From the IMG/VR virus record IMGVR_UViG_3300045973_000169, positions 1 to 64,000 of that record: a stretch of 64,000 nt of DNA. The stretch is one strand, 5' to 3'. Positions within the stretch are counted from its first letter, which is position 1. Every line of letters starts with the position of its first letter. This document shows, piece by piece, positions 1 through 64,000 of the stretch. The notes beneath the pieces were generated by a model that saw only the letters and a list, made by a program, of their open reading frames with translations, had not been told where the DNA came from and did no database searches. The position numbers were made by a program, and so were the translations under genes.

Positions 1-1031
1 GGAGATACACCTAACCCAACCCATACTCTTGATTTAAAGTACTCAAGATAAGGTTGAACATCTAATGATTTTCCATTACTTCCTACAAATTCAATTGTAT
101 GTCTAGCATCTGTAGCGATACCACCATCTTGAACAATATGCTGCATATCGCTTTTAGCTCTATCTAATTCTGTAATAGATGAAGCATGATCAATGGTTCT
201 TGGAGTCTCTACTTTATAATGGATGATAGGGAATAAGTCTCTATAGATTAGAAGCTGGATATCTTCTTCTATCTTTCTTAGGGTTCTAATATCATCAATA
301 ACAGGAATAACATCTGGCATCCCAAGTATCATTCCATCTTCTTTAAATAAAGTAAAATGAATAACATCTTCTTTAGGGAAGACTCTCATTTGACCTTTTC
401 TATTAGTTTGTACCCAAGACTCAATCTCCCACTTCCATAGGACATGTCCATTAAATGTGTCTTTTACATATTTGAATCTAGGTTTAATAGTAGTAGGATG
501 AGCTAAGAAATATCCAACTACTGGATGCATCTCTTTCCCATCTTTCTTATAAGAGGAAGCGTATTCAAAGTCTTTATCTCTTACTTTGATTAGGAATGCA
601 TTAGAGCAAACTATAAGATAATAGAGTAATGTCTTAATGATATGATCTAATGATAGACCAGTCGCTAACATCATTACTAAAAATCTTTTATCAAAATATT
701 CTGTAACTTCATCATTCTCTGCATTTATACCAAAGCCTGATTTTGTAGCTAAAGCTAGTTTCTTCTGTGTAGCTTTAAGAAAGAATGACTCATACTTTAA
801 GAACTTAAATACGGCAACTAAGTCATATTCACCTTCTGAGAAATATGTTGAAATCGTTCCTGGAGCTTCAAAGAATCTTATTACAGGAGGTTTAATTGTT
901 TTTAAATTCTTTGTTACTTTTGATAGAAAAGCTGGACTATTAGATATTGCACCTTGAGTTGCATCCATTATCTTAATATAAGACTTAGCTTTATCTAATG
1001 TTTCATGAGATGGTTTAATAAGGAGGTCCAT
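1..1031 (-). CDS. Phage portal protein (runs off window start; not in ORF track)
   Basis: Manual translation from ATG at 1031 (TAATG overlap with the upstream gene): MDLLIKPSHE...VFPKEDVIHFTLFKEDGMILGMPDVIPVIDDIRTLRKIEE...FKSRVWVGLGVS. The 'F..EDVIHF...G.P' and 'GLGV' motifs are portal-like; same operon as the terminase. Confidence 0.75.
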   Translation of the reverse strand, partial: MDLLIKPSHETLDKAKSYIKIMDATQGAISNSPAFLSKVTKNLKTIKPPVIRFFEAPGTISTYFSEGEYDLVAVFKFLKYESFFLKATQKKLALATKSGFGINAENDEVTEYFDKRFLVMMLATGLSLDHIIKTLLYYLIVCSNAFLIKVRDKDFEYASSYKKDGKEMHPVVGYFLAHPTTIKPRFKYVKDTFNGHVLWKWEIESWVQTNRKGQMRVFPKEDVIHFTLFKEDGMILGMPDVIPVIDDIRTLRKIEEDIQLLIYRDLFPIIHYKVETPRTIDHASSITELDRAKSDMQHIVQDGGIATDARHTIEFVGSNGKSLDVQPYLEYFKSRVWVGLGVS

Positions 1032-2506
1032 TAATTATTGTCTCCACAATTTCTCTTTACGGTATTGACTATTTTTATCTGGTTATTGTTATTATAAATA
1101 CTATAATTGCTATCGAGTAGATCGTTTAGTGCTCCGCCTTTTATTAGATCAACTATCTTTTTAGGTGTATCACCTAAATCATAGACTGAAATGATATGGT
1201 CTGGAGTTACATATGTTAGTCCTTTGTTATTAAGTACAATCTTATTTGCTATATCCTCTATATTATTTGAGATGATAGGAATATCACCAGATATAATGCT
1301 AGGGATAGTTGTAGATGTATTATATAATGTATCTAAGTTCCCAATATCACTAGGTTTAAATTGGTCTGCTTGAGGAATACTATTAGGACCACATGGAGAA
1401 ATTCCACATGCTACTGCTATATCAAAGAAATGAGCGGCTATATATTCTAATGTATTTACAAAAGCTTGTATTTCAAGGCCAAAAGCTGATTGTAAATTAA
1501 ACTGTTGGAACTTAAGATTGAAATCTGCATCTCCTACCATTAGTTTAGTAAGCATCTCTAATAGTCTACTCTTAAATGTTTTTATTGTAGAGATAAGCAT
1601 CTGTTGTAGTTTAACAGCCATAGTCCCAAAACATATAGATGGAGTTATAGATGTAATCATATCTTCAATTGGTTTAATTAACTTAGATAGTCCTTCATCT
1701 GCTGCTTGCATTGCTATTGATTCCATCATAAACAATACATGTCTTGCAAAATCCCATAAGCTTTTACCCTCAATATCAGGCATCATAAACTTAAAGTTTA
1801 AACCTAATTTAAGGGCATTGGTGATAATCTTTATTTTATCTAATATGAATGCTGGGGCTGCTAACATTGTAGCTGCAGAAGAGAGAATAGAGCTAGTATC
1901 TTTGGCTGTTCCATTACCAGAGAATAGATTATTTGCAGATGCAGATATATTATCTAAGCTAGCTGCTACTCCACCTATTGCAGTTATTGTTTGGTTAACT
2001 GCTGTAACTCCACTCTTGATTGCTTGTGAGGCATTATTTATTTGTTGTATTGCATTATAGAGTTCATTTCTTGTACTGCAAGATAATGTACTAAGTAAGA
2101 AACAAAATACAGTACATAGAATATCAGTAGCTTTTATATTGAATGCTTGTAATAGGAAAGCAGACTTGATAGACTTATCTATCTCTTCTCCCATTTTATC
2201 AATAGACTTCAATGCTAATGTAGTAGGAGCTAAGTATTGACTTATGTTAATCTGTTTGTCTAAATTACTAACACCACTAGCTACTGAATTATATAACCCA
2301 GTAGATGACTTATCTGTTATACCAATACTAGTCCCATTAATATTTAATAGTTTAGACCCAGGTAAAGATATATCTCCTAGTAGTTTTGAATAACTATCTT
2401 TTTTAGTAAAGTTCTCTATTGAACTATCTATAGCAGATAGACCTGATACATTACCGATGTTCTTAAGTTGATTGCCTATTGCCTGTCCTGGATTTATATC
2501 AGTCAT
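1031..2506 (-). CDS. Hypothetical virion-associated protein (491 aa)
   Basis: Long ORF coupled between portal and terminase; Ser/Ala/Asn-rich helical N-terminal half. Confidence 0.5.
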   Translation of the reverse strand: MTDINPGQAIGNQLKNIGNVSGLSAIDSSIENFTKKDSYSKLLGDISLPGSKLLNINGTSIGITDKSSTGLYNSVASGVSNLDKQINISQYLAPTTLALKSIDKMGEEIDKSIKSAFLLQAFNIKATDILCTVFCFLLSTLSCSTRNELYNAIQQINNASQAIKSGVTAVNQTITAIGGVAASLDNISASANNLFSGNGTAKDTSSILSSAATMLAAPAFILDKIKIITNALKLGLNFKFMMPDIEGKSLWDFARHVLFMMESIAMQAADEGLSKLIKPIEDMITSITPSICFGTMAVKLQQMLISTIKTFKSRLLEMLTKLMVGDADFNLKFQQFNLQSAFGLEIQAFVNTLEYIAAHFFDIAVACGISPCGPNSIPQADQFKPSDIGNLDTLYNTSTTIPSIISGDIPIISNNIEDIANKIVLNNKGLTYVTPDHIISVYDLGDTPKKIVDLIKGGALNDLLDSNYSIYNNNNQIKIVNTVKRNCGDNN

Positions 2507-2688
2507 TATTTAGACTCTAACTCATAACTCTCTAGTGTATTTAACGAAGCATTAGTTCGTAATCTTAAAAGTTTTAATTGTGACCATTGCATTGCAAATA
2601 CTGCATTAGGATTAGTTATATCTTCAGAAAGTTTAGAGATATAAAAATCAACTATATTTTTTGCTGCATTAAATGATTGATCTAACAT
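2506..2688 (-). CDS. Hypothetical protein
   Basis: ORF with 1-nt overlaps at both ends (translational coupling). Confidence 0.6.
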   Translation of the reverse strand: MLDQSFNAAKNIVDFYISKLSEDITNPNAVFAMQWSQLKLLRLRTNASLNTLESYELESK

Positions 2689-3065
2689 TATATTCCATAT
2701 CCAATATTGTTAATAGCACTTCCCTGTTTGACTAATACTCCGTCGATTGGGCCTTCTTTAGGCTTCAACATTGTTTGTTTAGATGGGACTATTGTATTAT
2801 AGTCTACATTCATATTATGGTCCATAAATGATTGCATAACGAAGATCTCTACTTCTTCTCTAGTAGGATAGTCCTTATGCATATAAGGGAATACTAAATC
2901 GTATGTACCTTCATTCTGAACTGAGTCTAATGCCTTCTGTGGTATTTTAGACATATTAGCAGTTACATTAGCTCCTAATCTTTGTAATTGAGCAGCAGAC
3001 ATAACAGCACTAGTATAATCAATCATTAGCAACTCCTGTAAGCCCGATGAGAGCCATATCTTCAT
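2688..3065 (-). CDS. Hypothetical protein (start probably near 3026)
   Basis: ORF in the packed late operon. Confidence 0.55.
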   Translation of the reverse strand: MKIWLSSGLQELLMIDYTSAVMSAAQLQRLGANVTANMSKIPQKALDSVQNEGTYDLVFPYMHKDYPTREEVEIFVMQSFMDHNMNVDYNTIVPSKQTMLKPKEGPIDGVLVKQGSAINNIGYGI

Positions 3066-3408
3066 AACCCTTAACGACTAACTCAACTGCCTTTTTAAAT
3101 AGATCAAAGTCTACTATATTACCTGAGCTTCCAATAAAGCTAATATCTTTTATTAGATCTTCTCTGTTAGTTATATACTGTGGATTTCCAGCAAGTTTAT
3201 TGGCTCCATCAAGTAAATAATCAATAGCAGCAACCCTATCTCTGAAATCTTGTACTGACGATAGATGCTGTAATAGTTTATTAGCTATAGACTCATTTAT
3301 TAAATCACTATCAGTAAATTCATTTGCTTTATTAAGTTGACTAGCAGTAGCCCCATTCTCTATATTAGCAGGAGTATACTTTAAATTTAATCTATCAAAT
3401 TGATCCAT
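3019..3408 (-). CDS. Hypothetical protein (MDQFDRL...)
   Basis: The ATG at 3408 overlaps the stop of the upstream gene. Confidence 0.6.
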   Translation of the reverse strand: MDQFDRLNLKYTPANIENGATASQLNKANEFTDSDLINESIANKLLQHLSSVQDFRDRVAAIDYLLDGANKLAGNPQYITNREDLIKDISFIGSSGNIVDFDLFKKAVELVVKGYEDMALIGLTGVAND

Positions 3409-4031
3409 TAAATAGTTGTCTCCATAGAATATGATACATCTATAAAATAATCTCTTATAGTATATAGCGAAGGAACATCCTTCCATACCATTCTCATTCT
3501 AATAGGGATGTAAGATGTATCTGCCATTCCCGAGGTACCTATAGATGGAATAGCTATAATAGATGATTTTGATTCCCATTCAGAGAAAGATAGTTCATCA
3601 TATCCATAACTAAGTTTAACACTAACCTTGCCATCATCTTCTACAGGAATATACGTTGTCATATATTGGTCAGTTAAAGGAAGACTCCCAGTAGCAGATT
3701 GGCTAAAAAGAAAAGCTGGTTCAACTTTAATATCATTTATTCCGTTTAAAGAGAAAGTAACATCTCTTCCAAGATTAGAGAAGTTAATATTACCAGTAGT
3801 TAAAGCTGGTGTCCCTTCTCCTTCCTTCATTAAACAGATAACTATATTAGAATAGTATTGCTCTTGAGAATCATTCCTAAGATAGATGACTGTTTCCATT
3901 ATATTCTCAGATCCAGTTGTATCAAAAACAAATGGAATGATTACAGGATTAGTATATACACTACTCTTGCTTATAGGAGCATCATACATCTTATTACTTA
4001 ATGGAATTAATTCCTGGTACATTGTTATCAT
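3408..4031 (-). CDS. Hypothetical beta-rich virion protein
   Basis: 207-aa ORF immediately downstream of the terminase. Confidence 0.55.
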   Translation of the reverse strand: MITMYQELIPLSNKMYDAPISKSSVYTNPVIIPFVFDTTGSENIMETVIYLRNDSQEQYYSNIVICLMKEGEGTPALTTGNINFSNLGRDVTFSLNGINDIKVEPAFLFSQSATGSLPLTDQYMTTYIPVEDDGKVSVKLSYGYDELSFSEWESKSSIIAIPSIGTSGMADTSYIPIRMRMVWKDVPSLYTIRDYFIDVSYSMETTI

Positions 4032-4038
4032 TGGACCC

Positions 4039-5892
4039 TCAATTATCTATAGATCGAGAAATTATAGTTCTATTTCTTCGTTTCATTATAGCCTGTAATG
4101 ATGCACTGTTCCTTGCCGTTCCTTTATTATCAAAGGTTCTCGACACAAAAGCTAAACTATCTTCAGTTGGTTCTTTCCATGCTTTACTATCTAAGTGTAT
4201 CGGTTCAGGACTATTGTCTGTTAATAAAACTATACTAGACCCATTAGGCACTTTAAAATCTACATCTTTTTCATCTCTAGGTGATAATAATTCCTTCCCA
4301 TCGAAAGGGACTGAATACAAGAATATCTGTTTAAATAATTCAGAATAGTGCTTTATGATACCATAGACCGCTAACATCATAGCATCCATTGCATGATCTT
4401 CTATGTCACTATTCTTTTCAAAGCCATATTTCTCTACACCTTTATCTGTTATAGCAAGTAATTTATAATTTTCTAATGACTTAGTTAACTGTTCATCAGC
4501 CTTAGAATACATAATAGGGACTTGATCAAAGTCAGGTTCGAATAGTTTAGACACTTGTGATACTATAAATGATTTACATGTTTTCTTTATTATCTCTTTA
4601 GTAAATGGATCTTCAATCTCTAACCAAGAACCAAAATTAACTGGTTCAAGGATATGCTTAACCATTTGGTCTGGATGATTCCCAGGAAGGTTAGATGGTA
4701 ATTCATAGGTAGACCAGAACTTTAATTCTTCATTTGTCCCATGCCCGTAACCAAAATCGGTCATCCAATGCTTACATAACCATTTTCTATTTAATGCTTT
4801 AAAAGTATCTTTAGCAACTTGTTGATTCCATACAGCGGATGATACTACTTGCTTATCTACTAATTTAATTTTATATGTCTCAGGATTAAAGGCTGCTATA
4901 TAGAAGTAAGTCCCAACATTAGGTCCATTCCAGTCAACACCACCAAAATATAACCAACCTGGCTCTCTTCTACAATCCTCATATTCATATTCAAACTGAG
5001 CTAAATCTATACCTTTATAGTTAAATGGTCCCCCAGAAGCGTCTGGGAACTCAGCTAAACATTCTTGAATAAAGCCAGTAGCTCCTAATATCTTCTTGAA
5101 CCTATCTATTTGTGATTTAATTTCATCTACTTCTGTAATAGATACATGATATTCATTAAATGCAGGATCTAACTTACATGAATCATAGAACATATTTCCT
5201 CTACCTTTTGGGGTAGAAGTCATAAAGATAGTAGCTTCATCACCTCTAGCTAGAATAGTACCCATAATAGAGGATAGTTCTTCTGCTGGAATAATAGCTG
5301 CTTCATCCATATAGATAACATCTGCAGTCTGAGATCTAGCTCCAGGGCCTGCAATCATTAATATGATCTTTGATCCATTATCTAACTTAATATTGTAATA
5401 AGGACTCTGTGAGAAGTTCTTACCAATAGACTCTTTAACTTCGGCATTCTTAAAGTACCAATCCCTAAAGATATATTCGTCCCATATCTTCTTAATTTGA
5501 GATTCACGAGGAGTTACAACTAATACTGTCTTATCATCATTAGTAGCTATGTACTGGAATATCTTATACATAAACATAAGAGTCTTACCAGTTTGCCTAC
5601 ATTGACGTCCTACTAAGTTTCTAGATGTACAATATAAGATTCTAGACTGATACCATCTTACTTTAGAACCATAGATATACTCAAAATAATAAACAGGATC
5701 GAACATCATTCTTGCTGTATGTTCATCTGTCCCTTCTCTAAGAGCAGCTTTAACATCATCTTCTACTGTAATTCCATCACACTGACATTCAAACCTACCA
5801 TATTTAATAATATTACGTTTAATGCAAGCTTTACATATATCATTTCTGAACTTCTTGTGATTAGTGTTTATCATAAATCCTTTATCGTCCAA
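4039..5892 (-). CDS. terL: Terminase large subunit
   Basis: YQ motif (RWYQ), Walker A CRQTGKT, Walker B IYMDEAA, coupling motif MTSTP, nuclease GVDW and EDHAMDA. Confidence 0.93.
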   Translation of the reverse strand: MDDKGFMINTNHKKFRNDICKACIKRNIIKYGRFECQCDGITVEDDVKAALREGTDEHTARMMFDPVYYFEYIYGSKVRWYQSRILYCTSRNLVGRQCRQTGKTLMFMYKIFQYIATNDDKTVLVVTPRESQIKKIWDEYIFRDWYFKNAEVKESIGKNFSQSPYYNIKLDNGSKIILMIAGPGARSQTADVIYMDEAAIIPAEELSSIMGTILARGDEATIFMTSTPKGRGNMFYDSCKLDPAFNEYHVSITEVDEIKSQIDRFKKILGATGFIQECLAEFPDASGGPFNYKGIDLAQFEYEYEDCRREPGWLYFGGVDWNGPNVGTYFYIAAFNPETYKIKLVDKQVVSSAVWNQQVAKDTFKALNRKWLCKHWMTDFGYGHGTNEELKFWSTYELPSNLPGNHPDQMVKHILEPVNFGSWLEIEDPFTKEIIKKTCKSFIVSQVSKLFEPDFDQVPIMYSKADEQLTKSLENYKLLAITDKGVEKYGFEKNSDIEDHAMDAMMLAVYGIIKHYSELFKQIFLYSVPFDGKELLSPRDEKDVDFKVPNGSSIVLLTDNSPEPIHLDSKAWKEPTEDSLAFVSRTFDNKGTARNSASLQAIMKRRNRTIISRSIDN

Positions 5893-6250
5893 GTCCTGCT
5901 GCTACTTCTAAAGCTTTAGCCCATACACCAGCAGACTTTTTTACTGTAAAGTTAAATGCTGCTCTACCTTCCATCTGTGCTCTACTTGCAAGGTTAGATG
6001 CTACATTCCCAAATCCTTCAAATGAACTACCATCTAATCCAAAACTTGGTGTTTGGACATTAATTGATCCATGAAACATACTCTGATCGAATATGCCTCT
6101 ACCACCAGTTCTTACCATATATTTAATAGGTTCTTCAACAGATTCAAATGCAGCACGAGAAGCGACACTGCCAGAGACTGGAAGACCATTAGACTGGTCA
6201 TCATCACCTTGGTATGCTTGGTATTGCTGTACATTATCCATTGGTATCAT
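5882..6250 (-). CDS. Hypothetical Gly/Ala-rich protein
   Basis: ORF in the late operon. Confidence 0.55.
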   Translation of the reverse strand: MIPMDNVQQYQAYQGDDDQSNGLPVSGSVASRAAFESVEEPIKYMVRTGGRGIFDQSMFHGSINVQTPSFGLDGSSFEGFGNVASNLASRAQMEGRAAFNFTVKKSAGVWAKALEVAAGLGR

Positions 6251-6582
6251 TTTACTACTTCCTGTGAATATGGTTCACCTACTGCATTTGTACAATGATC
6301 TGGATCTAGCATATCTAAGCATTTACATACGAACTTAGCTAACCAATTCATTGATTGATATCTACCAATTCTAGAACTAATCGTCTCTCTTGAATCTCCA
6401 CCAGCCATTGCATTAACTGCTCTATCAATAGCAAGGAAGTTATTTACTAGATATTGTTTAACAGCTTTATTCCCAAAGAAGATAACTGGGCCAAAACATA
6501 ATGCACATATAATAAACTTAGTTAATTCCATTAAGAATAAAGGAATCTGTAGTATCATTACTATTAGTAAAAAAATATTCAT
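6247..6582 (-). CDS. Phage membrane protein (D..VNA..GGD.RETISSR.G...LD..DPDHC type)
   Basis: N-terminal hydrophobic helices; the ETISSR...DPDHC motif is familiar from phage proteins; GGAG SD. Confidence 0.6.
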   Translation of the reverse strand: MNIFLLIVMILQIPLFLMELTKFIICALCFGPVIFFGNKAVKQYLVNNFLAIDRAVNAMAGGDSRETISSRIGRYQSMNWLAKFVCKCLDMLDPDHCTNAVGEPYSQEVVK

Positions 6583-6593
6583 TTTAATTCTCC

Positions 6594-7412
6594 TTAATTA
6601 ATCGGACGTGTTAGGTGAGATTCGCCTGTCCCAGCCCAAGTAGAAGCGCCAACAGCGCCAAACATTAATGCTTTACCTTTTCTATTATTTACAAAACTAT
6701 TTACATTCTGAAGGAACTCATTACCTTTATATGCTTGGTTCCCAGCCATTCTACCTAATCCACTATGAGCCATACCCATAGCTGCACCCATTACTGCTCC
6801 TTTTAATATAGGAGCAACCATACCTTGGTATTCAAAGTTGTTAGGGAATGCGGTCTGCAGAGCTAGATTAGTTGCTGCTCCAGCTACACCGAATCCAGCT
6901 GCAGCACCCATAAGTCTCATACCAGGACCACCTTTAAAGTCCATTATTGCACCACTGAAGAATGTATGAGCAGCATTAGCCCATTTATTTCCAGAAACAG
7001 CAGTTTCAACTGGTTTCGCTCCTATAGATGCATTTGCTCCTGAATGATCACTACCAAATGACTCAGAGTTTAATACTCTTGTTTCTGTTGCGTGGGGTAG
7101 GACTTCAGGGTTAAATGCTCCTTGTGAAGGACCGGCCATTTTTCTTCCTGGGATTGCATCTCCAAACTTGGAAGCCATAGGGTCCCAATCTCCTGGGACT
7201 ATTTTTGGGGCTCCACTATTTGAATGGAATCCTGGTGCAGAATACCCAGGTTTAACTGCTCTTAGATTAGATTGTGGAGTAGAAATATCTTTTATTATAT
7301 TTCTTATCCCATCCTGTACTGCTCCTCTACGAGAATTCATTAAATGGGCTTCTTCAAGCATTGCCATTCCTGCTTTTTTGCCCATACCTAACATACTATT
7401 CCACTTAGCCAT
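6594..7412 (-). CDS. Gly/Ala/Met-rich protein, possible internal/ejected virion protein
   Basis: Glycine-zipper-like hydrophobic segments; GGAGGA SD. Confidence 0.5.
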   Translation of the reverse strand: MAKWNSMLGMGKKAGMAMLEEAHLMNSRRGAVQDGIRNIIKDISTPQSNLRAVKPGYSAPGFHSNSGAPKIVPGDWDPMASKFGDAIPGRKMAGPSQGAFNPEVLPHATETRVLNSESFGSDHSGANASIGAKPVETAVSGNKWANAAHTFFSGAIMDFKGGPGMRLMGAAAGFGVAGAATNLALQTAFPNNFEYQGMVAPILKGAVMGAAMGMAHSGLGRMAGNQAYKGNEFLQNVNSFVNNRKGKALMFGAVGASTWAGTGESHLTRPIN

Positions 7413-7423
7413 ATATCCTCCAA

Positions 7424-8137
7424 TTACCTTGAATGGTAAACTCTACTTAAACTTACTAACTTAGATTCATAATTATTCATTGCAGATCCTACTTGTTGAT
7501 AAGTAGATTGATCATACTTACCTGTATCAAAGAATCTATTATCATAATGAATTTGTCTCATCATTCTTTTAGATTCCCAAGCTTGATCCATTATATGTCC
7601 AGCAAAACCCATAGCTGAAGATGCAGCCATACTAGCCATTAAAGGAAGAGTCATTATTCCAATTCCTTTCATCATACCCATATTACGCATGAAACCTTTT
7701 GGAGCACCACTTCCTCCCATAAATGGACGTTTAGATATGAATCTAGATAAAGGATTCATATTCTTCTGGAATACTCCTTCAACTCCTTCTGCCATAATAG
7801 TAGCTCTTCTTGCTTCAGTCATTCCACTAAGCATATCATGAGTATAAGCTGTTCCTTTATGTGCTATAGCTTCAGCTCCATTATGTCTTAAACCAAAATA
7901 AGCAAGTGAACCAATACCATTTATAGCAAAGTCAGCACCTGCTCCAAGTAATCCACCACCAGCATAACCAGCATTCTGGAAAGTATTAGGGTCTAATCTA
8001 TTAGCATCATGTAGATAATTAAGACTACCATCTATTGCACTAGTAGCCATAGCTACACCTGATGCAACAGCAGAATAATTAGCTGCTCCAGAAGAAACAA
8101 ATATATCTTTTATTTGTTGAGCACCAGGTATTTTCAT
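7424..8137 (-). CDS. Gly/Ala/Met-rich protein, possible internal/ejected virion protein
   Basis: Composition similar to the neighbouring gene. Confidence 0.5.
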   Translation of the reverse strand: MKIPGAQQIKDIFVSSGAANYSAVASGVAMATSAIDGSLNYLHDANRLDPNTFQNAGYAGGGLLGAGADFAINGIGSLAYFGLRHNGAEAIAHKGTAYTHDMLSGMTEARRATIMAEGVEGVFQKNMNPLSRFISKRPFMGGSGAPKGFMRNMGMMKGIGIMTLPLMASMAASSAMGFAGHIMDQAWESKRMMRQIHYDNRFFDTGKYDQSTYQQVGSAMNNYESKLVSLSRVYHSR

Positions 8138-8140
8138 AGG

Positions 8141-8854
8141 CTATCCTCTTTCTAATAGTTCAGTAAATTTATTGAATTGCTCTACTGTATTATTTCTATT
8201 CCCAAACTGATGATGAAAATTTTTATGACACCTATCACATAAAGTAATGCCATTAGATAATAAAATTCTTTTATCTGGATTGTCAGTATATCCATCTAAA
8301 TGATGTGCATTTAAGTTTCCACCACTTTTATCTTTACAAATCTGGCAAGAATATCCGTCTCTTTCATAAACTGCCTTTCGCCACTCTGTGTATTCTGGAT
8401 ATTTTCTACCTATGACTCTATCTTCTATTGTCAAACTTGGGTTATAGTTAGGATTATTCTTTCCAAGAAAATTCTCTCTATTCAAACACCCACATGACTT
8501 AGTATTCCCAATCTTTAAACTATATCCCTCAACTTCAGTTTCATTCCCACATTCACATTTGCACAACCAGTATGTTTTTCTATTTACAGATTTCCCTTTT
8601 CTTATAACTGTAAGTCTATTAAACTTCTCTCCAGAAATATCTTTTATCTTTCTTTTGAAGTTCGTTTTCCTTTTACATCCGCATGATTTAGTAGTTCCAT
8701 TTGTTAATCTATATGAAACAACAAAAGAGATTTTTCCACAGTCACATGAGCATTCCCATACTACATTTTCTTCATCTTTTGTCTTCCCATGAATTTTATT
8801 TGCTATTAAGAATCCAAATCTTTGTGCTGTTAGGTCTTTTGCTCTTTTATACAT
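8141..8854 (-). CDS. HNH homing endonuclease with two N-terminal WxCxCxCG...SCGC repeats
   Basis: Repeats WECSCDCG..KSCGC and WLCKCECG..KSCGC; C-terminal RDGYSCQIC...AHH...NGITLCDRCH. Confidence 0.88.
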   Translation of the reverse strand: MYKRAKDLTAQRFGFLIANKIHGKTKDEENVVWECSCDCGKISFVVSYRLTNGTTKSCGCKRKTNFKRKIKDISGEKFNRLTVIRKGKSVNRKTYWLCKCECGNETEVEGYSLKIGNTKSCGCLNRENFLGKNNPNYNPSLTIEDRVIGRKYPEYTEWRKAVYERDGYSCQICKDKSGGNLNAHHLDGYTDNPDKRILLSNGITLCDRCHKNFHHQFGNRNNTVEQFNKFTELLERG

Positions 8855-9154
8855 TTAACAACTCAGTAACTGTAATAGGGATTATTTCATTCTCTATATT
8901 TAATAATGTATAAAGTTCATCAATTGAGTCCATTAGTTCAGATTGGTCTCTTGTAAAGTACATTTCTACTAGAGGATATGCTTTTGACATATCCTCTATA
9001 TAGTTAGCAGCATTAAAATTCTCAGGAGTTTCCATCTTTATCCTTTGGTTCTTTGGTATCACAAGTATCAAGAATCTGGACTTTCTTCTTAAATGGCATC
9101 TTTGTATAATCTAAATCCATCTTTTCTACTATATCTTTAGAGATTATCATACTA

Positions 9155-9328
9155 TCACTTCTGCATGATTGATGTAATAGCTAGAACAGCATCACCTAAT
9201 TTAGTCATGCCTTCCTCTACATCTTTAAAGCCATTTTGGATCTTAGGTAAAACTCCCAAGAATAGATATAAAAGAACCCCTACGTTTATTAAAGATAAAA
9301 CTAAAGCTATGATTGTCATTGTTTGCAT
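9155..9328 (-). CDS. Small single-TM membrane protein (57 aa; not in ORF track)
   Basis: MQTMTIIALVLSLINVGVLLYLFLGVLPKIQNGF...; GGAG SD upstream. Confidence 0.55.
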   Translation of the reverse strand: MQTMTIIALVLSLINVGVLLYLFLGVLPKIQNGFKDVEEGMTKLGDAVLAITSIMQK

Positions 9329-9337
9329 TTAATGCTC

Positions 9338-10411
9338 CTATAAATATTGTGATTTTAATCTTTCTATACTAGTTTGACAAACATCAAACCTACCACTACC
9401 CCAATGTGTCAGCATCACTATACAGCGATTGTAAGCGTTTGCACCACCATCTGCATAGTCATCTGTATGTTCACTAAATAAACCGCACAGGAGGACCTGC
9501 TGGACGTCATCAGCACCATGTCTGTAATAGCTCATAGTCTCAAATCTATGGTGATGTCCAACTACTACAGATTTAGCAGTTAGAGATGCAATTGTATTCA
9601 TGATACTCTTCCCTGATACAGGAGAATTAGCAGCATTCATGATTGCATGTGTGAATAAAGTCCCTTGAATAGTTAAGAACTTTCTGTATGGAACATAAGT
9701 AAGACCTAGTTCATCTAACCTTAGATCATCAGCTATATCCATATGCCCTCTTAGTTGCGGGTGAGACTCGATATACTTCTCAATACGACCTTCATCGTGG
9801 TTACCACCAAGAAAATACATACTAGGTTTGTAATCTTTATCCAACTCAGCCAAGAAAATAAGCAAAGCTTGACGACAAACCTTAATATCATCCTTATACT
9901 TTTTACCATGACTTCCTTCTTTACCTGCATCCCAAGCAGAAAGGCTATCTAAATTCCCAAAATCTCCCATAAATACAATATTATTAGGTCTATTTATATT
10001 AGTGTAAATACCTAAAGCTTTGAATCTTTTAAGATCTTGACCAGGAGCAACATGTGAATCTGGTACAACTAAGGTAGTTTCAAACTTATTCTCAACTACT
10101 TTAACAAAAGGCTTAATTATTTCTCCGTTTTGGATATTGTAATGGATTTCTCCGTGTGGTGCTGATGAACTATATGTAATAGTCTGAACAGGAGGAGTTG
10201 GGATTGTATCTCCTACTACTTGAATGAAATTTACTCTTACTTTACTCTCTGCTAATCTGTTTCTCTTATCTCTTATTGATTTATAGCTTCTGACATAACC
10301 TGCTTTAGCGAAAATGGCGACTAATTTTTCTAATTTAACATCTATATGTAGTTTTAAAAGATCTAATTCTGCTTGTTTCCATGTATTTACAACTTTTTCT
10401 TGTTTTTTCAA
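9338..10411 (-). CDS. Calcineurin-like metallophosphoesterase with N-terminal extension
   Basis: PDSH, MGDF, GGNHD, FTH and VGHHH motifs. Confidence 0.85.
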   Translation of the reverse strand: MKKQEKVVNTWKQAELDLLKLHIDVKLEKLVAIFAKAGYVRSYKSIRDKRNRLAESKVRVNFIQVVGDTIPTPPVQTITYSSSAPHGEIHYNIQNGEIIKPFVKVVENKFETTLVVPDSHVAPGQDLKRFKALGIYTNINRPNNIVFMGDFGNLDSLSAWDAGKEGSHGKKYKDDIKVCRQALLIFLAELDKDYKPSMYFLGGNHDEGRIEKYIESHPQLRGHMDIADDLRLDELGLTYVPYRKFLTIQGTLFTHAIMNAANSPVSGKSIMNTIASLTAKSVVVGHHHRFETMSYYRHGADDVQQVLLCGLFSEHTDDYADGGANAYNRCIVMLTHWGSGRFDVCQTSIERLKSQYL

Positions 10412-10414
10412 AAT

Positions 10415-11224
10415 TTACTCCCCAATTTCTTCTTTATAATCTTCATCTTGTAATGGATTTAATAAATTATCTCTAACTTCATCTTTATCTATAGAATTTT
10501 TCATTTTTTCTTTGATAGAAGCCTTAAGAGATGACATAATTTTAGAAGGTCCCTCTCTAGTTTCTTTTAGAGCAGCCTGTTTACGCCATTTTTCTTTTCT
10601 AGTAGCTGTGAATTCTTGTAGAATCTGTAATTTTCTCTTTTGTACGCTCTCTTTTATAGTTAGAGCATAAGAAACTTCTTCAGCCTCTACAATTTCTCCT
10701 TGCTTATCAAGTCCAACTACCCTAGTCCAAGTCATATTAGTATGACTGTTAGATAAAATAGCATTACATCTATACTCTAATACTTCATATTCTACAAGCA
10801 TATTAATTAATACCATTTCTGGCATATTCTCAACATCTACTTCTAAGGATTTAAGATATTCATCCATATAGAACATTAGCATATAGTTCTCATGGAAACA
10901 TTCTTTACCTTCAGGACATATATCATCTTCATATAGAGTGCATCTATTCTTATATAGACAATTATCTTTCTTACAGACAAGAACTAAATTAGTAGCTGCT
11001 CCAGCAGATATATCTTTAAAAGCTCTAGCTAAACCTTTTACATTAGCAGGAGATAAAGCTATATCATTATATTGATTCATTCTTAAAGCTAAAACATTTC
11101 TAACTCTATCTAAGCCTGTATCGTTATCATTTAAGGCTAACATTACATCCCCTAAAGTAGCAGGAGCAGCGATATCTTTTGTAAATCCAGTTCCAGTTTT
11201 AGTCAAGTCTTGTTTATCTGACAT
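10415..11224 (-). CDS. Hypothetical Cys-cluster/coiled-coil protein (possible terminase small subunit)
   Basis: CxxxxC...C...C...C cluster and helical C-terminus, upstream of terL. The function is an inference. Confidence 0.35.
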   Translation of the reverse strand: MSDKQDLTKTGTGFTKDIAAPATLGDVMLALNDNDTGLDRVRNVLALRMNQYNDIALSPANVKGLARAFKDISAGAATNLVLVCKKDNCLYKNRCTLYEDDICPEGKECFHENYMLMFYMDEYLKSLEVDVENMPEMVLINMLVEYEVLEYRCNAILSNSHTNMTWTRVVGLDKQGEIVEAEEVSYALTIKESVQKRKLQILQEFTATRKEKWRKQAALKETREGPSKIMSSLKASIKEKMKNSIDKDEVRDNLLNPLQDEDYKEEIGE

Positions 11225-11529
11225 TCGGTAAATACCTTTATATACTGCTTAAGAAAGCCTTTTGGTTCTATAAAGAATTTTCTAGAATTTAATACTTGAG
11301 CTAACCATGCTCTTCCTTCTAGATATTCTTTGCAACCAACCTCTCTCTTATTTTTAGAAATTATTCTTTTTATTTCTGTTTCCTTAACTAAAGTAGGAAC
11401 TCCATCTAGTATACAGACAAAACTTTCTGTATTGTATCTGACACAAAGCGAATAATGCTTTACCGTTTTAAATTTATTTCTTATCCAATTTTTATCCCAA
11501 AGGATAATCTCGATAAAACATTGCTTCAT
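11203..11529 (-). CDS. Hypothetical protein
   Basis: ORF with GAGGTG SD. Confidence 0.55.
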   Translation of the reverse strand: MKQCFIEIILWDKNWIRNKFKTVKHYSLCVRYNTESFVCILDGVPTLVKETEIKRIISKNKREVGCKEYLEGRAWLAQVLNSRKFFIEPKGFLKQYIKVFTECQINKT

Positions 11530-11538
11530 ATCACACCT

Positions 11539-11955
11539 CTAGATCATAGGAGAACTCTCCTCGATTAAATAATTATCTTCATAACTTCTATAGTCTTCTT
11601 GTGAATTTAATGAACCATACAATTTAAAGTCTGTCTGGTTTATATAAGAGTCATATGCCATCCTACCAACATATGCTTGTACTGTTTTAACAGAACCCAT
11701 AGTTGATTTAAGAGTAGCTATAACCTCAAATGGCTTATGTATACAATATTCTAACTTACTGATAAAAGCCTCTATCCCATTCCTATTAACAATACTAAAA
11801 CAAAATATTTCATCACCAATTGTCTGTCTAGTCCAAAAACTATTCTCTATTAAGAAATCCATGTCTAACTCTGCAGTCTTATCATGGAAATAAAACTTTA
11901 TACTACTTACAGTAAACTCTTCCTTCATCCAATCTAAACTATTAATTGTTTCCAT
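11539..11955 (-). CDS. Hypothetical protein
   Basis: ORF in operon. Confidence 0.55.
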   Translation of the reverse strand: METINSLDWMKEEFTVSSIKFYFHDKTAELDMDFLIENSFWTRQTIGDEIFCFSIVNRNGIEAFISKLEYCIHKPFEVIATLKSTMGSVKTVQAYVGRMAYDSYINQTDFKLYGSLNSQEDYRSYEDNYLIEESSPMI

Positions 11956-11956
11956 A

Positions 11957-12724
11957 TTATTTTAAAAATAACCTCGTTTTTAATTCGTCTTTACATTCAA
12001 GTTGAGGATTCTGGTCAAATCCCATTTGGTCCATTCCAATATTAACTGCTAGTATAAGAGACTTAAGATCAATCTCAGAAGTCTGACTAGCAATATGTGT
12101 AAGCATATAACTTAAAGCACCTTGATATTCTTTATTAATATAAGCATCAGCACTAGTCTGATTAGACATACATCCACTAATAAGGATAATATCACCCATC
12201 TCAGTATTAGCATTAATCTCTTTAACTGAATCAGATATAGGATAAATATCTTTTCTTTCAGTTTCTTCTATTACCATAAATCTATTCTGTTTCTCTAAAC
12301 TAAAATCTCTAACTCCATCACCTGAATGACAACAGTCAAAGATAACATACATTAAAACACCTTTAGGCAATTGAGATAGAATAGAATAAATGTCATCATC
12401 TCTAATAACACCGAAAATATTATAATCATAAGGAACAATAGCTTCATCTAAATAATCAGCCTCTCCACCATTTATAGCAGCAACTTGACATCCATGTCCT
12501 GAATAATGCCATATAAGTATATCTCCACTAACAGAATCTTTAATTAGTTTCCTAAGTTCAGTTGTAATATTCTTCTGTGTAGCATGATCATCTTTAAGAA
12601 ATGTAATATCAGTATACCCATAAGATCTAGCAAGATCAATCATATGATCAACATCATTTAAGCATCCTCTAAGAGAAGATCCATGATAAGCATTAATCCC
12701 AACAAACAATCCTTTGTTAGCCAT
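11957..12724 (-). CDS. Metacaspase / peptidase C14 family protein
   Basis: VGIN.Y...LRGCLNDV, catalytic His HYSGHG, catalytic Cys DCCHSG, SGC...QTSAD, QNPQL; start MANKGL after GGAGGA. Confidence 0.9.
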   Translation of the reverse strand: MANKGLFVGINAYHGSSLRGCLNDVDHMIDLARSYGYTDITFLKDDHATQKNITTELRKLIKDSVSGDILIWHYSGHGCQVAAINGGEADYLDEAIVPYDYNIFGVIRDDDIYSILSQLPKGVLMYVIFDCCHSGDGVRDFSLEKQNRFMVIEETERKDIYPISDSVKEINANTEMGDIILISGCMSNQTSADAYINKEYQGALSYMLTHIASQTSEIDLKSLILAVNIGMDQMGFDQNPQLECKDELKTRLFLK

Positions 12725-12866
12725 TGTTATCCTCCAAAGCTTTCTTAATAATATCAATTAAACTAGGGCCAAACTTATATAGTTTATGTTTAGCTCCATA
12801 TGCCATGACCAAGTGATATAGCTCATCAGGGAAATCAATGGTCCTCTTAGTTAGTTTGTCTTTCAT
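12717..12866 (-). CDS. Ribbon-helix-helix-like DNA-binding protein
   Basis: KRTIDFPDELY...LIDIIKKAL pattern; first gene of the minus-strand operon; AGGAG SD. Confidence 0.55.
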   Translation of the reverse strand: MKDKLTKRTIDFPDELYHLVMAYGAKHKLYKFGPSLIDIIKKALEDNNG

Positions 12867-13181
12867 TAGGTCTCCTTTTAAACCGTTTGACTCGGCTCTC
12901 TTGATGTTAATAACGGTTTTCTTCTCGTACCTCACTTTAGTAATATTATAATATTTCTCTTATTAGGTTTAGAAATAATTTTATATAGGATTTGGTTTGG
13001 TATTTTATAGATTTTCAGTTTTAGTTATGTGGGATTTGGAAAAGTTATTTTTTACATATGGGTAGTTTGGAATGGGATTTAACATCCTAGTAGACTATAG
13101 GTGAGTTGGGGTATGGGACCCTAATTCATAAACCGGAACCCCGGTAGGGTAAGTGTTGTCTACTATGAAAGGAGATTCAAA

Positions 13182-13712
13182 ATGAAAGTACAATCAAAGG
13201 TAGTGTTCAATGATTCAGCAGCCGTTGTTGAGGTAACAGATGCGTTGTTAGTTAGATTAATCACTCTTGACATGCACTATGGGGCATACAAGCTTGTTAA
13301 TGGGGATTGGTCGGTACTGATATACAAGTCTCTTATGGACAGTGACCCAGTGGACACATACACATGTAATGGGGATCTATTTGATATGGAAGCATGTAGC
13401 AGTGCATGCCATGCATGTAAGCATAGTATACCGAATGCTGTGTATACAATGGACAATAGAGTAGCAGGACTACTAGCTGATGCTATGGGTGATATGAGTA
13501 AGACCACATCACGTAAGGATAGATACGATGTATTCTATACATACACTAAAGAACTTAACACTATGGACGAAGAGATAAATGTGCAGGTAGACAAGCAGTA
13601 TCATACCAGTAGTGCATGGGCTGCATGGCATGAGTATCACTGTGCTATACATCAAGTATGGACACTGCTATGGGATATGTATAGGGGTGTAGTACAGCAT
13701 AATAGAGCATAG
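13182..13712 (+). CDS. Hypothetical early protein
   Basis: AAGGAGA SD; first gene after the strand switch. Confidence 0.65.
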   Translation: MKVQSKVVFNDSAAVVEVTDALLVRLITLDMHYGAYKLVNGDWSVLIYKSLMDSDPVDTYTCNGDLFDMEACSSACHACKHSIPNAVYTMDNRVAGLLADAMGDMSKTTSRKDRYDVFYTYTKELNTMDEEINVQVDKQYHTSSAWAAWHEYHCAIHQVWTLLWDMYRGVVQHNRA

Positions 13713-14053
13713 GCAGGGTACCCTTAAGCCCTGTGCGTACATGTACTGCTAGTATAGGGTACATGTGGTGGGTATATAGGACAGTTGAGTCATCCATAAA
13801 GGACTCTTATCCTACAGTCAGGGAGGTGATATCATGACTCTCATGGATGTACTTGGCAATGATGCAGAGGACGTACTATGGGCGATAGGTAAGGCCCATG
13901 GGATGAACCCTATGGACAAGGTACAGCCACAAAAGAAAGAGAGTAGCATTACTGCTGAGTATCATAGGCAGTGCATGCACCCTGCTATAGATGAGGCTAT
14001 GGCAAGGGAAATGGGAATTGTGTAACATAACCAGAAACAAGGAGGATATAACA

Positions 14054-14359
14054 ATGAGTGACTTGATCATGGTAGTACTGGTAGAGTGGATCATGGTAGT
14101 GGGTGGGTACTGGTCAGTGGTACAGGGACAGGGGTACAGTGCATCGTGGTGTATACTGTTCGCTGTAGTAGCAGGTGTTGCTGCTGTATGCGTAGGTGTA
14201 TCAGAGAGGGCCAATGCGAGGTATTCTAAAGAGTTGATAGCTCGTATAGAGGAGAAACTCAAGGAAGAACACTACAATGTAACATCACTGTATAAAGGGG
14301 GGATGGACATAGCGTTTATGGAGCAGGAAGACATTAACAAGAAAGGGGAAAAATCATGA
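14054..14359 (+). CDS. Hypothetical membrane protein
   Basis: GGAGGA SD before ATG 14054; two hydrophobic segments. Confidence 0.55.
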   Translation: MSDLIMVVLVEWIMVVGGYWSVVQGQGYSASWCILFAVVAGVAAVCVGVSERANARYSKELIARIEEKLKEEHYNVTSLYKGGMDIAFMEQEDINKKGEKS

Positions 14360-14526
14360 GTATGTTCCTTATCAACAACGACAAAGTGAAGTACACGATG
14401 GATCAGGCCCTGGAGTTTGGGGAGATGTTGAAAGAGATGAATGGTGGCGGGCTTATCACTATTCGTCCATTGGCCTGTGGCGCTGGTTACGAAGTAAGTG
14501 TAGCATAACTAGAAAGGAGAAACAAA

Positions 14527-14838
14527 ATGAAAAAGAATAATCGCGGCTGGATCAGGGTATTCATTATGAGCATCGTCCTCTTGGCGATAGTACTCTGGCT
14601 TATCACCAGAGCTTTCCAGAAAGGCCACGTGTATTTCGATATGCGTGTTGACCCTTCGTTCGCGCAGACATCGTATCTTGGTGATACTCGGTTAGAATGC
14701 GAATGGACTGAAGGTGAGTCCTTCGCTAGATGCTACGATTCTATGACTGATCGAGGGAAACACAATCCAATACTGATAACCTTGACACCGGCGAAGCTCG
14801 AATGGTGCAGGAATGAGTTAATGAAAGGGAGGATGTAA
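14527..14838 (+). CDS. Hypothetical membrane-anchored protein
   Basis: AAGGAGA SD; N-terminal TM segment. Confidence 0.6.
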   Translation: MKKNNRGWIRVFIMSIVLLAIVLWLITRAFQKGHVYFDMRVDPSFAQTSYLGDTRLECEWTEGESFARCYDSMTDRGKHNPILITLTPAKLEWCRNELMKGRM

Positions 14839-14841
14839 ACT

Positions 14842-15447
14842 ATGAGAACTCTTATCTTTATCATACTGGGAGTACTGTTCGCTGATGTATTGGTTGGTTG
14901 TGGAGATAATGCAACTATCACTCAGCCTGAGCCTAAGCATACTGAGACCTATTCTATTACTACCATCAACACATCTCTCTCATCTGGGACTATTGTAGTT
15001 GAGGGCGGAAATAAAGAAATACATTGGGGTGAATCAAGAACTATCATTATCACTCCTAAACAGGGGATGAAGATCAACTCTGTTAGGTTAGATAATAAAG
15101 AGATATTACTACCAGGATCAGAGTTTGGGTTCTGTACAACGCTCACAGATATCAAAGAAGATTACATTATAACTGTCAGGTACTCATTTGATATCAAGTA
15201 CTATGACATAACAACAAGCTGCGGCCCTGGAGGAATCGTAGAGGTAAGGGGTGGACTAAGTACTCATATCGCTATGGGTAGCAACAGAGCAGTAGCTATT
15301 ATACCCTTTGCAGGGTATCGAATTAAGGTAATAAGAAAGGATGGTGAAGTAATAATCCCAGAAGATCCAAACACAGGCTATATGATTGTATTCACAGTCA
15401 TATCAACTTCACACAACATCAATGCAGAGTTCGAGGAGGTTAACTAA
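14842..15447 (+). CDS. Lipoprotein with two tandem InlB-B-repeat-like ('bacterial repeat') beta domains
   Basis: Lipobox LVGC; repeat Y.ITT....G.[IV].V.GG...I..G..R...I.P..G..I..[VI]R.D...I. Confidence 0.65.
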   Translation: MRTLIFIILGVLFADVLVGCGDNATITQPEPKHTETYSITTINTSLSSGTIVVEGGNKEIHWGESRTIIITPKQGMKINSVRLDNKEILLPGSEFGFCTTLTDIKEDYIITVRYSFDIKYYDITTSCGPGGIVEVRGGLSTHIAMGSNRAVAIIPFAGYRIKVIRKDGEVIIPEDPNTGYMIVFTVISTSHNINAEFEEVN

Positions 15448-15779
15448 TGGAAAAGCTTATTGGGTGGTTGATTGTGGCAGCAGGAGTGGAGTTTCGTGAG
15501 CTGGGGCAGTCTGCACAGCGTTGGACTGACATGGTGGCGATAGGTGGACGTTATCCTCTTGTTGCCTCACTGAATAAGGGCTTTGTTGTAGCTCGTATTC
15601 CCTGTATCATCAAGCAACAGGTGTCTGATGATATCATCATGGGTCAATTGGTCCCTCATACTGAACGCGATGAGGCGGCTAAAGGTGAAGAAACTTACTA
15701 TTACTATGAGATCCGTGATTACAATGTTAAGGATTTCAAGTACAACGATGCTGGTGATATCAGCATTGAACTCATCTAA
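15447..15779 (+). CDS. Hypothetical protein
   Basis: Coupled ORF. Confidence 0.55.
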   Translation: MEKLIGWLIVAAGVEFRELGQSAQRWTDMVAIGGRYPLVASLNKGFVVARIPCIIKQQVSDDIIMGQLVPHTERDEAAKGEETYYYYEIRDYNVKDFKYNDAGDISIELI

Positions 15780-15850
15780 CTGTAGTATCCGGCCAGATGG
15801 ACTCTACATCCATCTAAACTATCACTCTAACCAAACAAAGGAGAAACAAA

Positions 15851-16837
15851 ATGAAAACTATTATTATCATGCTTGCAGCAATTGAGTACGCAATTAACAT
15901 TGAAGATGGCGTTGCTATTACCGTGGAGAAGATCATGGATGCCCTCAGCAATAGGTTGGCTATTATCGATGGTATCCATAGCATCAATCCTAAAGGTAGC
16001 TGGATGCTCCCTGACCTCACGAGCCCTTACCCAAAGGAAAAGGGGGGAAGGACTTGGATGCGATTCACTGGGCTTAAGATCAAGAAGGAGAATGTCATCA
16101 CGCTTACTCCTAATGAGCAGAAATTATGGGAAGTTCGTGTCCAAAGCTGGTTAGACATAGCTAATGGGGTAACTACTAAGTTAGATCTTAGTTATGTTGT
16201 TACCCCTCCTGTTGTCCCCGAAGCTGATCGCCAGGATATCTTTACTGATAAGGATGGAACACAGTATCCTATTATATGGCATGCAAGCGCAAGAGGGCTT
16301 AATGCAAGGGTTGCATGGGAAGTAGAGTGCAGCAAGTGTACCACTAAGATTAAAGGCTATCGGCGTATTGCATCTAAGAATGGAGTGATCCCTGCTATTA
16401 CTGAACTTCAACCTTTCATGTGTGATGATGATGGTTGTGGTAATTCTGGCCGCAATTGGCTGTGCAAGGTACATATGCCATCGTTGGTTACTACAAACCA
16501 GTTGATCGAGGAAGCTCAGAAGCCTACATACATTGGGCAGATGAGTGTTAAACTCTTGAAGGAGCATTGCAAGGGTTTGGAAACACAGGTCCAGTTGGTC
16601 AAACAGCATGAAGAGCAGTACATCCAGGTTATTGACGAACTCGAGAAATCGGTTAAGCGTCTCGAGAAAGAGGTCCTGTCAATAGTCACCGCCAAGCAGA
16701 TGGTTGATGAGTTGGAGTCTTACTGTCAGACTCTGATTGTCAATCCTAACAAAGATGATGCTTCTGACCAGAAGATTGGGATCCTTGTCCGCTTGATTCA
16801 CCACTCAAGGGCTTGGATGTTGAAGGTGACGAAATAA
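15851..16837 (+). CDS. Hypothetical protein with CxxC motifs and a C-terminal coiled coil
   Basis: AAGGAGA SD; CSKC and CDDDGC motifs; heptad-rich tail. Confidence 0.65.
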   Translation: MKTIIIMLAAIEYAINIEDGVAITVEKIMDALSNRLAIIDGIHSINPKGSWMLPDLTSPYPKEKGGRTWMRFTGLKIKKENVITLTPNEQKLWEVRVQSWLDIANGVTTKLDLSYVVTPPVVPEADRQDIFTDKDGTQYPIIWHASARGLNARVAWEVECSKCTTKIKGYRRIASKNGVIPAITELQPFMCDDDGCGNSGRNWLCKVHMPSLVTTNQLIEEAQKPTYIGQMSVKLLKEHCKGLETQVQLVKQHEEQYIQVIDELEKSVKRLEKEVLSIVTAKQMVDELESYCQTLIVNPNKDDASDQKIGILVRLIHHSRAWMLKVTK

Positions 16838-17154
16838 TGGAAGAGACAGATCCTTGTACCCATTGTACACGCCCGTTCTGCTATGGGTGTGAATACCAAC
16901 TTAAAGGAGGTGATTAAAATGCCGTGGAGCTTGACCTACTTCTTCTTGTGTAGGCATTGTCACTATATGGATGAGATTCCTGCTCATTCATTGCCTGTAC
17001 ATGATGGTTGTCCCAAGTGTGGGGCAATCGGCTTCAGGAGACAGGTGCTTGAGGATGATCAGTTGGTTGATTTCAATCCTAAGAAGCATGTGAAGTAAAC
17101 AAACGTTCTGAGCAGGACGTTAAAAGGCTCATACTTAAATAGAGGAGATATATC

Positions 17155-20100
17155 ATGAGTAAGATCAATCGGAACCAATTGGTAACATTGGCCCAGCAGT
17201 TTGGTTTGTCATGGACTAAAAGCAAAACAATGTCATGCGATGATGTGTTGGCATTCATCGTTAAGGCTGGTGGTACTGTTGAAGAGGAACTTGACCGGTG
17301 CCATGAGCATGAAGCATTCGCAAAAGATGGCAAACTCTGCTCCTTGCTGCTCAAAGCAAAGGCAGAGAAAACAAAGGGCAAAGGCCCTAAAAAGGAGGCT
17401 CCTATGACCAAGGAGCATTACGACCCGATGGTGGAAATGAAGCGCCTTCTCGCTGAACAGGAGAAAGGTACGATTGTGACAACTGAGGAGCTGTTGACCT
17501 CTACGTCACCTACTGAGGTGAAAGATGTCAGGACAGGTAAACGCTTCACTCTGATCACTGGAGAGGAAGTCAATGCCTCTGAACAGGTAATGATGCCCGG
17601 TATCCTCGTTAAGCTGTACAAACAGGGTGAGGGTTTCATCATCCGTTTCGAGGATGGTGAGGTACCTATCGGTATCCATGCCATAAACAGGTATGGGGCT
17701 GCAACGATGAAGAATGAAGATGGGACTAATGTCTTCAAACTCATCCGCATTCAGCTCATTGACCCTCAGCTCAGGATCGAGGCTACCAAACAGTGCATCA
17801 GCAAGTTGCACGACCATGGGATGGAGAAGTATGGCCGTCCTCTGTACCCTATCTTCTGGCATTCCGATACCAAAGATATGAAGGGTCTCGTTGGCTTCAA
17901 AGAGGATTTCGATAAGCTGTTGGGTGTCGATATCTTTGCTGGCAAGGATCCGGTCAAGCTCATTGGCTATGATACTCCTACACGTATCATGGTGGCAAAC
18001 TGCACTAAGAACAGTCTCAGGTTCTTGGTTGTTAATCCTGTTGGCCCCAACGGTGAGGCTTACTGCGATGGGCAGGCATACATGAACTTCGAGTTCAAGT
18101 ACATCAAGTGGCTGTCCACAAAGGAAAAGGAAGCTGGGAAAGAGGCTCAGTGGAAGAAAGAGGATACCATGCAGTTCAGGTGCTTCTCTCCTCTGTTCAT
18201 GAAGGGTCAGCAGCTCCTTGGTTGGCAGTATGTCCACGATATCTGCCATTCGTACAACATCGAGAACTGGCAGGACTACGATGGTGTGGTCAACCTCGAT
18301 GTCATGAAGACTAACCCTAATGGCCTGAAACATGGGGATAGCTTCGAAGTCAATCCGATGGATATCAGTATCGTTAACATGATCACTGAGAATCCTTCAT
18401 CCTCTGCTGGTGTGCAGTTGGTCACTCACAAGCCAAGTGTTGTTTGTGCTTTGGCTGATGAGATGGGTGTTGCCGAGAACGGTAAGACCTTCCGTGGTAT
18501 TCTGGATGGCAATCTCGATGACGTCTATAAGATGCTCATGTCCTCCAAGGTTAAGTCCATGGAAGACTCTGACATCGCTCCTGCTATGTTCTTGGGTATG
18601 AGTGTACCCAATGGCAAGGGTAGCTGGCGTCCTCTCGCTATCAAGAGCATCAGGGATCGTGAAGCTGCTCGTATCACGAAGTTCTACCAGACTGATGTGC
18701 TCAAGATGCAGACGTCCGAGTTGGCTCTGTACTCCTGCGCTACACCGGTTATCATCAAGGATGCTAAAGGTAATCTCCGTGATTGCCTGTCAGTATTCGA
18801 GCGCTACACTCTGGAGAATGATGGGAATGCAGTTAACTATGTTATTCTCCCCGATGATATCGCTTTCATCCGCAAGTGGGTAGCCAAGAAGTGCAGGAAC
18901 TCGATGCGCCATCCGGTGGTTGGTATTGGTTCTATTCAGGAGGATACTAATCTCCCTAAGTATTTCGTCGATGAACTCATTCAGATGGGTTTCAAGTCCA
19001 TCTATACGATCAATGTGGATGGTGTCGATTATGCTGTCCATCCTGCTAAACACGGGATTCTTATCTCCTATGATCGGGCAATCGCTCAGAATGGGGACTT
19101 TGATGGTGATATGCAGTATTTCATCATCAGTGACACTGCCAAGTTCGGTGTTGCAAAGATGCCCGAGATCACCATCGACATGGAAGACACTGGCAAAGAG
19201 ATCGATGCCTACAACCACAACGTGTACCACAAGTTCCTGTTGTACAAGTATGTGCAGGTTATCAACTCTCAGCCTCTCATTGGCTTGGTTGACCTCTTGG
19301 TACGTCGTATCATCGAAGAGAATAGGCTCAACAACAAGGGTCTGTCCGTTGCTCAGTACATGAAGTTGGCTCTCATCAGGGAGTCCATGATTCAGGGCAG
19401 GAAGCATCTCACCGATGATATGGACTTGGATAACCCTCCATCCGTGGATGAGGTCTACAAGAACATCAGTGAGCGTTTGATTCGCACGTATCACTGGGCT
19501 GGGAAGATGAATCCCAAGGGTGCTGCTGCTCCTGCTACGCACAAGCTGAAAGTGTTTGGTGCATCTGGTACTGGCATCAGGGCAACTTCAAGCTTCCAGG
19601 CTGTTCAGAACATTGTTGAATTGGTTCCTACAGCCAAGCGCCAGCCTAATTACTCCTTGGACCCTTACTCCAAGGGCTGGGATGAACTGATTGGTGCTCA
19701 GTACATGTACCACAATGAGGATGCTGTTTACTGGATGACCAAGTTCGATACCCTTTGGACTGCTCTTCAGAAGGGCAATAGCACCATCCTCGGTGTTGAA
19801 GTATCTGCCAAGCGTATCATCAGTGTAGTTTCGTTCTGCCACTACTTGGTGTACGGTAACTCTGGCAAGACCTGGTTGGGTTACACTGCAAGTGCACGTG
19901 ACCTGCTCTCTATCAGGGATGAGAATGTTCAGCGTCAGGCATTCTTTGACCTCAACAAACAGATCGATGCTCTCGTTGCTGGATTCGTTGAGGAGCAGTG
20001 TGGTCTGGACCCTCACCGTCAGGATCTGCTCAAGAAGATGTTGACCATTTACTTGGGTAAGATTGGCTTCGGTGGTCGCTTGGGCAAGGGCATTTACACT

Positions 20101-20247
20101 CTGCCTGATAATGGTGGTATCATTGGTCATTCTGGTGGTTGCTTCTGGCGTATGAAAGCCAAGTACATCATCTGGGTTGCCAAACTCATCCATCCCAATA
20201 ACCCGATGCTGGACCGTCTCATCGACGATTACAACATCAAGATGTAG
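17155..20247 (+). CDS. Single-subunit double-psi-beta-barrel RNA polymerase (YonO / eukaryotic RdRP-like)
   Basis: Catalytic NGDFDGDMQY preceded by MRHP; upstream CDGQAY and QFR...MKG motifs in the same order as DG / QxR..KG / RxP / DxDGD in QDE-1-type polymerases; GAGGAG SD. Confidence 0.85.
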   Translation: MSKINRNQLVTLAQQFGLSWTKSKTMSCDDVLAFIVKAGGTVEEELDRCHEHEAFAKDGKLCSLLLKAKAEKTKGKGPKKEAPMTKEHYDPMVEMKRLLAEQEKGTIVTTEELLTSTSPTEVKDVRTGKRFTLITGEEVNASEQVMMPGILVKLYKQGEGFIIRFEDGEVPIGIHAINRYGAATMKNEDGTNVFKLIRIQLIDPQLRIEATKQCISKLHDHGMEKYGRPLYPIFWHSDTKDMKGLVGFKEDFDKLLGVDIFAGKDPVKLIGYDTPTRIMVANCTKNSLRFLVVNPVGPNGEAYCDGQAYMNFEFKYIKWLSTKEKEAGKEAQWKKEDTMQFRCFSPLFMKGQQLLGWQYVHDICHSYNIENWQDYDGVVNLDVMKTNPNGLKHGDSFEVNPMDISIVNMITENPSSSAGVQLVTHKPSVVCALADEMGVAENGKTFRGILDGNLDDVYKMLMSSKVKSMEDSDIAPAMFLGMSVPNGKGSWRPLAIKSIRDREAARITKFYQTDVLKMQTSELALYSCATPVIIKDAKGNLRDCLSVFERYTLENDGNAVNYVILPDDIAFIRKWVAKKCRNSMRHPVVGIGSIQEDTNLPKYFVDELIQMGFKSIYTINVDGVDYAVHPAKHGILISYDRAIAQNGDFDGDMQYFIISDTAKFGVAKMPEITIDMEDTGKEIDAYNHNVYHKFLLYKYVQVINSQPLIGLVDLLVRRIIEENRLNNKGLSVAQYMKLALIRESMIQGRKHLTDDMDLDNPPSVDEVYKNISERLIRTYHWAGKMNPKGAAAPATHKLKVFGASGTGIRATSSFQAVQNIVELVPTAKRQPNYSLDPYSKGWDELIGAQYMYHNEDAVYWMTKFDTLWTALQKGNSTILGVEVSAKRIISVVSFCHYLVYGNSGKTWLGYTASARDLLSIRDENVQRQAFFDLNKQIDALVAGFVEEQCGLDPHRQDLLKKMLTIYLGKIGFGGRLGKGIYTLPDNGGIIGHSGGCFWRMKAKYIIWVAKLIHPNNPMLDRLIDDYNIKM

Positions 20248-20769
20248 TATTGTCTCGTAGTATAATGGTTTGGTAGTAATATCCTTAAAACTACCAATAT
20301 ATTAGGAGGTAAGTATGTCAGACAGAATGTTTAAGCACGATATTTGTTTGCCAATAGGTGATTGCGATGATGATATAGGTGATTTCTTTAGTACTCTTGG
20401 CTGGGTTATTTATTTATCTATCCCAGCATTTGAAGGGATGGTTATCCAATTTGAGAATGGTGAACACTTAATGTTCTATGTTAAAGACATCATATACTCT
20501 TACTGGAAAAATACAGCTGTAATAACGCTAGTTAAATACAGAGGGAGTTGCTCCCCATACAAGAAAGGAGTATGATATGTCAAATAACTTACGTGAACGT
20601 TTTATTGAAACATATACGACATTATCTCTTTTAGTTAGAGAGTTTTATGGTGGTCGGCGTGTATCTAATAAAAGGAGGAAATCATGATTGAAGTTCACTT
20701 ATCGTTAATGGGGTGGTATTACGTTGTGATACCTATTTGTGCTAAAGTATCTGTTTATCTGATCTATTA

Positions 20770-21207
20770 ATGGAGGGTGATATGAGAAGGGGATATAAAC
20801 AACCTAAACTTGTTGATAAAGTTAAATCTCTTATTGAAGCAGATGCTATCTCATTAGATAGAGTTAGATGCTATGATAACTCTTTGGAGAGTATCCCAGC
20901 TAAAACAGGCAGGACATCCAGAACTCATGGGTTCGAACGTGTCATAATAGAGAGGAATCAGAAGCATCGTGTAAGGTTGAAGAAAGAAAAGAGAATGAAA
21001 GAGATATTTAAAAGGGGCAAGGAAGTCCTAGCAAAGCAAGGAAGTGATCACAACTGTATTAGGAGAGGTAAACGAACTTATAGTAAAGAAGAAGCTGATG
21101 TATATATTAAAGGTTACAAGCAAAAGAAACTTGGGAAATACTATTGTAAGAAGTGTAGAGGTTGGCATCTAACTTCTAAGCTGGAGGTGAGTAATGGTGA
21201 TACTTAG
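20770..21207 (+). CDS. Basic hypothetical protein with C-terminal YxCxxCxGWHLTS zinc motif
   Basis: The YYCKKCRGWHLTS motif is common in small phage proteins. Confidence 0.55.
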   Translation: MEGDMRRGYKQPKLVDKVKSLIEADAISLDRVRCYDNSLESIPAKTGRTSRTHGFERVIIERNQKHRVRLKKEKRMKEIFKRGKEVLAKQGSDHNCIRRGKRTYSKEEADVYIKGYKQKKLGKYYCKKCRGWHLTSKLEVSNGDT

Positions 21208-21714
21208 ATTCATATGGTTATCATTAATGGACCTATTCTTTCTATTCACTCAATTTAAATTAATAGGACTAATAGTATTCTTCCTATTGTTCTGTATTAT
21301 GTTCTACTTGAAGCGTAAATAGAATTTCATGGATTCTTCTGGAGTCATTCGAGAGAGTGGCTCCTAGAGAGTGCGCGAGCATTCTAACTGCAGTACACGT
21401 TACACCTGTTATACCTGTAGTTTACAAGTTACACCTGTTGTACCATAGTACCGTTTAACCGTTACACATTAGTAAATATACCGCTGCTCCAGTCCCCCTA
21501 AAGTCAAGGGCGTGGTGCTATTTGTTGTGTTGAGTTATTAAGTGAGTGATTGTGTTAGTTGTAGCATTGTAGACGTAAGTGTAGCATTTGTCCGAAGATG
21601 TCTTATCGTTGGTTAGTGTTCGTTCGTGGAGTCGTGTTAGTGTATGAAATTTTGAAATGGTGTTAGTGTTTGGCACCATTCAATAAAAAAAAACGTGTTA
21701 GGAAGGAGATTGTC

Positions 21715-22200
21715 ATGATTAAAAAGCGTTCCATGGTAGCAACTGTTGAGAGTCTCAAGACCGATTTCGTGAAGTTTGGTAGCAATGCTGCCATCCGCCA
21801 GATCGATATCAATCTTGGTGACCAGACCCGCATCCGCTGTAATGAAGGCGATGCACTGTTCGACTCTGTTGTAAAGTCCGTTCGCGGTGGCTGTACTCTG
21901 TCGTTCGACTATGCCGACATCCGTGAGGACAAGAAGACCGAGGCTTTGATTTCGGGCGGTACTGGTTCTGTTGGTTCCGGTTGGTTCACCGTGCATGGCG
22001 TCGAGATTACCGATGCGAAACCCGGCGAGATCAGCAAGTTGCTGGAAGAGCGTTTGGAAGCTGCTGCTGTTCCGCTGTCCTTCCCCGAGGCTCCGCGTGA
22101 AATCGTTACCGGTAAGACAAAGGGTGACATTGTTCCCGAGTACAAAGCTGGGGCACATGCTGAAGCCTCTGCTACTGGTGACACGGTTGAGAAGTTCTAG
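21715..22200 (+). CDS. Hypothetical protein, strongly codon-biased (likely highly expressed)
   Basis: AAGGAGA SD before ATG ~21715; GC-rich third codon positions. Confidence 0.65.
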   Translation: MIKKRSMVATVESLKTDFVKFGSNAAIRQIDINLGDQTRIRCNEGDALFDSVVKSVRGGCTLSFDYADIREDKKTEALISGGTGSVGSGWFTVHGVEITDAKPGEISKLLEERLEAAAVPLSFPEAPREIVTGKTKGDIVPEYKAGAHAEASATGDTVEKF

Positions 22201-23719
22201 CCTTTTGTGCTAGTGTACGATTTTGGTAGGGGTACCGAATCCCTGCAGAGGGATAGGATTGAGTTGCTAATCCCTATCAAACGGTAGAGGGGCCTCCATT
22301 GTTATGCATACAGTGGAGCCGAAAAGCCCCTCACCGTATTATTCTGTATCGAAGGAAGGAGAACTTAAACCAATGGTTATCGAAATTAAGAGTGACACCG
22401 TAGTCAGCTCAAATCGACCATGCCATGGATGTCGAAACTTCCAGTTTAGGAGAGTAACAACGGAAGAGACCGATCCTGAAGCTAGGATTGAGGCGCAACA
22501 ACTTACAAAAGAAACCTGTTTAACTTGTGGTATCACTCGACCACGAACTTCTTTAAAGATTTATAGAGTGAAAAGTCCACCTGAACGTCGAAAACAAGAA
22601 AGGGGATGATATTTTGAAAAACTTCTTTAAAAAAGTATTCAAGTATGGGTCCCTCTTTATTATGGGATATGCATTACACATACTTGTAGAGGCATTTGTT
22701 GTAACGAATATACTTGCTATGTTCGGGATGCATATTCCCGTTCTAGTATAAGGGGGTGAACTTATGATCCATCCCATACTTCTGGCTTTCATTTCTATGA
22801 TTGTTGGGAGTGTTGCACTCGTTATTACATTCGCTACAGGTCGTTGGTTCTTTAGGAACTTTATTGATCCACCCAACATGGAACTTGTTCGTGAGTTTAA
22901 CTCTTGTGTTGAAACTATAACTCGAGAACATCAACGTGGGAAACAACTCTATCGTAAATTCGGTACTGCTGAAATGAGAATCGCACAAAAGAATTGGGGT
23001 GCTGAAACACTTAGCACTTTCAAGTGAGGTGGTATATCATGCTCATGGTATTCTATGTTGGATTCGGAACTGGCATATTGTTTTATATCATTAAACTTGT
23101 CATGTTCTTTATTAGTACCCGTGGTTGGTTAAACTGGCTATGGAGATTAGCTCATCGTAATGGATTAGCTTTATTCATATTCGACTTTATATTCGGATTG
23201 ATAATCTCTAGTGCCATACACACTGCTGGAGCCGAAGGGTTAACTACCCTATTTGTATTTATCGGCTTCACTGTAAGCTCATGTTTTTACGTTATCACAC
23301 ACCTTAGTTGTCGAAAGGGAAAGGAGTTAGCATGCGCATTTGGCCGTTCGTATTAATGATGACAATGTGCATACTCTTCTTTGGTGTAATGTTCTTTGCA
23401 TTCTATAAGTTTATCATCCTCTTAATCGGGGCTGCTTGCTTTGCATGTGCAATGTTCGTAACACTTAAGGTCTGTATCCCATTTGTCAATTGGTGCTATG
23501 GTTTGAAACACAGAATTAAAGATTGTACTGGTAGATAGCGTTCGCGGACTGCCATCCTGAGAGATAGAGACTCTAAGTGCCAACTCAAAAAGGCATGTAC
23601 AGTTTCTTTGGCTGATATACGTGAACATACGCTAAATGATCCTATATTACGACTCTTGCCTGACTGGTCATCGGGTAAAAGCATATTTAGAGGATTAGTT
23701 CTACCAGTGCATTAAATAA

Positions 23720-23806
23720 GCCTCTATGGTGGAATTGGTAGACACAAGGGACTTAAAATCCCTCGACAGTAATGTCGTCCCAGTTCGACTCTGGGTAGGG
23801 GCACCA
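23720..23806 (+). tRNA. tRNA-Leu(TAA)
   Basis: GCCTCTA/TAGGGGC acceptor stem, D-loop GG, anticodon loop CTTAAAA, long variable arm, GTTCGAC T-loop, CCA end. Confidence 0.93.
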
Positions 23807-23828
23807 CTCTTACACGAAAGGAGATACA

Positions 23829-24032
23829 ATGAAACTGCCTAACATGACTAAGTTAAAAGACATCAAAGGGGAACCTATGTATGTTAATGCTGACAGGGTT
23901 ACTTCAGTTACTCTTGATGCAACGGGTACGAACACTGTCATCTGTCTTGATGGCAATGTCCAAGGCTTTTATGTCAAGGGTACGCCCGACGAAGTTGTTG
24001 CACTCATCGACGCTGCACATATCATCTCGTAG
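23829..24032 (+). CDS. Hypothetical small protein (FlbD-like pattern: KL...G.P.YVN.D.V...TVI)
   Basis: AAGGAGA SD; motif resemblance only. Confidence 0.5.
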   Translation: MKLPNMTKLKDIKGEPMYVNADRVTSVTLDATGTNTVICLDGNVQGFYVKGTPDEVVALIDAAHIIS

Positions 24033-24060
24033 TATAAACTCGCTTGAAAGGAGAATTACC

Positions 24061-24435
24061 ATGAACAAGAAAGAACAGGATGCATTCCTCCTTGCCTACA
24101 ATGGCAGGACATTCGAACAACTGACTGAAGCAAAGAAATCCGATTTCAGCGGAAAAGAAGACATCTACTTCGATATCATGAAAGCTAAGGGAGCTGATAA
24201 ACCTGCTGGTGCATCTACACTTATCGTCATGGGCCTGAAAAAGAAAGTCATCGACGGTGTTGTCGAATCCATCACCGGTCTCAAAGCAACTGGCGCTCAG
24301 GCTATCATCGAGTCTGATGCCGAGAAAGAAAAGAACGCCCTGCTGGAAGGTATCGCTGAAGCAACCAAAGACATGCCGCAACCTGCTGTAGCTGCCATGC
24401 TCAAAGCTTTGAACGATGCCAAACAGCACCCGTAA
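24061..24435 (+). CDS. Hypothetical protein
   Basis: AAGGAGA SD before ATG 24061; codon-biased. Confidence 0.6.
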   Translation: MNKKEQDAFLLAYNGRTFEQLTEAKKSDFSGKEDIYFDIMKAKGADKPAGASTLIVMGLKKKVIDGVVESITGLKATGAQAIIESDAEKEKNALLEGIAEATKDMPQPAVAAMLKALNDAKQHP

Positions 24436-25902
24436 CAATCCGCAAACCATGGAGGTTAGGTGTTAGTTTTGAATCTAACCTTCATGGTTGTAGTACACTT
24501 GAGGAACATATATTCTTCAGTGCATATTATATTACGAAAAGGAGCTTCAAATGTTTACCACAAAAACTTATTCCCGTCAAAAGCTTAAACAGTGTCGTAC
24601 TAAGATAGTATTACTCCTCGCAAGAAATCCTCGAACGTATAGTTCTGGAAGTGTCTCATCGTGATGTACATTCCTTGTATGTTTACTATTACTAAATTTT
24701 TTAGTTAAATTGTTAGATCCGACTCTTGTAAAAAGTTAGCCTTTTAATTTTGACATTTTTTGGAAACTTAATCAAATCAATAGCTTGTGTTAATTACGCA
24801 GAGATAGTATATTTAGTATCACTAAAAACTTCTATATGCGTATAACATGAGTATGATTGTATTTCTAATAGAAACTTATACCGTAACTTATTGATATTGT
24901 TAAATAAAGGGGGAATATGCATAAATTGTACAGTCACTGTTCTATTAATGTCTATTTCAAGTTGTCTCTATTTAGACTATAAACTTATTCCCAACTTATC
25001 CAAACTTATACTCATCTCACTCCACTATAATCACTTCTCTACAGAAACTTATTCCTTTCCTCGTCCTTACCCATCTAACTTAGTGTTATTGTTCGGAGTT
25101 ATCTTCCCACTGTATATAGGTGTTATTGTTTGGTGTTTAATCTATTATTTAAAAGGTGGTATTGTATGAAAAAGGTTATATTTGAAGAAGAAGTTAGTGA
25201 TACTGTTAAGTTTAATGATTGTAATATTCGTTCTCGGCCTATTGGAGTCCAAGTAGGTAATAAGAAATATTTTACTACTGATGCTGATATGAAAGATTCT
25301 GCTTATCAGTTAGTTGATCTTGATGAGAATTTTAAATTCGTCCTTGGTTCTTGTGTTAGAGGTCAGGATACTCAAAGCTTCCTTAAGGATATTAAGATTA
25401 AGTTTCCTCTTTGTCTTATTTATGAGTTTAATTCTTCTCGTGAATTGCTTGTTTGGTTACTTAAATAAAAGGGGTGTTATATGTTCTGGTTATTAGTTTG
25501 GTTTACTCTTGGTGTTATACCTTGGTTCTATGATATTAAGAAACATAAGGTTCTTGTTATAGGGGATATATTGTCTTTTATAATATGTGCGGCTTTCGGT
25601 CTCTTTGGTTTTATTTGGTTTGTTGTTCTCCTTAGTCGTGATGATAAGGTTTGTCTTGACAATCCATTTTATAAAAGGTGACCTATGTTCCCTATTCTTA
25701 TGAGCCTTGTTCTCTGGTATATTATAGGAGTTGTATTATCCTTGTATACATTCTCAATCAATGATTGTTCTGATAAGTATATTGACCCTGTTGTTTTTAT
25801 ACTTGCTTTACTTGGACCTTTTGTTATTGGGATGGTGTTCTTTGCTTTACTTGAACGTTATTTAAATCGTGTTAAAATTAAGAATCCATTTTGTAAAAGG
25901 AG

Positions 25903-26310
25903 ATGGTAGTGGAAAGACCTGAATTAATTAAGCATGGTGAGTCTTTCATTAAGTCAATGGAAGAGTTAGTTACTCATTACCTTGGGGCTGTTGAGCTTGG
26001 TATATCAAAGAATAATTATACTATTAAGTTTGGTAAACCCTGTTTATTGTGTAATCCTCTTGATTGTGATGAGAGTTATCATTCTGTAGTTGCTCCACCT
26101 TTTGATCATATGGCTAGCTGTGTTGCTCTTGGTTGTCCTTGGATAGTTATGACAGGTTTGACCTGTGATGGTTATTATAAGACATTAAGTAATCCTAGTG
26201 TTACATACTTAGGGCCTATTTATCATTCAACTGATAAAGCATATCAGATGTTTCGTGTTATCCAGTTACGTGAATGGATAGCTGCATATAAAAAATACTT
26301 TGGAGTGTAA
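25903..26310 (+). CDS. Cys-rich paralog family member (CxLC...CPWxxxTGxxC)
   Basis: Motif shared with 27008, 29996 and 59355. Confidence 0.6.
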   Translation: MVVERPELIKHGESFIKSMEELVTHYLGAVELGISKNNYTIKFGKPCLLCNPLDCDESYHSVVAPPFDHMASCVALGCPWIVMTGLTCDGYYKTLSNPSVTYLGPIYHSTDKAYQMFRVIQLREWIAAYKKYFGV

Positions 26311-27007
26311 GGAGCTTGTATGGATTTAGTATATGAGCTTGATCGTATTATATTCATCATTAACCGTGATGGACCTGATGAAGGTAAGAAGTTTGCTAAA
26401 CGTATAACTAAAATATATCTTGATACATGTAAGGGATTTCGTAAGAAGTTTCATTCAAGATATCATCCTATGCGTTATGCATATATTCAATCAGCTTGGT
26501 CAGCCAGGTATATATTAAGAGAGATGTTGTGAAGTGTAAGAAGTGTCATTCTGTCCTTGATGGTAAGTGGTGTTGGAGCTGTATGAAATTTGAATGGGAG
26601 ATATAATATGTCATTTAATGTCTTTAAACCAGTTCGTAAAAATGTTGATCCTAAGCTTTGGATAGAGTGGAAGAAGTTGAGAGACATTGAGCAGAAGATG
26701 AGACAGAGTATTATTACTCTTGATGCTATTAAGGAAGATACATGTGATTTTGAAGTTGCATGTGATTCTGTTGTTGAGTTGATGAATAAACTATCTAAAA
26801 GGATGGGTTCATAATATGGCTATTATCTGTAATTGCAGGAAGTGTGGTACGCTTGTTGAGATAGCTGAGTTTATTGATACTAAGGCTGGTGTTAAGGATT
26901 TAGTTAAAGCTACTTGTCATGGTGAGACTCAACCTTTATCAGTTACTGGACATCGTAATCTTGATGGATCTGATGTTGTTTTAAATTTCTTTTAAGAAAG
27001 GTGGAAT

Positions 27008-27349
27008 ATGACTACTAAAGAAAAGATCAATATAGAAAAGATAATTGAAGCTCTCTTATTGTTACGTTCGTATTATGAACGTTCTATTAAAGGCAATGTA
27101 TCATATGCTCTCTATCTTTATGGTAATGATCTTGAATGTCCATTGTGCGATGCTATGTGTGACATTTATGGTTATATAAACTGTAAGCAATGCCCTTGGG
27201 CAGTTATGACTGGCTTGCCTTGTTGTGAATTATCGGATGGTCCTTCAAAGAATCTTTTTACTCGTATAAGTAATGATCCTGATGTTAAGCAAGCTCGTAT
27301 TAATGAAATTGATGAATGGATTGAGTTTTACTCAAATCTAACTAATTAA
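27008..27349 (+). CDS. Cys-rich paralog family member
   Basis: CPLC...CKQCPWAVMTGLPC. Confidence 0.6.
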   Translation: MTTKEKINIEKIIEALLLLRSYYERSIKGNVSYALYLYGNDLECPLCDAMCDIYGYINCKQCPWAVMTGLPCCELSDGPSKNLFTRISNDPDVKQARINEIDEWIEFYSNLTN

Positions 27350-27370
27350 TTAAGAAAGGAGAAGCATAGT

Positions 27371-28618
27371 ATGGCTAAGTTTATCCGTTTCAATGGTTGG
27401 GACAAAAGAGATTTAGAATGTATGTATGCTAATCCTGGTTATAGTAGTGGTATGGCTGATACTTATAGTGAAAGTGATAAAGATTTACATTATGAGTATG
27501 ATCCAAGTAAGAAGAAAGCTATACCTGCTGTTGAGCTTGAAGAGAGATTTAAAATTATCATTGATTCAACTGTTGTCTGTATGCTTGGTGTTGCTAAACA
27601 AATGACTCATAAATCTGTTTGTATTATATATGGCAGAGATATGTATCCTGTTTGTGAAGTTATCCGAGTGTTAGGATATAAGTTAAGAGGGACTTATATC
27701 TATATTGAAGGTGCTTCAAGATATACTTCTTCTGAAGAAGTTTTCAGGAAAAGATTTGCTGATGAGTTCAGTCCTATTTTTGAAAAGGCTGATAAGGTTA
27801 TTGGCTTTGATACTGGTTATCAAGGTACAATTCCAAGTAATATGATTAGAAAGAATCCTCATATTGCTAAATCAGTTAAAGATAAACATGTAATAAGGCT
27901 GATGGCTGCTACATCTGATCCTAAAGAGCATTGTATCTTTAGGGATTATATAGACACAGATAGCCAGTATCATTGGAAAAATGTAGTTAGTTATCTTGAA
28001 GACTTTTATAAGCCTATTACAAGGCCGACTAGAGTCTATAAGAATATGCCTATTCTGAATGTTGCTGATAAAGAATCTATTGAGAAAACATATGCTCTCT
28101 TGGGTTTAATAGCAGCTAAATGTAAAGAATTAGAGCCTATACTGTCTTATCTTCTGCATCCAGAAATTGATATAGTTGATGAATTACTTTCCTTAAAGAA
28201 AAAAGTTGAAGTTAAGCTGGAAGAAAAGAAAGAAGAAGCTAAAACTGATATTGATCCATTATTTAAACCAGGGGTTAAGGTTAAACTAAAAGAATCATCT
28301 AAATATTATGACCAATATAAAAAATATGGTGATCATTCTTTTGGTGTTATTCAAGAAGATTCTTGTGATACGTCTTGGGTTGAAGTTAAATGGCCTATAG
28401 ATAATCAGGAGTTTTGTTATCCAAAAGAAGATCTTATCATTGTAAATGGATTTGCTGTTGGTGATAAGATTAAGCCTAAAGCTAATGCCCCTTATTTAAT
28501 GATTGTTGGTTCATGGAGAGGAGAGGTTATTGGCGTAGATAGTGATATGTGCTCTGATAAACTTCAAGTAAGTGGTGGATATTTTGTTGATGAAGATTTT
28601 TTTGAATTAGATATTTAA
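27371..28618 (+). CDS. Hypothetical protein (415 aa) with C-terminal SH3/KOW-like repeats
   Basis: AAGGAGA SD; FKPGVKVKLK and FAVGDKIKPK repeat starts. Confidence 0.6.
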   Translation: MAKFIRFNGWDKRDLECMYANPGYSSGMADTYSESDKDLHYEYDPSKKKAIPAVELEERFKIIIDSTVVCMLGVAKQMTHKSVCIIYGRDMYPVCEVIRVLGYKLRGTYIYIEGASRYTSSEEVFRKRFADEFSPIFEKADKVIGFDTGYQGTIPSNMIRKNPHIAKSVKDKHVIRLMAATSDPKEHCIFRDYIDTDSQYHWKNVVSYLEDFYKPITRPTRVYKNMPILNVADKESIEKTYALLGLIAAKCKELEPILSYLLHPEIDIVDELLSLKKKVEVKLEEKKEEAKTDIDPLFKPGVKVKLKESSKYYDQYKKYGDHSFGVIQEDSCDTSWVEVKWPIDNQEFCYPKEDLIIVNGFAVGDKIKPKANAPYLMIVGSWRGEVIGVDSDMCSDKLQVSGGYFVDEDFFELDI

Positions 28619-28684
28619 GCAAAGGAGCTTAGTAAATGAAAACGCATGGCTTGTAACTGTAACGGAATGTGGAATATATAACGA

Positions 28685-28978
28685 TTAGTCATCTTATATA
28701 GGAAACATAGGATTGCAGTATAAAGATCTTGTCTAATTTGATTAGCGGTGTGATGGCCGAAGGGTAAGATGTGGAAGAGAGCGATACTCTCCTATGAGGG
28801 CTTATATATTATTAGACAATATACATCATTAGGATTCCTGTAATTTGATCAATTGTGGGGCCTAGACAAACATATATGGATGTAGAGCGATATGCTCGTA
28901 GCTTAGGCTATTAGACAGCATGCAGATACCGTATATGGACTAACTCTGTCTTAGAGAATTGGTGACATAAACTCTAAG
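28685..28978 (+). ncRNA. Putative structured non-coding RNA
   Basis: ORF-free; nested helices TTAGTC/GACTAA and TTGTCTAAT/ATTAGACAA, two GAGCGATA-containing hairpins, GU-rich hairpin at 28830-28864. Confidence 0.5.
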
Positions 28979-28993
28979 TAAAAATAAAAAATG

Positions 28994-29021
28994 TTGACAA
29001 TTAAACTGAAAGGTAGATACT
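28994..29021 (+). promoter_or_regulatory. Sigma70-type promoter
   Basis: TTGACA-16 nt-GATACT with an A-rich UP element upstream. Confidence 0.55.
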
Positions 29022-29995
29022 GTCATGAATTCAGACTCTTCGTAGCTTGAGATTGTAACTTTATTTTATACTTATATGATTATACTATTGGATATATTAT
29101 TGGAAGAATTAGGAGATTATAGGAGCTAGCATACCTTCTTAGATATCGACGGATATCAGTATGCTATATAGAGTAAAGTACATATTGTGTATTTTATTGT
29201 GTATATCAAATTGAAAGGATATTATCATGGCTTATACGTTATCTCAGATTGAAAATGAAATTTTAGTTTCAATTAAAGCAAAGATTCCATCGTTGTTAGG
29301 TATAGTTAGTAAGGATAGATATCAAGAGAAGATTGATAAAGCTGCTAATATAATAGAGGTTCTTATTGCACATATAAGAAAACTCGATAGAAACATTGCT
29401 TTATTAGAACTTGATAAGAAATATAGTTTATCTAAACAAAAATCTAAAGTTAAGTCTGATTCTGCTGAACGAGCATTTGATAATGATGTTCGTAAGGAAT
29501 GGGCTAAACGAGTAGTTCGTGATATGCCTAAATTAACAACTGAAAATGTATTAAATCTTGTACGCTCTGCTTATATAGAGGGTTATAAGAAAGGAGAATA
29601 ATATGCTTGAATTTATACTTGGGTTAGCATTTCTTGTAGCTCTAGGATGTATTGCATTTGGACTGTTTGCATTTTATCATAACTTCTCTTCATTTTGTAA
29701 CTGGGGTATGGTATTGCTAATAACAATTGGTATCATAATTATATTCATTGACACTGTTCATAGTCTTGGAGTTATCGTATTAAAGGTCTTTGGATAGTAT
29801 GTCTGAATTTGCCATGAAGTATTTAGCATTCGTTATTATGTTATTGATTGGGGTTGAATGCTCTGTAATGAATACAAAAGATAAGGATGCATTACAATCA
29901 GTTATATCGTTTGTTGCATTAATAGTTTATGTTGTTATTTATATCATAAAGAAAGGTGTTATTGTTTGGCACCTATTTAGCTAAGGAGAATAAAC

Positions 29996-30322
29996 ATGTC
30001 AAAGCAAGTAACAAAAGAGATGTATTATGCTATGGTAGATCTTCTAGCATGGTATAAAGATGGTGTTAGTCTCAAAGATAAATATGGGGCTGAATGTCCA
30101 TTGTGTTGTGCTTCTTCTCCTGGATGTACTAAATGTGCATGGATGATCTTTGAAGGTAAAGATTGTTTTGATTGGGAAGAAGAGATGGGTTTTGGTGAAG
30201 ATGCAATTGTCCGTGCTCGTATAGCACCTGATCTTTGTGAATCTAATCTTGTTAAACTCAGGATAGAAATGCTTGAACGTTGGTGTAAGGAAAGTAAAAT
30301 AATGCTTGGAGACCAGGTATGA
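29996..30322 (+). CDS. Cys-rich paralog family member
   Basis: CPLCC...CTKCAWMIFEGKDC; AAGGAG SD. Confidence 0.6.
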   Translation: MSKQVTKEMYYAMVDLLAWYKDGVSLKDKYGAECPLCCASSPGCTKCAWMIFEGKDCFDWEEEMGFGEDAIVRARIAPDLCESNLVKLRIEMLERWCKESKIMLGDQV

Positions 30323-30826
30323 CAATATCAATGGTTTGTATCATTGGGGCTATTCTTGTGTCTGTCAATGGGAAAAGAGGCTGGGGATGGTTATTATTCT
30401 TTGCTTTTCTTTTTTCAGGAGTGAAGTAATATGACCAATGAAATGATTAAGCATTATGTTGAACATGTGCTAATAGGTGATATATCTCAGTTAGATGAGA
30501 TGGAAGCTACATTAGCAGGTAAGGTTGTACAAGCTTTTATAATACGAGTAGATGAGATCAGAACCAAACATGCTAACAGGGCATTAAGGGTTAAGAAAGG
30601 ATAGTATATGTTACATCATGTTCGAGGAGTCTATTTAAATGGACAATTTGAAGACAGTAAGGTTAAGAGTGAAGATTTAGCAAATCATCTCTACTATGAT
30701 ATCCATTTCAGACCTGGTAGAGCTTTGTTTCTTGATGGTAAATGTCTTCACAAAGGACATCTTGAAATGTCTAGATGTATGGATATTCAGAATGCTCTTG
30801 TAGTTTCGTTACAACAATGAGTAATT

Positions 30827-30911
30827 GGGGTTGTAGCGGATCGGCCTTCTAAGCCGTGCACATAACACCGTAATGGATCGCATGCTGGTTCGAATCCAGT
30901 CAGCCCCTCCA
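30827..30911 (+). tRNA. Atypical D-armless tRNA-Arg(TCT)-like RNA
   Basis: GGGGTTG/CAGCCCC acceptor stem, CGGC-CTTCTAA-GCCG anticodon arm, GCTGG-TTCGAAT-CCAGT T arm, CCA. No D arm; long variable region. Confidence 0.7.
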
Positions 30912-31253
30912 TTATTCATTTGAATGTAAAATTGAATGACAATTAGCACATAGTAAAATGCATTTATCTAGTTCTTCGTTTATTGAACTTTGTGATCTTA
31001 AACGCAGCTTACCCCAATCAAAATCTTTTTGAGAAGGGTTTGTATGATGGAATTGCATTGCAGCATAGTGATATTCATTATTACAATGATTACATTTAGA
31101 TCCAAGATAAATAATTGCATCTTTTTTACGTTGGATCCATCGCTCAATGCAGTAAGCATTAAAACAAGTTTTACAATAAGTTTGTAACTTAGTGCCTTTA
31201 GTATAGAATTCTGATTTATTTTTTTCTGTGTTACATTTTGAGCATGTTTTCAT
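30912..31253 (-). CDS. HNH endonuclease inserted in the tRNA cluster (opposite strand)
   Basis: CSKC...CKTC, LGSKCNHC, FHH...KDF, ELDKCILLCANCH; AAGGAGA SD. Confidence 0.88.
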   Translation of the reverse strand: MKTCSKCNTEKNKSEFYTKGTKLQTYCKTCFNAYCIERWIQRKKDAIIYLGSKCNHCNNEYHYAAMQFHHTNPSQKDFDWGKLRLRSQSSINEELDKCILLCANCHSILHSNE

Positions 31254-31322
31254 ATATGTCTCCTTATTTGTTAATAACTAGATTAGAATTAAAGTGTCTA
31301 TCCAGTCAGGCGCACCAAATTT

Positions 31323-31397
31323 GGGTCTCTCTTCCAGTGTGCAGGAAGATCCGCTCATAACGGATTAAGTAGAGTTCGATTCTCTAGGGACCCACCA
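31323..31397 (+). tRNA. tRNA with CAT anticodon (Met or Ile2)
   Basis: GGGTCTC/GGGACCC acceptor, ATCCG-CTCATAA-CGGAT, TAGAG-TTCGATT-CTCTA, ACCA. Confidence 0.85.
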
Positions 31398-31398
31398 T

Positions 31399-31530
31399 GG
31401 GATTAGTAGAAAATTGGTAAATCGGGGTGAGCCCATGAGGGTAACCTGTCACTGTCTAACAGGGATAAATGAGTAGTTTTAAATAATGAAAATCTATTCG
31501 TTGTAGGTTCGAGTCCTACCTATCTCACCA
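31399..31530 (+). ncRNA. Expanded tRNA-like RNA (Asp GTC-like loop)
   Basis: tRNA-like ends (GGGATTAG...CTATCTC-ACCA), TGGTA D-loop, GTAGG-TTCGAGT-CCTAC T arm. The interior has three hairpins, including CCTGT-CACTGTCTA-ACAGG. Confidence 0.6.
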
Positions 31531-31868
31531 ATAAAAGGAGACGTATGGCAACAAAAGAATTATATATAGTTATTGTGAATGGAGGAGATGGGAGTTATTC
31601 TTCTCAATATACATTCAATAAAGAGTTCATAGATAAAATGGAAAAGATGGAAGCTGAAAGTGATCCTGATTTTGATTATGAAAGTTATTCTGATGGTGAT
31701 GGTTTCCACTATGATGTGTTAACTGTTCCTGAAGAATGTACTCTTGAATCACTTGGGGTCACTTATGATTTTGCAAAGGATTGGTAAATGTCATTTGCAG
31801 GTTGTGGTGAATGTGGACAAGTATGTATGTCTCCATGCATTATGCTATTTTTGATGAAGGAGAATAAA

Positions 31869-32282
31869 GTGTTACATGTTGGATTTACTGGTACTCAGTC
31901 AGGGATGACAGAGCAACAGTATAAAATAGTAAGTGGTTTGCTTCGTCAGCTTAAACCAACTCATGCTCATCATGGTGATTGTGTTGGAGCAGATGCTGAT
32001 TTTCATAACATCTGCAGAAGTATGCAAACAAAGATACAAATGGTAGGACATCCTCCTATTAAAAAGAATAAACGTGCTAATTGTGAGTTTGATATTCTTC
32101 GTGAGACTAAAGAGTATCTTGTTCGCAATCATGACATTGTTGATGAATCAACCATAATGGTTTCTACCCCATTTGGTCCTGAAGAACTTCGATCCGGAAC
32201 ATGGTCGACTATTCGTTATGCAAAAAGAAAAAAAGTTAAACTCTACATTGTATGGCCTGATGGCCGAATTGAGGAACACTGA
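31869..32282 (+). CDS. SLOG superfamily (YspA/DprA-like) nucleotide-binding protein
   Basis: VGFTG, HGDCVGAD, RNHDIVD, SGTWSTIRYA; AAGGAG SD before GTG 31869. Confidence 0.75.
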   Translation: MLHVGFTGTQSGMTEQQYKIVSGLLRQLKPTHAHHGDCVGADADFHNICRSMQTKIQMVGHPPIKKNKRANCEFDILRETKEYLVRNHDIVDESTIMVSTPFGPEELRSGTWSTIRYAKRKKVKLYIVWPDGRIEEH

Positions 32283-33762
32283 TGGATATTAATATTGAGA
32301 TTGAGTTAAAAAGAGATTCTACTAACTCATATCCTGGTAAAGTTAAGATTAATAATGCTAGTGATGGCAGAGTTAGATTAGCTTTAATAAATCCTGATAG
32401 AATTATTATATTGGATGGGAAAGAACTTACTCAAGCCATAAGTATTGTTATAGGAGAAAACTTATGAAAGGTGATGTTGTGTTATTGCCTGGAGATGTTG
32501 TCTTATTGTCTTTAGAAGAGAAGCCAACATCATTCTGCCATATAATCGACGTTCAATCAGATCCTGATTGTGTTAGTGGTATAGGATTTCATGTTACATT
32601 TAATCATCTTCAATTACCGGTTACTCAAATGACTTGGAAACTTAATCAGGATCATCTTAATCTTGGATGGACTATGGGTGGACAATTCATGAAATTTGAT
32701 TTGGTAAGTACACCAGTTAAACCTGTTGAAAAGAAAAAAGCAGAAGCTGTTAAAGTGGAAGATAACGAATTTATATGAAAGGATAACAAATGGCAGATGG
32801 TAAAGTTTACCCTATTGTCCCTGGCTTAAAGATGATAGGAGAAAAGGGCATAGAACGAATAGAATCGCTTGATGAAGCCTTTTTAATTCGTCTCTATGGT
32901 CATACTAAGGATTGTGTTCAGAAGATCCTTATACGCAAAATCTGTGAGCTTAAAGGGTATAATCTTGTTGTTGATGACAATGATCCTCTTATAGCTTAAA
33001 AAGGAAAGAATATGATTAATGTAATACTCTGTATAGTTTTAGCTGTACCATTTATTGCTATTTTTGGGACTGTCTTTTATAAGGTCTTTATCAAAAATGA
33101 AGTGCTAGATGGGGATATGGAAGACTTTGTTGGTGCTGAACCCGAACTTTCTGAGTTCGGAGAAATTACAATCGAGGAGACTGCTGATGGCGAAGAAGGA
33201 GTATAGTATTGAGAAGGTTGTTGCTGAAGTTTCAAGGCGCACAAAGATGGCTGGTAAAGTCATCGATGTTAAACGTGGTTCTGTTGGGATTGCTTTTCTT
33301 GGCAAGTTGGATTTTCTTGGTAAGATGGGCTATATTGTCCGTTTTGTTGGGTAAGTAATATGTATCCAGAATGGTATGGCCGCTTTAGTAGAATAGTAGG
33401 AAAAGACTTTGTTGTAAAGTTTATTGAAAGATGTATTGGGACAGTTGTTTGGGCTGAACCAGATGCTTCACATAAGGTTGGTGAATTCAGAAATGATTGG
33501 CTGACTGAAGCATTCACAAAAATTGATTATGAAAAGGAAAAAGAAATGGGAAAATTAAAAAAAGGTGATATCATCATTGGTAGTCAGCATAAGACTACCG
33601 GAGCAATCAGTATTGCTGCTGAACCAAAAGTTCACACAAATCTGCTTACTGCACAGCAGGAAGGCGAGCGTCTCGCCAAAGTTACAACTGACAAGAAGTT
33701 TGTTGTCCTTGAAGTAAAAGGTGTTGTCTCAGTAGCTACAACTATCTGGGAATAAGAAATAC

Positions 33763-33885
33763 AGCGCGATAGGCCAATAGGTAGGCCCCGAGAAATCAAG
33801 TGTCTCTGTATAAGAGAACGTTCGGCAATCAAAACTTTCACTCTTAATGACGAAATTCCAGGTTCGAGTCCTGGTCGCGCTGTCA
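33763..33885 (+). tRNA. tRNA-Lys(CTT)-like RNA with a ~48-nt insert between the D and anticodon arms
   Basis: AGCGCGA/TCGCGCT acceptor, GGCC-AATAGGTA-GGCC D arm, TCA-CTCTTAA-TGA anticodon arm, CCAGG-TTCGAGT-CCTGG T arm; no encoded CCA. Confidence 0.7.
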
Positions 33886-33944
33886 AATTTTAAGATAGCT
33901 TAAACGGTAGAGTATTACAGTTATTAACATGTAAGATACAATAC

Positions 33945-34460
33945 ATGGAGGTAACTGTAATGCCAACTTGCATAAAATGTAATGATGTTTTTCCTGTCTG
34001 GATGTGGATAGATGGAAAAAAGAAAAATTTAAATAATAGAAAATATTGCATTGAATGTTCTCCTTTTGGGTCACGTAATACAAAAAAACTTGAATTAGAA
34101 GATGATTCTCCTTTTAAGATTTGTATTGTTTGTAAAAAGCAATTTGAATATATAAGAGAGAAAGGACATAGAAAAACAAAATGTAATTCTTGCCACACAA
34201 GAGAAAAAAATCAGTCTGTTAAAATAAGAGCGGTTAATTATCTTGGTGGAAAATGTTCTATTTGTGGTTATAAGAAGAACTATAGTGCATTATCTTTTCA
34301 TCATAAAGATATAACACAAAAAGATTTTCCTATAGCTAATAGTAAAGGGTTAAAATGGGAGCTTATGCAAAATGAACTTGATAAGTGTGTTCTACTTTGC
34401 TCTAACTGCCATGCAGAATTACATTATCCAAGTCTTGATGTACAAAGTTATCTGTTTTAA
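33945..34460 (+). CDS. HNH endonuclease (same family as 30912-31253)
   Basis: LGGKCSICGY...FHH...KDF...ELDKCVLLCSNCH. Confidence 0.88.
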   Translation: MEVTVMPTCIKCNDVFPVWMWIDGKKKNLNNRKYCIECSPFGSRNTKKLELEDDSPFKICIVCKKQFEYIREKGHRKTKCNSCHTREKNQSVKIRAVNYLGGKCSICGYKKNYSALSFHHKDITQKDFPIANSKGLKWELMQNELDKCVLLCSNCHAELHYPSLDVQSYLF

Positions 34461-34487
34461 AAATTCAAAACTCAAAAAGGAAAAGAA

Positions 34488-35117
34488 ATGGCAAGAGAAA
34501 TTACAGTTTGTGAGGCGCTAAAAGAGTTGAAGACTCTTGATGCACGTATCAATAAAACAACCAAAGATGCACTGTTTATCACTGTTTCTGTTGGTGGTAA
34601 GTTGCCTGTTGGACAGAAGTCTGAAACTGACTTCGAGACCAAAGCTAAAGGTTCCTTGCAGTCGATCAGAGATCTGATTGCACAACGCAATGAGATTAAA
34701 GCTTCTATCGTTGCTTCTAATGCAGTTACCAATGTTACTGTTGGTAATATTCAGTACACTGTTGCTGGTGTTATTGAGCGTAAGAAGTCAATTGAATACG
34801 AAAAGGAGCTTGTAAAGGCTTTTGGTCTTCAGTTGCTTAAGGCATTACGTGAAATCGAGAATACTAATGCGAGAGCATCACAGGTTCTTGATGGCCATAT
34901 CTCTACTATCCTTGGTAAGGATGCCAAAGAAAAGGGCGGTAAAGAAGTTGATGACTTCACTGCTCAGTTCATGGCAAGGAATGAAGCAAAGGTTGTTGAT
35001 CCGATCAATGTGAAAGAGGAACTTGATAAACTGGATGCTTCAGTTAGAGAGTTCGAAGCAAATGTTGATACAGCTTTATCTATCAGCAATGCTACAACAA
35101 AGATCACTGTGAAATAA
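34488..35117 (+). CDS. Coiled-coil protein, DIP1984/septicolysin-like pattern
   Basis: 'EALKELKTLDARI', 'I..SNA.T.V', C-terminal 'VD.ALS.SNATT.I'. Confidence 0.55.
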   Translation: MAREITVCEALKELKTLDARINKTTKDALFITVSVGGKLPVGQKSETDFETKAKGSLQSIRDLIAQRNEIKASIVASNAVTNVTVGNIQYTVAGVIERKKSIEYEKELVKAFGLQLLKALREIENTNARASQVLDGHISTILGKDAKEKGGKEVDDFTAQFMARNEAKVVDPINVKEELDKLDASVREFEANVDTALSISNATTKITVK

Positions 35118-35123
35118 TAGTTC

Positions 35124-35463
35124 TATCCTTGGCTATACGAAAACGATTAATAAAGATACCTTCTCATAATAGGTTAATTATGAACTTCGACTTGATATCG
35201 GATCATAATTTTGACTGTCTAATACACATGATAAATTATATTTAAGCGCGTAGCGCTCATCTAAAAGCTCAGGTACATCAGGAGTTAGGTTACAAGAATC
35301 ATTTAAACTGCGTAGAAGCCTTTCGTGGGTGGAGCGGGATTCAAGTCTTTTTAGTTCAAGATATAAGACTTATGTTTACATGATTCGATAAAACCCATGA
35401 ATTATTTTATAAGCATTTATCTTTTAAGCTTTTCGTTTGTACATGGCTGTATAGCCAGGGATA
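35124..35463 (+). ncRNA. Putative ~340-nt structured RNA
   Basis: Closing 15-bp helix TATCCTTGGCTATAC/GTATAGCCAGGGATA (one G-U), inner helix GAAAA..TTAATAAAGATA/TATCTTTTAA..TTTTC; ORF-free. Confidence 0.7.
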
Positions 35464-35476
35464 TAATATAAATTTA

Positions 35477-35554
35477 AGACTAGTTTCTGCAAACCACACA
35501 AACATGAGAAGCCCTGAACTGGGCAAAGTGGGGTAGAGGGAGAGAACTAGTCTG
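35477..35554 (+). ncRNA. Stem-C(A/T)GCAA element 1 (in the 5' leader of the DUF2828 gene)
   Basis: TAAG-start, AGACTAGTT/AACTAGTCT stem, CTGCAA, A/C-rich linker, ends CTG. Confidence 0.65.
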
Positions 35555-35600
35555 TTAAAATCAATCTTCCTCTACCTCACCCAAATTAAAGGAGAGAAAA

Positions 35601-36977
35601 ATGGCTGCAAAATATACATTAACAGAAAATGGGGCTAAGACCCTATCCGATAGTGGCAATCCTTTAGTGAATTTGTTTTTTACTATTGGGTCTGCTCGTA
35701 ATAACCCTGAAGTAACAAGAGCTAACTTTAAGAAAGCTTTTGAGTTTGATGCATTGAGAGCTTCTGCTATAGTTCTTTGTGCTCGTGATATTCGTCATAA
35801 TGGTATGGGCGAACGTCAGATCTTTCGTACGCTTCTTAAAGACATGGCTGGTAGTGGTAAGATCTATACTCAGAAGATAGTTGAGCTTATCCCTGAGATT
35901 GGCCGTTTTGATGACCTCAAAGCAGTTGAAGGTACTGTTTATGAGAAGATGGCTATTGATATCTTTGCTAAGGCTATCCGTGAGCGTAATGTTCTTGCTG
36001 CTAAATGGGCAAAGCGTGAAGATAAGAAACTTCAGTTAGCTTTAGGGCTGAATGAAGCTGGACTCCGTAAGCTCTTAGCATCAATTCGCAAAGAGCATAT
36101 CGTTGAGGCCAAGATGTGTCTTAAGGACTGGAAATCTATCGAGTATGGTAAAATTCCTTCAGTTGCTGGTACACGTTATTCAAAAGCATTTCATAAGAAT
36201 GATGGTATTCGTTATCGTGCTTTCATTGATAACCCTGATACTAAGGTGAATGCATCTGCTTCTTTCCCTTATGATGTATATCGTATGTGGAGTAGCAGAA
36301 CTTGTCAGCCTCCTGAGATTAACAAGTATTGGAATAATCTGAAAGAGCTTGAGCTTTCAGGTAGTGTCCTTGCTATTGTTGATACATCAGATTCTATGAC
36401 TTGGTTTAAGGTTGCTGGTAGCCTTGTTCCAAGGGATATTGCTGTATCATTGGGCGTCTACTGTGCTCAGAAGATTGAGGGTAAGTTCAAGAATAATATG
36501 ATGACCTTCAATTCTAACCCTGAGTTCTTTACATTGCCTACAGGTGATGTATGTCAGGCATTTGATAAGGTAATGAGATCCAATATTGGTGGCAGTACTA
36601 ACATTCAGAAAGCTTATGAGAAGATTCTTTCCATGGCTCAGACTGTTAATGCTACTGATAAGGATATGCCTAAGTTCATCCTTATTATATCTGATATGCA
36701 GTTTAATGGCTGCACAGATAGACCTTCTGATACTGTCTATGACAATATGAGAAAGAAATATAAGGCTGCTGGATTCACTATGCCTAAAGTGATATTCTGG
36801 AATATGGATGCTCGTCATGATCAGTATCCTACTGCTTCATTTCAGAAAGAAACTGCTTTAATTAGTGGTTTTAGTCCTAATATTCTCAAGGCAGTTCTTA
36901 AGGGGCAAGATGTTGTTATCACCCCTGAAGGAATAATGAATGAGGCAATTGCTCCATTCATTGAGATGTTAAAATAG
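35601..36977 (+). CDS. DUF2828-family helical + vWA (MIDAS) protein, Ro60/TROVE-like by inference
   Basis: TENGA, RDIR..G.GER..FR, G..DDL, LAAKW..RE, MIDAS DTSDS, ISDMQF, VIFWN, SGFSP. Confidence 0.8.
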   Translation: MAAKYTLTENGAKTLSDSGNPLVNLFFTIGSARNNPEVTRANFKKAFEFDALRASAIVLCARDIRHNGMGERQIFRTLLKDMAGSGKIYTQKIVELIPEIGRFDDLKAVEGTVYEKMAIDIFAKAIRERNVLAAKWAKREDKKLQLALGLNEAGLRKLLASIRKEHIVEAKMCLKDWKSIEYGKIPSVAGTRYSKAFHKNDGIRYRAFIDNPDTKVNASASFPYDVYRMWSSRTCQPPEINKYWNNLKELELSGSVLAIVDTSDSMTWFKVAGSLVPRDIAVSLGVYCAQKIEGKFKNNMMTFNSNPEFFTLPTGDVCQAFDKVMRSNIGGSTNIQKAYEKILSMAQTVNATDKDMPKFILIISDMQFNGCTDRPSDTVYDNMRKKYKAAGFTMPKVIFWNMDARHDQYPTASFQKETALISGFSPNILKAVLKGQDVVITPEGIMNEAIAPFIEMLK

Positions 36978-37173
36978 ACCAGCCGAGCCTATGCTCTACC
37001 TAGTAGGATTCTTTCTGGGATTTGAACCCAGCAGAAGATACAAAGTGATTGAGTAAGCTCAAATAGGATTCATGAAGGTACTGCAGTGCATCATGATTAA
37101 CTGGTTGCGAATTAGTAGAGAGGGACTGTTGCTATTACGATTGAGCTTTACGTGTATAGATGCTTGTCCCTCT
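36978..37173 (+). ncRNA. Multi-hairpin structured RNA
   Basis: ACCAG/CTGGT closing helix with internal hairpins (TCTTTCTGGG/CCCAGCAGAAGA, TTGAG/CTCAA, TCATGA/TCATGA), then an AGAGGGAC/GTCCCTCT hairpin. Confidence 0.45.
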
Positions 37174-37180
37174 AGTTTTT

Positions 37181-37364
37181 GGGCACATGACGAAATGGTA
37201 AACGTGAGAGGAAAGTATATACTTAGTATTTATTTAATAAGTGGATTAATTGCCCATAAGTTAATTATTAGAAAAGTATATGACTACCTCTTGGTGATGA
37301 TGGTGACGGCTAGCCTTTATTATGTCATCTAGCCTTACAGGTTCGAGTCCTGGGGTGCCTACCA
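37181..37364 (+). ncRNA. Expanded tRNA-like RNA (184 nt)
   Basis: GGGCAC/GTGCCT-ACCA acceptor, ACG-AAATGGTAAA-CGT D arm, AGAGG/CCTCT anticodon stem extended by an ~80-nt AT-rich hairpin, long variable arm, CAGG-TTCGAGT-CCTG T arm. Confidence 0.65.
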
Positions 37365-37376
37365 ATAATAAATTTA

Positions 37377-37625
37377 AGAGAGATTACAGCAAACAAAAAC
37401 TTTTTTTAGACAAAAAACGATAGGGTTCGATTCCCCTAAGCCGGGTGGTGGTGAGATTTCTCTCTGTATTAAATTAGTAGATATATAAGGATCCATTCAG
37501 CAACTAAAAACTTTTTTAATTGATAAAAAAACAAAAAGTGATCCTGTCTTAAAGATATATAAGGAAGAGTTCAGCAATCCAAAAAACAATCAAATGCTAA
37601 CTTGAAAATGTTAAAAATCTTCCTG
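37377..37625 (+). repeat. Tandem array of three stem-CAGCAA-anticodon-loop elements (37377-37466, 37488-37546, 37562-37625)
   Basis: Each has TAAG start, a covarying stem (AGAGAGA/TCTCTCT, AGGATC/GATCCT, AGGAAGA/TCTTCCT), CAGCAA, AAAAAC, a small hairpin, and a CTG end. Confidence 0.8.
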
Positions 37626-37968
37626 TTTTAATTAAGGTTGTAGGTTATCCAGTATCAAAACCTTCTGCGAATAGATTTTATACGACTTGGCGATTAGGAA
37701 ACTTAAGCGTTACTTTAGAGTATCGAAAGTCCTAGTCCAAATCCAATTAATACGATGACAGCTATTTTAATAATATACCTTGGCACTAGGCGACAAAGGA
37801 CACTGTTATTAATTTAGGGCGATGTGATTATTAATTGAACAACAGTATGCCAATTCATACTGTAATTAATACTGTACGAGCAGTATAAAAGCAGATTGGT
37901 CTCTACTGCTTAACTGGGGCGAAGGACTCAGCAAAAAATGGAGACTACTTAATTAGTTAAGAGGTATT

Positions 37969-38439
37969 ATGAAAGGTAATAAAAAGATCATCGAGACTCT
38001 GAACACAAGACTTGGAGAAGAGTTAACAGCTATTCACCAATATGTAGTTCATTCTCAAATGGTAGAAAATTGGGGCTATAGTAAACTTTCTAAGTATATT
38101 ATGGACCGAGCAAAAGATGAGATGCGCCATGCAGAAATGCTTATGGAACGTATTGTATTCCTTGAAGGTGCACCAGATACAACTAAATTGGGACCTATTG
38201 CAATTGGGCCTAAAGTACCTGATATGTTCAAAAATGATCATTCATCAGAAGTAACAGCAATAAAGAATTATAATGAAAGTATTAAACTTGCAGTAGCTGA
38301 AGGAGATAATGGAACAAGAGAAATCTTAGAGTCTATTCTTCGTGATGAAGAAGGTCACATTGATGCTATCGAAGCCAATCTTTCTCAGCTTGAACAAATG
38401 GGAACTCAGATTTATCTTGCTGAACAACTAGAGGACTAA
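37969..38439 (+). CDS. bfr: Bacterioferritin
   Basis: MKG...ELTAIHQY..H...NWG, DEMRHAE (heme Met), FLEG, DEEGHID ferroxidase ligands. Confidence 0.93.
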   Translation: MKGNKKIIETLNTRLGEELTAIHQYVVHSQMVENWGYSKLSKYIMDRAKDEMRHAEMLMERIVFLEGAPDTTKLGPIAIGPKVPDMFKNDHSSEVTAIKNYNESIKLAVAEGDNGTREILESILRDEEGHIDAIEANLSQLEQMGTQIYLAEQLED

Positions 38440-38879
38440 TATGGATCTCTTAGCTTTTTTTAAGCTTGTAGTAGTAGGAGCTATTGCTTGGTTTAGTGCG
38501 CCATTTATAATGGTATTAGCATTCTTAACTTTAGCATTTGGTCTCTACTTGTCTGTTGATTTTATTGGTTGGGTGTTATATCATTGGTATACATTCAAGA
38601 AAAAGATGACAAATTATAAAAGAAAATAACCCGCCTTCAATAAGGTGAAAACTGTTCTGGAAGTATCTGTGATAGTTGTTTACCTTACCATTCTAAAACT
38701 CTATCACAGAGCTTCCTATATCTAATAGGGAGAATATATATGAAATCCAAAAAACTTAATCCGCTTGAACTTGCAATAAAAGAATTGAAGAAACACCCTG
38801 ACTATATGAATACTGGTAACTTTATAACTGCTCCTGGGGGTAAGAAGCTTGAAGTGCTTGACTTACGAGGTCAATACTA

Positions 38880-39320
38880 ATGAGTGATTTGTCTATGTTT
38901 GAAGTTAGAGACTATGATGATAAACTTAGAGGATGGGTTAATCCACAGCTTATAGCTAAGATGAAAGTATCTCTGGCTAATCTTGAATGTATTAAAGCTC
39001 TCCATCTTAGAAGGTATCATATCTTTGATGAGATGAGAACTCTTGATGAAGAAAGTATGGGTTATAAGAAGATAGCTAGACCTATGCTTAAAGAATTAAC
39101 TCAGATTGAATTTGATTTACAGGAAGCATGGGGCTTTCCTAAAGATAGTAACTTTCATAGGTTCTGGGATATTCCAGGATGTACTTGTCCTACCATTGAT
39201 AACAATGAAAGGATTGGTACTGGTTACTTTATTATTAACGGTGGATGTCCATTACATGGAGGAGACATTGGCAAAGAGAAAAGTGAAGAAGTTGAAACTG
39301 GGAGTGATACTGCCGCCTAA
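38880..39320 (+). CDS. Conserved phage protein (LQ.AWGF.D..FH..W..PGCTCP.DN)
   Basis: Motif familiar from large phages; function unknown. Confidence 0.55.
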   Translation: MSDLSMFEVRDYDDKLRGWVNPQLIAKMKVSLANLECIKALHLRRYHIFDEMRTLDEESMGYKKIARPMLKELTQIEFDLQEAWGFPKDSNFHRFWDIPGCTCPTIDNNERIGTGYFIINGGCPLHGGDIGKEKSEEVETGSDTAA

Positions 39321-39593
39321 ATTAAGATTTATATTACCTCCTAATAAAGCCCATAAAACTGGGAAAGATTATGATAGGAAGAAGGAGAAGAACGTTGACA
39401 ATAATCCTTGATGAATATTATAAGTTCTATCGTAATTGGCATCAGAATCAGAAGCATCAATTACGTTTAGGGCAAGCTTTTTGGAATAAGTATCTTACTC
39501 ATGCTACACAGGAAGAGGATATATTATTCTATGAGCCAAATACTGGTAAGGCTGAAGAGATTATCTTTAAGCATTATATAACGGAGCTTAAAA

Positions 39594-40508
39594 ATGTTTA
39601 GTAAAATTCAAGTATTCCAAGGAGAAAATCCTGATGTTTGGAAGTATGTATTTGAGAAAGATGATATATGTGTAGAAGCTGTTCTCTATAGATATGAGTC
39701 TTTTCAGAAACGTACTGTTCTTTGTATATCAGTCCAGAGTGGTTGTCCTGTTGGATGTGTATTCTGTGGTACTGGTAAGAAGTTTATTCGTAATTTAACT
39801 GCTGATGAAATACAATATCAAGTTGACCATGTAATTAATTGGGTTTCGTCTCAGATTGATTGGCCTCTTAACTCTGTTTGTGAAAAATTTCAGATTATGT
39901 TTATGAGTATGGGTGAGCCTATGCTTAACTGGTCTGAAGTAGATAAAGCAATTCGTAGATTGAATGATACATATCGTAATGCTCAATTGCTTATTTCAAC
40001 TATTGGAGTTAAGGACTACAGTGCATTTTTTAAACTATGTGATCTATCTCGTGAAATAGGTAAAGTTGGCTTACAGTTCTCTTTACATTCAGGTGATGAT
40101 GAAGAAAGAGATGAAATTATCCCATTTAAAAACAAGATGTCTATTCGTGAAATTAGAGATGCTGGTATTATGTGGAATAGTTATACTCATAGACCAGTTT
40201 ACTTGAATATATGTGTGGATGAATTTAATCTTTCTCCTGAAGAACGTGAGAGGATTAAGGATTTGTTTCCCCCAAGTATATTTAGTCTTACGTTCTCTGT
40301 TATATGCGAATATGAGAATGGACAAGTAGTTAACCAAACTTTGAAAGATAAGATTGATAGGAAGATGCAAAATATCATGGCTAACTTCCTTTGTCATAGT
40401 TATAATGTTCGTAAGTTTGATCCTGCTGGACAAGATGATATTGGGGCTGGTTGTGGTCAACTTTGGTACACTCAATCATGGATGAAGGAACATTTTAAAG
40501 GTAAGTAA
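39594..40508 (+). CDS. RlmN/Cfr-family radical SAM RNA methyltransferase-like protein
   Basis: CISVQSGCPVGCVFCGTG (CxxxCxxC), MSMGEP, QFSLH, DIGAGCGQL. Confidence 0.85.
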   Translation: MFSKIQVFQGENPDVWKYVFEKDDICVEAVLYRYESFQKRTVLCISVQSGCPVGCVFCGTGKKFIRNLTADEIQYQVDHVINWVSSQIDWPLNSVCEKFQIMFMSMGEPMLNWSEVDKAIRRLNDTYRNAQLLISTIGVKDYSAFFKLCDLSREIGKVGLQFSLHSGDDEERDEIIPFKNKMSIREIRDAGIMWNSYTHRPVYLNICVDEFNLSPEERERIKDLFPPSIFSLTFSVICEYENGQVVNQTLKDKIDRKMQNIMANFLCHSYNVRKFDPAGQDDIGAGCGQLWYTQSWMKEHFKGK

Positions 40509-40843
40509 GATGGAAAAAGTTAAATGTGATTCATGTAAGGAAACTTTTACAATTAATATGTGGAGAGGTTATCTTAACCTTGAATATAATAGTGAATTAG
40601 AGGCATATGAAACAGTATGTCCTCATTGTGGGCATAAAGGATCATAAATGTTAACATTTTGTTTAATAGTTTTAATAGTTTATCTAACTCCTACTTTATT
40701 ACTTTTAGCACTTTGTGTGTATTTAAGAACAATAGCTAAAGCAGATATTGATATAACACTTAAGAATACATTTAGTTGGTCTTTTGCTTGGCCCTGGTGG
40801 GTAATTATAGGGTTGATTGAAGACTTTAAAAGGAGAAGAGAAA

Positions 40844-41671
40844 ATGATTCTAATTGATAATAGAGAAGTTAAGTTTGGTAAGTTTCCAAACGGTGAAAGT
40901 AATCTGAACTATAACACTATCGAATTCTGTCATGATAGTGATGTTATTCTTAAGTTTGAGTCTGATATTGATTTATTTAATCTTTATATTCTCAAGAAGT
41001 ATATGGATTCTTGTATTTGCTATAATAAGATTTCATTAAAGGTTCTTTATTTCCCTTACTCACGTATGGATAGAGAGAATGATTTCTATACTTTTAATCT
41101 TAAGTATGTTGCTCAGATGATTAATGATATGAACTTCTATGAAGTTATTGTTGGGGATATACATTCAGATGTAGCTCCTGCTTTAATCAATAACTATACT
41201 GGATATTCTTCTATTGATATTCTGTTTGAAACATTCAGAGATGAAATTGGTATTTCTGATTTTAGTATTATGTTCCCTGATGCTGGTGCACAGAAACGTT
41301 ATGGAACTGGCTTTGCTTATCATACTCTTGTTGGATTTAAAGAGCGTGATTTTAGTGATGGGCGTATCCTTGGAATGAAAGTCTTTGGTGATGTACATCC
41401 TGGGAAGCCTGTTGTTATCATTGATGATTTATGTTCTAAAGGTGGAACATTTATTGGAGCAGCCAAAGCTTTGAAAGAAGCTGGTGCTGGTGATATCTAT
41501 CTTATTGTTGGACATTGTGAGAATACTATTGATGAAGGAGCTGTCTTTACATCTGGACTCATTAAGAAGGTCTATACTACTGATAGTATCTATAGTAATC
41601 CTACAACTATTTGGAATACTTCTGATAGATTGTATGTCCATAAACTAATTGTACATGAAAAGAGATACTGA
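40844..41671 (+). CDS. Ribose-phosphate pyrophosphokinase-like (probable Adps, NARP1)
   Basis: FPNGE, YFPYSRMDR, DIHS, FPDAGA, IIDDLCSKGGTF, YTTDS. Confidence 0.88.
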   Translation: MILIDNREVKFGKFPNGESNLNYNTIEFCHDSDVILKFESDIDLFNLYILKKYMDSCICYNKISLKVLYFPYSRMDRENDFYTFNLKYVAQMINDMNFYEVIVGDIHSDVAPALINNYTGYSSIDILFETFRDEIGISDFSIMFPDAGAQKRYGTGFAYHTLVGFKERDFSDGRILGMKVFGDVHPGKPVVIIDDLCSKGGTFIGAAKALKEAGAGDIYLIVGHCENTIDEGAVFTSGLIKKVYTTDSIYSNPTTIWNTSDRLYVHKLIVHEKRY

Positions 41672-42156
41672 TGAATATAATTCAATCTCCTAAGAATACA
41701 AATGGATATGAAGTATATTCAATGTTTCTTGCTGGTGGTATATCTGGTTGTGATGATTGGCAGAAGTATGTATGTAATCAATTAGTTGAGCTATATAAGC
41801 CAAATGATGAAGTTTATATATTTAATCCTCGTAGAAAAGGCGACTTAACTAAAGAAGGAGCAATGGCTAGGAAACAAATTCTTTGGGAGTATAAGTATTT
41901 ACAATTATGTGATTTTTATGCATTTTGGTTTCCACAAGAAACATTATGTCCAATAACTTTATTTGAATTAGGAAAATACGCTAATTGTAATGCTGTTGTT
42001 GGTATTCATCCTGATTACAAAAGAAGATTTGATCTTGAAATTCAGCTCCCTTTAATAAGTAAAAAGATTAAGATCGTTTATGACCTTGATGAATTTGTTG
42101 AAGCTATTGCAGAAAAAATGTTATTAGAAAGGAAAGATAATGGAGAATGTAATTAG
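41671..42156 (+). CDS. Nucleoside 2-deoxyribosyltransferase-like protein
   Basis: FLAGGI..C.DWQ, FNPRR, QILWE, FWFP.ET.CPITLFELG. Confidence 0.8.
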   Translation: MNIIQSPKNTNGYEVYSMFLAGGISGCDDWQKYVCNQLVELYKPNDEVYIFNPRRKGDLTKEGAMARKQILWEYKYLQLCDFYAFWFPQETLCPITLFELGKYANCNAVVGIHPDYKRRFDLEIQLPLISKKIKIVYDLDEFVEAIAEKMLLERKDNGECN

Positions 42157-42622
42157 ATTTTATGGTAAGAGTAAACCTTTCTTTGAAGGTAGTAACTTTT
42201 ATCCTGCAAAATTTAAAGATAGTGCTGGTACTATATGGGATACAACTGAACATTATTTTCAGGCTATGAAGTTTGAAGCTGGATCTGAAATTCAAATTGG
42301 ACCAGAAAGCTTTATCCCAATTCGTAAGCATATACATGATCAGCCTACTCCTATGAAAGCAGCAAACGAAGGACGTAGGAGAGATTTTCCACTCCGTAGT
42401 GATTGGGAACAAGTAAAAGACCAAATGATGTATAATGCATTACGTTATAAGTTTACACAGAATCCAGTATGTAAACAGGCTCTTCTTGATACTGGTGATG
42501 CTGAGTTAATTGAAGCTTCTCCTGTTGATTATTACTGGGCAGAAGGTGCAGATGGTACAGGCAAGAATATGCTTGGTAAACTGTTAGTTAAATTACGAGA
42601 GGAGATCAGAAATGAACAATAA
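42140..42622 (+). CDS. NADAR (YbiA-like) protein
   Basis: SNFY, TEHYFQAMKF, R.DW..VK..M...L..KF.QN, LIEASP.D.YW, G.N.LG. Confidence 0.9.
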   Translation: MENVIRFYGKSKPFFEGSNFYPAKFKDSAGTIWDTTEHYFQAMKFEAGSEIQIGPESFIPIRKHIHDQPTPMKAANEGRRRDFPLRSDWEQVKDQMMYNALRYKFTQNPVCKQALLDTGDAELIEASPVDYYWAEGADGTGKNMLGKLLVKLREEIRNEQ

Positions 42623-44261
42623 GTTATTAGCTGTATTAGCATGTGATGGATATAAGATTGGTCATAAAGATCAAGATGCTCCTGGCGTTGAAAATAAGTA
42701 TTATACATGGACTCCTCGTTCAAACAAATATCTTCCTGAAGTTGAGAAGGTAGTTGTCTTTGGTGTTCAAGGTTTTATTAAGATTCATCTTCTTCAGTTC
42801 TTCAATGAGAACTTCTTTGAATTAGATAAAGAGTATGTTGTCTTTGAATACAAGCGTATTCTTAAATCATACTTGTTCAAAGAGGAGATTGATACAACTC
42901 ATATTGAGGAACTGCATGACTTAGGTTACTTGCCTTTAAAGATTAAAGCTATTAAAGAAGGGATAAGAGTCCCAATCAGAACTCCTGTTTTAACTGTTGA
43001 GGTTACTAATGGGAAATTTGCATGGTTGGGTGGATATATTGAAGATATTCTTTCTACTTCTCTTTGGCAGCCAATGACTGTTGCTTCTATTGCTTATGAG
43101 TATAAGAAACTCTTTAAAGAGTTTGCAATGGAAACTGTAGGAAATACTGAATTCTGTAAGTTCCAAGGTCATGACTTTAGTTATCGTGGCTTGATGGCTG
43201 GTCTTGATGCTATTCAGGCTTCAGGTTCAGCTTGGTTACCTTTGTTTGTTGGAACAGATAATATTCCATCTATTCCTTATATGGAAAATGTCTATGGAGC
43301 TGATAGCTCTAAAGAGATTATTGGGTGTAGTGTACCTGCTTCTGAACACAGTGTAGCTGAGACCTATATGGAATTTGATGATGATGGCAATCTTATCCCT
43401 GGTTGGGAAGATGAATATCTCCGTAGATTGATTGTTGATATTTATCCTACTGGGATTGTTTCAATTGTAGCAGATACAATTGATCTCTTTGAGCTTATTA
43501 CTGTTAAGTTAGTTGCTCTTAAAGAAATCATTATGGCTCGTGATGGTAAGACTGTCATTCGTCCTGATAGTGGCAACCCTGCTGATATCCTTTGTGGATA
43601 TGTTATTAAGAAATTAAATAACCCACTTAATGGTGATGCTGATAAGTACTATCTTCCTTTTGATCGTTGGACTGATGATGGATTTAATGCTTACCAGACT
43701 ACTGATGGAAAAGTTTATAACTTTGATCATAAAGAATTATCTATTGCTGAAACTAAAGGTGTAGTTGAACTTCTTTGGGAGATCTTTGGTGGAACTATCA
43801 ATGCCAAAGGATACAAAGAATTAGACTCACACATTGGTACTATCTATGGTGATTCTATTACTATTTCTTTAGCTAGAGAGATCTGTAAAAGACTTAAAGC
43901 TAAAGGCTTTGCTAGTACTAACTGGGTTGCTGGTGTTGGTAGTTACAGCTTGTTAGGACAGTTAAGTCGTGATAGTCTTGGATTTGCACTTAAAGAGACC
44001 TCTATTACTAGAAATGGTAAAGAGATAGCTGTCTTTAAGGATCCTAAGACTGATGATGGAACTAAGAAATCAGCTAAAGGACGTGTAGTAGTTGTACCTT
44101 CTCCTATTGGTGATGGTTCAATGCGTACTATTGATAACCTTACCAAAGAACAGGAAGAAAAGGTTGGAGCTTTCAACTTACTCCAGACTGTATTTGAAGA
44201 TGGTGTATTGCCTGCAGAAACAACATTAGCAGATATTCGTATTTGTTTAGGTGGAATTTAA
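42612..44261 (+). CDS. Nicotinamide phosphoribosyltransferase-like (probable Namat, NARP1)
   Basis: DGYK.GH, HDFSYRG, SVPASEHSV, SIVADT, IRPDSG, IYGDSIT, KDPKTD...KKSAKG. Confidence 0.9.
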   Translation: MNNKLLAVLACDGYKIGHKDQDAPGVENKYYTWTPRSNKYLPEVEKVVVFGVQGFIKIHLLQFFNENFFELDKEYVVFEYKRILKSYLFKEEIDTTHIEELHDLGYLPLKIKAIKEGIRVPIRTPVLTVEVTNGKFAWLGGYIEDILSTSLWQPMTVASIAYEYKKLFKEFAMETVGNTEFCKFQGHDFSYRGLMAGLDAIQASGSAWLPLFVGTDNIPSIPYMENVYGADSSKEIIGCSVPASEHSVAETYMEFDDDGNLIPGWEDEYLRRLIVDIYPTGIVSIVADTIDLFELITVKLVALKEIIMARDGKTVIRPDSGNPADILCGYVIKKLNNPLNGDADKYYLPFDRWTDDGFNAYQTTDGKVYNFDHKELSIAETKGVVELLWEIFGGTINAKGYKELDSHIGTIYGDSITISLAREICKRLKAKGFASTNWVAGVGSYSLLGQLSRDSLGFALKETSITRNGKEIAVFKDPKTDDGTKKSAKGRVVVVPSPIGDGSMRTIDNLTKEQEEKVGAFNLLQTVFEDGVLPAETTLADIRICLGGI

Positions 44262-44590
44262 AATTATAGTAGTGTCCAAAACAAAACTATCGGTATGTCG
44301 TGGCGTAAGTGAACCGAGCTACTATAATAACTTTATGAAAGGAGAAATAGGGAAATGAGACTTTTTACAAAAACAAAAGAAGTAGTTTCAGTTGCATCTA
44401 TTATGTCTACGTTTAATGAAACAATCAGTAAACTGACATCACATGCATCTGATATGGATTCTAAAGCTGTTACTCATGCTGAAGAAATCAAAATTGCAGA
44501 AGCTAATAAAGCTAATGCAGAAAAAGAAGCAAATAAAGCTCGGTCTATTGCAGACAAACTTACAAAAATTGTAGAATAAGGAGAAGTATT

Positions 44591-45466
44591 TTGTTTGAAC
44601 TTTTAAATTCGATAGTTATCCCAGATACTAAGATTAAGTTTAAGCATATCTTAATGGGAATTTTTATTTTCTTTACTCTTATCCTTACAAACTGTTCTTT
44701 CAGACGTGTCAAAATTGATGCCGGTGAACAGGGAGTAATTGTATCTCAACCTTATATCTTTGGTTCTGGTGGAGTAAGTGACACAGTTCTTCATACTGGT
44801 GGTTATTGGGTTTGGAAATCTAATGCTGTTTATGGGATTAGAATTCTTCCTCAGCAGGTATCAGAAGACTTTAAGGATATGATGTCTGGTGATAGTATCC
44901 CTGTGCAGTTTGATGCTCATTTGAATTATAGGATTATTGATCCTGTTGTTTATTGGAGATCTTGGGGTGAGCATTGGTATTCTTCTAATATTCAACAGAC
45001 CTTTAGGACTGTAGCTCGTGATGAGTGTAAGCGTTATACTATGTCTAGTCTTATTACAAATCCTGATACTACAAGGGCTATTGAGCTTAAAATTCTAGAA
45101 GCAGTCCAGAAATATGCTGCTGAAAAGAAAATGCCAATTGAATTTACAAAAGTAAATATTGGTAAGATCAATCCTAAAGATGATGTAATGGCCGAGATTG
45201 GACAGACTGCTGTACAGCAACAGAGACAACGTACAGAGCTTGATCGTAAGAAAGCAGAGGATAACCGTAGGATGACAGAAGTCTCTAGGGCTGCTGCTGA
45301 TAATGCTTATCGTGAAGCTATGAATCTTGCACCTGAACAATATATTCGTCTTGAAGCTGTTAAGGCTTATTCTCATGCTGCAGAGGAATGTGCTAAGAAT
45401 GATAAATGTACAATGATCCTTACTCAGCCTGGGAATGAAGTTAAAGCAACTATCCCAGCTCGTTAA
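44591..45466 (+). CDS. SPFH/band 7/prohibitin domain membrane protein
   Basis: N-terminal TM, 'IDAGEQGV', SPFH core, Ala/Glu-rich coiled coil. Confidence 0.8.
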   Translation: MFELLNSIVIPDTKIKFKHILMGIFIFFTLILTNCSFRRVKIDAGEQGVIVSQPYIFGSGGVSDTVLHTGGYWVWKSNAVYGIRILPQQVSEDFKDMMSGDSIPVQFDAHLNYRIIDPVVYWRSWGEHWYSSNIQQTFRTVARDECKRYTMSSLITNPDTTRAIELKILEAVQKYAAEKKMPIEFTKVNIGKINPKDDVMAEIGQTAVQQQRQRTELDRKKAEDNRRMTEVSRAAADNAYREAMNLAPEQYIRLEAVKAYSHAAEECAKNDKCTMILTQPGNEVKATIPAR

Positions 45467-45858
45467 TTAATCGTGGTTGGTCTCTACACATACCTTGAGA
45501 CCAAATAAAAAGGAGTGTTCATGAAATTATTTATTATATTAATTTGTTTATTAATACCATTAAATTGCTATTCTGCCTATCCCGATATTACTGGTATTGA
45601 TACATTTAGATTCAATGTAGGTGCAGTTGATATGAATGATAGTACAGTAGTTGAAGGTTATTGTACTTGGGATACTACTAATTGGTGGACCTGGACACTT
45701 GAGACTTATATTGATGAACCTGATGGAGTATGGTGTTATTCATATACTAATTATGGAGAAGCGATACAGAAAGAGAAATATCATATAGCTCCTATAGTTG
45801 TAAGTGGTAAACCATTAATTATAAACAATAATAATAGGCTTATTATAAGGAGTTCAGA

Positions 45859-46251
45859 ATGACAATTATATGTTATTTATTGTTAGCTCATTTTTTAATT
45901 GATTGGTGTTGGCAAACAGATTTTATTGCTCAGAATAAACATAGGATGTGGCAGATAATGTTTGCTCATTGTGCTGCTTGGTCTTTAGGTATAGGAGCAG
46001 TTCTAACCTATTGTGGGTTATTTGCTTGGTGGAAACTAGCAATGCTATTTATAGGTCATTGGATTGAAGATCTATGGAAAGCTAAAAAGGTTGCTTGTAT
46101 AAATGAGACTGGGATTGGATCTGGAGAGTTTCAGTTGTCAGGGTATAGTATTCAAGACTTTGATAAATGGAAGATGAAATACTTTTCTAAACTTCTTAAT
46201 ATAGATCAAGGGTTTCATATCTTACAATTATTAATTTGTTTAGTATTTTAA
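45859..46251 (+). CDS. DUF3307-like membrane protein
   Basis: AHFLID..WQ....QNK, H...D..K, DQGFH. Confidence 0.7.
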   Translation: MTIICYLLLAHFLIDWCWQTDFIAQNKHRMWQIMFAHCAAWSLGIGAVLTYCGLFAWWKLAMLFIGHWIEDLWKAKKVACINETGIGSGEFQLSGYSIQDFDKWKMKYFSKLLNIDQGFHILQLLICLVF

Positions 46252-46671
46252 AGGAGTATATATGGAAAATTTTGATTATTTCCCTGTTGTTATGGGATTA
46301 TTATTTGGAGCTTTTGTTACTGGCATTGGTTGGATGGGATTCTTTGAAATAAAACCAGATACAATAGCTAAAAATATAGGTAGAAATGTACTTGGTTGTT
46401 TTCTTTGGCTTATATCTGCATTGGAAGCTTTTATTGCAATAACTCTTTTATTTAAGATATTGTATAAGGTGATGTTATGACATTTACAATTGGATATTGG
46501 ATAATCCCATTAGCTCTGACTGCTTTGTTCTTTTATAATGCTAAGAAGAAAGCAGAGTATGATTCTCGTGGACAGTTTATGTTTGGTGGATTGTTCCATA
46601 TATTGTATTTTGGTATAGCAACTATTGGAGCTTTAATCGCATGGCTTGTTTATTCATTTTTGAGGTAGAAT

Positions 46672-47172
46672 ATGAATTTAATATTAAAAGCATTAAGATT
46701 TGCAGAAAATAAACATAAAGGACAGACACGTAAGGTTACTGGAGAAGAGTATTTTGTACATCCTTTAATGGTAAGTTATATTGTAGCTAACTATAAGATG
46801 TCTCAGAACTTAGAGATACTTATTGTAGCTGCTATCTTGCATGATACAGTTGAAGATACAGATACTACTTTTGAAGAGATACTTAAAGAGTTTGGTATGT
46901 TTGTAGCTACATTAGTATTTGAACTTACAGATGATAAGGCTAAGAAAAGGAAGTTAGGAAACTTAGAGTATTGTAAATTGAGATGGTGTGGTCTATCTAA
47001 CTATGCTTTATATCTTAAACTATGTGATAGACTTTACAATATGTCTGATCATCCTACTAAAGAACAACAAGATACTACACTTCTTATACTTGATCATGTT
47101 GAGAGTAAACGTAAATTAACATTATCTCAACAGCGTGTTGTATTTGAAATAAGAAAGGTGATAAATGGTTAA
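46672..47172 (+). CDS. HD-domain RelA/SpoT-type (p)ppGpp hydrolase-like (Mesh1/SAH)
   Basis: FA..KHKGQTRK..Y..HP..V, AAILHDTVEDT, LTDDK, KLCDR..N. Confidence 0.85.
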   Translation: MNLILKALRFAENKHKGQTRKVTGEEYFVHPLMVSYIVANYKMSQNLEILIVAAILHDTVEDTDTTFEEILKEFGMFVATLVFELTDDKAKKRKLGNLEYCKLRWCGLSNYALYLKLCDRLYNMSDHPTKEQQDTTLLILDHVESKRKLTLSQQRVVFEIRKVING

Positions 47173-47701
47173 AGATATTTATGTATTAGTTGGAGCTGCT
47201 GCTCACGGTAAGAGTACATGGGCTGGAAGTAAGACAACTGAATATTTTGCTAAGTGGATGGATGAAAGATCTAAAAATCCAAGTCAAACTGGATCTTATG
47301 GATATGTAAATGCTGATATGATTAGGAAGCAGCTTTATGGTGATCCTACTATCCAAGGTGATGGCAATGAAGTATTTGGTAAAGTGTTTGAAGCTTATAC
47401 TGGGTTCTTAAGAAACAAGGCAGTTGATTTAATTATTGTAGACAATACATCTCTTAAAGTTAGAGATAGAAAAAGATATTATACATTGGCTCAAACTATA
47501 TGTGAAGCTATGGGTTATGCTTTTAATTATCACCTTGTATTTTTCCCACCTCATTTTGAGAGAGCTTTAGTTTGGAATAAGCAAAGGAATCGTCAGGTTC
47601 CAGAAGATGTTATTGCAAGACATTGTGCTGTATATCAAGGACCAAGTGAATTTGAAAGAGAAAATTGTATAATCGAGACTGTTATACACAAAGAAAGGTA
47701 A
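47165..47701 (+). CDS. Polynucleotide kinase-like P-loop protein (AAA_33)
   Basis: GAAAHGKST, DMIR, VDNT, RxRxVP. Confidence 0.8.
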   Translation: MVKDIYVLVGAAAHGKSTWAGSKTTEYFAKWMDERSKNPSQTGSYGYVNADMIRKQLYGDPTIQGDGNEVFGKVFEAYTGFLRNKAVDLIIVDNTSLKVRDRKRYYTLAQTICEAMGYAFNYHLVFFPPHFERALVWNKQRNRQVPEDVIARHCAVYQGPSEFERENCIIETVIHKER

Positions 47702-49349
47702 AAAATGGGTGAGTATAAGACAGAGAAAATTGTATCATTGAATACTCCAGGCTTTACTAGTATCCATGGTAATTGGAGATCTAGACCTAAGAATGGACGT
47801 TTATTTAATGAAGATGAAATTCGCTTGATTAGAGTCCAAGAAGGATCTCTTCGGCATTTAGCTGAAATCCATGGATGTAGTCAAGTCTTAATTCGCAATA
47901 TTAAAAAAAGATGCATCTATGAAGATGTAATTTAAGAGGAGAAATGAAATGAAAAATATTATGATTCAACCGATTAACCGGTTTAAGAAGATTCTTGTTG
48001 GTGATGACTGTGGCGAAGTATTCGACCCTACACAGGGCAAATTTCTTACTGGGTGTACCGAGAGTTACATCTTTCAGAAAGAACGCTGTGGTGAGCTTGT
48101 AGCTTACAAAGAAGAAGGTTCTGATGCAGTGTATGTTGGCTTTGCTATTATGCATAAAGAAGATATGAAGAAAGGTTATGCTAAAGCAACTACTCGTGAG
48201 AAAGCTTTCCTTGTAGCTGATAAATCTTATCATGCTGACTTCTATACTAATAAGAATGGGGTTGTAGGTGTTCCTCATCTTATTCGTGATAATGTCTATT
48301 ACTTCGCTAAACGTATTGAGCGTTATTTCAAAGGTTGTACTGTCCCATTTTGGGTTAATGAAATTGTTGCTCATTACGAAGCATAGTAGTCAATAGTTAA
48401 AGCTTACTGTAGGTGAACCTACTAGCTGGTGGGCTGTGTAAGTTGTCTGTTTATAGCAGAGCAAACCTATTTATTAAGGAGTATATATGTTTGAAATAAT
48501 TGGTATTATGTTATGTATTCTTGCTATTTTACATATGCAATATCCTCACAAAACAAAATTTTACATAGAACGTATTATGATTTTATTTAACTACTGCCCT
48601 AACTGTAAAAAGTTTTCAATGTATACAATAAAGAATTATAAGGTATGTTCTAGTTGTCGTAAACGGTAATACTATGTCTGGTGTATTATGTAAAGATAAA
48701 TCAGATAAGAAGTATGCGATGTTTAGACATTCAGTAAAGAATCTTCGTATTAGATATGGTATTAGAGCTGATGAAGAATTGTATTTTAAATTATGTAAGT
48801 ATATTAAAAATGCTAAAGGAAACACAGAGTTTACTCATCCTGATGGGACAAGAGTTGTCTTTGTTGACAAGCAATCGTGTACTCGATCTGTATGGCGTAT
48901 ATACTTCAAAGATAAATGTATAATTGCTGCTTATGATAAGACAAGACATATATTATGTACTGTCTTACCTGCTAATCTTAAAGATGAAGATATAATTTAT
49001 AAACGATGGTTAGAAGAAGAATAATCTTATAAACAACGGAGAGTATATGTTAAAGGCAAGAAAAGTTTATTTAGTTAAAATAGCTCCTGCTAATCTTAAT
49101 AAATTTATTTCTTTCTCATCTAATTTTATTCCTACTTTAGATGAGATAAAAGATATAATCGAAAATTTACATGAAGAGAATCCTTTACCATTTGATTTGA
49201 TATATGAATGTCATTGTGGATTAGATATTTGGGGAGTCCCTTCTGAATGTAATGGAAAGACTATCCGTTGGTGGAAAAATAAAGGTGAAGCTGTTTCAAG
49301 AGGATTCATCTCAATAAAAGAACAAAATATTTATTTTAAGTAGGTAGTA

Positions 49350-49928
49350 ATGAAGAATAAAAGAGTTTGTGTAGATTTAGATAATACACTATGTGATTTA
49401 ACTGGTTATGTTTGTGATGAAATTAATTTAGGATTAGGATTAGCTGATCCGGTATTTAATCAACGTATTGAAACATATAATTATCTACAAAATACTTATG
49501 GAGCTTGGATAGAAGAATTTTGGACTACTCCTGGAATTTATGATAAACATATTAAACCATTAGAAGGTTCAATAGAATTTATTAGAGAACTTATCGCTAT
49601 AGTAGGTAGATTCAATGTATCTATTGTAACAGCGACTCCAAAAGGGCTTGAAGAAGAAAAGAAACAATTTTGTTTCAAGAACTATGGGATTAGTAATGTT
49701 ATATGTACCCATGAGAAATGGAAGCATACTAAAGGAGCTATTCTTATAGATGATTATTGGAAACATTGTATGGATCATTTATTACAGAATGATGATCCTT
49801 GTATTTTGTTTAACTATGAAAATGATTATCCTTATGCTGATGCTAAGTATATTACTTTCCCAATAACCAATAAGTTACATAGAGCTGATTCTTATAAGAA
49901 AGTATTAGAGATTATAAAGGAGAAATAA
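49350..49928 (+). CDS. 5'(3')-deoxyribonucleotidase (HAD)
   Basis: VDLDNTL, IVTA, K...ILIDD. Confidence 0.82.
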   Translation: MKNKRVCVDLDNTLCDLTGYVCDEINLGLGLADPVFNQRIETYNYLQNTYGAWIEEFWTTPGIYDKHIKPLEGSIEFIRELIAIVGRFNVSIVTATPKGLEEEKKQFCFKNYGISNVICTHEKWKHTKGAILIDDYWKHCMDHLLQNDDPCILFNYENDYPYADAKYITFPITNKLHRADSYKKVLEIIKEK

Positions 49929-49929
49929 C

Positions 49930-50652
49930 ATGGCACGTTATGCTATAAGTGACATACATGGTTGTTTAAGAACCTTTAAGAAAGTGTTACGTTCAGTTGA
50001 CTTTAATAAGAGCGATACGCTTATATTACTAGGTGATTATATTGATAGAGGGTTAGACTCTAAAGGTGTTATTCAATACATTATTGATCTTATTGCAGAA
50101 GGCTATGATGTTATTCCTTTGTGTGGGAATCATGAACAATTCCTTATAGAGTCTATTGGTAATAATGCAGTTCAAACTATGTGGGAACGTAATGGTGGAG
50201 ATAAATGCCTTAGAAGTTATGGTGTTAATCATCCTAGTTTAATGCCACATGAACATATAAGTTTTATAAGATCTTTACCTCTTATGCATGTTGAAAGAGA
50301 TTATGTCTTTGTTCATGCAGGGTTAGATTTCTGTAAAGAAGATCCTATTGAAGAATCAAGTGATGAGACTATTCTTTGGAGTAGGATGCATCGCCTTGCT
50401 GGAGATTCACGTAGGAAGAAACTTGGTGGAAGAGTCTTGGTTACAGGACATACTCCTACAGATAAGAAAACAATGATTACAATGGCTATGGGTGAAGATA
50501 TGATTACTATTGACAGAGGCTGTGTCTTTGAAGGATCTAATTATAACCATATGGCTATTTTTAATCTAGATACAAAACAGTTTAATTTTATTAAAAATAT
50601 TGATACTTTAGAAAATGATTGGGTGAGTAGACATGGATATGCAGGACGATAG
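49930..50652 (+). CDS. Ser/Thr protein phosphatase family metallophosphoesterase
   Basis: SDIHG, LGDYIDRG, GNHE, FVHAG, GHTP, ID.GC. Confidence 0.9.
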   Translation: MARYAISDIHGCLRTFKKVLRSVDFNKSDTLILLGDYIDRGLDSKGVIQYIIDLIAEGYDVIPLCGNHEQFLIESIGNNAVQTMWERNGGDKCLRSYGVNHPSLMPHEHISFIRSLPLMHVERDYVFVHAGLDFCKEDPIEESSDETILWSRMHRLAGDSRRKKLGGRVLVTGHTPTDKKTMITMAMGEDMITIDRGCVFEGSNYNHMAIFNLDTKQFNFIKNIDTLENDWVSRHGYAGR

Positions 50653-51070
50653 GCTTTTAGTTCATATGAATTATAGAAAATATACACCTGAAAACATTGT
50701 CAGTCTAGAGCCAAATGAAGTGTTTGTCTTCGGTAGCAATACCGAAGGCATTCACGGAGCTGGTGCTGCTAGAGCTGCATTGGATTTGTTTGGTGCTAAG
50801 TTTGGACAAGCAGAAGGATTACAAGGTCAGTCTTATGCTATTGTAACTAAAGATCTTGAATTAGGTATGAGGAGTATCCCTCTTGGAGATATATGTAAAA
50901 GTATATTTAAATTCCTTGAGTTTGCTAAAGAGAATGGAGATAAAATTTTTTATGTAACTAAATTAGGTTGCGCTTTAGCTGGATATTCTATTGATGAAAT
51001 AGGTAAGCTTTTTATGGGATTTAATATTCCGAATAATGTTGTTTTACCAGTTGAATTTTGGGAGTGTTAG
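50633..51070 (+). CDS. Macro-domain-like protein (A1S_2505-type)
   Basis: VFVFGSN..G.HGAGAA, GLQGQSYAI.T, VT.LGC.LAG. Confidence 0.75.
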   Translation: MDMQDDRLLVHMNYRKYTPENIVSLEPNEVFVFGSNTEGIHGAGAARAALDLFGAKFGQAEGLQGQSYAIVTKDLELGMRSIPLGDICKSIFKFLEFAKENGDKIFYVTKLGCALAGYSIDEIGKLFMGFNIPNNVVLPVEFWEC

Positions 51071-51429
51071 AATGAAAGTTGAAATTATTCACGAAGAAGT
51101 AAAGCCAGTTATCCCGCCAGTTAAAGAAGTAGTTATTACTCTTACAGCGAAAGAAGCTTTAATCCTTAAGGTTTTAATGGGACATATAGCTGGAGTTAGT
51201 GGTGGACATGAGCTGAGTATTTTTAGAGATAAAATCTGGGAATCTTTAAGTAAAGATTTACCTGGGATTTATTCTGATAAATTTAAAGCAGTTGAAAATG
51301 AATGTAAAAATGTTAAATTAGCATTTTAGTATAAGGAGTAAATATGTATCAAGCTGTAAGCATATAAATGCAAATGTAGCTATCTGCATTAATGTGTTAT
51401 TAACATCTATCAAAACTAAGGAGTCTCAA

Positions 51430-52167
51430 ATGATAGGTGAAAAGTTTGGTAAGTTAACAGTTGTCTATTTCAATGATTTAAATAAGAGAAAAGAGAAACT
51501 ATGGTTATGTCTTTGTGATTGTGGAAAAGAAATAATTGTAAAAACAAGAAATCTTAAAATTGGAGCAACAAAAAGTTGTGGTTGTTTATCAACAGGCCCA
51601 AAAATTTCTGATCTTACTGGGAATAAATTTGGTGATTTAGAAGTTATATCTTATGCACATCAAGATAAATGGAGAACAAGTTTTTGGAATTGTAGATGTA
51701 TTTGTGGTAATTATACTGTTGCTAGTTCCGCAAATCTTAAATCTGGAAATCGTATTTCTTGTGGATGTAAACATGATGAATGGAAACATAATAAACCAAA
51801 AGGTCAAGATAGTCCACATTGGAATTCAGATATAATTGATAGAAATAGCAGACGACTTGACTATGAAGCAAAAGACTGGGCAATAAGAATTAAAGAACGT
51901 GATAAATATAAGTGTTTAGTTTGTGGTAAATCTCCAAGTGGAGAACTAACAAGTCATCATCTATATAGCTATAATGACTATATAGATTTAAGATATGATA
52001 TTGATAATGGAATTACTTTATGCGAGCAATGTCATTATTCTTTCCATAAAAAATATGGATTCAAAAAGAACACAAAAGAACAATTTAAGGAGTGGAAAAA
52101 TGAGTTATATGGCAGTAATAGCACGGTTGAAGAATGTCCGTGCTCATCCGAATGCAGACCGGATTAA
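51430..52167 (+). CDS. HNH homing endonuclease (paralog of 8141-8854)
   Basis: WLCLCDCG..KSCGC and WNCRCICG..SCGC; RDKYKCLVCG..SHH..NGITLCEQCH. Confidence 0.88.
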   Translation: MIGEKFGKLTVVYFNDLNKRKEKLWLCLCDCGKEIIVKTRNLKIGATKSCGCLSTGPKISDLTGNKFGDLEVISYAHQDKWRTSFWNCRCICGNYTVASSANLKSGNRISCGCKHDEWKHNKPKGQDSPHWNSDIIDRNSRRLDYEAKDWAIRIKERDKYKCLVCGKSPSGELTSHHLYSYNDYIDLRYDIDNGITLCEQCHYSFHKKYGFKKNTKEQFKEWKNELYGSNSTVEECPCSSECRPD

Positions 52168-53470
52168 ATTAGCTAATTGTTTAGGCTATCAAGTTATTGT
52201 AGGGCTTGAGGCTAAAGATGATGATATTGTTATTTTATTTCCTGATGATGGGCAATTAAGTCATGAATATATTTTTAATAATAACCTATATAACAAAGCA
52301 GAGATGAATAAAGATCCTAGTGTTAAAACTGGATTCTTTGATCATAAACGTAGAGTAAGATGTCAGACATTTAGAGGAGAGAAAAGTGAAGCTTATACTG
52401 CTGATATCAGAAGCGTGGAATTTACTGGGGTTGATATTGAAAGTCTCTATGTGGGTGTCCGTTTTGATGTTCTTAATGATATTAGCATTTGCAATAAGTA
52501 TATAACTCAAGCCACTAAGGATGCTGCTAATAAGAATGGGAATAAAGATAAGGTTAAACTTAATGTTATTCTTAAGAAAATGTTCCCTGAGCATATAGAT
52601 ACTGAACAGATTAGATTTGCAAGAGATGAAGATCTAATTGGATTAGTTACTATTACTCATAAGCTTCATGGTACAAGTGCTAGAACTGGATATATTAATA
52701 CTCCTGTTGAAGTACCTTTAAAATGGTATCATAAACTTTGGAATCAGTATGTTAAGTTAGTTGACTATCTCCCTCCTAAGTATACTCACGAGCAGAATGA
52801 AGCTTTATATTTTGCTCCTACTACTATCAAGAAATGGAAAACTATTTTTGGTACACGTAGGGTAATTAAAGGTCCTGTTAATGAAGAAGCAACTGATTAT
52901 CGTTCTTTATGTGCTAAACGATTAGCTCCTTTTATTGAAAAGGGTGAAATCTGGTATTATGAAATTGTAGGGTATGAAGATACTGGTGCTCTTATTATGG
53001 GGAGTGTTTCTACTAAAGAAATGCCTAAAGAATTCCAAAAAAGGTTTGGTGAAACTATTACTTACAAGTATGGTTGCTTACCTGGGACATGGAATATTTA
53101 TGTTTATCGTATTACTCATCAGAATGAAGATGGTGTTATCTATGAACTTCCATGGGCACAAGTAAAAGCTAAATGTAATAATGCTGCTATTAAGCATGTT
53201 CCTGAAATTGATGTTATTTTAACAGAAGTAGCTTTAGATGGTACAATTGATGTTGAAGTTTTAAAGCAAACAATTGAACATTACACTGAAGATGAAGATA
53301 TTGCTGAACCCCTTGATGCTTCTCATATACGTGAAGGTATCTGTGTTAGGATTGATAATCTTGAGACTGGTAAAATGAAAATATTCAAGAATAAAACTTT
53401 TGTATTTAAGGTGCTTGAAGGTATTGTTAAGGATTCTGGTGTAGTTGATACAGAAGAAGCTGAAGGGTAG
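52100..53470 (+). CDS. RNA ligase, Rnl2/DRB0094-like, with N-terminal tRNA-binding OB-like domain
   Basis: HPNADR, motif I KLHGTS, YEIVG, REGICV, K.K.F.F; AAGGAG SD before ATG 52100. Confidence 0.85.
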   Translation: MSYMAVIARLKNVRAHPNADRIKLANCLGYQVIVGLEAKDDDIVILFPDDGQLSHEYIFNNNLYNKAEMNKDPSVKTGFFDHKRRVRCQTFRGEKSEAYTADIRSVEFTGVDIESLYVGVRFDVLNDISICNKYITQATKDAANKNGNKDKVKLNVILKKMFPEHIDTEQIRFARDEDLIGLVTITHKLHGTSARTGYINTPVEVPLKWYHKLWNQYVKLVDYLPPKYTHEQNEALYFAPTTIKKWKTIFGTRRVIKGPVNEEATDYRSLCAKRLAPFIEKGEIWYYEIVGYEDTGALIMGSVSTKEMPKEFQKRFGETITYKYGCLPGTWNIYVYRITHQNEDGVIYELPWAQVKAKCNNAAIKHVPEIDVILTEVALDGTIDVEVLKQTIEHYTEDEDIAEPLDASHIREGICVRIDNLETGKMKIFKNKTFVFKVLEGIVKDSGVVDTEEAEG

Positions 53471-53986
53471 TATGGAAATATTAACAGTTATAAGTTTAGT
53501 TTTAGTAGTACTTATATTTATTTATGGAGCTTATGAAATTGAATATGAATTCAAATATACTCTTAGATATCATTTATTAGCAATGGTTATAGTAACATAT
53601 ACTATTTCATGTTTATGTTTTTATCTTAAAGGATTATAATATGAAGAGTGCTAAAGATGCAAGGCGTGAGACTGAATCTATTGATTCCAATAAAGCTAAA
53701 TTAGAAGTTGAAAAGATAGAAAAGGCAATTCAAGAAGCTATTAATAATGGTAAATTTAATTGCTATATAGATTTCTATCCTTCAGCTCCTGTTAAATATC
53801 AAGTAACTTCACTTGGATATTCTATAGGTCCTAATTATGGTAGATATAACGAAACGTGTGTAGAAATATCATGGTAAAAGTAATCAAATATTTAGAAGAA
53901 CTCTATGATCATTATGACAAAAAGAGTTTAGTTTATCGTGCGGATACTGTAAAGAAAATTATAAAAGAATTAAAAGGAGAAACAAA

Positions 53987-54715
53987 ATGAGTTTCGCAGA
54001 TCTTGGCAAAAAGGCAGATGATGCTAGTCAGGTGGTAGCTGGTGAGGCTACTAAAGTAAAAGGTGAGTTCCTTGGTTTAAGTAAGGCAACTAAGTATGTA
54101 GTATATGGTATTATATTGATTGCTATTCTTGCTCTTGGTTCTTGTATGTTAAAGGGCTGTGGTGCTGATAATCATTCAGCTAAAGCTTCTATCCAGAATG
54201 TTGGGACAGAGTATCCAGCACAGCAGATGCAACAGCCAGTTATTGTACAGCAGAATGATCCTACATCTGGAGTTCTTACTGGTATGGCTATTGGCTATAT
54301 GATGTCTAATGGTCAACGCTATGATGGTCATAATGGGTATGGTGATTCACATTATCGTGGGCCTGCTCAAGTAACAAATAATACAACTGTAATTAATAAG
54401 GCGGCTCCTAATGTACCTGCTCCTGTTTCTCCCGTTGCCAATGTTCCTGCCAAGCCTTTGGCCGCTGTGGCTCCTGTTGCTGCTGTTGTACCTGCTGTTG
54501 TCAAAGTAGCTAACCCTGGGGATGCTGCTGCTGAACAGATTAGAAAGAATGATGCATTGAAAGCAGAACTTAAAGCTAAACAAGCTGCTAGAGCTTCTGC
54601 TCCTATTAGTTTAAGTAAACCGTCTGCTCCTAAAAGTAGCTTTAGTTCTTTTAGTAAAAGTGTTAGTTCACCAACAAGAAGTAGTTCATCTAGTTCTGGT
54701 TCAAGGAGAAGGTAA
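53987..54715 (+). CDS. Membrane/lipoprotein with Pro/Ala/Val linker and Ser-rich tail
   Basis: TM segment followed by Cys; GMAIGYMM; PAPVSPVA linker; SSSSSGSRRR end. Confidence 0.55.
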   Translation: MSFADLGKKADDASQVVAGEATKVKGEFLGLSKATKYVVYGIILIAILALGSCMLKGCGADNHSAKASIQNVGTEYPAQQMQQPVIVQQNDPTSGVLTGMAIGYMMSNGQRYDGHNGYGDSHYRGPAQVTNNTTVINKAAPNVPAPVSPVANVPAKPLAAVAPVAAVVPAVVKVANPGDAAAEQIRKNDALKAELKAKQAARASAPISLSKPSAPKSSFSSFSKSVSSPTRSSSSSSGSRRR

Positions 54716-54827
54716 TGTCAAACTTTGCTAATTATTTGGTTTTACTTGGTATTATTCTTGGAGCATTCCCTGGATATTGGATTGGTAAAAAAGTAGGAAA
54801 ATTACAAGCTAAGAAAGAGGATACGAA

Positions 54828-55232
54828 ATGAATTGTGATATATTATTACCAAAGAATGAAAAAGAAGGAATTCTCCTAATAAAAGCTTTACAAGCAATTG
54901 GAATTGAAGACTGTATTGATGAAACTGATCCTAAGAAAACCTATCAAAGAATATTAAGTACTTGGGACTGTATTAACATTATCCCTTCCTATAAAGATAA
55001 AAATAAATTGATCTTTGGTGGTGGGAATAAAAGACAGAAATATTCAACATTTGGTGAGTTACTAGAAATAGTAGCCGCCTATAGACCAGAAATTGTTGTT
55101 GAAGTTAAACTTAATAATGAATATACTGCAATTGTATCAAAAGATGGGATTAAAGTAGGATGTCAAGAATTTTCTCTTGGGGTGATTGACATTTTAGCCG
55201 CTGCAAAAGAGACAATACTAAAAGGAAAATAA
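54828..55232 (+). CDS. Hypothetical protein, paralog of 57159-57563
   Basis: EVKLN..Y.A.V.KD...VGCQ.F shared. Confidence 0.6.
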   Translation: MNCDILLPKNEKEGILLIKALQAIGIEDCIDETDPKKTYQRILSTWDCINIIPSYKDKNKLIFGGGNKRQKYSTFGELLEIVAAYRPEIVVEVKLNNEYTAIVSKDGIKVGCQEFSLGVIDILAAAKETILKGK

Positions 55233-55233
55233 G

Positions 55234-55947
55234 ATGAAACATATAGTGGTTGGAGATGTACACTCTAATCATCTTGCTCTTATTAAAATCATGTTTAAAT
55301 ATCCCCCTAGTGAGTATAAATATATATTCACTGGGGATTATAATGATTATAGAGAAGAGAATCCTAGAGAGAAATCTAATTATATAACCACTATATTTCA
55401 GGTTATGAAGATAGTTAATCTCCATGGTGGAGTTGCTCTTCTTGGTAACCATGATGATAAATTGAGAAGATGGTTTAATGGTAGGAATGTAGAAATTAGA
55501 GACGGTTTAACTGAGACTATCTATGATATTGAAAAGTTTCGTAAAGAACCTTATGGACAGCTTCATCTTGATACAATCAATGCTTTTCTTAATAATCTCC
55601 CTTTAACTCATATCGAAGAAATTAATGGAATAGTTTATAAGTTTGCTCATGCAATCCATCCAGAATATGATGAAGTGTATATCCAAACAGGACATAATCC
55701 ACCATCTGAGAAAAAATGGAAAGAGCATTGTATTTGGGGGTATCCTAGAACTCTTGATGATGAGAAGGTTTTTCATAGAGTTCACTATTGGAATATTAAA
55801 GAGTATAATGATAGAGTCCCTGAGAATACATTCAAGATAGCTGGACATTATCATGAAGTATTTAAGAATGATAAGTTTCTTATACTTGATGCTACTCCTA
55901 ACATTGCAACTTATATTATAGAAGATAACTTAATAGAGGAATGGTAA
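55234..55947 (+). CDS. Metallophosphoesterase (Pnkp phosphatase-like)
   Basis: GDVH, GDYND, GNHDDKL.R, AHA, GH. Confidence 0.82.
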   Translation: MKHIVVGDVHSNHLALIKIMFKYPPSEYKYIFTGDYNDYREENPREKSNYITTIFQVMKIVNLHGGVALLGNHDDKLRRWFNGRNVEIRDGLTETIYDIEKFRKEPYGQLHLDTINAFLNNLPLTHIEEINGIVYKFAHAIHPEYDEVYIQTGHNPPSEKKWKEHCIWGYPRTLDDEKVFHRVHYWNIKEYNDRVPENTFKIAGHYHEVFKNDKFLILDATPNIATYIIEDNLIEEW

Positions 55948-55948
55948 A

Positions 55949-57169
55949 ATGTTTAGATCTTTAAATGATAAAGCCTACTTAGTTGGAGGCGCAGTACGTG
56001 ATCTCCTATTAGGCCATGAACCTAAAGATCGAGATTATGTTATTGAATGTACAGAAGCTGAATTTGAGAGAGTATTTCCCGATGCTGAAAAGGTCGGGAA
56101 TACTTTCCCTGTTTATTTACATCCTGAGACTGGTGATGAGATAGCTTTAACAAGAACAGAAAGACCAACAGAAACTAAATTTGGTGCTCTTGGTTCATAC
56201 CAAGGATTTGAAATTATTGGAGTTGGAGTGTCTATTCTTGATGATCTTAGAAGAAGAGATTTTACTATTAACTCTATTGCTCAAAAATATCTTACGAAAG
56301 AAATCATTGATCCTACTAATGGTAAGTTTGATTTAAAAAATAAGATGTTACGCTGTGTTAATTCTGAAGCTTTTAATGATGACCCTTTAAGAATCTATAG
56401 AGCTTGTAGATTTGCTGCTAGATTTGATTTTAAAGTTGAGATGCATACATTTAAATTAATGAGAGACAATTGTCATAATCTTTTCTTTGTAGAAAAAGAA
56501 AGAGTAGTTAATGAATTAAAGAAAATGTATTCTCAGACTGATAAGCCAGGTATATTCTTTAGGTTATTATTTGAGCTTGGTGGTATGGCACATCATTTTG
56601 ATCCTATTTTAGACCTTACTGTTATCCCTGCTGGACCTAAACAATACCATGGTACTAATACTGGGTTTGATCATACAATGGAAGTGATAGATAGATGTAA
56701 GGCTAATGGATTAAGCTTTGATTGTTTTATAGCTTGTCTATTCCATGATACAGGTAAAGCTTCAACTGATCCTTCTATATTACCTCACCATTATGGGCAT
56801 GAAAATGGGTCTTATCGTATTAATAAAGAGTTCTTTGCTGAGAATAGGTTTGATGCTAGTACGGTAGATTTAGCTTTAACTGTAGGGAAGAATCATATGA
56901 AGACTCATGTTATAACTAAGATGAGGACTAATAAAGTAGTTGATTTTCTTAGAGGAATTAGAAGATTAGATGAGTTTATTGATTGTTGTAATTGTGATCA
57001 TCCTTTTACTGATAATACTTTAGATTATATCAATCTTTTCAAACAAGTAAGAAAAGAAACTGTTGTTGAAATTCCTAAAGAAACAAAAGATAAATATGAA
57101 TTTGTTGGTAGGTTATACACTAAAGCCCTTGGGCAAAAGATAAAGGAATTTAAAGAAAATGGCAAATGA
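55949..57169 (+). CDS. cca: tRNA nucleotidyltransferase (CCA-adding class II) with HD domain
   Basis: VGGAVRD, DRD, DL.RRDFTIN, DDPLR..R..RFAARF, ERV..E, HDTGK. Confidence 0.9.
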   Translation: MFRSLNDKAYLVGGAVRDLLLGHEPKDRDYVIECTEAEFERVFPDAEKVGNTFPVYLHPETGDEIALTRTERPTETKFGALGSYQGFEIIGVGVSILDDLRRRDFTINSIAQKYLTKEIIDPTNGKFDLKNKMLRCVNSEAFNDDPLRIYRACRFAARFDFKVEMHTFKLMRDNCHNLFFVEKERVVNELKKMYSQTDKPGIFFRLLFELGGMAHHFDPILDLTVIPAGPKQYHGTNTGFDHTMEVIDRCKANGLSFDCFIACLFHDTGKASTDPSILPHHYGHENGSYRINKEFFAENRFDASTVDLALTVGKNHMKTHVITKMRTNKVVDFLRGIRRLDEFIDCCNCDHPFTDNTLDYINLFKQVRKETVVEIPKETKDKYEFVGRLYTKALGQKIKEFKENGK

Positions 57170-57563
57170 ACCAGCTTACAAGATGAAAAATAATGCCGAA
57201 CAGAAAGTAATTGTTACTGCATTAAAAACAATGGGTTTCAAAATATTAAGTGCTGATATGGAAATAGCTAAATATTTAAAAGATAATCCTGCAACTGATA
57301 ATCATTATATTTGGGTTCAACTTACTGATTCAGGTTGGATTATTAATGGATGTAATTTTATGGGAAGCAGGAAAGAAGTCTCTCTTGGAGAATTTCTTGC
57401 TAATGCCGCTGAATCTATACTCAAAAATAGAGTTATTGAAGTGAAACTTAACAGTAATTATAAGGCAGAAGTAACTAAAGATAGTGTTGTAGTCGGTTGC
57501 CAGACATTTACACATAAAGCTATTAAAGAACTTTATAACGCTACCCTTGAAGTTCAGAAATGA
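57159..57563 (+). CDS. Hypothetical protein, paralog of 54828-55232
   Basis: Shared C-terminal motif. Confidence 0.6.
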   Translation: MANEPAYKMKNNAEQKVIVTALKTMGFKILSADMEIAKYLKDNPATDNHYIWVQLTDSGWIINGCNFMGSRKEVSLGEFLANAAESILKNRVIEVKLNSNYKAEVTKDSVVVGCQTFTHKAIKELYNATLEVQK

Positions 57564-57927
57564 AACGTTTGAGAGAAGGTTTTACTTTTACACAAGACCA
57601 ATCAATAGGTATGACTTGTAGAGTAGAAAATAATGAAGTTGTCCTTATCCCTTATATAAGAGAGACTGGACAACTTCTATTTAGATGGATGGCAGAATAT
57701 GAAATTAAATAAAATAAAAGAATCAGGGATCTATTTAGTTATAGGACCACCTGAATGTGTTTCTTTGTTACCTACTGAAAATATATTATTTCTTTATCCT
57801 AATGGTGATCTTGTTATGGAAGGTAATAATTATATGGATTGTTTAAATGATGGTGAAGATGAGATAATTGAAGTTATCTGTCTTGCTAAATCAGAGAACC
57901 ATCCATCTTTGAGAGAAGGTGTTTTTG

Positions 57928-59061
57928 ATGAGTGATGTTAACAAATGGTTAACTCAAAATACTATATTTAAAGGTGTGTTAGGGTCTAGGGCTTATGGTA
58001 TCCATAATGCTGATAGTGATTATGACTATAGAGCTGTAGCTATTGCTCCTAAACAATATTATCTTGGATTAGATAATTTTGAACAACAGGAAACTAAAAA
58101 TCCTGATTCGACAGTTTTTGATATACAAAAATTTACAAAACTTGCTTTAGAATGTAATCCTAATATTATTGAGTATTTATTTCTCCATCCAGAGAATATT
58201 CTTATCAATACTCCTTATTGGGATATATTAGTTGAGAATAGAGATATATTCCTAAGCAAGAGAGCTAAACATAGATATCTAGGATATGCTTATTCTCAAC
58301 TTAAAAGAGTCCAATCTCATAAGCAATGGTTGCTTAATCCTGTAGACCATAAACCTACCCGTGAGGAGTACGGATTGCCTGCTACAGAGTCTTTGAATAG
58401 AGAACTAATAGGACAGATAGAGTTAGTGACTAAAGACTGTTTAAAAGAGAATTTAGACGTTATACTTAATAGTTCTGCAGATGAGTTAACTATTACTGGA
58501 TTAAGAAACTATTTAGAGTTTGATGTAAGAGGTGCTCTTGATGAAGCTTTTGCTGATTTTGTTTATCCTACTATATTTAACTTATTAATTAATAAGATAG
58601 ATGTAATGTCAACTCTTGCAATAGATAATTTCTCAGAAGAGATTGTAGCTGTATATACTAAAGAGAAGTCTTATTCTTCTGCTATGAGTAGATGGAAACA
58701 ATACCAGAATTGGGTTGATACAAGAAACCCTGCTAGAGCTGAACTTGAAGCTAAGTTTGGATATGATACAAAACATATAGGACATGTATTTAGGCTCCTT
58801 AAGCAAGGACAAGAAATCCTGTTGGATAAAACATTAACTGTTAAATTAAAACCAGAGGATAAAGAAGAGATTCTTGCTATTAAAGCTGGTAAATTTACAT
58901 ATGATGAAATAATAGATTTAGCTTCTATGAGGATGGCTTTCTTTGAAGAGTTATATGAGAGATCTACTCTCCCACATAGTCCAGATTTTAATAAAGCAAA
59001 TACATTGCTAGTAAAAACAATAGAAAAATTTTATGAGGATAAAAATGAAACAAATTGTTAA
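57928..59061 (+). CDS. Pol-beta superfamily nucleotidyltransferase (YcgL/RlaP-like)
   Basis: GSRAYG....SDYD.R, NPNIIE.L, GYA..Q, GYDTK...H..RLL. Confidence 0.82.
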   Translation: MSDVNKWLTQNTIFKGVLGSRAYGIHNADSDYDYRAVAIAPKQYYLGLDNFEQQETKNPDSTVFDIQKFTKLALECNPNIIEYLFLHPENILINTPYWDILVENRDIFLSKRAKHRYLGYAYSQLKRVQSHKQWLLNPVDHKPTREEYGLPATESLNRELIGQIELVTKDCLKENLDVILNSSADELTITGLRNYLEFDVRGALDEAFADFVYPTIFNLLINKIDVMSTLAIDNFSEEIVAVYTKEKSYSSAMSRWKQYQNWVDTRNPARAELEAKFGYDTKHIGHVFRLLKQGQEILLDKTLTVKLKPEDKEEILAIKAGKFTYDEIIDLASMRMAFFEELYERSTLPHSPDFNKANTLLVKTIEKFYEDKNETNC

Positions 59062-59354
59062 AAAAATTAAAGAACCATTCGCTGTCATAGAATATGATAA
59101 AAATAAAATTGCTTGTAGTAAAATTTATATTGCTGTAGATAATGTTGGTAATATATATAAGCTTTCTTATGATCATGGAGAAGGACACTGGAATCTATTA
59201 AATAGAGTTGACAATGGTCTTGGAAAGACTAAAAATTGTCCTTCTACTTATGAAGCAATGAAAAATGCTCTTGATGTTGGATATGAAGTGTTTGAATTTG
59301 ATAGTCTGTTAGAATTTTCTAAATGGCTTACTAAACAATTTTAAGAGGATAAAA

Positions 59355-59888
59355 ATGAAAGTATATAAAAAAGAAGAATTTATTGCAGCAATGAAAGCAA
59401 CTGCTAAAGAATATATTGATGGAACGCATGCTTGGGATTGTGATACATGTAAACTTTGTTTGGTTGCTGGAGCTAAAGGTCATTCTGACGAATGTAAGGT
59501 TTGTCCTTGGGTAATTATTACAGGGAAAATGTGTTCATCTTATGATAGCGATTCTTTGTCTAGAGCAACTGAATTACTTGATTGGGTTGAAAAGTATAAA
59601 AAAGCCGATATTGCTAATGGGAAGCCTGTTATTGAGCCATTTTCAATTGAAGTACGTTTCGATAATTTTGAAGAAGCAGCTTTCTTACTGAATGTATTTG
59701 GTGAGTCTAATGCTGACTATAGTGGATCAGTTGGGTCACGTATCTATAATACTATTTTTACTGACTTTAAATCTAAAGGTATTAAATTCAGTTACACTGA
59801 TAAGATTTCCCCTTTCTGGGCTGCTAAGAATGGCAACAGAAACTATTGGTCTGATTTTAAGGCTTATATTAAAGAAGAGTATAAATAA
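59355..59888 (+). CDS. Cys-rich paralog family member with C-terminal extension
   Basis: CDTCKLC...CKVCPWVIITGKMC. Confidence 0.6.
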   Translation: MKVYKKEEFIAAMKATAKEYIDGTHAWDCDTCKLCLVAGAKGHSDECKVCPWVIITGKMCSSYDSDSLSRATELLDWVEKYKKADIANGKPVIEPFSIEVRFDNFEEAAFLLNVFGESNADYSGSVGSRIYNTIFTDFKSKGIKFSYTDKISPFWAAKNGNRNYWSDFKAYIKEEYK

Positions 59889-59894
59889 TAGTAT

Positions 59895-59924
59895 GGAGGG
59901 TCAAAAATGGCCCTCCTATTCTTT
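59895..59924 (+). terminator. Rho-independent terminator
   Basis: GGAGGGTCA-AAAA-TGGCCCTCC followed by TATTCTTT. Confidence 0.6.
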
Positions 59925-60679
59925 AGGAGTAGTTAATGTTACATCTTCACTTAGATAGACAGAAAGTAGTATTAGAGAGCTTGATATATTCTTGTTCTAA
60001 TAAGTCATGTGCTTTCTACAGTCCATTTGCTGTTATTGAATGTGCTGAATGTTATACAAAGAGGAATAAGTCTAATGATGATAATAGAATTGGCACCTGT
60101 TGAGTGTTCTATATGTGGCAATAAGAACTTCTCTTTGTTTAGAACACATCAAGAGTTAATTGATTTTAGATGTATGGAATGTAGAAGTTCTCTTATGGAT
60201 ATTGAGAACCATGCTATATTTGAAAATAATATAGAATTAATAAAGAGAGAAATGATATGAATAATATACCAGAATTGCAAAACTTATCAGATAGATGTTC
60301 TGAAACTTATACTGTTGATTATGTAAAAATATGACATTCGAAGAGATAGTAAAAGAAGAACTTGCAATACAAAGACAAATGATTGAATTACTTCTTGAAG
60401 AGAATGTTGCTTTAAATGCTAAAGTGGCAGCTCTAGAAGAAGCTTTAATTGTACATGAAGTCCTTGATAAATCTGAACTTGAGACACTAGAGCAAGCTTG
60501 GTATCAAGATGTTGCCTTAGAAAGAATGGCAATTCAGTAGAGAGTTATTAACAAGGACATACAGAGTAGTTCCCTACCCATCACCGCAATAGGAAAGGTT
60601 TACTTAGCTTAAATACCGAGTCAGAAGAGGGACTGATAATAAGCGAAGTAAGTGGTACTATTACAGGAGGCGTTCGTGA

Positions 60680-61231
60680 ATGAGACTAAGAACATTAGTT
60701 ATGGTTGTGTTATTTTTGGTAATTAGTATATCGCAGTTAGCATTTAGTGATTATCATCCTACGTTTAGTAAGTATAGCACAGAGGCGTATCAATTAGCTA
60801 GTAAGATTGATACATTAAAAGAAAAGTATCATTTAAAACATAAGAGTTATGAAGACTTATTGGAAACATGTAGTTACATAACAACATATTCACAGTATAG
60901 TAAGTTTGATAAGTATGAAGTTTCAGCTATTGTATTAAAAGAGGCTAAGTTTGACCAATTTGCTTTTAACAAAAATGATGGTGGGATAGGGCTAGGTCAG
61001 ATAACAGGTTTAAAAAAAGGTTGGCATGATGATACTTTATTCTGGATGACAGATCCTTGGAATAAAGAACAGAATATTAGAGGAATCTATTTCTTATTAT
61101 CTGACAATTTACACTGTTATAAAACTAAGTTTAATGCTATCAAAAGGTACAATGGTAAGACAGTAAAGAGTAAAAGATATGCAGAGCATATTGGAAAACT
61201 TAAACAAGAAATAAAAGCAGCAAAAATTTAA
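60680..61231 (+). CDS. Secreted lytic transglycosylase (SLT-like)
   Basis: Signal peptide; AI..KEAKF...A, GLGQI, NI.G, RYNG motifs. Confidence 0.65.
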   Translation: MRLRTLVMVVLFLVISISQLAFSDYHPTFSKYSTEAYQLASKIDTLKEKYHLKHKSYEDLLETCSYITTYSQYSKFDKYEVSAIVLKEAKFDQFAFNKNDGGIGLGQITGLKKGWHDDTLFWMTDPWNKEQNIRGIYFLLSDNLHCYKTKFNAIKRYNGKTVKSKRYAEHIGKLKQEIKAAKI

Positions 61232-61765
61232 AATCCTTTCCTAGGCCCCATCCTGTAACACTATCCCTCAAAAATAGTGTTATGGTTTGGGGTCTAAATA
61301 ATTTTTGGAGAAACAAATGTTAAACTTAGATAAAAAGAATTTCTATAATGCAGGTTTAAATAAACAATATACAAAGGTTTATAAAGTTGTAACTGTAATT
61401 AAAGATGTAATGCTTAGTATGAATGCTCAAAGAGAAAATTATGGTACTATAATCCCTTCTGTAATGAAAATAAAGTATGAGTATGGTAAAGTATCATATC
61501 CTAAAGTTGGTAAATTGTTCTGTTTCCCTGATTATCAATCAGCAAAAAAATGGTGTGATAAAATGACTGATGGAATAATTATAGTAGGGAAAGGAACTAA
61601 TGTTGAAGAATGTGAGATCTCATATCTTTTAGGAGAAAGAGGATTCAGGCATGTTGAAAGATTTTGGAGTACAAAGAATAAATCAACTATCTCTGAAGCT
61701 ATTTGGCACGTCCCTACAAAAACTTATACTTGTGATTCTTTCACTCCACTTAGGAGAGTAATAGG

Positions 61766-62194
61766 ATGCTAATAGATCAAATCAGAGCAGATAGAATTGT
61801 TGCATTTAAAAACAAAGAAAATATCAAGAAAAACTTACTAGGCTGTCTAATTGGGGATGCCTGTAAGATTGATAAAGAGCCTACTGATGCTTTTGTACTA
61901 TCTATTATTAAGAAGTTTATTGATGGTGCTAAGATTGTAATTGAAAATGCTAAAGATACTGATTATGAGTTCTATCAAGCTAACCAGGAGATTGATATTC
62001 TCGAAACTTATCGTCCTAAACAATTGACTGAAGATGATATTAGGGGTAAAATTTATAGGCTTATAACTGCTGGGTCTATTGAACAGCCTAACCTTCTTAA
62101 TCTTGGTGATATTATGAAATATTTTAAAACTAATTTTGAAGGTCAATATGATGGTGCATTAGTATCTAAATTAGCTAAAAAGATGCTAGTATGA
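61766..62194 (+). CDS. GatB/YqeY domain protein
   Basis: I..D...AFK, E..ILE.Y.PKQL.E, G.IMK......G.YDG..VS. Confidence 0.8.
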   Translation: MLIDQIRADRIVAFKNKENIKKNLLGCLIGDACKIDKEPTDAFVLSIIKKFIDGAKIVIENAKDTDYEFYQANQEIDILETYRPKQLTEDDIRGKIYRLITAGSIEQPNLLNLGDIMKYFKTNFEGQYDGALVSKLAKKMLV

Positions 62195-63160
62195 TTTATA
62201 TAATTGTATGGAATATAGTTCTAACATGTGCTGTTGGAGTACTTCTATATAAGGAACTTACACGAAAAAGTATTGAGGTAGAGTAATATGTATCCACCAG
62301 ATTATAATACTGGTGATGATGATATGGCTCCAGATGATAGAGGTAAAGTAGGAATGGGTGAATTTGCTGATATGGCTATTGATTCTATTATCAATGGCCC
62401 TTATGGTATGTGGTCTCCTAGTTATAATTCGAGATATAATTCAAGCTATAGTAGACCTAAAAAGAGAATTTCATGTAATAAGTGTAATTCTACTATGGTT
62501 TATTGGGAACAACTTTCTAGTGGAAGATGGTGCCTATATGATAGTGTTACTGATAAACCACATGTATGTCGTAAAGGTGATAATAAGAAAGATATAATTA
62601 AACATAGACAAATTTACAGTTGTTTTAATTGTATCTATATTAATCATAAAGATAAGAGTTGTGATGAACATAACTTTATAACTACTTATGATTCTATATG
62701 TAATGATTATGAAAGTAGTATATGACTGATGGTAAATTTTTTAATCCTTTCTCTATCAAACTTATGCTAATAATAGGGATTGTTTTAACTGTATGTTGGC
62801 TAGCAGAAAGTGAACCTAAGAAGAAAGATCCACAACAGACTATTGTAATAAAAAATTATATATATCCTAAAGATATTGTATACAAAAATGTGAGTACAAA
62901 ATGAAAAATGCTTTTGAAATATATAGTGATGCAGAGAAACTTGAAGAACAACTTAAACCATTTCAATACTTTATGGCTGGATGTGGGATAACTGGTTTTG
63001 CGAGTGCTTTTTTAGCAATAATATGGTCTCCATTTGTTTATGGGGTATTTGGTTTGTTTTTAGCTGGTATTATTGCTGGGTTTCTTGTCCAATACGAAAA
63101 TAAAATTGGGCGATGGAAAAGAGAAGCTATTAGACTCTATGGTAGAGATGAAGAGGAGTA

Positions 63161-63925
63161 TTGGTAATGCTTGATCTTACTGATAAAAGATCCTTTTATA
63201 ATATATATCCTATTAAGAAGGCTAATGGTAAGATTAGGATTATACATGCTCCTAAAAAAGAACTTAAAGATGAACAGAAAAAGCTTGCAGATGCATTAGA
63301 AAAATGGTATAATCCTCCTGATTGTGTATTCGGTTTTATCAAAGGTAAATCTCCTAAAGACTTAGCTCAACATCATATTAATAAAGATTGGATTGTTACT
63401 CTCGATATTAAAGATTTCTTTCCAAGTATAACTAAAGCTCTGTTAAAAGAGTTATTAAGATTAGATGACTATTGGATAGAAGTTGCAACTTATGAAGATA
63501 AACTTATACAAGGTAGTCCAGCGAGTCCTATATTAAGTAATCTTGTAATGCTATGGCAGGATAAGTTCTTTGAAATGTATGCTTTTGTAAATGGGTATAC
63601 TTATAGTAGATATGCAGATGATTTAGTGTTATCAGGGATGGGTAAGCCTAAATGGGATTATATCAATTATATAGAGAGCCATTTAAATGGATTAGGTTTT
63701 AGATTGAATAAATCTAAGATTAAATTTATGTTTAAGAATCAAGAGCAAAGAGTTCTTGGTATTACAGTAAATGATAAGGTTAGTCTAAACCATAAAGTTA
63801 GAAAGAAGCTTAAAAATACGATTAAATATAATCCTATGAGCAATGTATTACAAGGCTATATGGCTTATGTTAATAGTATCAATAAAGATCAATTTAATAA
63901 AATAAAAGAACAAACAAAAGGGTAA
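63161..63925 (+). CDS. Retron-like reverse transcriptase (compact, 254 aa)
   Basis: IKK.NG..R.I.AP...LK..Q, GF.KGKS, LAQHH (NAxxH-like), LDIKDFFPSI, QGSPASP.LSN, YSRYADDL, LN..K, VLG (VTG-like). Confidence 0.88.
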   Translation: MVMLDLTDKRSFYNIYPIKKANGKIRIIHAPKKELKDEQKKLADALEKWYNPPDCVFGFIKGKSPKDLAQHHINKDWIVTLDIKDFFPSITKALLKELLRLDDYWIEVATYEDKLIQGSPASPILSNLVMLWQDKFFEMYAFVNGYTYSRYADDLVLSGMGKPKWDYINYIESHLNGLGFRLNKSKIKFMFKNQEQRVLGITVNDKVSLNHKVRKKLKNTIKYNPMSNVLQGYMAYVNSINKDQFNKIKEQTKG

Positions 63926-64000
63926 CAAATGGAAGGCAATATTGAACCTATTGGTCTTTATAATCCGGAAATTGTAGATGCTAAACTATTAAAATATATC

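What the first reader, a model, noticed from the sequence alone, without database searches (positions are those of the whole stretch)
33763..33885. tRNA-Lys(CTT) carrying a circularly permuted copy of the CAGCAA module
Seen: between an intact D arm and the anticodon arm lies GTG-TCTCTG-TAT-AAGAGA-AC-GTTCGGCAATCAAAAC. This is the 3' end of a free element (stem'-CTG) joined through a TAT loop to the 5' start of one (TAAG-stem, TTCGGCAA, AAAAC). The real anticodon arm follows directly, in the slot where the free elements have their anticodon-like hairpin. Inference: the free array elements and this tRNA are circular permutants of one RNA architecture, a tRNA with a protein-docking handle. This links the DUF2828 RNAs to tRNA biology.
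Basis: partly seen in the sequence, partly recalled or inferred. Interest (0 to 1): 0.85.

Follow-up and report, generated by a model that had tools for sequence, protein, structure and literature searches.

The report
tRNA carrying a Y-RNA-like handle
A phage gene encodes a complete tRNA-Lys-shaped RNA whose anticodon stem carries a 47-base insert: the hairpin-closed version of a 'handle' shared by many small RNAs clustered around a Ro60-like protein gene, which points to a new tRNA-based variant of the Ro/Y-RNA particle.

Summary
Window 33763-33882 folds as a full tRNA: 7-bp acceptor, U8, D arm with G18G19, 5-bp anticodon stem, loop CUCUUAA (Lys CUU), 5-nt variable loop and T arm. A 47-nt insert (33791-33837) interrupts it. 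The insert lies inside the 5' strand of the anticodon stem, between nt 28 and 29, not strictly between the arms. Deleting it in silico makes default ARAGORN call tRNA-Lys(CUU).

The insert is the hairpin-closed form of the handle (AAG-stem ... stem-CUG plus UUCAGCAA) of the free RNAs beside the DUF2828 gene. Ten family members (this RNA and nine from other phages; Ile, Asp, Asn, Glu-like anticodons) keep the design, with 97% of cells paired and 19 of 26 pairs covarying. Related phages also carry the opposite permutation (open handle, closed acceptor).

The DUF2828/DUF7788 protein is a structural homologue of Ro60, so these RNAs are Y-RNA analogues. YrlA tRNA mimicry is the closest precedent. 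The best reading is that the insert is retained and docks the Ro60-like protein onto a tRNA body, within a phage RNA-repair gene set. Binding, expression and aminoacylation are untested.

In passing: the free handle RNAs match the anatomy of Dictyostelium Class I RNAs. This is a new variant of a known kind, of high interest.

The parts
33763..33769 (+). acceptor stem, 5' strand (AGCGCGA); C33762 could add an eighth pair with G33882
   Evidence: 7 pairs, all paired in 10 members, 6 with compensatory changes
33772..33787 (+). D arm GGCC-AAUAGGUA-GGCC (A14, G18 G19), preceded by U8 A9
33789..33790 (+). C27 G28: outer two pairs of the anticodon stem, pairing with C42 G43 (33851-33852)
   Evidence: split helix paired in every scorable cell and covarying in 10 members
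33791..33837 (+). 47-nt insert: A-rich linker, closed handle, UUCGGCAA motif, A-rich linker
   Evidence: deleting it gives a default ARAGORN call of tRNA-Lys(CUU)
33803..33817 (+). closed handle hairpin UCUCU-GUAUA-AGAGA, i.e. a free element's 3' end (..CUG) joined by UAU to a 5' start (AAG..)
33821..33828 (+). UUCGGCAA, this copy's version of the invariant UYCAGCAA strand that follows the handle's 5' strand
33838..33852 (+). inner anticodon stem UCA/UGA, loop CUCUUAA (U33, anticodon CUU at 33843-33845, A37), then C42 G43
33853..33874 (+). 5-nt variable loop AAAUU and T arm CCAGG-UUCGAGU-CCUGG
33875..33882 (+). acceptor 3' strand UCGCGCU and discriminator G73; followed by UCA, so no CCA is encoded
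35601..36977 (+). DUF2828 + DUF7788 (vWA, MIDAS DxSxS) protein, a structural homologue of Ro60; presumed partner of the handle
35476..35554 (+). free handle RNA E0 (motif UUCUGCAA), just upstream of the DUF2828 gene; conserved in L002
37376..37466 (+). free handle RNA E1, with a hairpin and a 3-bp T-arm-like GGG-UUCGAUU-CCC; a degenerate permuted form
37487..37546 (+). free handle RNA E2 (handle plus U6/A6 hairpin)
37561..37625 (+). free handle RNA E3 (handle plus anticodon-like hairpin, loop AUGCUAA)
55949..57169 (+). CCA-adding enzyme (PolyA_pol head, RNA-binding and HD domains); could supply the missing CCA
51995..53470 (+). RNA-ligase-like protein. With Metallophos 49930-50652 and RlaP 57919-59061 it forms an RNA-repair gene set
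   Evidence: RNA_ligase 25.2 bits, just under Pfam's cut-off of 27

Best explanation
This is a real, conserved RNA gene of a ~207-kb phage: a complete tRNA-Lys(CUU)-shaped molecule with a 47-nt element built into the 5' strand of its anticodon stem.

The element is the hairpin-closed form of a handle. The handle is a 5-7-bp stem closed by invariant A-U and G-C pairs, followed by single-stranded UYCAGCAA. In open form it ties together the ends of ~60-nt RNAs (handle plus anticodon-like hairpin) and of permuted tRNA-like RNAs. These RNAs cluster, on the same strand, around genes for DUF2828/DUF7788 proteins, which have the Ro60 ring-plus-vWA fold.

The most likely mechanism has three steps, all inferred:
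1. The insert stays in the mature RNA and docks the Ro60-like protein, so the RNA acts as a Y-RNA-type partner.
2. The tRNA body gives defined ends (RNase P, 3' trimming, CCA addition by the phage enzyme), stability, and contact with tRNA-handling enzymes.
3. The anticodon stem-loop is displayed right beside the bound protein. The particle serves the phage's tRNA damage and repair programme, next to its RNA ligase, phosphoesterase, RlaP and CCA-adding genes.

Shown here: the structure, its conservation and covariation, the permutation relationship, the co-location with the gene, and the Ro60 fold of the protein.
For: Structure and family:
- Ten members from distinct phages score 60-131 bits. 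97.3% of cells are paired, 19 of 26 pairs carry compensatory changes, and slid controls give 38-49%.
- Insert deletion yields canonical tRNA calls in the five tested members.

Handle:
- 50 free copies show a 7-bp covarying stem, with 99 double-change cells against 36.7 in shuffles.
- The CAGCA core is invariant.

Link to the gene:
- 163 handle RNAs lie on the gene's strand against 25 on the other, in 65 of 85 DUF2828 loci.
- In bacterial and MAG contigs the count is 32 against 6.
- In the reverse direction, 25 of 120 loci found by an RNA pattern alone encode DUF2828.

Protein:
- The AF2 model has pLDDT 88.8.
- The top 12 PDB matches are all Ro60/TROVE, with E from 3.5e-9 to 3e-4 and TM 0.48-0.68 (0.56-0.68 for the top 11) over ~500-550 aligned columns.
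- PHROG 850 is annotated 'RNA-binding protein'.

Precedent:
- Ro60 partners mimic tRNA, and YrlA and Yrn1 differ in arm order.
- Phage phiLo Ro60 binds phage Y-like RNAs.
- Rfam YrlA gives sub-threshold hits on the permuted relatives.

Degenerate members argue that the decoding part is dispensable: no anticodon arm in L039, a non-canonical loop in L168/L216, and no CCA.

RNA-repair genes are in the window.
Against: - There is no binding or expression evidence. Only one DNA run holds the sequence and no RNA run was listed.
- The handle does not resemble the known Ro60-binding helix, and the protein is not a TROVE member by sequence (E 0.24).
- This copy lies 1.7 kb upstream of the DUF2828 gene, with an HNH endonuclease gene and a tail-fibre-like gene in between.
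- Many members keep features a mere tether would not need: encoded CCA; discriminators that fit the anticodon (G73 with Asn, Asp, Glu; A73 with Ile); a full anticodon stem restored by the split helix; and anticodons not duplicated by ordinary tRNAs in the same arrays.
Confidence: 0.55

Rival explanations
1. It is a working elongator tRNA-Lys that keeps the insert. It is charged and decodes AAG, and the handle serves only to regulate, protect or mark it, for example shielding the anticodon loop or recruiting repair after anticodon-nuclease attack.
For: All tRNA landmarks are present and covary. There are canonical tRNA calls after insert deletion. CCA is encoded in seven of the ten aligned members, and discriminators fit the isotype. 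Within the held loci, the anticodons of these RNAs are not duplicated by ordinary tRNAs of the same arrays. The phage encodes a CCA-adding enzyme.
Against: From established ribosome structure, a 47-nt three-way junction between pairs 28-42 and 29-41 sits where the 30S subunit contacts the anticodon stem. This is inference and was not tested. This copy has G73 where E. coli tRNA-Lys uses A73 (own knowledge) and has no CCA. Some family members lack a usable anticodon arm. The same handle occurs mostly on RNAs with no tRNA body (132 of 167).
Confidence: 0.2
2. The insert is an intron-like element. The handle is a processing signal cut by a phage or host nuclease, and the phage RNA ligase joins nt 28 to 29 to give a normal tRNA-Lys. 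The permuted relatives would mature through a circular intermediate, as permuted tRNA genes do in Cyanidioschyzon and archaea.
For: Exact removal restores a canonical tRNA in five of five tested members. The trio of insert-bearing genes, permuted genes and a shared junction motif parallels the BHB-based systems (own knowledge). RNA-ligase-like, phosphoesterase and CCA-adding genes are in the window.
Against: - There is no bulge-helix-bulge at the junctions (inspection).
- No splicing endonuclease was seen among the 27 window ORFs scanned against Pfam.
- 47 nt is far too small for a self-splicing intron.
- Most handle RNAs carry no tRNA body and would yield no product.
- The handle and CAGCA strand are the most conserved parts, as expected of a functional RNA surface.
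- A Ro60-type protein binds RNA rather than cutting it.
Confidence: 0.12
3. It is a dead tRNA gene disrupted by insertion of a repeated, possibly mobile, element, with no function of its own.
For: An HNH homing-type endonuclease gene lies 60 bp downstream. The handle elements are repeated in arrays. Neither ARAGORN nor Rfam calls the gene.
Against: The same insertion site and design recur in at least ten RNAs on different tRNA bodies. Compensatory changes occur in every helix, including the helix split by the insert. A decaying pseudogene would not keep 97% pairing.
Confidence: 0.04

Closest known systems
YrlA-type bacterial and phage Y RNAs bound by Ro60 (Rsr); Rfam RF02553; Chen et al. 2014, PMC4201824
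   Same: It is a small RNA encoded beside a Ro60-fold protein gene. It combines a protein-binding stem with a tRNA-like domain (T arm, D arm, acceptor-like stem). The order of arms is known to differ between YrlA and Yrn1. It is associated with RNA-repair genes. The permuted relatives give sub-threshold YrlA hits.
   Different: Here the RNA has true tRNA ends (open acceptor; CCA in most relatives), a full anticodon stem-loop, and the protein handle closed into a hairpin inside the anticodon stem. The handle sequence (AAG-stem, UYCAGCAA, CUG) is unrelated to the Ro60-binding helix. The protein is DUF2828/DUF7788, not Pfam TROVE. There is no RF02553 hit at this locus.
Thermus phage phiLo Ro60 with phage Y-like RNAs Yrl1 and Yrl2 (PMC12135203; PDB 9KOP, 9L5Y)
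   Same: A phage-encoded Ro60-fold protein has several small partner RNAs encoded next to it. 9KOP is the best structural match of the DUF2828 model.
   Different: The phiLo RNAs were picked by a CGAA motif and stem-loop shape, not the CAGCAA handle. No tRNA with an embedded handle is described there.
Dictyostelium Class I RNAs (Rfam RF01414; Kjellin et al. 2021, PMC7919456)
   Same: The free handle RNAs share the whole published anatomy: start AAG, end CUGU, a ~6-bp covarying stem joining the ends, a conserved ..UUACAGCAA motif right after the 5' strand, a variable middle, and ~60 nt in length. RF01414 is the top Rfam hit on them (25.8, 24.7, 18.0 and 13.7 bits). The Rfam consensus scores 14.1 bits on an HMM of the phage RNAs, against a shuffled maximum of 4.8.
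   Different: All scores are below the gathering score of 41.5. Class I RNAs are eukaryotic, have their own promoter element, and are not known to bind a DUF2828 protein. The tRNA in this finding carries the module only in permuted, closed form, with UUCGGCAA.
Intron-containing, split and circularly permuted tRNA genes processed at bulge-helix-bulge motifs (archaea, Cyanidioschyzon merolae)
   Same: Inserts sit at non-canonical positions of otherwise canonical tRNAs. In relatives, permuted genes have the 3' half before the 5' half. One shared motif marks the junction in all gene types. Exact removal restores a tRNA.
   Different: There is no BHB motif and no splicing endonuclease, and the setting is bacterial or phage. 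The shared motif also occurs on many RNAs with no tRNA body, and it is linked to an RNA-binding protein gene.
Two-piece (circularly permuted) tmRNA genes (own knowledge)
   Same: This is a bacterial precedent for a tRNA-like RNA that exists in both standard and circularly permuted gene order.
   Different: tmRNA has a tag reading frame and pseudoknots and binds SmpB. No such features are present here, and ARAGORN finds no tmRNA.

Membership tests
Canonical elongator tRNA (RF00005 / ARAGORN) | 7-bp acceptor stem, U8, D arm with G18G19, T arm with UUCRANY loop | tested here: met
   Sequence read-out. These helices are 97.5-100% paired in 10 members.
Canonical elongator tRNA (RF00005 / ARAGORN) | 5-bp anticodon stem and 7-nt loop with U33 and a purine at 37 | tested here: met
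   The stem forms from two segments: 27-28 before the insert and 29-31 after it. The loop is CUCUUAA. The split pairs covary.
Canonical elongator tRNA (RF00005 / ARAGORN) | Uninterrupted 73-95-nt cloverleaf recognised by tRNA finders | tested here: not met
   The RNA is 120 nt with a 47-nt insert in the anticodon stem. Default ARAGORN and Rfam miss it. It is called only after in-silico deletion.
Canonical elongator tRNA (RF00005 / ARAGORN) | 3' CCA, aminoacylation and decoding | not testable with these tools
   CCA is not encoded here (G73 then UCA) but is encoded in 7 of the 10 aligned members. A CCA-adding enzyme gene is in the window.
Y RNA / YrlA (RF02553) | Encoded beside a gene for a Ro60-fold (HEAT ring plus vWA) protein | tested here: met
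   The Foldseek top 12 are all Ro60/TROVE. The gene starts 1.7 kb downstream. In L004, L008 and L067 the equivalent RNA lies 0.5-2 kb from the gene.
Y RNA / YrlA (RF02553) | Partner protein is a TROVE-family Ro60 by sequence | tested here: not met
   Pfam gives DUF2828 and DUF7788, not TROVE. A profile against PDB sequences gives TROVE only at E 0.24.
Y RNA / YrlA (RF02553) | 5' and 3' ends pair to form the Ro60-binding stem with its conserved bulged helix | tested here: not met
   The ends lie in the acceptor stem. The handle is an internal hairpin with a different sequence.
Y RNA / YrlA (RF02553) | Match to the family model at gathering score (69 bits) | tested here: not met
   There is no hit at this locus. 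Permuted relatives reach 32.9 and 28 bits.
Y RNA / YrlA (RF02553) | Binds the Ro60 protein | not testable with these tools
   Only co-location and strand bias are available.
Dictyostelium Class I RNA (RF01414), applied to the handle | AAG start and CUGU end flanking a short covarying terminal stem | tested here: met
   This holds for 50 free handle RNAs. In the tRNA the two ends are joined as CUG-UAU-AAG.
Dictyostelium Class I RNA (RF01414), applied to the handle | Conserved 11-nt motif next to the 5' strand; family gathering score 41.5 | tested here: not met
   8-9 of 11 motif bases are shared (UUACAGCAA / UUCAGCAA; UUCGGCAA here). The best score is 25.8 bits.
BHB-processed intron-containing or permuted tRNA genes | Bulge-helix-bulge at the exon-insert junctions and a splicing endonuclease | tested here: not met
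   There is no 3-nt bulge / 4-bp helix / 3-nt bulge around 33790|33791 and 33837|33838 (inspection). No such enzyme appears among the 27 ORFs scanned against Pfam.
BHB-processed intron-containing or permuted tRNA genes | Exact excision restores a canonical tRNA | tested here: met
   Five of five members tested.
Group I intron in a bacterial or phage tRNA gene | Self-splicing ribozyme of about 200 nt or more in the anticodon loop | tested here: not met
   The insert is 47 nt and lies in the stem. There is no intron family hit in Rfam.

The most novel reading that the evidence does not exclude
Phages make chargeable tRNAs, of isoacceptors that anticodon nucleases like to attack (Lys, Asn, Asp, Glu, Ile), that carry a built-in docking handle for a Ro60-like ring. 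The protein then guards, senses or helps re-seal the adjacent anticodon loop. The same handle, in open form, defines a large unreported RNA family that includes the Class I RNAs of Dictyostelium. That would make DUF2828 proteins and handle RNAs an ancient second branch of the Ro/Y-RNA system, shared by phages, bacteria and eukaryotes.
Probability: 0.2. Interest if true: 0.92.

Novelty: new variant of a known kind. Interest (0 to 1): 0.8.

Why it matters
Ro60/Y-RNA particles are known from animals, bacteria and a few phages, and their tRNA mimicry (YrlA) is still unexplained. This finding bears on that in four ways.

- A much larger, divergent Ro60-like family (DUF2828/DUF7788) has thousands of members, mostly phage, and no literature. 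It comes with its own abundant partner RNAs.
- Those RNAs exist in three wirings of one design, including genuine-looking tRNAs with the protein handle embedded in the anticodon stem.
- This gives a direct handle on why Ro-type proteins are tied to tRNA shape. It offers natural circular permutants for structure-function work.
- It gives a testable candidate protein partner for the orphan Class I RNAs of social amoebae.

Tried and rejected
- ARAGORN's intron-mode parse (tRNA-Glu UUC with a 41-nt intron, stem GAGA/UCUU). Rejected because that stem is not kept in relatives, whereas the split-stem parse covaries.
- The MFE pairing CCGAG/UUCGG. It depends on this copy's A-to-G change in the motif; relatives have UUCAGCAA and cannot form it.
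- Near-identical DNA in GenBank phages: none. A strict pattern scan of IMG/VR found only the window's own contig. A protein-based IMG/VR scan also found only itself. Relatives came from Logan, ENA and JGI assemblies and from looser RNA patterns.
- Expression: one DNA run and no RNA run was listed. Read laying was not used because contigs of a DNA run cannot show processing.
- ORF 27371-28618 as the CCA-adding enzyme: no similarity to the one in L002. The real one is at 55949-57169.
- Promoter and terminator scan around the gene: not above shuffles.
- L212 and L214 from the pattern scans look like chance matches in coding DNA.
- The 84-aa minus-strand ORF 33632-33886 that overlaps the gene was not pursued. 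The covarying RNA structure explains the conservation.

Full report
**Observation**

The stretch 33763-33885 lies in a 190-bp gap between a 131-aa ORF ending at 33755 and an HNH endonuclease gene starting at 33945. Read 5' to 3' it contains:
- a 7-nt acceptor strand AGCGCGA, then U8 A9
- a D arm GGCC-AAUAGGUA-GGCC, then C26 and CG
- 47 nt of extra sequence
- UCA, the loop CUCUUAA, UGACG, and the 5-nt AAAUU
- a T arm CCAGG-UUCGAGU-CCUGG
- the complementary acceptor strand UCGCGCU, then G and UCA

Default ARAGORN and Rfam do not call the gene. ARAGORN in intron mode calls it with a different, unconserved parse. The strand folds better than shuffles (-37.1 kcal/mol, z -2.8). The closed-handle pattern occurs once in the window against 0.01 expected.

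**Where the insert really sits**

Comparison with relatives shows that the CG right after C26 pairs with the CG that ends UGACG. The anticodon stem is therefore C27-G43, G28-C42, U29-A41, C30-G40, A31-U39, and the insert interrupts its 5' strand between 28 and 29. In relatives the two outer pairs change together (CG/CG, CU/AG, CU/GG). The nucleotides immediately 5' of UCA cannot replace them in three of the first five members. Deleting the insert at that point makes default ARAGORN call canonical tRNAs:
- Lys(CUU) here
- Ile(GAU) in L004 and L008
- Asp(GUC) in L008
- Asn(GUU) in L067

**A conserved family**

The window is part of a 206.6-kb IMG/VR contig. Using the DUF2828 protein (35601-36977) I fetched loci of relatives and scanned IMG/VR with RNA patterns.

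RNAs of the same design occur in:
- L004 5938-6065
- L008 7972-8090 and 8097-8228
- L067 1284-1402
- L210, L213, L215
- L094/L151
- in degenerate form, L143, L168/L211/L216 and L039

A covariance model scores them at 60-131 bits, against at most 53 for ordinary tRNAs. On the ten best members, 97.3% of cells are paired and 19 of 26 pairs carry compensatory changes, and no shuffle reached the observed values. Sliding the partners drops pairing to 38-49%.

The tRNA bodies differ strongly (Lys, Ile, Asp, Asn, Glu-like). Most encode CCA and have discriminators that fit the anticodon: G73 with Asn, Asp and Glu, and A73 with Ile. This copy has G73 and no CCA.

**The handle and the permutation**

Downstream and upstream of the DUF2828 gene the window has four free RNAs (35476-35554, 37376-37466, 37487-37546, 37561-37625) of the form AAG-stem, N, UYCAGCAA, variable part, stem, CUG.
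- Across DUF2828 loci I found 163 such RNAs on the gene's strand and 25 on the other, in 65 of 85 loci. A stricter search of bacterial and MAG contigs gave 32 against 6.
- Fifty short copies align with an invariant CAGCA core and a 7-bp terminal stem. The two pairs nearest the ends are invariant (A-U, G-C) and the rest covary, with 99 double-change cells against 36.7 in shuffles.
- 46 of 65 short copies carry a hairpin with a 7-nt loop, and 33 of those have U33 and a purine at 37 (shuffled mean 2.25, maximum 6).

In the tRNA, the invariant pairs sit next to the hairpin loop: ..CUG, three nucleotides UAU, AAG... That is a free element's 3' end joined to a 5' start.

Related phages also carry the rotated form. 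In it the open handle is followed by CAGCAA, an anticodon arm, variable loop, T arm and acceptor 3' strand. A 4-6-nt loop closes the acceptor, and then come the acceptor 5' strand, D arm, A-rich linker and handle 3' strand. Examples are L002 7244-7367, L004 7397-7522, L021, L027, L043 and L044.

I built an HMM of twelve such RNAs. It aligns to only half of the tRNA-type RNAs in native order. After cutting them in the handle loop and rejoining at the acceptor, four of five scored align across nearly the whole model, and this RNA and L008a reach position 103 of about 125. L004 scores 54.8 against 28.9 bits, and this RNA 22.8 against 17.4. A third wiring, with the handle enclosing a whole tRNA-like body through the acceptor end, occurs in L079 8304-8406.

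**The protein**
- Pfam sees DUF2828, DUF7788 and a vWA domain with a MIDAS motif.
- An AlphaFold model (pLDDT 88.8, pTM 0.87) matches Ro60 structures over its whole length. The top 12 PDB hits are all Ro60/TROVE, including Xenopus Ro60 and the Thermus phage phiLo Ro60, with E from 3.5e-9 to 3e-4 and TM 0.48-0.68 (0.56-0.68 for the top 11).
- Sequence profiles barely see this relationship (E 0.24).
- PHROG 850 labels the family 'RNA-binding protein'.
- No paper in the library discusses DUF2828 function.
- In the reverse direction, 25 of 120 loci found by an RNA pattern alone encode a DUF2828 protein within the fetched flanks.

**Mechanism**

Ro60 proteins bind Y RNAs through a stem formed by the RNA ends. 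Bacterial and phage Y RNAs (YrlA) carry a tRNA-like domain, and the arm order differs between YrlA and Yrn1. A phage Ro60 binds phage Y-like RNAs and host PNPase, and jumbo-phage TROVE proteins have been placed in RNA repair. Rfam's YrlA model gives sub-threshold hits on the permuted relatives (32.9 and 28 bits). The window encodes an RNA-ligase-like protein, a phosphoesterase, a CCA-adding enzyme and RlaP.

I therefore read the insert as a retained docking handle for the Ro60-like protein on a tRNA body. The body supplies processing, stability and contact with tRNA enzymes, and the anticodon loop is displayed next to the protein. This is inference. No binding or expression data could be obtained.

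Features that fit a chargeable tRNA keep two rivals alive: a decoding tRNA that retains the insert, and an intron-like element removed with the help of the phage ligase. Those features are the encoded CCA, the matching discriminators and the non-redundant anticodons. The second rival is weakened in three ways. There is no BHB motif. The handle is mostly found on RNAs without a tRNA body. The handle is also the most conserved part. A pseudogene is excluded by the covariation.

**Comparison with known families**

The RNA fails membership of RF00005 as an uninterrupted cloverleaf. It also fails RF02553, because the ends are not in the protein-binding stem, the handle is different and there is no model hit. 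It works most like a YrlA-type Y RNA but with the opposite wiring and real tRNA ends. I rate it a new variant of a known kind.

**Side observation**

The free handle RNAs reproduce the published anatomy of Dictyostelium Class I RNAs: start AAG, end CUGU, a 6-bp covarying stem, a conserved motif ..UUACAGCAA after the 5' strand, and ~60 nt. Those RNAs are described as found in no other organism.
- RF01414 is the top Rfam hit on the free handle RNAs but below threshold (25.8, 24.7, 18.0 and 13.7 bits against 41.5).
- Its consensus scores 14.1 bits on an HMM of the phage RNAs, against a shuffled maximum of 4.8.
- DUF2828 proteins also occur in eukaryotes.

Whether Dictyostelium has one, and whether it binds Class I RNAs, could not be checked here.

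Noticed in passing
window 37487-37546, 37376-37466, 37561-37625; L002 14890-14948; alignment A6: The free handle RNAs match the described anatomy of Dictyostelium Class I RNAs (AAG start, CUGU end, 6-bp covarying stem, ..UUACAGCAA motif, ~60 nt). RF01414 is their top, sub-threshold Rfam hit. This suggests Class I RNAs may be partners of a DUF2828/Ro60-like protein.
   Followed up: partly
window 49930-50652, 51995-53470, 55949-57169, 57919-59061: An RNA-repair gene set lies downstream of the RNA cluster: Metallophos phosphoesterase, RNA-ligase-like protein (just under Pfam's cut-off), CCA-adding enzyme with HD domain, and RlaP nucleotidyltransferase.
   Followed up: partly
window 30827-30908: A tRNA-like RNA is called only by Rfam (33 bits). 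The anticodon loop is CUUCUAA, there are about 4 nt in place of the D arm, and the variable region is 23 nt.
   Followed up: no
window 31407-31530 and 37183-37366: Two long RNAs end in a good T arm, an acceptor-like strand and CCA, but have 100-180 nt of unexplained 5' sequence. They may be further non-canonical tRNA-like genes.
   Followed up: no
window 37015-37031 (minus strand): A perfect T-arm-like hairpin CTGGG-TTCAAAT-CCCAG sits on the opposite strand just after the DUF2828 stop codon. No tRNA is called there.
   Followed up: no
L006 5474-5596: A tRNA-His(GUG)-like gene (Rfam tRNA 52 bits) carries a different ~50-nt insert in the anticodon loop. The insert has two hairpins, one with a T-loop-like UUCAAGU, and no CAGCAA motif. 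It lies directly upstream of a free handle RNA.
   Followed up: no
L079 8304-8406: A third wiring: an open handle encloses a whole tRNA-like body (D arm, anticodon arm with loop UUCCAAC, T arm) through an acceptor-like stem.
   Followed up: no
L021, L027, L043, L044 permuted RNAs: Nearly identical permuted tRNA-like bodies carry different anticodon triplets (CAU, GAA, UAA, UCU) while keeping U33 and A37-A38. L213 and L215 differ as Asp GUC against Asn GUU on one body. The triplet evolves fast while the loop shape is kept.
   Followed up: partly
window 33945-34460: An HNH endonuclease gene (PHROG 2255, E 7e-40) lies 60 bp downstream of the tRNA-like gene. It could be a homing element that shuffles the tRNA region.
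   Followed up: no
window 11957-12757 (minus), 40817-44261, 37969-38439: Other cargo includes a caspase-like Peptidase_C14 protein, NAD-salvage genes (PRPP-synthetase-like, NAPRTase/NAMPT) and a ferritin-like protein. L002 has a Ter (TerD/TerC/TerF-vWA) cluster next to its DUF2828 gene.
   Followed up: no
L217-L296 (genome contigs): DUF2828 genes with handle RNAs on the same strand also occur on contigs binned to many bacterial phyla, and to one archaeal MAG. Many are probably phage or prophage DNA; this was not checked.
   Followed up: partly

What the first reader, a model, noticed from the sequence alone, without database searches (positions are those of the whole stretch)
34488..35463. Coiled-coil (DIP1984-like) gene immediately followed by a ~340-nt closed structured RNA
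Seen: a few nt after the stop codon a 15-bp helix opens (35124-35138) and closes at 35449-35463. It encloses a second long helix and ORF-free sequence, with junction motifs CGAAAA on the 5' side and CATGGCTG on the 3' side. Inference: a protein-ncRNA pair not matching any RNA family I recognise, such as a filament- or cage-forming protein with its RNA, or a type III TA-like pair. The terminal inverted repeat followed by G (35139) also resembles a retron a1/a2 arm, so it could serve in trans as template for the orphan RT at 63 kb (weak).
Basis: partly seen in the sequence, partly recalled or inferred. Interest (0 to 1): 0.75.

Follow-up and report, generated by a model that had tools for sequence, protein, structure and literature searches.

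The report
New phage RNA paired with protein
The gap after this phage gene encodes a real, heavily knotted RNA of about 340 bases that almost always travels with that one protein gene in big phages and Bacillus-type bacteria. It matches no described RNA family, so it looks like an unrecognised RNA-protein module whose function is still unknown.

Summary
A closing helix (35124-35139 / 35448-35463) starts 6 nt after the stop codon and bounds an ORF-free stretch. On its own the helix is within chance; comparison with relatives makes it real.

- **Conservation:** homologues of the 209-aa protein (30-66% identity) carry the same RNA just downstream, same strand. A model built without the window hits 67 of 80 viral loci and 78 of 80 bacterial loci. 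It hits the window once (E 1e-8).
- **Structure:** the closing helix, two inner helices and a 5-bp pseudoknot all covary. The middle is variable and often holds AAG triplets every 7 nt.
- **Expression:** metatranscriptome contigs of a close relative cover only 35130-35462.
- **Known families:** Rfam 15 gives nothing.
- **Context:** the downstream DUF2828 gene and the retron-type RT at 63 kb are not general partners. tRNA genes follow the RNA, always on the same strand, in 45 of 106 loci.

Best reading: a new structured RNA co-transcribed with a DIP1984-like helical protein and acting with it as an RNP. The function is not established.

The parts
34488..35117 (+). Gene for the 209-aa helical (coiled-coil plus small beta-sheet) protein. 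It is the invariable upstream partner of the RNA.
   Evidence: ORF. phrog_1491, 1e-58, carries a 'tail fiber' label for which I found no support; no Pfam family. AF2 pLDDT 89. Best PDB match is 3kdq, a C. diphtheriae protein of unknown function; AFDB gives a 'septicolysin' cluster. Family median pI is 5.6.
35124..35463 (+). The whole structured RNA, about 340 nt, from the first to the last base of the closing helix.
   Evidence: nhmmer and alignments to relatives. Model R1 hit. RNA-library contigs of a close relative cover 35130-35462 only. G-U pairs fit the + strand only.
35124..35139 (+). P1, 5' arm of the closing helix. The conserved junction G AAAAC follows at 35139-35144.
   Evidence: Family-wide: arms of 12-21 bp with quite different sequences, 94-99% canonical, 5-6 pair types per pair.
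35448..35463 (+). P1, 3' arm. It is preceded by the conserved GGC and starts with U-G.
35141..35146 (+). P2, 5' strand (AAACGA). It pairs with 35433-35438 (TCGTTT).
   Evidence: Compensatory with L009 (AAACAAC/GTTGTTT). Cognate 5'/3' windows pair better than non-cognate ones (mean 6.4 vs 4.0), with 0 of 1000 permutations reaching the observed value.
35152..35158 (+). P3, 5' strand (AAAGATA). It pairs with 35418-35424 (TATCTTT), which lies in the loop of a small hairpin (35411-35414 / 35428-35431).
   Evidence: Double compensatory change versus L009 (AAAAGTA/TACTTTT). Cognate vs non-cognate 6.0 vs 5.1, with 0 of 1000 permutations. Three covarying columns.
35158..35182 (+). 5' H-type pseudoknot: ACCT 35158-35161 with AGGT 35171-35174, and CATAAT 35165-35170 with ATTATG 35177-35182.
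   Evidence: Read from the 5'-segment alignment. Both stems change in a compensatory way, for example L094 CACCU/AGGUG with GAGGG/CCCUC and L135 ACGU/ACGU with CUUAAU/AUUAAG. No statistical test was run.
35183..35383 (+). Variable central region. It holds hairpins and a degenerate array of A-R-G triplets at 7-nt steps (35280, 35287, 35294), plus the stem 35343-35349 / 35365-35371.
   Evidence: Enrichment of 7- and 14-nt spacing in the family. Chains of 5 or more triplets at exact 7-nt steps occur in 18 of 80 bacterial RNAs, against 0 of 800 shuffles; the window has a chain of 3. In L106 and L063 this region holds a tRNA-like domain instead.
35384..35399 (+). Conserved motif TTCGATAAAAC (family consensus UCGAUAAAAUCC), running into the 5' strand of the 3' pseudoknot (35395-35399, CCATG).
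   Evidence: Most frequent 7-mers of the family. Alignment A4.
35442..35446 (+). 3' strand of the pseudoknot (CATGG). It pairs with 35395-35399 and lies between the P2 3' strand and the P1 3' arm, so it crosses P2 and P3.
   Evidence: RNAalifold on 39 sequences that exclude the window. Five pairs; the first four are never broken, and two of them have 20 and 27 sequences changed on both sides.
35356..35457 (+). Match of covariance model R1 (3' domain). R1 was built from 39 relatives without the window or its close kin.
   Evidence: 52.6 bits, E 1.3e-8; the only significant match in the window and in the whole 206,638-bp genome.
35469..35590 (+). NOT part of the RNA. This is a structured leader of the downstream DUF2828/DUF7788 gene (35601-36977).
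   Evidence: It aligns to the region upstream of the DUF2828 homologue P0002 in L005/L006 (74% over 127 nt, E 8.5e-14), not to loci of the 209-aa protein.

Best explanation
The stretch 35124-35463 is a gene for a stable, highly structured non-coding RNA of a family not found in Rfam 15 or in the literature I searched. It forms a fixed two-part module with the helical protein gene just upstream.

Shown:
- The RNA is conserved downstream of that gene, on the same strand, across phages and bacteria.
- Its 5' and 3' ends are locked together by a closing helix (P1) stacked on two further long-range helices (P2, P3).
- A 5-bp pseudoknot crosses P2 and P3, and an H-type pseudoknot sits in the 5' part.
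- The middle is variable and often built of A-R-G triplets every 7 nt.
- RNA of a close relative with exactly these boundaries is found in a metatranscriptome, while the flanking genes are not.

Inferred:
- The RNA is co-transcribed with the protein gene. Only 6 nt separate the stop codon and P1 here. In Bacillus safensis one intrinsic terminator follows the RNA.
- The RNA is trimmed to the P1 boundaries. Where tRNA genes follow within 3-18 nt, tRNA processing probably does part of this.
- The knotted core protects the RNA from exonucleases.
- The RNA then acts together with the co-encoded protein as an RNP. My proposed mechanism is that oligomers of the coiled-coil protein bind the periodic triplet array, much as HutP or TRAP read spaced triplets. 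The conserved core would serve as the folding and nucleation platform.

The cellular role is unknown. It probably concerns RNA or tRNA metabolism or phage-host conflict, given the tRNA-array context and the patchy, mobile distribution.
For: - **Protein to RNA:** R1 matches at E <= 0.01 in 67 of 80 viral loci and 78 of 80 bacterial loci of protein homologues. All matches are on the gene's strand, and the viral ones lie about 170-900 nt past the gene end. The median ORF-free gap after the gene is 362 nt.
- **RNA to protein:** in a protein-blind pattern scan, every locus with the G-AAAA junction also had the protein gene upstream (20 loci with the protein in all). The other 60 hits lacked both, as expected by chance.
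- **Neighbours differ:** DUF2828 in the window; UDG and RT in L009; an HNH gene in L010; tRNAs or housekeeping genes elsewhere.
- **Covariation:**
- **Strand:** G-U pairs fit the + strand only.
- **Expression:**
- **Periodic triplets:**
- **Not a known family:**
- **tRNA context:** 45 of 106 loci have a downstream tRNA within the flank, all on the same strand; 29 lie within 150 nt.
Against: - No direct evidence that the protein binds the RNA.
- The protein family is mildly acidic (median pI 5.6) and has no recognisable RNA-binding domain.
- The 7-nt array is strong only in part of the family. About half of the phage RNAs have no exact 7-nt pair, and the window has only a chain of 3.
- Strict synteny could also come from co-transcription alone.
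- The RNA-library support is a few low-depth contigs from a relative, in a library that may contain DNA.
- The T5-like copy is recognisable by architecture only. R1 gives 14 bits, E 0.11 there.
Confidence: 0.55

Rival explanations
1. A purely cis-acting 3' UTR element. The knotted structure blocks 3'-5' exonucleases or otherwise tunes the stability or translation of the upstream mRNA, and has no trans function and no protein binding.
For: - It is always immediately 3' of the same gene and on the same strand.
- In B. safensis it lies between the stop codon and the terminator.
- The protein has no RNA-binding hallmark.
Against: - 260-440 nt with at least five covarying helices and two pseudoknots is far more than known 3' stabilisers need.
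- RNA contigs cover the RNA but not the mRNA body.
- Tandem second copies exist (L299).
- Conservation holds over roughly 30% protein identity.
Confidence: 0.15
2. A selfish or conflict module: addiction, defence or anti-defence. The RNA neutralises or regulates the protein, as in a type III toxin-antitoxin pair, or the pair acts as a decoy for a host or phage nuclease.
For: - The distribution is patchy and mobile: lytic phages, jumbo phages, and single cassettes among housekeeping genes in Bacillales, Clostridia, Deinococcus and a Bathyarchaeia MAG.
- The RNA has a fast-evolving repeat array.
- In phages it sits in the accessory region next to tRNAs.
Against: - No PADLOC match.
- The protein fold is a helical bundle, not a nuclease.
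- The RNA is downstream rather than upstream of the gene, and its repeats are 7 nt, not about 36 nt.
- About 441 T5-like genomes keep it at 88% nucleotide identity or more. It also turned up in many Lysinibacillus species. That looks like a useful function rather than pure addiction.
Confidence: 0.15
3. A tRNA-directed RNA that works on its own: an RNase P-like ribozyme, a processing platform, or a tRNA mimic serving the adjacent tRNA array.
For: - It heads same-strand tRNA arrays in many loci.
- The pseudoknot crosses P2 with the same strand order as P4 crosses P2 in RNase P. Its A-rich 5' flank (AAAAUCC...GGCU) recalls the P4 strands AAAGUCC...GGCUU (the comparison is from memory).
- tRNA-like domains are embedded in L106 and L063.
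Against: - No RNase P, tmRNA or tRNA model matches the RNA, even at E 10 or 0.1. ARAGORN finds no tmRNA.
- The base equivalent to the conserved P4 G is A, opposite C.
- More than half of the loci have no tRNA nearby, and the two bacterial chromosomal loci examined have none.
- It does not explain the obligatory protein partner.
Confidence: 0.08
4. A Y-RNA-like partner of the downstream Ro/TROVE-like vWA protein (DUF2828/DUF7788, 35601-36977).
For: - In the window the RNA lies between the two genes.
- phrog_850 is labelled 'RNA-binding protein'.
- Rsr operons place Y RNAs directly 3' of a protein gene (from memory; one search lists PMC4201824).
Against: - The RNA tracks the upstream gene in every other context.
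- 0 of 5 other RNA-bearing phage records encode DUF7788, and the positive control in the window's own genome worked.
- Close DUF2828 homologues share only the 35469-35590 leader.
- No Y RNA model matches.
Confidence: 0.03
5. A retron-type msr-msd template used in trans by the retron-like RT at 63161-63925.
For: - The terminal inverted repeat is followed by G.
- The RT is retron-type (PADLOC RT_III-A, 6e-54).
- Its orthologue lies 1.0 kb downstream of the RNA in L009.
Against: - 4 of 5 other RNA-bearing phage records lack any RVT_1.
- The two bacterial loci examined have no RT within 2.5 kb.
- The RT travels with its own UDG block.
- The RNA is far larger and more knotted than retron ncRNAs.
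Confidence: 0.02

Closest known systems
Ro60 (Rsr) with Y RNA (YrlA) modules of bacteria and phages
   Same: A protein gene is directly followed by its structured ncRNA. The RNA is closed by pairing of its 5' and 3' ends. Some members carry a tRNA-like domain in the RNA (L106, L063). The distribution is sporadic, in bacteria and large phages, near RNA-repair and tRNA genes.
   Different: The protein is a helical bundle, not a TROVE ring. No Y RNA model matches. The RNA is 2-3 times longer and has several pseudoknots and a 7-nt repeat array. The Ro-like DUF2828 gene next door is not the conserved partner.
RNase P RNA (catalytic core P1-P2-P4)
   Same: A closing P1 helix, an inner P2, and a short pseudoknot helix whose 3' strand lies between the P2 3' strand and the P1 3' strand. 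An A-rich stretch lies 5' of the pseudoknot. The RNA is often adjacent to tRNA genes.
   Different: No match to any Rfam RNase P model. The conserved regions CR-I to CR-V are absent. There is no RnpA-like protein. The central heptad array has no counterpart.
ROOL and GOLLD (large ornate RNAs of phages and prophages, often next to tRNA genes)
   Same: A large, complex, pseudoknotted RNA of unknown function in phage genomes, next to tRNA genes.
   Different: No sequence or structure match (Rfam). It is smaller. ROOL and GOLLD have no obligatory protein-gene partner, whereas this RNA is essentially never seen without its protein gene.
Periodic-triplet RNA targets of oligomeric Bacillus RNA-binding proteins (HutP: NAG-N4 repeats; TRAP: GAG/UAG repeats). 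From memory, not tested.
   Same: A-R-G triplets recur at a fixed spacing of 7 nt (triplet plus 4 nt), in runs of up to 6 at exact steps in the test and about 12 heptads by eye in B. safensis.
   Different: Those are short cis-regulatory leader sites. Here the array sits inside a closed, stable RNA, and the co-encoded protein is unrelated to HutP or TRAP.
Type III toxin-antitoxin systems (ToxIN, CptIN)
   Same: A protein gene plus a repetitive structured RNA forms a two-part, horizontally mobile cassette found in bacteria and phages.
   Different: The RNA is downstream, not upstream. The repeats are 7 nt, not 34-36 nt. The protein is not a ToxN-type endoribonuclease. The conserved pseudoknotted core is unlike ToxI.
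Retron msr-msd RNA
   Same: A terminal inverted repeat followed by a G, and a retron-type RT in the same genome.
   Different: There is no adjacency to, or co-occurrence with, an RT across the family. The conserved partner is a non-RT protein.

Membership tests
Retron ncRNA (msr-msd) | Encoded next to, and co-occurring with, a retron RT | tested here: not met
   The RT lies 28 kb away in the window. 4 of 5 other RNA-bearing phage records have no RVT_1. The two bacterial loci examined have none within 2.5 kb.
Retron ncRNA (msr-msd) | a1/a2 terminal inverted repeat with a priming G at its inner end | tested here: inconclusive
   An inverted repeat followed by a conserved G is present. However, that G pairs with a conserved U as part of P1, and the same feature occurs in genomes without an RT.
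Retron ncRNA (msr-msd) | Produces msDNA | not testable with these tools
   Needs co-expression and a nucleic-acid gel.
Y RNA / YrlA | Partner is a Ro60/TROVE-type protein encoded alongside | tested here: not met
   The conserved neighbour is the upstream helical protein. DUF7788 is absent from 5 of 5 other RNA-bearing records, and the control was positive.
Y RNA / YrlA | Match to Rfam Y RNA models, or a tRNA-like module on a Ro-binding stem | tested here: not met
   No Rfam match at E <= 10. A tRNA-like insert occurs only in L106 and L063.
RNase P RNA | Match to bacterial, archaeal or type-T covariance models and the conserved regions CR-I to CR-V | tested here: not met
   No match in the window at E <= 10, or in 19 relatives at E <= 0.1.
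RNase P RNA | P4 pseudoknot crossing P2, next to P1 | tested here: inconclusive
   A helix with the same topology exists. The flanking consensus differs, with A opposite C where P4 has G-C.
RNase P RNA | Cleaves pre-tRNA 5' leaders | not testable with these tools
   Needs an in vitro assay.
tmRNA | tRNA-like acceptor and T-arm with a tag reading frame | tested here: not met
   ARAGORN finds no tmRNA in the window. No Rfam tmRNA match.
Type III toxin-antitoxin (ToxIN-like) | Tandem 34-36-nt RNA repeats upstream of a ToxN-fold endoribonuclease gene | tested here: not met
   The RNA is downstream and the repeat period is 7 nt. The protein is a helical bundle. No PADLOC match.
ROOL / GOLLD / other catalogued large RNAs | Match to the Rfam model | tested here: not met
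DIP1984 / septicolysin / DUF6847-like proteins (the protein partner) | Profile match to the family | tested here: not met
   No Pfam or NCBIfam family reaches threshold.
DIP1984 / septicolysin / DUF6847-like proteins (the protein partner) | Same fold | tested here: inconclusive
   Foldseek against 3kdq: E 0.04, TM 0.48/0.63. AFDB 'septicolysin' cluster: E 0.02. Atlas cluster with DUF6847: TM 0.57/0.68.
The RNA family defined here (model R1 plus P1/P2/P3 architecture) | 3'-domain model match, closing helix with G-AAAA and GGC-UG junctions, location 3' of a phrog_1491 gene | tested here: met
   Window: R1 gives 52.6 bits, E 1.3e-8 at 35356-35457. Junctions and helices at the stated coordinates. 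The gene is phrog_1491, 1e-58.

The most novel reading that the evidence does not exclude
This is a new class of large, multiply pseudoknotted bacterial and phage ncRNA with its own dedicated helical protein. The two form an RNP particle or filament nucleated on a 7-nt triplet array. The module is shared by T5-like phages, jumbo phages and Bacillales chromosomes, and acts on tRNA or RNA metabolism or in phage-host conflict. It would be an RNP class comparable in standing to Ro-Y RNA, but unrelated to it.
Probability: 0.45. Interest if true: 0.85.

Novelty: categorically new. Interest (0 to 1): 0.8.

Why it matters
- **New large RNA classes are rare.** Those found before (RNase P, tmRNA, OLE, ROOL, GOLLD) each opened a field.
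- **It is widespread.** The protein is in 743 deposited phage genomes, and a probable, divergent copy sits in about 440 T5-like phages. It is also in many Bacillus, Lysinibacillus, Brevibacillus and Clostridia genomes.
- **It has been missed by annotation.** The RNA is unannotated and the partner protein is mislabelled 'tail fiber protein'.
- **It is testable.** The module occurs in tractable systems, namely BASEL T5-like phages on E. coli K-12 and the Bacillus pumilus group.
- **Immediate annotation gains.** The result corrects a misleading PHROG label. It explains a recurrent 300-450-nt 'empty' gap in phage genomes. It also shows that the DUF2828 gene and the retron-type RT in this window are separate matters.

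Tried and rejected
1. **DNA-level search in deposited phages:** blastn of the region found nothing. The exact 18-mer CATAATAGGTTAATTATG found nothing in viral contigs. Single-protein locus searches also failed, so an alignment query was needed.
2. **Y-RNA idea:** this was prompted by the Ro-like DUF2828 neighbour. I rejected it because the RNA follows the upstream gene in all other contexts and DUF7788 is absent from other carriers.
3. **RNase P idea:** the topology is similar, but there is no model match and the consensus differs. It is kept only as a low-probability rival.
4. **'AAAGYUCA' as a single P4 strand:** rejected. It is a repeated heptamer.
5. **T-loop mimicry by the heptamers:** only a minority of heptamers read GUUC, so I dropped this.
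6. **Rad, the T5 anti-retron protein:** it is a different protein, 189 aa with a TOPRIM domain.
7. **A third conserved neighbour gene:** none was found among 86 upstream neighbours.
8. **Circular RNA:** suggested by a permuted joint in a metatranscriptome contig. Tandem RNA gene copies occur (L299) and explain it more simply, so this stays open.
9. **Whole-RNA consensus folding of four sequences** was spoiled by misalignment of L011. I used anchored 5' and 3' segments instead.
10. **My pseudoknot window extraction** was faulty (only 24 sequences). The pseudoknot evidence rests.
11. **Literature searches** for T5 ncRNAs, DIP1984/septicolysin, DUF6847 and phage structured-RNA catalogues found no description of this RNA. 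An unnamed entry in the 10,006-motif catalogue (PMC10690425) cannot be excluded.
Full report
**1. Setting**

The window is the first 64 kb of a 206,638-bp IMG/VR virus record rated 100% complete, that is, a jumbo phage. A pond DNA run holds 99% of the sampled words from this stretch and is probably the source sample. The neighbourhood is a typical accessory region. It has small ORFs, two HNH endonuclease genes, tRNA genes, a ferritin gene and a DUF2828/DUF7788 vWA gene.

**2. Checking the observation**

- The 209-aa ORF 34488-35117 ends in TAA at 35115-35117.
- From 35124, 16 bases pair with 35448-35463: 14 Watson-Crick pairs and 2 G-U pairs.
- Nothing of 40 aa or more is open on either strand in 35118-35600.
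- By itself this is weak. A 64-kb AT-rich sequence gives about five such helices by chance, and the window has eleven. The single-sequence fold has z = -2.6.

**3. Relatives**

Deposited phage genomes share no DNA similarity with the region. The protein, however, has homologues in 743 phage records and in metagenomes.

- **First signal.** The short contig L008 follows a 66%-identical homologue. It aligns to window 35125-35396 in conserved blocks.
- **Close homologues.** Each has an ORF-free gap of 280-380 nt after the gene, whatever gene comes next. Their sequences show compensatory changes in the closing helix and in two inner helices.
- **A separate module.** Window 35469-35590 instead aligns to the region upstream of DUF2828 homologues. 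The intergenic gap therefore holds two independent elements.
- **160 more distant loci (30-45% protein identity).**
  - The ORF-free gap after the gene has a median of 362 nt.
  - In 106 of 155 loci, a blind search for the best long-range helix found arms of 12-21 bp of quite different sequence.
  - In those loci the 5' arm ends in ..CG followed by AAAA(Y), and the 3' arm is preceded by ..GGC and begins UG.

**4. Structure**

In 68 non-redundant sequences the six innermost P1 pairs are 94-99% canonical, with five or six pair types each.

- **P2 and P3.** These were tested by asking whether a sequence's own 5' and 3' windows pair better than windows from different sequences.
  - P2: mean 6.4 against 4.0.
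  - P3: mean 6.0 against 5.1.
  - In both cases none of 1000 permutations reached the observed value.
- **The 3' pseudoknot.** The family motif UCGAUAAAAUCC runs into a 5-bp helix. Its partner strand lies between the 3' strands of P2 and P1. In 39 sequences that exclude the window, the first four pairs are never broken. Two of them have 20 and 27 sequences changed on both sides. This helix crosses P2 and P3.
- **Nested features.** The 3' strand of P3 sits in the loop of a small covarying hairpin. A compact H-type pseudoknot follows P3 on the 5' side. Both were read from the alignment and were not tested statistically.
- **Strand.** G-U pairs are tolerated throughout on the + strand. On the other strand they would be A-C mismatches, so the RNA is read in the direction of the gene.
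- **Variable middle.** It holds hairpins and, in many members, tandem heptamers of consensus A-A-A-G-N-U-Y.
  - Successive AAG triplets lie 7 nt apart in 12.8% of cases, against 2.2% in shuffles. They lie 14 nt apart in 8.2%, against 1.8%.
  - Chains of five or more A-R-G triplets at exact 7-nt steps occur in 18 of 80 bacterial copies and in 0 of 800 shuffles.
  - The window has a chain of three.
- **tRNA-like inserts.** In L106 and L063 the middle holds a tRNA-like domain.

**5. An independent model**

A covariance model of the 3' domain (R1) was built from 39 relatives, without the window or its close kin.

| Searched | Result |
|---|---|
| Window and whole own genome | one significant match, 35356-35457, 52.6 bits, E 1.3e-8 |
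| 80 viral loci of protein homologues | 67 matched, all on the gene's strand and downstream |
| 80 bacterial loci of protein homologues | 78 matched, all on the gene's strand and downstream |
| T5-like locus L173 | 14 bits, E 0.11, not significant |

- **Reverse test.** I scanned viral contigs for the RNA motif alone. Sixty of the 80 loci listed lacked both the junction motif and the protein, consistent with my estimate of about 200 chance matches. Every locus with the G-AAAA junction also had the protein gene just upstream.
- **No third partner.** No gene is conserved among 86 upstream neighbours.
- **T5-like phages.** They have the gene, a 443-nt unannotated gap, an 18-bp closing helix, the ACGAAAG junction and a CCUAGA/UCUAGG...GGCUG pseudoknot. 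Some 441 records keep this stretch at 88% identity or more. Because R1 does not reach significance there, I call the T5-like RNA a probable, divergent member.

**6. Expression**

- **Metatranscriptome contigs.** A sediment metatranscriptome holds contigs of a close relative. They map only to 35130-35462 and not to either flanking gene. One 151-nt contig differs by 3 letters and 2 gaps. Depth is low and the tool warns that DNA may be present. Even so, the coincidence with the P1 boundaries is striking.
- **A permuted joint.** One contig joins the 3' arm to the 5' arm through about 9 nt. Tandem RNA copies exist in a Parabacteroides MAG (L299) and explain this more simply than a circular RNA would.
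- **Terminators.** In B. safensis the RNA is followed at once by an intrinsic terminator. In the window no terminator follows.
- **tRNA genes.** In many phage loci tRNA genes follow within 3-18 nt. Of 106 loci, 45 have a downstream tRNA in the flank, all on the same strand.

**7. What it is not**

| Candidate | Result |
|---|---|
| Any Rfam 15 family (RNase P, tmRNA, Y RNA, ROOL, GOLLD) | no match in the window at E <= 10, in 19 relatives at E <= 0.1, or in 12 bacterial loci at gathering score |
| Partner of DUF2828/DUF7788 | 0 of 5 other carriers encode it; positive control worked |
| Retron RNA for the RT at 63 kb | RT is retron-type, but only 1 of 5 other carriers has any RT, and it is far from the RNA |
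| Known defence protein | no PADLOC match for the partner protein |
| Rad (T5 anti-retron protein) | a different protein |

The RT's orthologue in L009 sits in its own UDG block.

**8. The protein**

- AlphaFold gives a confident model (pLDDT 89). Long helices pack as a coiled coil, and a small sheet forms from the N-terminus, a central hairpin and the C-terminus.
- The best solved match is 3kdq, a Corynebacterium diphtheriae protein of unknown function (probability 1.0, but E 0.04 and TM 0.48/0.63).
- AFDB and the Atlas add 'septicolysin' and DUF6847-like clusters. All viral look-alikes are uncharacterised.
- The family is mildly acidic.
- I found no support for the PHROG label 'tail fiber protein'. 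The gene never lay among virion genes in the loci I examined.

**9. Distribution**

- Besides lytic and jumbo phages of Proteobacteria and Firmicutes, the module sits in bacterial genomes. Carriers include Lysinibacillus (many species), the Bacillus pumilus and B. licheniformis groups, Brevibacillus, Psychrobacillus, Paenibacillus, several Clostridia and Deinococcus.
- It also appears in MAGs labelled Parabacteroides and Bathyarchaeia.
- In Lysinibacillus sp. RS11 and B. safensis FO-36b its neighbours are transporters, a homocysteine methyltransferase, a subtilase and an RNA methyltransferase. These are not phage genes.

**10. Interpretation**

Shown: a conserved, knotted RNA gene is obligatorily coupled to one protein gene, probably co-transcribed with it, and probably accumulates as a discrete RNA.

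Inferred: the two products act together.

I commit to an RNP in which the oligomerising coiled-coil protein reads the periodic A-R-G array, while the pseudoknotted core closes and protects the RNA. Confidence is about 0.55 for the RNP and lower for the array-binding detail. The biological role is open. The tRNA-array context and the patchy, mobile distribution point to RNA or tRNA metabolism or to conflict systems.

Rivals are a purely cis 3' UTR element, a toxin-antitoxin-like or decoy module, and an RNase P-like or tRNA-directed RNA. The Y-RNA and retron readings are largely excluded.

**11. Novelty**

No catalogued RNA family, defence family or protein family accounts for the pair, and I found no description in the searchable literature. 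An anonymous entry in a large motif catalogue cannot be ruled out. I therefore rate it as a new class. The caveat is that 'new' here rests on failed membership tests and on searches of open literature only.

Noticed in passing
window 63161-63925 (+), with 60680-63167 upstream: A 254-aa retron-type reverse transcriptase in a phage (Pfam RVT_1 1e-21; PADLOC RT_III-A 6e-54). It is shorter than usual retron RTs. A 49%-identical orthologue in L009 (4989-5741) sits in the same block: small ORF, UDG, small ORF, RT, then a Gad2-like gene. No ncRNA for it was identified.
   Followed up: partly
window 35469-35590 (+): A structured leader upstream of the DUF2828/DUF7788 vWA gene (35601-36977, phrog_850 'RNA-binding protein'). 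It is conserved with L005 3857-3983 and L006, and has nested inverted repeats (35528-35543 / 35565-35580). It may be a cis-regulator or a small RNA of that Ro-like protein.
   Followed up: partly
window 30827-30908 (+): Rfam calls a tRNA (33 bits, just above the gathering score) with a 23-nt insertion. ARAGORN does not call it. It abuts an HNH endonuclease gene on the opposite strand (30912-31253).
   Followed up: no
L106 2194-2257; L063 2213-2287: A tRNA-like domain (Rfam tRNA 48.8 bits, model positions 5-66; ARAGORN 'tRNA-???') lies inside the variable centre of the RNA in two relatives.
   Followed up: partly
L299 3130-3780 (Parabacteroides MAG): Two tandem, divergent copies of the RNA follow a single protein gene, separated by a short hairpin.
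   Followed up: yes
window 35462 joined to 35130 in RNA run X2: A metatranscriptome contig of a relative joins the 3' arm of P1 to the 5' arm through about 9 nt (depth 2). It could be tandem gene copies, a circular RNA or a template switch.
   Followed up: partly
L053 2490-2551: A twister-P1 ribozyme-like match (41 bits, below the gathering score of 67) lies directly after the RNA's 3' end.
   Followed up: no
L301 3516-3644 (Paenibacillus xylaniclasticus): A skipping-rope RNA (RF02924, 54 bits, above the gathering score) lies about 85 nt after the RNA.
   Followed up: no
L321 3385-3415 (Bacillus safensis FO-36b); L356 (Lysinibacillus sp. RS11): In bacterial chromosomes the protein-RNA cassette sits among housekeeping genes. 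In B. safensis it ends in an intrinsic terminator, so it looks like a self-contained operon.
   Followed up: partly
L173 4082-4399 and other T5-like records: In T5-like phages the gene after the RNA gap is annotated in some records as a 'cyclic-phosphate processing receiver domain' protein. This is another RNA/NAD-conflict-associated neighbour, alongside DUF2828 in the window.
   Followed up: no
L005 6139-9371: A relative phage carries a TerF-like vWA gene, two TerD genes and a PRTase gene just downstream of its DUF2828 gene.
   Followed up: no
phrog_1491 annotation in RefSeq phage records: The partner protein is widely labelled 'tail fiber protein' (once 'major capsid protein'). I found no support for either label. 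The gene lies in early or accessory regions, and its fold is a DIP1984-like helical bundle.
   Followed up: partly

What the first reader, a model, noticed from the sequence alone, without database searches (positions are those of the whole stretch)
35477..35600. Possible autoregulatory switch in the DUF2828 leader
Seen: element 1 (AGACTAGTT/AACTAGTCT) overlaps a second 16-bp helix, GTGGGGTAGAGGGAGA (35528-35543) with TCTTCCTCTACCTCAC (35565-35580). The loop of that helix contains the 3' strand of element 1, and it ends just before the AAGGAG SD. The two helices are either pseudoknotted or mutually exclusive. Inference: the protein binds its own leader copy to control its translation, titrated by the downstream array.
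Basis: partly seen in the sequence, partly recalled or inferred. Interest (0 to 1): 0.6.

Follow-up and report, generated by a model that had tools for sequence, protein, structure and literature searches.

The report
Ro60-like phage gene's leader RNA copy
The "leader switch" is real sequence: it is one copy of an apparently undescribed family of small Y-RNA-like phage RNAs, sitting in the 5' leader of the gene for their likely Ro60-like binding protein, where it may feed back on that gene's translation.

Summary
Both helices lie at the stated coordinates and exceed chance.

What is there is larger than a leader. The DUF2828/DUF7788 protein (35601-36977) has a full-length Ro60 fold (TROVE ring plus vWA). 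The "element 1" hairpin (35476-35555) is one of four co-oriented RNA units in the window. Each unit reads AAG, a 7-10 bp terminal stem, UUC(A/U)GCAA, a variable loop, the stem, then CUGU.

A covariance model of the unit finds 190 copies in 168 homologous phage loci and this window, all on the gene's strand. Long units hold a YrlA-like tRNA module. Short units often show an anticodon-loop-like hairpin. They share the published hallmarks of Dictyostelium Class I RNAs.

In about 40% of loci a unit ends within 60 nt of the start codon, often abutting the Shine-Dalgarno sequence (SD). The leader copy is therefore conserved.

Helix 2 occurs only here and in the closest relative, with compensatory changes. 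In nested folding it wins. If it is opened, its pyrimidine strand pairs with the SD.

Autoregulation is plausible but untested; no RNA data exist.

The parts
35438..35467 (+). Promoter-like site, TGTACA-18-TATAAT. The -10 hexamer ends 8 nt before the AAG of the leader unit.
   Evidence: 10 of 12 matches, the best site in 34400-38500. This is a consensus match only and is not conserved in L003.
35476..35555 (+). Leader unit U0: AAG, P1, UUUCUGCAA motif, inner hairpin, P1, CUGU.
   Evidence: Covariance-model hit of 25.5 bits, E 3.8e-4, full length. Direct repeat D4 with unit U1. Conserved in L003 and L005.
35477..35485 (+).
   Evidence: P1 covaries across the family: 99.5% of cells paired and 172 double changes in 83 sequences.
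35487..35492 (+). Core motif CUGCAA, a variant of CAGCAA. It keeps the invariant T3, C6, C9, A10 and A11 of the Class I 11-nt motif.
35511..35524 (+). Inner hairpin GCCC-UGAACU-GGGC.
   Evidence: Energy -8.2 kcal/mol. L003 has GCUCCA-CCAACU-UGGGGC at the same place.
35528..35543 (+). Helix 2 5' strand, purine-rich and SD-like.
35545..35555 (+). P1 3' strand AACUAGUCU plus terminal GU (CUGU end). It lies inside the loop of helix 2.
   Evidence: A 22-nt block, GAGAACTAGTCTGTTAAAATC, is identical in L003.
35565..35580 (+). Helix 2 3' strand, pyrimidine-rich and anti-SD-like.
   Evidence: It pairs with 35590-35596 when helix 2 is prevented from forming.
35589..35594 (+). Shine-Dalgarno sequence AAGGAG.
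   Evidence: It lies 6 nt before the ATG.
35601..36977 (+). Gene for a 458-aa Ro60-fold protein (Pfam DUF2828 + DUF7788/vWA; PHROG 850 'RNA-binding protein').
37376..37467 (+). Unit U1. Its loop holds a T-arm-like GGGUUCGAUUCCC.
   Evidence: Covariance model 39.2 bits. Rfam pieces.
37487..37547 (+). Unit U2.
   Evidence: Covariance model 60.5 bits. RF01414 25.8 bits.
37561..37626 (+). Unit U3.
   Evidence: Covariance model 52.8 bits.

Best explanation
The element at 35476-35555 is a leader-embedded copy of the small RNAs that partner a phage Ro60-like protein.

Shown:
- The protein folds as Ro60 (TROVE ring plus vWA with an invariant DxSxS).
- The RNA units form a strand-specific, covarying family tied to this gene inside phage tRNA arrays.
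- A unit lies directly 5' of the ribosome-binding site in about 40% of homologous loci.
- No terminator-like site lies between the unit and the ORF here.

Inferred:
- The unit is transcribed as the gene's 5' leader.
- The protein binds it through P1 and the flanking AAG, C(A/U)GCAA and CUGU, as it binds the free units.
- This binding lowers its own translation once the protein exceeds its free RNAs. The three downstream units score much higher than the leader copy against the model (39-60 versus 25.5 bits) and would compete.

In most phages the repression would be steric, because CUG lies 1-12 nt from the SD. In this clade the unit is 33 nt from the SD and helix 2 would relay the signal. While helix 2 is formed, its SD-like 5' strand holds the pyrimidine 3' strand and the SD stays free. 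If protein bound at the P1/CUGU junction displaces helix 2, the pyrimidine strand pairs with the SD.
For: - Fold: the AF2 model has pLDDT 89.6. The top 13 Foldseek hits are all Ro60/TROVE chains, most aligned over about the full length (1yvr TMq 0.69; 9kop E 6e-9; Thermus phage phiLo Ro60 9l5y).
- Family: 4 + 101 + 85 covariance-model hits, all on the gene strand.
- P1 covariation.
- Leader position: 61 of 153 loci within 60 nt and 52 within 30 nt. Controls give 1 and 2. This holds in 26 of 67 clusters at 70% identity.
- The nearest upstream RNA gene within 120 nt is a unit in 53 loci and a tRNA in none, although the loci hold 334 tRNAs.
- Examples such as ...CATTCTGA|AAGGAG.
- Helix 2 kept in L003: 4 compensatory and 4 one-sided changes in 16 pairs, with purine/pyrimidine polarity retained.
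- SD-unpaired probability falls from 0.64 to 0.20 (window) and from 0.66 to 0.13 (L003) when helix 2 is blocked.
- No terminator-like site between the unit and the ORF.
Against: - There is no RNA, binding or reporter evidence. Only one DNA run holds the sequence.
- Helix 2 is seen in only two sequences.
- Helix 2 (-26.8 kcal/mol) is far stronger than P1 (-9.0), so a switch needs substantial protein energy or a kinetic route.
- Loop lengths of 42, 1 and 11 nt allow a pseudoknot in which both helices coexist.
- Shuffling the pyrimidine strand still sequesters the SD to the same degree in 18% of trials.
- Close relatives L006, L087 and L088 lack a leader copy. L176 and L177 have other leaders.
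- Tight spacing could simply reflect phage genome compaction or joint inheritance of the gene and its RNA.
Confidence: 0.45

Rival explanations
1. The leader copy is one more partner RNA gene in a polycistronic tRNA/small-RNA/mRNA transcript. It is cut out by tRNA-type or RNase E/III processing. It sits next to the ORF because the gene and its RNA travel together and phage spacers are short. Helix 2 would be a processing or stability element, or would hold the excised RNA on the mRNA. There is no feedback.
For: - Units are interleaved with tRNA genes at 8-12 nt spacing in Escherichia phage REP8.
- All 334 tRNAs are co-oriented with the gene.
- Units also occur right after the stop codon in 15 loci.
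- Leader units in other clades are canonical, high-scoring copies.
- Several relatives lack a leader copy.
Against: - Excision at CUGU would leave the SD 1-12 nt from the new 5' end in many loci.
- A unit, never a tRNA, is the nearest upstream RNA gene within 120 nt in the 53 loci that have one; in the other 101 of 154 loci neither a unit (by the strict pattern) nor a tRNA lies there.
- Helix 2 keeps its SD-like/anti-SD-like polarity.
Confidence: 0.35
2. P1 and helix 2 form a constitutive H-type pseudoknot. The two helices stack coaxially with a 1-nt junction, and an A-rich 11-nt loop lies in the P1 groove. This gives a longer, Y-RNA-like stem, a variant RNP scaffold or a 5' stabiliser of the mRNA, with no switching.
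For: - Loop lengths are 42, 1 and 11 nt.
- The 22-nt block covering the junction, the P1 3' strand and UAAAAUC is identical in L003, while helix 2 itself drifts.
- Both helices are kept in both sequences.
Against: - No tool here scores pseudoknots.
- Other clades manage without helix 2.
- The polarity of helix 2 is not explained by this reading.
Confidence: 0.12
3. The helices are chance inverted repeats or DNA-level repeats with no RNA function.
For: The region is AT-rich and repeat-rich. The repeat finder lists 84 inverted pairs in 2.9 kb.
Against: - Strand bias of 190 to 0.
- Covariation.
- Shuffle controls.
- Conservation across phages whose proteins are 35-59% identical.
Confidence: 0.03

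Closest known systems
Bacterial and phage Y RNAs (YrlA, Rfam RF02553) with Ro60/Rsr (Chen et al. 2014, PMC4201824)
   Same: - The RNAs are encoded within a few kb of a Ro60-fold protein gene, on the same strand, often in several copies.
- The 5' and 3' ends form the stem.
- Long units carry a permuted T-arm/acceptor/D-arm tRNA mimic. These units hit RF02553 over its full length at 33-39 bits.
- An RtcB ligase gene lies nearby in Listeria phage LMSP-25.
   Different: - The protein is Pfam DUF2828/DUF7788, with no TROVE hit at E <= 0.01.
- The conserved motif is AAG / UUCAGCAA / CUGU, whereas YrlA has GNCGAAN0-1G.
- Scores lie below the gathering score of 69.
- Short 50-65 nt units have only an anticodon-loop-like hairpin.
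- One unit is built into the gene's 5' leader.
Dictyostelium Class I RNAs (Rfam RF01414; Kjellin et al. 2021, PMC7919456)
   Same: The published hallmarks are present:
- Start AAG.
- A short stem joining the two ends.
- The motif CCUUACAGCAA right after the 5' strand, with the same near-invariant T3, C6, C9, A10 and A11.
- A variable A/U-rich loop.
- End CUGU, with its C pairing the 5' G.
- Length about 60 nt, with genes in clusters.

RF01414 hits the phage units over its full length at 21-35 bits. Validated D. fasciculatum Class I RNAs score 18-30 on the authors' own model.
   Different: - Class I RNAs are eukaryotic, with a DUSE promoter.
- The phage units score below the Rfam gathering score of 41.5.
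- The only proven direct binder is an RRM protein (CIBP).
- No link to DUF2828 is on record.
- The paper reports them as unique to Dictyostelia.
Translational feedback by molecular mimicry (thrS operator mimicking the tRNA-Thr anticodon arm; ribosomal proteins S15 and L20 with pseudoknot operators; T4 gene 32). This entry rests on my own knowledge.
   Same: A copy of the protein's RNA ligand lies next to the RBS of its own mRNA, and the free ligand RNA competes. A pseudoknot or alternative pairing near the SD is involved.
   Different: Nothing has been tested here. The operator lies 33 nt from the SD in this window. The helix-2 relay is an in-silico proposal.

Membership tests
Ro60/TROVE proteins | Helical-repeat ring (TROVE) followed by a vWA domain with a MIDAS motif. 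| tested here: met
   Foldseek aligns the model, mostly over about its full length, to 1yvr, 1yvp, 9l5y, 2nvo and 9kop. D261, S263 and S265 are invariant in 32 relatives.
Ro60/TROVE proteins | Match to the Pfam TROVE profile. | tested here: not met
   Only DUF7788, DUF2828 and VWA_2 match at E <= 0.01. The profile search against PDB TROVE chains gives E 0.26.
YrlA / bacterial Y RNA (RF02553) | Encoded within about 4 kb of the Ro60-type gene, on the same strand. | tested here: met
   All 190 covariance-model hits are on the gene strand, within the 2.5-3 kb flanks fetched for the loci or, in the window, within 650 nt of the gene.
YrlA / bacterial Y RNA (RF02553) | GNCGAAN0-1G motif near the 5' end, plus a tRNA-like T/D/acceptor domain. 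| tested here: not met
   The leader unit has UUUCUGCAA and no tRNA-like arms. A tRNA-like module is present only in the long units of other loci.
YrlA / bacterial Y RNA (RF02553) | Rfam gathering score of 69 bits. | tested here: not met
   The best score is 39.4 bits, in L056. There is no hit in the window.
Dictyostelium Class I RNA (RF01414) | AAG start, terminal stem, 11-nt motif with T3, C6, C9, A10 and A11, and CUGU end. | tested here: met
   All four window units show these features.
Dictyostelium Class I RNA (RF01414) | Rfam gathering score of 41.5 bits. | tested here: not met
   U2 scores 25.8 bits. The leader is not reported. The best phage unit scores 35.2 bits.
Dictyostelium Class I RNA (RF01414) | Expressed as an RNA of about 42-65 nt from a DUSE promoter in Dictyostelia. 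| not testable with these tools
   This is phage DNA and no RNA run holds it. The leader unit is 80 nt long.
Autoregulatory leader operator | A copy of the protein's RNA ligand in its own 5' leader, next to the RBS. | tested here: met
   Covariance-model hit 33 nt from the SD. In relatives the unit lies 1-12 nt from the SD.
Autoregulatory leader operator | An alternative structure that hides the SD. | tested here: inconclusive
   SD-unpaired probability falls from 0.64 to 0.20 and from 0.66 to 0.13 when helix 2 is blocked. A shuffle control reaches 0.2 or lower in 18% of trials.
Autoregulatory leader operator | Protein-dependent repression and competition by free RNA. | not testable with these tools
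   This needs reporter, toeprint or binding assays.

The most novel reading that the evidence does not exclude
The phage units and the Dictyostelium Class I RNAs are the same kind of RNA: the Y-RNA equivalents of DUF2828-family Ro60-like proteins. That family also occurs in eukaryotes. Class I RNAs would then not be unique to Dictyostelia, and their unidentified core partner would be a DUF2828 protein, possibly the uncharacterised pull-down protein DDB_G0281243. In phages these RNAs display tRNA or anticodon-loop mimics, and one copy doubles as a feedback operator in the gene's leader.
Probability: 0.3. Interest if true: 0.88.

Novelty: new variant of a known kind. Interest (0 to 1): 0.72.

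Why it matters
Ro60/Y RNA particles are known in animals, bacteria and a few mycobacteriophages. This work adds three things.

First, the DUF2828 branch of the fold appears to have its own, apparently unannotated RNA family. That branch is present in 711 of 50,697 phage records, including Felixounavirus, KVP40-like and Listeria P100-like phages. The RNA has a sharp signature and lies inside tRNA arrays. This gives a concrete handle on what these proteins do during infection, for example tRNA surveillance or repair, or decoys for anticodon nucleases.

Second, embedding one copy against the ribosome-binding site suggests a simple feedback circuit of the thrS or ribosomal-protein kind. To my knowledge this has not been described for a Ro60-type protein.

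Third, the match to Dictyostelium Class I RNAs makes a 20-year-old orphan RNA class testable. One can ask whether a DUF2828 protein binds them.

Tried and rejected
- Rfam at gathering thresholds finds nothing in the region.
- blastn of the locus against the phage records finds no match.
- A single-protein scan of viral contigs found no relatives. The alignment-based scan worked.
- A search for more window-type leaders with AACTAGTCTGTTAAAAT in viral contigs gave three chance matches, each without the unit's 5' half (AAG, CAGCAA) and apparently inside coding sequence.
- Two contig look-ups returned no DNA.
- L005 has a leader unit but no clear helix 2, and its fold is no better than shuffles.
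- No RNA sequencing run holds the locus.
- ARAGORN, run with introns allowed and with lowered thresholds, calls no tRNA or tmRNA in the flanking structured regions.
- The sigma-70 promoter and terminator scans are at or below shuffle expectation.
- I could not establish whether Dictyostelium has a DUF2828 protein or what DDB_G0281243 is. Avesson 2011 is not held, and the supplements and papers are silent on it.
- The idea that SD sequestration is specific to the helix-2 strand sequence is weakened by the shuffle control.
- Covariation in seed alignment A2 is circular, because the seeds were chosen for pairing. I rely on the strand bias and on A3 instead.

Full report
**Observation.** The sequence is as described. 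AGACTAGTT (35477-35485) pairs with AACTAGTCT (35545-35553). GTGGGGTAGAGGGAGA (35528-35543) pairs with TCTTCCTCTACCTCAC (35565-35580) at all 16 positions if two G-U pairs are allowed. The loop of the second helix holds the 3' strand of the first. The helix ends 8 nt before AAGGAG (35589-35594), and the ATG is at 35601. Hairpins this long occur at two places in the 64-kb window, against 0.05 per dinucleotide shuffle. The leader folds with z = -3.6.

**The protein.** ORF 35601-36977 matches Pfam DUF7788 (1.6e-39), DUF2828 (3.5e-18) and VWA_2, and PHROG 850 "RNA-binding protein". An AlphaFold model built on 32 relatives has pLDDT 89.6. Its top 13 Foldseek hits are all Ro60/TROVE chains, most aligned over about the full length. 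They include Xenopus Ro (1yvr, TMq 0.69), the Ro-RNA complexes, Thermus phage phiLo Ro60 and Deinococcus Rsr. The MIDAS residues D261, S263 and S265 are invariant. The protein is therefore a Ro60-fold RNA-binding protein that the TROVE profile does not reach. Relatives occur in 711 of 50,697 phage records. In some mycobacteriophage records the gene is already labelled "Ro-like RNA binding protein".

**The RNA family.** The leader element shares a 27-nt direct repeat with a downstream unit (D4). All four units in the window have the same plan: AAG, a 7-10 bp stem that joins the two ends, UUC(A/U)GCAA directly after the 5' strand, a variable loop, the 3' strand, then CUGU.
- A strict pattern finds 176 such units on the gene strand and 6 on the other strand, across 166 DUF2828 loci totalling 948 kb.
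- A covariance model built from 49 short units finds exactly the four units in the window, including the two not used to build it. The leader scores 25.5 bits with E 3.8e-4.
- The model finds a fifth unit elsewhere in the 206-kb phage genome.
- It finds 101 and 85 further hits in the loci, all on the gene strand.
- In the 85-hit alignment the stem is 99.5% paired, with 172 double changes. That alignment is fitted to the model, so the figure leans towards pairing.

**Genomic setting.** The genes sit in phage tRNA arrays: 334 tRNAs are co-oriented with the gene and none is opposed. Units are found, unannotated, in cultured phages. Three lie upstream of the gene in Listeria phage LMSP-25, which also has an RtcB ligase gene 1.3 kb downstream. 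Three more are interleaved between tRNA genes in Escherichia phage REP8.

**What the units resemble.**
- Long units contain a T-arm, acceptor and D-arm in the permuted order of YrlA. They hit Rfam YrlA over its full length at 33-39 bits, below the gathering score of 69.
- Of 65 distinct short units, 33 have an inner hairpin with a 7-nt loop showing the U33/R37 signature, with consensus CUNNNAA. Shuffles give 2.9 +/- 1.7. This looks like an anticodon stem-loop.
- Short units hit Rfam Dicty_Class_I_RNA over its full length at 21-35 bits, below the gathering score of 41.5. Those hits cluster at the DUF2828 gene within whole phage genomes.
- The published definition of Class I RNAs lists start AAG, a short stem, an 11-nt motif with invariant T3, C6, C9, A10 and A11, end CUGU with its C pairing the 5' G, and a length of about 60 nt. 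That paper states they were found only in Dictyostelia. The phage units meet these hallmarks.
- Validated Class I RNAs of D. fasciculatum score only 18-30 bits on the authors' own model.
- No held paper links DUF2828 to TROVE, Y RNAs or Class I RNAs.

**The leader copy.** With a relaxed pattern, a unit's CUG ends within 60 nt of the ATG in 61 of 153 loci, and within 30 nt in 52. Reverse-complement and in-ORF controls give 1 and 2. The arrangement occurs in 26 of 67 protein clusters at 70% identity. In many loci CUG(U/A) runs straight into the SD, as in ...CATTCTGA|AAGGAG. That leaves no room for a promoter, so the unit must be on the same transcript as the ORF. The nearest upstream RNA gene within 120 nt is a unit in 53 loci and never a tRNA. 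However, close relatives L006, L087 and L088 have no leader gap. L176 and L177 have other leaders. Here, a promoter-like TGTACA-18-TATAAT ends 8 nt before the AAG, and no terminator-like site separates the unit from the ORF. The promoter match is weak evidence only.

**Helix 2.** It is found only here and in L003, whose protein is 59% identical. Between the two sequences, a 22-nt block covering the junction, the P1 3' strand and UAAAAUC is identical. Helix 2 itself has 6 invariant pairs, 4 one-sided changes, 4 compensatory changes and 2 broken pairs. Purines stay on the 5' strand and pyrimidines on the 3' strand. Helix 2 is worth -26.8 kcal/mol against -9.0 for P1, and nested folding always chooses helix 2. 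Loop lengths of 42, 1 and 11 nt would allow an H-type pseudoknot. This rests on general knowledge of pseudoknot geometry; no tool here scores pseudoknots. If helix 2 is prevented from forming, CUCUaCCU (35570-35577) pairs with AGGAGAG (35590-35596). The SD-unpaired probability then falls from 0.64 to 0.20, and from 0.66 to 0.13 in L003. Shuffling that strand still gives 0.2 or lower in 18% of trials, so the effect comes mostly from its pyrimidine composition.

**Verdict.** It is best read as the leader-embedded member of a Y-RNA-like family that partners a Ro60-like phage protein. I put confidence in that part at about 0.85. Feedback control through the leader copy is the most likely reading at 0.45. 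The main rival is plain co-transcription and processing at 0.35. No RNA data exist for this phage.

Noticed in passing
Short units in many loci, e.g. L025:2374-2437 and L042:603-663: Inner hairpins carry 7-nt loops of consensus CUNNNAA, with differing middle triplets (UGU, CAU, UUU, GUU, UCU, GAU, GUA). They look like a set of anticodon stem-loop mimics. This occurs in 33 of 65 units against 2.9 in shuffles.
   Followed up: partly
window 36978-37375: A highly structured 400-nt spacer lies between the stop codon and unit U1. It ends in a T-arm-like AGGTTCGAGTCCTGG, then GGTGCCT and ACCA (37338-37364). ARAGORN and Rfam call no tRNA there.
   Followed up: partly
window 35118-35470: A roughly 350-nt non-coding domain lies upstream of the leader unit. 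It is closed by an 18-nt inverted repeat (35121-35138 / 35449-35466) whose 3' arm overlaps the promoter-like site. No family match was found.
   Followed up: partly
G000:C1:90992-91060 (outside the window): A fifth unit of the same RNA family lies about 54 kb from the gene (49.8 bits, + strand).
   Followed up: no
L186:4212-4851 (Escherichia phage REP8) and L188:2115-2380 (Listeria phage LMSP-25): Unannotated units occur in cultured phages. In the Felixounavirus they are interleaved with tRNA genes. In the Listeria phage three sit in tandem upstream of the gene, with an RtcB ligase gene nearby.
   Followed up: partly
L176:1-168: A close relative (57% identical protein) has a leader with a 13-bp terminal stem that begins after AAG. 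It has CGCUAA where the motif would be and no CUGU. It may be a degenerate or different partner RNA.
   Followed up: no
L177:700-925 and L178:2299-2460: In two relatives a unit is followed by a tRNA or tRNA-like gene, which is then the element next to the SD. In L177 a CCUGU again lies just before the SD.
   Followed up: no
window 24445-24489: This is the only other hairpin in the window with at least 16 contiguous pairs.
   Followed up: no
window 30827-30908: Rfam calls a tRNA here (33 bits) that ARAGORN does not list. ARAGORN lists tRNA-Leu at 23720-23806 and tRNA-Met at 31323-31397.
   Followed up: no
L003:5139-7261 and L088:4607-5999: TerD and vWA-TerF-like genes lie just downstream of the gene in two relatives. 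NadR-like and NAMPT genes lie downstream in L087, and a NadR-like gene (CTP_transf_like + NUDIX) in L006.
   Followed up: no

What the first reader, a model, noticed from the sequence alone, without database searches (positions are those of the whole stretch)
37181..37364. 184-nt tRNA-shaped RNA with an ~80-nt extended anticodon arm
Seen: acceptor stem with CCA, D arm and T arm are present. The AGAGG/CCTCT anticodon stem continues into a long AT-rich hairpin (TATATACTT/AAGTATATG; ATTAATT/AGTTAAT capped by GCCCATA), and the variable arm is a long GGCTAG/CTAGCC helix. The insert is too small for a group I intron, and compensatory pairing argues against simple decay. Inference: a tRNA mimic (elbow plus CCA) or an intron-like substrate for the phage ligase.
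Basis: partly seen in the sequence, partly recalled or inferred. Interest (0 to 1): 0.65.

Follow-up and report, generated by a model that had tools for sequence, protein, structure and literature searches.

The report
tRNA-like RNA beside phage Ro60-like gene
The 184-base stretch is a real tRNA-shaped but non-decoding RNA gene in a 207-kb phage; it sits in a cluster of small structured RNAs around a gene for a Ro60-like RNA-binding protein, which ties phage "tRNA look-alikes" to a Y-RNA-type system.

Summary
Observation confirmed. Window 37181-37364 (+) folds as a cloverleaf with all tRNA elbow nucleotides and an encoded ACCA end. An 81-nt rod replaces the anticodon arm and the variable region is 45 nt. 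ARAGORN and Rfam's tRNA model do not call it, and no 7-nt anticodon loop can be made by removing the insert, so it is not a decoding or intron-bearing tRNA.

It lies 204 nt downstream of a DUF2828 protein whose AlphaFold model matches Ro60 across its whole length. The locus is an RNA array:
- a second tRNA-order RNA at 33762-33884;
- four copies of a widespread "stem + UUCAGCAA" RNA, with 112 model hits in 60 of 85 DUF2828 loci, all on the gene's strand, with strong covariation and often carrying tRNA-like modules.

The finding aligns best with L003:1938-2062, a related tRNA-order RNA from another phage contig that scores 47 bits as tRNA. That RNA is a circular permutation of a YrlA-like element.

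Architectural precedents are T5 RNA1 and T4 species 1 RNA, both stable tRNA-like RNAs of unknown function in phages without DUF2828.

Best reading: a stable tRNA mimic of the phage's Ro60-like/RNA-repair module. Expression could not be tested, and the long arm has no conserved counterpart.

The parts
37181..37364 (+). The finding: a 184-nt tRNA-order, non-decoding tRNA-like RNA. It has acceptor + ACCA, D arm, an 81-nt rod in place of the anticodon arm (37207-37291), a 45-nt variable region (37292-37336) and a T arm (37337-37353).
   Evidence: Sequence; folds; custom cloverleaf scan; best alignment to L003:1938-2062, z 5.1; not called by ARAGORN or Rfam.
35601..36977 (+). 458-aa DUF2828/DUF7788 protein with a Ro60 fold (HEAT-repeat ring plus vWA domain with a conserved DxSxS MIDAS motif).
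   Evidence: phrog_850, E 1e-111; Pfam PF11443 + PF25043; AF2 pLDDT 92, pTM 0.91; Foldseek top 13 PDB hits are all Ro60/TROVE, TM up to 0.68; invariant D261/S263/S265.
33762..33884 (+). Second tRNA-order RNA. It has acceptor, D arm, the hairpin TCTCT-GTATA-AGAGA followed by the box GTTCGGCAA, and a T arm. It is the counterpart of L003:1938-2062 and contains a circularly permuted stem-box element.
   Evidence: ARAGORN -i calls it tRNA-Glu with a 41-nt 'intron'; cloverleaf scan; 83 of 111 identical to the L003 element, z 12.7; sequence.
35473..35557 (+). Stem + UUCUGCAA element in the 5' leader of the DUF2828 gene, ending 44 nt before the ATG, just downstream of a sigma-70-like promoter (35438-35467).
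   Evidence: Model R1, 28 bits, E 4e-4, not in the training set; promoter scan; the same leader position occurs in 37 of 85 loci.
36978..37180 (+). Structured spacer between the DUF2828 stop codon and the tRNA-like RNA. It ends in the stem AGAGGGAC 37119-37126 / GTCCCTCT 37166-37173 plus a T run 37176-37180 (terminator-like, or a 5' leader for RNase P). It also holds a hairpin that is an antisense T arm (37016-37032).
   Evidence: Sequence; fold z -1.84. Function not established.
37373..37466 (+). Stem + UACAGCAA element whose loop carries a T-arm-like hairpin (GGG-TTCGATT-CCC, 37423-37435). It starts 13 nt after the CCA of the finding.
   Evidence: Pattern scan; partial R1 hit; Rfam tmRNA T-arm fragment hit.
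37484..37549 (+). Stem + UUCAGCAA element (short, about 60 nt, Class-I-like).
   Evidence: R1 60.4 bits (in the training set); Rfam Dicty_Class_I_RNA 25.8 bits, full length.
37558..37628 (+). Stem + UUCAGCAA element, tandem to the previous one.
   Evidence: R1 62.7 bits (in the training set).
51995..53470 (+). RNA ligase. Together with a phosphoesterase (49930-50652) and a CCA-adding enzyme (55949-57169) it forms an RNA/tRNA repair toolkit in the same window.
   Evidence: phrog_968 E 1e-55, phrog_246 E 9e-52, phrog_2244 E 3e-86.

Best explanation
The stretch encodes a stable, non-decoding tRNA mimic.

Shown: it keeps the acceptor stem with an encoded ACCA end and the D/T elbow of a class-II-like tRNA. 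The anticodon arm is replaced by an 81-nt helical rod and the variable region is enlarged. It belongs to an array of small structured RNAs that flank a Ro60-fold (DUF2828) gene.

Inferred mechanism:
1. It is transcribed after the DUF2828 gene.
2. RNase P cuts at G37181 and the 3' end is trimmed to, or kept at, CCA.
3. The L-shaped core then engages proteins that recognise tRNA shape, while the RNA cannot decode.
4. Like YrlA-type Y RNAs, it would work with the Ro60-like protein and the phage's RNA ligase, phosphoesterase and CCA-adding enzyme in tRNA/RNA surveillance or counter-defence, as a scaffold or a decoy.

Its direct binding to the Ro60-like protein is the weakest step, because it lacks the UUCAGCAA box that marks the other RNAs of the locus.
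For: - Cloverleaf with all elbow nucleotides.
- The long arm is more stable than shuffles (z -2.61).
- It is one of only two such uncalled cloverleaves in 206.6 kb, and both flank the DUF2828 gene.
- Its best alignment is to L003:1938-2062 (z 5.1, against 1.5-2.9 for the phage's own tRNAs). That RNA scores 47 bits as tRNA despite a 55-nt insert, has the same ACCA end, and is followed by the same tandem stem-box elements.
- Further tRNA-order RNAs with long inserts score as tRNA: L004:474-595 at 52.3 bits and L057:5830-5940 at 37.8 bits.
- DUF2828 has the Ro60 fold.
- 46 of 86 DUF2828 loci hold tRNA genes, all on the same strand.
- Stem-box elements often carry T/acceptor/D modules in YrlA order, with Rfam YrlA scores of 28-38 bits.
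- RNA repair genes lie in the window.
- Precedents that are expressed: T5 RNA1, annotated as a tRNA-like stable RNA and folding with the same architecture, and T4 species 1 RNA.
- The inserts are single copy, not a mobile repeat.
- The overlapping ORFs match no family.
Against: - There are no expression data: only one pond-metagenome DNA run holds the region.
- ARAGORN and Rfam do not call it.
- The whole-molecule fold is not significant.
- There are two mismatches at the acceptor/T junction.
- The long arm and the enlarged variable helix have no counterpart in any relative, so covariation is untested.
- It lacks the UUCAGCAA box.
- T4 and T5 have analogous RNAs but no DUF2828 homolog, so the tRNA-like RNA need not depend on the Ro60-like protein.
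Confidence: 0.55

Rival explanations
1. Decaying paralog. It is a dead copy of the tRNA-order RNA at 33762-33884 (or of a class II tRNA) that lost its box or anticodon loop and picked up AT-rich hairpin insertions. It may be transcribed but has no function of its own.
For: Detectors fail. There are mismatches at positions 7-66 and 49-65. The box present in the L003 and 33762 homologs is missing. The variable helix is no better than shuffles. No relative shares the arm.
Against: Every tertiary-interaction nucleotide, the T loop and the encoded CCA are intact. The inserts form continuous helices, and the long arm is significantly stable. Enlarged arms are the rule in T5 RNA1 and T4 rnaC, which are stable RNAs.
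Confidence: 0.22
2. Processing handle. The tRNA-like fold serves mainly as an RNase P / 3'-end processing signal. It would separate the DUF2828 mRNA from the downstream stem-box RNAs and define their ends (tRNA punctuation); the released tRNA-like piece would be a by-product.
For: It sits between a terminator-like hairpin with a T run and three tandem stem-box elements, the first starting 13 nt after the CCA. The same order (tRNA or tRNA-like RNA, then element) occurs at 90899-90984 / 90989, L003, L004, L083 and EC6. Nine elements start 6-9 nt after a tRNA.
Against: Only 9 of 112 elements follow a tRNA. A simple handle would not need an 81-nt rod or an enlarged variable arm.
Confidence: 0.13
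3. Intron-bearing tRNA. The insert is removed by an endonuclease and the phage RNA ligase, giving a working tRNA.
For: An RNA ligase, a phosphoesterase and a CCA-adding enzyme are encoded 13-20 kb away. ARAGORN interprets the sister element 33762-33884 as a tRNA with an intron.
Against: No splice register leaves a canonical loop: only two give U33, both with a pyrimidine at 37 and a Val anticodon on a class-II-like body. The 45-nt variable region is outside the tRNA range. There is no Rfam group I/II intron hit. The insert is a plain hairpin.
Confidence: 0.04

Closest known systems
Phage T5 RNA1 (T5s03, 144 nt, annotated 'tRNA-like stable RNA with unknown functions')
   Same: It has the same architecture on folding: acceptor, D arm with GG, an anticodon arm expanded to about 58 nt, a long variable hairpin and a consensus T arm. 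It lies in a tRNA cluster beside other small stable RNAs.
   Different: T5 has no DUF2828 homolog and no stem-box elements. No sequence homology was shown. The arm here is longer (81 nt) and the CCA is encoded.
Phage T4 species 1 RNA (rnaC, 139 nt) and species 2 RNA (rnaD)
   Same: They are small stable RNAs at the end of the tRNA cluster. rnaC folds with a consensus T arm plus two long arms (z -4.6). Their function is still unknown.
   Different: The rnaC fold shows no evident D arm. T4 has no DUF2828. No sequence similarity was tested beyond the T arm.
YrlA (Rfam RF02553), the tRNA-mimicking Y RNAs encoded next to bacterial and phage Ro60 (PMC4201824)
   Same: It is a tRNA-like acceptor/D/T module encoded beside a Ro60-fold protein. 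Neighbouring elements in related loci have the YrlA order T arm - closed acceptor - D arm inside a terminal stem. M. smegmatis YrlA is cut by RNase P and receives CCA.
   Different: The topology is reversed: here the ends are at the acceptor with a free CCA, and the anticodon side is closed. There is no GNCGAA Ro-binding motif in context and no Rfam hit. The protein is Pfam DUF2828, not TROVE.
Dictyostelid Class I RNAs (Rfam RF01414; PMC7919456), relevant to the neighbouring elements rather than to the 184-nt RNA itself
   Same: The stem-box elements share all listed hallmarks: start AAG with an invariant G, a 6-7 bp covarying stem, a box ending UUACAGCAA next to the 5' strand, about 60 nt, low GC, an end CUGU whose C pairs the 5' G, and tandem clusters. 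Six full-length RF01414 hits score 26-34 bits.
   Different: All hits fall below the gathering score of 41.5. The host domain differs. The only known direct Class I binder is an RRM protein. Whether dictyostelids have a DUF2828 protein was not tested.

Membership tests
Canonical (decoding) tRNA | 7-bp acceptor stem, discriminator and CCA end | tested here: met
   37181-87 / 37354-60 with one G.U and one A x G mismatch, then A37361 and CCA.
Canonical (decoding) tRNA | D arm with G18G19 and T arm with the T-Psi-C loop | tested here: met
   D loop AAATGGTAAA; T loop TTCGAGT with G53-C61.
Canonical (decoding) tRNA | 5-bp anticodon stem closed by a 7-nt loop with U33 and purine 37 | tested here: not met
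   75 nt lie between AGAGG and CCTCT. No deletion register gives a canonical loop.
Canonical (decoding) tRNA | Recognised by ARAGORN or by Rfam RF00005 at >=29 bits | tested here: not met
   No call. No hit at E<=10 on 206 nt.
YrlA / bacterial Y RNA (RF02553) | Rfam gathering score of 69 bits | tested here: not met
   No hit on the finding. Neighbour-type elements in relatives reach 28-38 bits.
YrlA / bacterial Y RNA (RF02553) | Encoded next to a Ro60 ortholog | tested here: inconclusive
   It lies 204 nt downstream of a protein with the Ro60 fold. That protein is Pfam DUF2828, not TROVE, and sequence-level links to Ro60 are only E~0.07.
YrlA / bacterial Y RNA (RF02553) | 5'/3' ends form the Ro-binding stem with a GNCGAA motif; the acceptor is closed by a loop with no free CCA | tested here: not met
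   The ends are at the acceptor with ACCA, and the anticodon-side helix is closed.
YrlA / bacterial Y RNA (RF02553) | Bound by the Ro60 protein | not testable with these tools
   Needs RIP or a gel shift.
Stem + UUCAGCAA (Class-I-like) element, model R1 | AG...CUG terminal stem with the adjacent CAGCAA box | tested here: not met
   R1 hits 35473, 37373, 37484 and 37558 but not 37181-37364. The box is absent from the arm.
tRNA with a group I intron | Intron of >=200 nt with a conserved catalytic core | tested here: not met
   The insert is a 75-nt plain hairpin. There is no Rfam intron hit.
tmRNA | tRNA-like domain plus a tag reading frame and pseudoknots | tested here: not met
   ARAGORN -m finds none. 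The only Rfam tmRNA hit is a 13-nt T arm at 37423-35.
Phage tRNA-cluster stable tRNA-like RNAs (T5 RNA1, T4 rnaC) | tRNA-like acceptor/T arm with expanded arms, in or beside a phage tRNA/ncRNA cluster | tested here: met
   Folds of the T5 and T4 RNAs show the same design. This is an architectural match only.
Phage tRNA-cluster stable tRNA-like RNAs (T5 RNA1, T4 rnaC) | Accumulates as a stable small RNA in infected cells | not testable with these tools
   No RNA run holds the region.

The most novel reading that the evidence does not exclude
The DUF2828 Ro60-like proteins of phages have their own class of Y-RNA-like partners. This family has more than 8,800 clusters at 50% identity.

The partners would be ~60-nt 'AAG-stem-UUACAGCAA-loop-stem-CUGU' RNAs that can carry tRNA-like modules in linear or circularly permuted order. 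The 184-nt tRNA-shaped RNA would be a box-less member of this set.

These RNAs would be the same kind of RNA as the Class I RNAs of dictyostelid amoebae, so far thought unique to Dictyostelia. That would suggest a shared DUF2828-RNA particle in phages and eukaryotes.
Probability: 0.3. Interest if true: 0.9.

Novelty: new variant of a known kind. Interest (0 to 1): 0.7.

Why it matters
Stable tRNA-like RNAs in phage tRNA clusters (T4 species 1, T5 RNA1) have had no known function for decades. This locus places such an RNA inside a recognisable system: a Ro60-fold protein, a conserved family of box-bearing small RNAs that often carry tRNA-like modules, and RNA repair enzymes.

A Felix-O1-type relative of the protein (Bas63 gp130) was reported to counter the ppl defence system, and its authors guessed that neighbouring "tRNAs" might be Y RNAs. 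The motif and model defined here make that guess directly testable in culturable phages such as EC6, Felix O1 and Bas63.

If the similarity to dictyostelid Class I RNAs reflects a shared protein partner, it would also suggest what those abundant eukaryotic RNAs bind.

Tried and rejected
- **Close relatives.** blastn of the region against 50,697 phage records gave no match. An exact D-arm pattern in viral contigs gave none. The single-protein locus search in viral contigs gave none. The best protein relative is only 59% identical, so orthologs of the long arm could not be found and covariation of that arm could not be tested.
- **Expression.** Only one pond-metagenome DNA run holds the region. 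Read laying was not used because no RNA run exists.
- **Mobile-element idea.** The arm and variable inserts have no other copy in the genome or in the loci.
- **Protein-coding idea.** The ORFs 37072-37332 (+) and 37374-37496 (-) match no PHROG.
- **Box C/D snoRNA-like Rfam hits on 37178-37258** (14-18 bits, E 0.6-5). I took these as chance. They only reflect UGGGCA/UGCCCA pairing plus an AUGACGA string.
- **A YrlA-like permuted tRNA on the minus strand at 36980-37060.** It has a T arm but no convincing D stem and no Rfam hit.
- **A strict V-region motif search for more family members** was too narrow. MAFFT misaligned the finding because of its insert.
- **Whether dictyostelids encode DUF2828.** This could not be answered with the tools. 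The profile search returns only phage-sized best hits without names, the Atlas shows eukaryotic clusters but no dictyostelid label, and no paper mentions it.
- **Sequence-only search of the protein against PDB** found nothing significant. The Ro60 link rests on the fold comparison.

Full report
**Setting.** The window is the first 64 kb of a complete 206,638-bp virus record (34% G+C) from a pond metagenome, with about 19 ordinary tRNA genes. The finding lies in a ~1-kb stretch without credible ORFs (36978-37968). This stretch sits between a 458-aa gene (35601-36977, +) and a bacterioferritin gene. The ORFs that overlap the finding match no phage protein family.

Reading the sequence gives a cloverleaf in normal tRNA order:
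- acceptor 37181-87 / 37354-60, followed by A and an encoded CCA;
- U8;
- a 3-bp D stem with the loop AAATGGTAAA;
- the stem AGAGG/CCTCT, which runs on into a nearly continuous AT-rich helix (81 nt in all, 37207-37291);
- a 45-nt variable region holding the GGCTAG/CTAGCC helix;
- a T arm with loop TTCGAGT.

The unconstrained MFE fold recovers the acceptor, the long arm, the variable helix and the T arm.

The statistics are mixed. The whole molecule is not more stable than shuffles (z -1.45). The long arm is (z -2.61). The variable helix is not (z -0.57).

ARAGORN (also with introns allowed) and Rfam (tRNA, YrlA, tmRNA, introns; E<=10 on 206 nt) do not call it. A cloverleaf scan that I wrote found only two uncalled candidates in 206.6 kb with a long middle and a G+C-rich consensus T arm: this one and 33763-33885. 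The scan required an acceptor with at most one mismatch, a D arm with GG and a T arm with TTCRANN.

The two inserts are single copy, so they are not a mobile repeat.

**It is not a decoding or intron-bearing tRNA.** I tried removing any stretch between the two strands of the AGAGG/CCTCT stem. Only two registers leave U33. Both give anticodon GAC with a pyrimidine at position 37, on a body with a class-II-type D arm and an over-long variable region. The insert is a plain hairpin and matches no intron family.

**The neighbouring protein is Ro60-like.**
- The 458-aa protein is PHROG 850, "RNA-binding protein" (E 1e-111), and Pfam DUF2828 + DUF7788.
- Sequence searches against solved structures are at best marginal: TROVE/Ro60 at E~0.07 in the vWA part.
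- An AlphaFold model built from 63 homologs (pLDDT 92, pTM 0.91) has Ro60/TROVE structures as its 13 best PDB matches over its full length. These include Xenopus Ro (TM 0.68), human Ro60, Deinococcus Rsr and the Ro60 of Thermus phage phiLo.
- The MIDAS residues DxSxS are invariant.
- The family is very large: 8,844 clusters at 50% identity and homologs in 711 phage records.
- Ro60 proteins bind Y RNAs. The bacterial and phage YrlA RNAs carry a tRNA-like module (PMC4201824; PMC12135203).
- For the Felix-O1-like phage Bas63, a preprint reports that gp130 resembles Ro60, lies upstream of the tRNA array and counters the ppl defence. The authors speculate that some "tRNAs" are Y RNAs. That gp130 belongs to this DUF2828 family is my inference from the Felixounavirus EC6 homolog.

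**The locus is an RNA array.** I fetched 85 non-redundant loci that encode relatives of the protein. In 46 of 86 loci (counting one duplicate) ARAGORN finds tRNA genes within a few kb, all on the strand of the gene.

A second kind of element stood out. It is a 6-10 bp terminal stem that begins AG(R) and ends (Y)CUG, with the box (N)U(U/A)CAGCAA directly after the 5' strand and a loop of 30-200 nt.
- A pattern scan found 132 copies on the gene's strand and 2 on the other strand in 514 kb.
- A covariance model built from 48 short copies (A2, R1) found 112 hits at E<=0.01 in 60 of 85 loci. All were on the gene's strand and none lay inside the gene.
- 37 loci have a copy ending 3-98 nt before the matched start of the gene, that is, in its leader.
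- The stem covaries strongly: 99.3% of cells are paired against 68.7% in shuffles, 235 cells show changes on both sides, 0 of 500 shuffles reach the observed score, and slid registers reach at most 47%. The alignment is fitted to the model and the seed copies were chosen for pairing, so I treat the strand asymmetry as the unbiased control.
- In the phage's own genome the model hits 35473-35557 (the leader of the gene; not in the training set), 37373, 37484 and 37558 (tandem, directly after the finding) and 90989-91062 (directly after tRNA-Leu). There is nothing else of note in 206.6 kb.
- In phage EC6 the only three hits in 86 kb lie between tRNAs within 1 kb downstream of the DUF2828 gene.
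- In Pseudomonas phage Milchi four of five hits lie in the tRNA array downstream.
- T4 and T5, which have tRNA clusters but no DUF2828 homolog, have no hit. That is only two controls.

**tRNA-like modules are part of this RNA family.** Of the 70 elements that are at least 85 nt long, 17 contain a stringent T-arm hairpin. That is 1.68 per kb, against 0.012 per kb on the opposite strand. Several show the YrlA order T arm - closed acceptor stem - D arm inside the terminal stem, and reach sub-threshold YrlA scores of 28-38 bits. Others show D arm - anticodon-like arm - T arm, with the terminal stem taking the place of the acceptor.

Conversely, some RNAs are in tRNA order with the stem-box element closed into a hairpin in place of the anticodon arm:
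- L003:1938-2062 (Rfam tRNA 47 bits, ACCA end);
- window 33762-33884.

These two are 83/111 identical (z 12.7). L003:1938-2062 matches L001:3240-3370 when the latter is rotated (86/111 identical, z 11.6, against z 3.6 unrotated), and the two share an identical 19-mer that includes the box. The family therefore exists in circularly permuted forms. This is the same relation that YrlA has to tRNA.

More tRNA-order RNAs with 50-60-nt inserts score as tRNA: L004:474-595 at 52.3 bits and L057:5830-5940 at 37.8 bits. L083:2254-2381 looks similar but Rfam did not hit it.

**Where the finding fits.** It aligns better to L003:1938-2062 (z 5.1) than to the phage's own tRNAs (z 1.5-2.9). The shared features are:
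- the D arm;
- the start of the hairpin (GTATAT);
- the segment CTC..TGATRATGRYGACG before the T arm;
- the T arm and the ACCA end;
- the same downstream layout, AATTT-AAGA followed by tandem stem-box elements.

L001:5475-5564 has a nearly identical D arm but an ordinary-sized arm with an 8-nt loop.

The conserved part is thus the tRNA body, and the anticodon side is free to vary. In the window copy the box is absent and a long hairpin stands in its place. I read it as a box-less paralog of 33762-33884.

**Known precedents.** The T5 record annotates three small stable RNAs beside tRNA-His. One of them, RNA1 (144 nt), is described as a "tRNA-like stable RNA with unknown functions". It folds into an acceptor, a D arm, a ~58-nt expanded anticodon arm, a long variable hairpin and a T arm. 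T4 species 1 RNA (rnaC, 139 nt) folds with a consensus T arm and two long arms (z -4.6). The architecture is therefore a known, expressed but unexplained kind of phage RNA. It also occurs without DUF2828, which weakens the idea that the tRNA-like RNA must act through the Ro60-like protein.

**Mechanism.**

Shown:
- the anatomy;
- the Ro60 fold of the neighbour;
- the conserved RNA family around such genes;
- the permuted tRNA-like modules;
- the RNA ligase, phosphoesterase and CCA-adding enzyme in the window.

Inferred:
- the RNA is made and matured by RNase P and 3' trimming, as M. smegmatis YrlA is;
- it presents a tRNA elbow and CCA end while being unable to decode;
- it acts as a scaffold or decoy in tRNA surveillance, repair or counter-defence together with the Ro60-like protein.

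Rivals are a decaying paralog, a mere processing handle, and an intron-bearing tRNA. The last is the least likely.

**Similarity of the flanking elements to dictyostelid Class I RNAs.** The only Rfam family other than tRNA and YrlA that repeatedly hits the stem-box elements is Dicty_Class_I_RNA. It gives six full-length hits of 26-34 bits (gathering score 41.5), all on the right strand and all coinciding with R1 hits. The description of Class I RNAs lists these features:
- about 60 nt long and low in GC;
- start AAG with an invariant G;
- a 6-bp stem with compensatory changes;
- an 11-nt box (CCUUACAGCAA type) next to the 5' strand;
- end CUGU, whose C pairs the 5' G;
- genes in tandem clusters.

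The phage elements show each of these. Pfam DUF2828 occurs in viruses and eukaryotes. I could not test whether dictyostelids have it. This is a lead, not a result.

**Verdict.** The "tRNA mimic" reading is supported and the "intron substrate" reading is not. The RNA is a new variant of a known but unexplained kind (phage tRNA-like stable RNAs, Y-RNA-like tRNA mimics). The wider result is a conserved, previously uncatalogued RNA family tied to Ro60-like DUF2828 genes.

Main limits: there are no expression data, no ortholog of the long arm, and no test of protein binding.

Noticed in passing
window 35473-35557, 37373-37466, 37484-37549, 37558-37628; G000:C1:90989-91062; 112 hits in loci L001-L086: A widespread structured RNA motif: AG-stem, a (N)U(U/A)CAGCAA box, a variable loop, then stem-CUG(U). 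It occurs on the strand of DUF2828 genes in 60 of 85 loci, often in the gene's leader and in tandem arrays, with strong stem covariation. No Rfam family reaches its gathering score.
   Followed up: yes
window 37489-37546; L045:755-811; L079:4534-4587; L016:203-258 and 2370-2424; L020:2377-2428: These elements are hit full length by Rfam's Dictyostelium Class I RNA model (26-34 bits; gathering score 41.5). They share every hallmark described for Class I RNAs (AAG start, covarying 6-7 bp stem, UUACAGCAA box, ~60 nt, CUGU end, tandem genes). Those RNAs are reported to be unique to Dictyostelia.
   Followed up: partly
window 33762-33884 (+): A second tRNA-order RNA with a permuted stem-box hairpin in place of the anticodon arm. 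ARAGORN -i calls it tRNA-Glu with a 41-nt intron. It is 83/111 identical to L003:1938-2062 and lies just upstream of an HNH endonuclease gene (33945-34460).
   Followed up: yes
L001:3240-3370 versus L003:1938-2062: The two RNAs are circular permutations of each other (86/111 identical after rotation). One opens at the box stem (YrlA order); the other opens at the acceptor and has CCA.
   Followed up: yes
L001:5475-5564 (and L002:3268-3357): A tRNA-like gene with an 8-nt anticodon loop (ARAGORN 'tRNA-???', tcaa; Rfam tRNA 46 bits), directly downstream of the DUF2828 gene in the closest relative. Its D arm is nearly identical to that of the finding.
   Followed up: partly
window 36978-37180 (+): A 200-nt structured spacer after the DUF2828 stop codon. 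It contains a hairpin that reads as a perfect T arm on the opposite strand (37016-37032) and a terminator-like stem plus T run ending at the first base of the tRNA-like RNA. L001 has a different ~100-nt element closed by an 11-bp stem at the same place.
   Followed up: partly
window 37180-37185 and 37251-37256: The 5' acceptor strand UGGGCA is perfectly complementary to the apical loop UGCCCA of the long arm, so an alternative or pseudoknot pairing is possible. A 6-mer match of this kind is expected by chance about 4% of the time.
   Followed up: no
window 49930-50652, 51995-53470, 55949-57169, 57919-59061: An RNA/tRNA repair toolkit: a phosphoesterase, an RNA ligase, a CCA-adding tRNA nucleotidyltransferase and a second nucleotidyltransferase.
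   Followed up: partly
window 37969-38439, 39594-40508, 40817-41671, 42612-44261: Auxiliary metabolic genes just downstream: a bacterioferritin (151 bits, above the curated cut-off), an RlmN/Cfr-like radical SAM enzyme, a ribose-phosphate pyrophosphokinase and a nicotinamide phosphoribosyltransferase.
   Followed up: no
window 30827-30908 (+); G000:C1:87174-87249 (+): Rfam calls an 82-nt tRNA (33 bits) at 30827-30908 that ARAGORN misses. My cloverleaf scan finds a further 72-nt tRNA-like gene in the main tRNA array that ARAGORN also misses.
   Followed up: no
L087 (phage EC6) 4708-4776, 4869-4936, 5264-5339: In this cultured Felixounavirus the only three R1 hits of the 86-kb genome lie between tRNA genes, right after the DUF2828 gene, in a stretch left unannotated in the record.
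   Followed up: partly
L092 (phage T5) 105-465 (-); L093 (phage T4) 609-872 (-): T5 RNA1 folds as a tRNA with an expanded anticodon arm and a long variable arm. T4 rnaC has a consensus T arm and two long arms (z -4.6). T5 RNAIII is also unusually stable (z -2.85). Neither phage has DUF2828 or R1 hits.
   Followed up: partly
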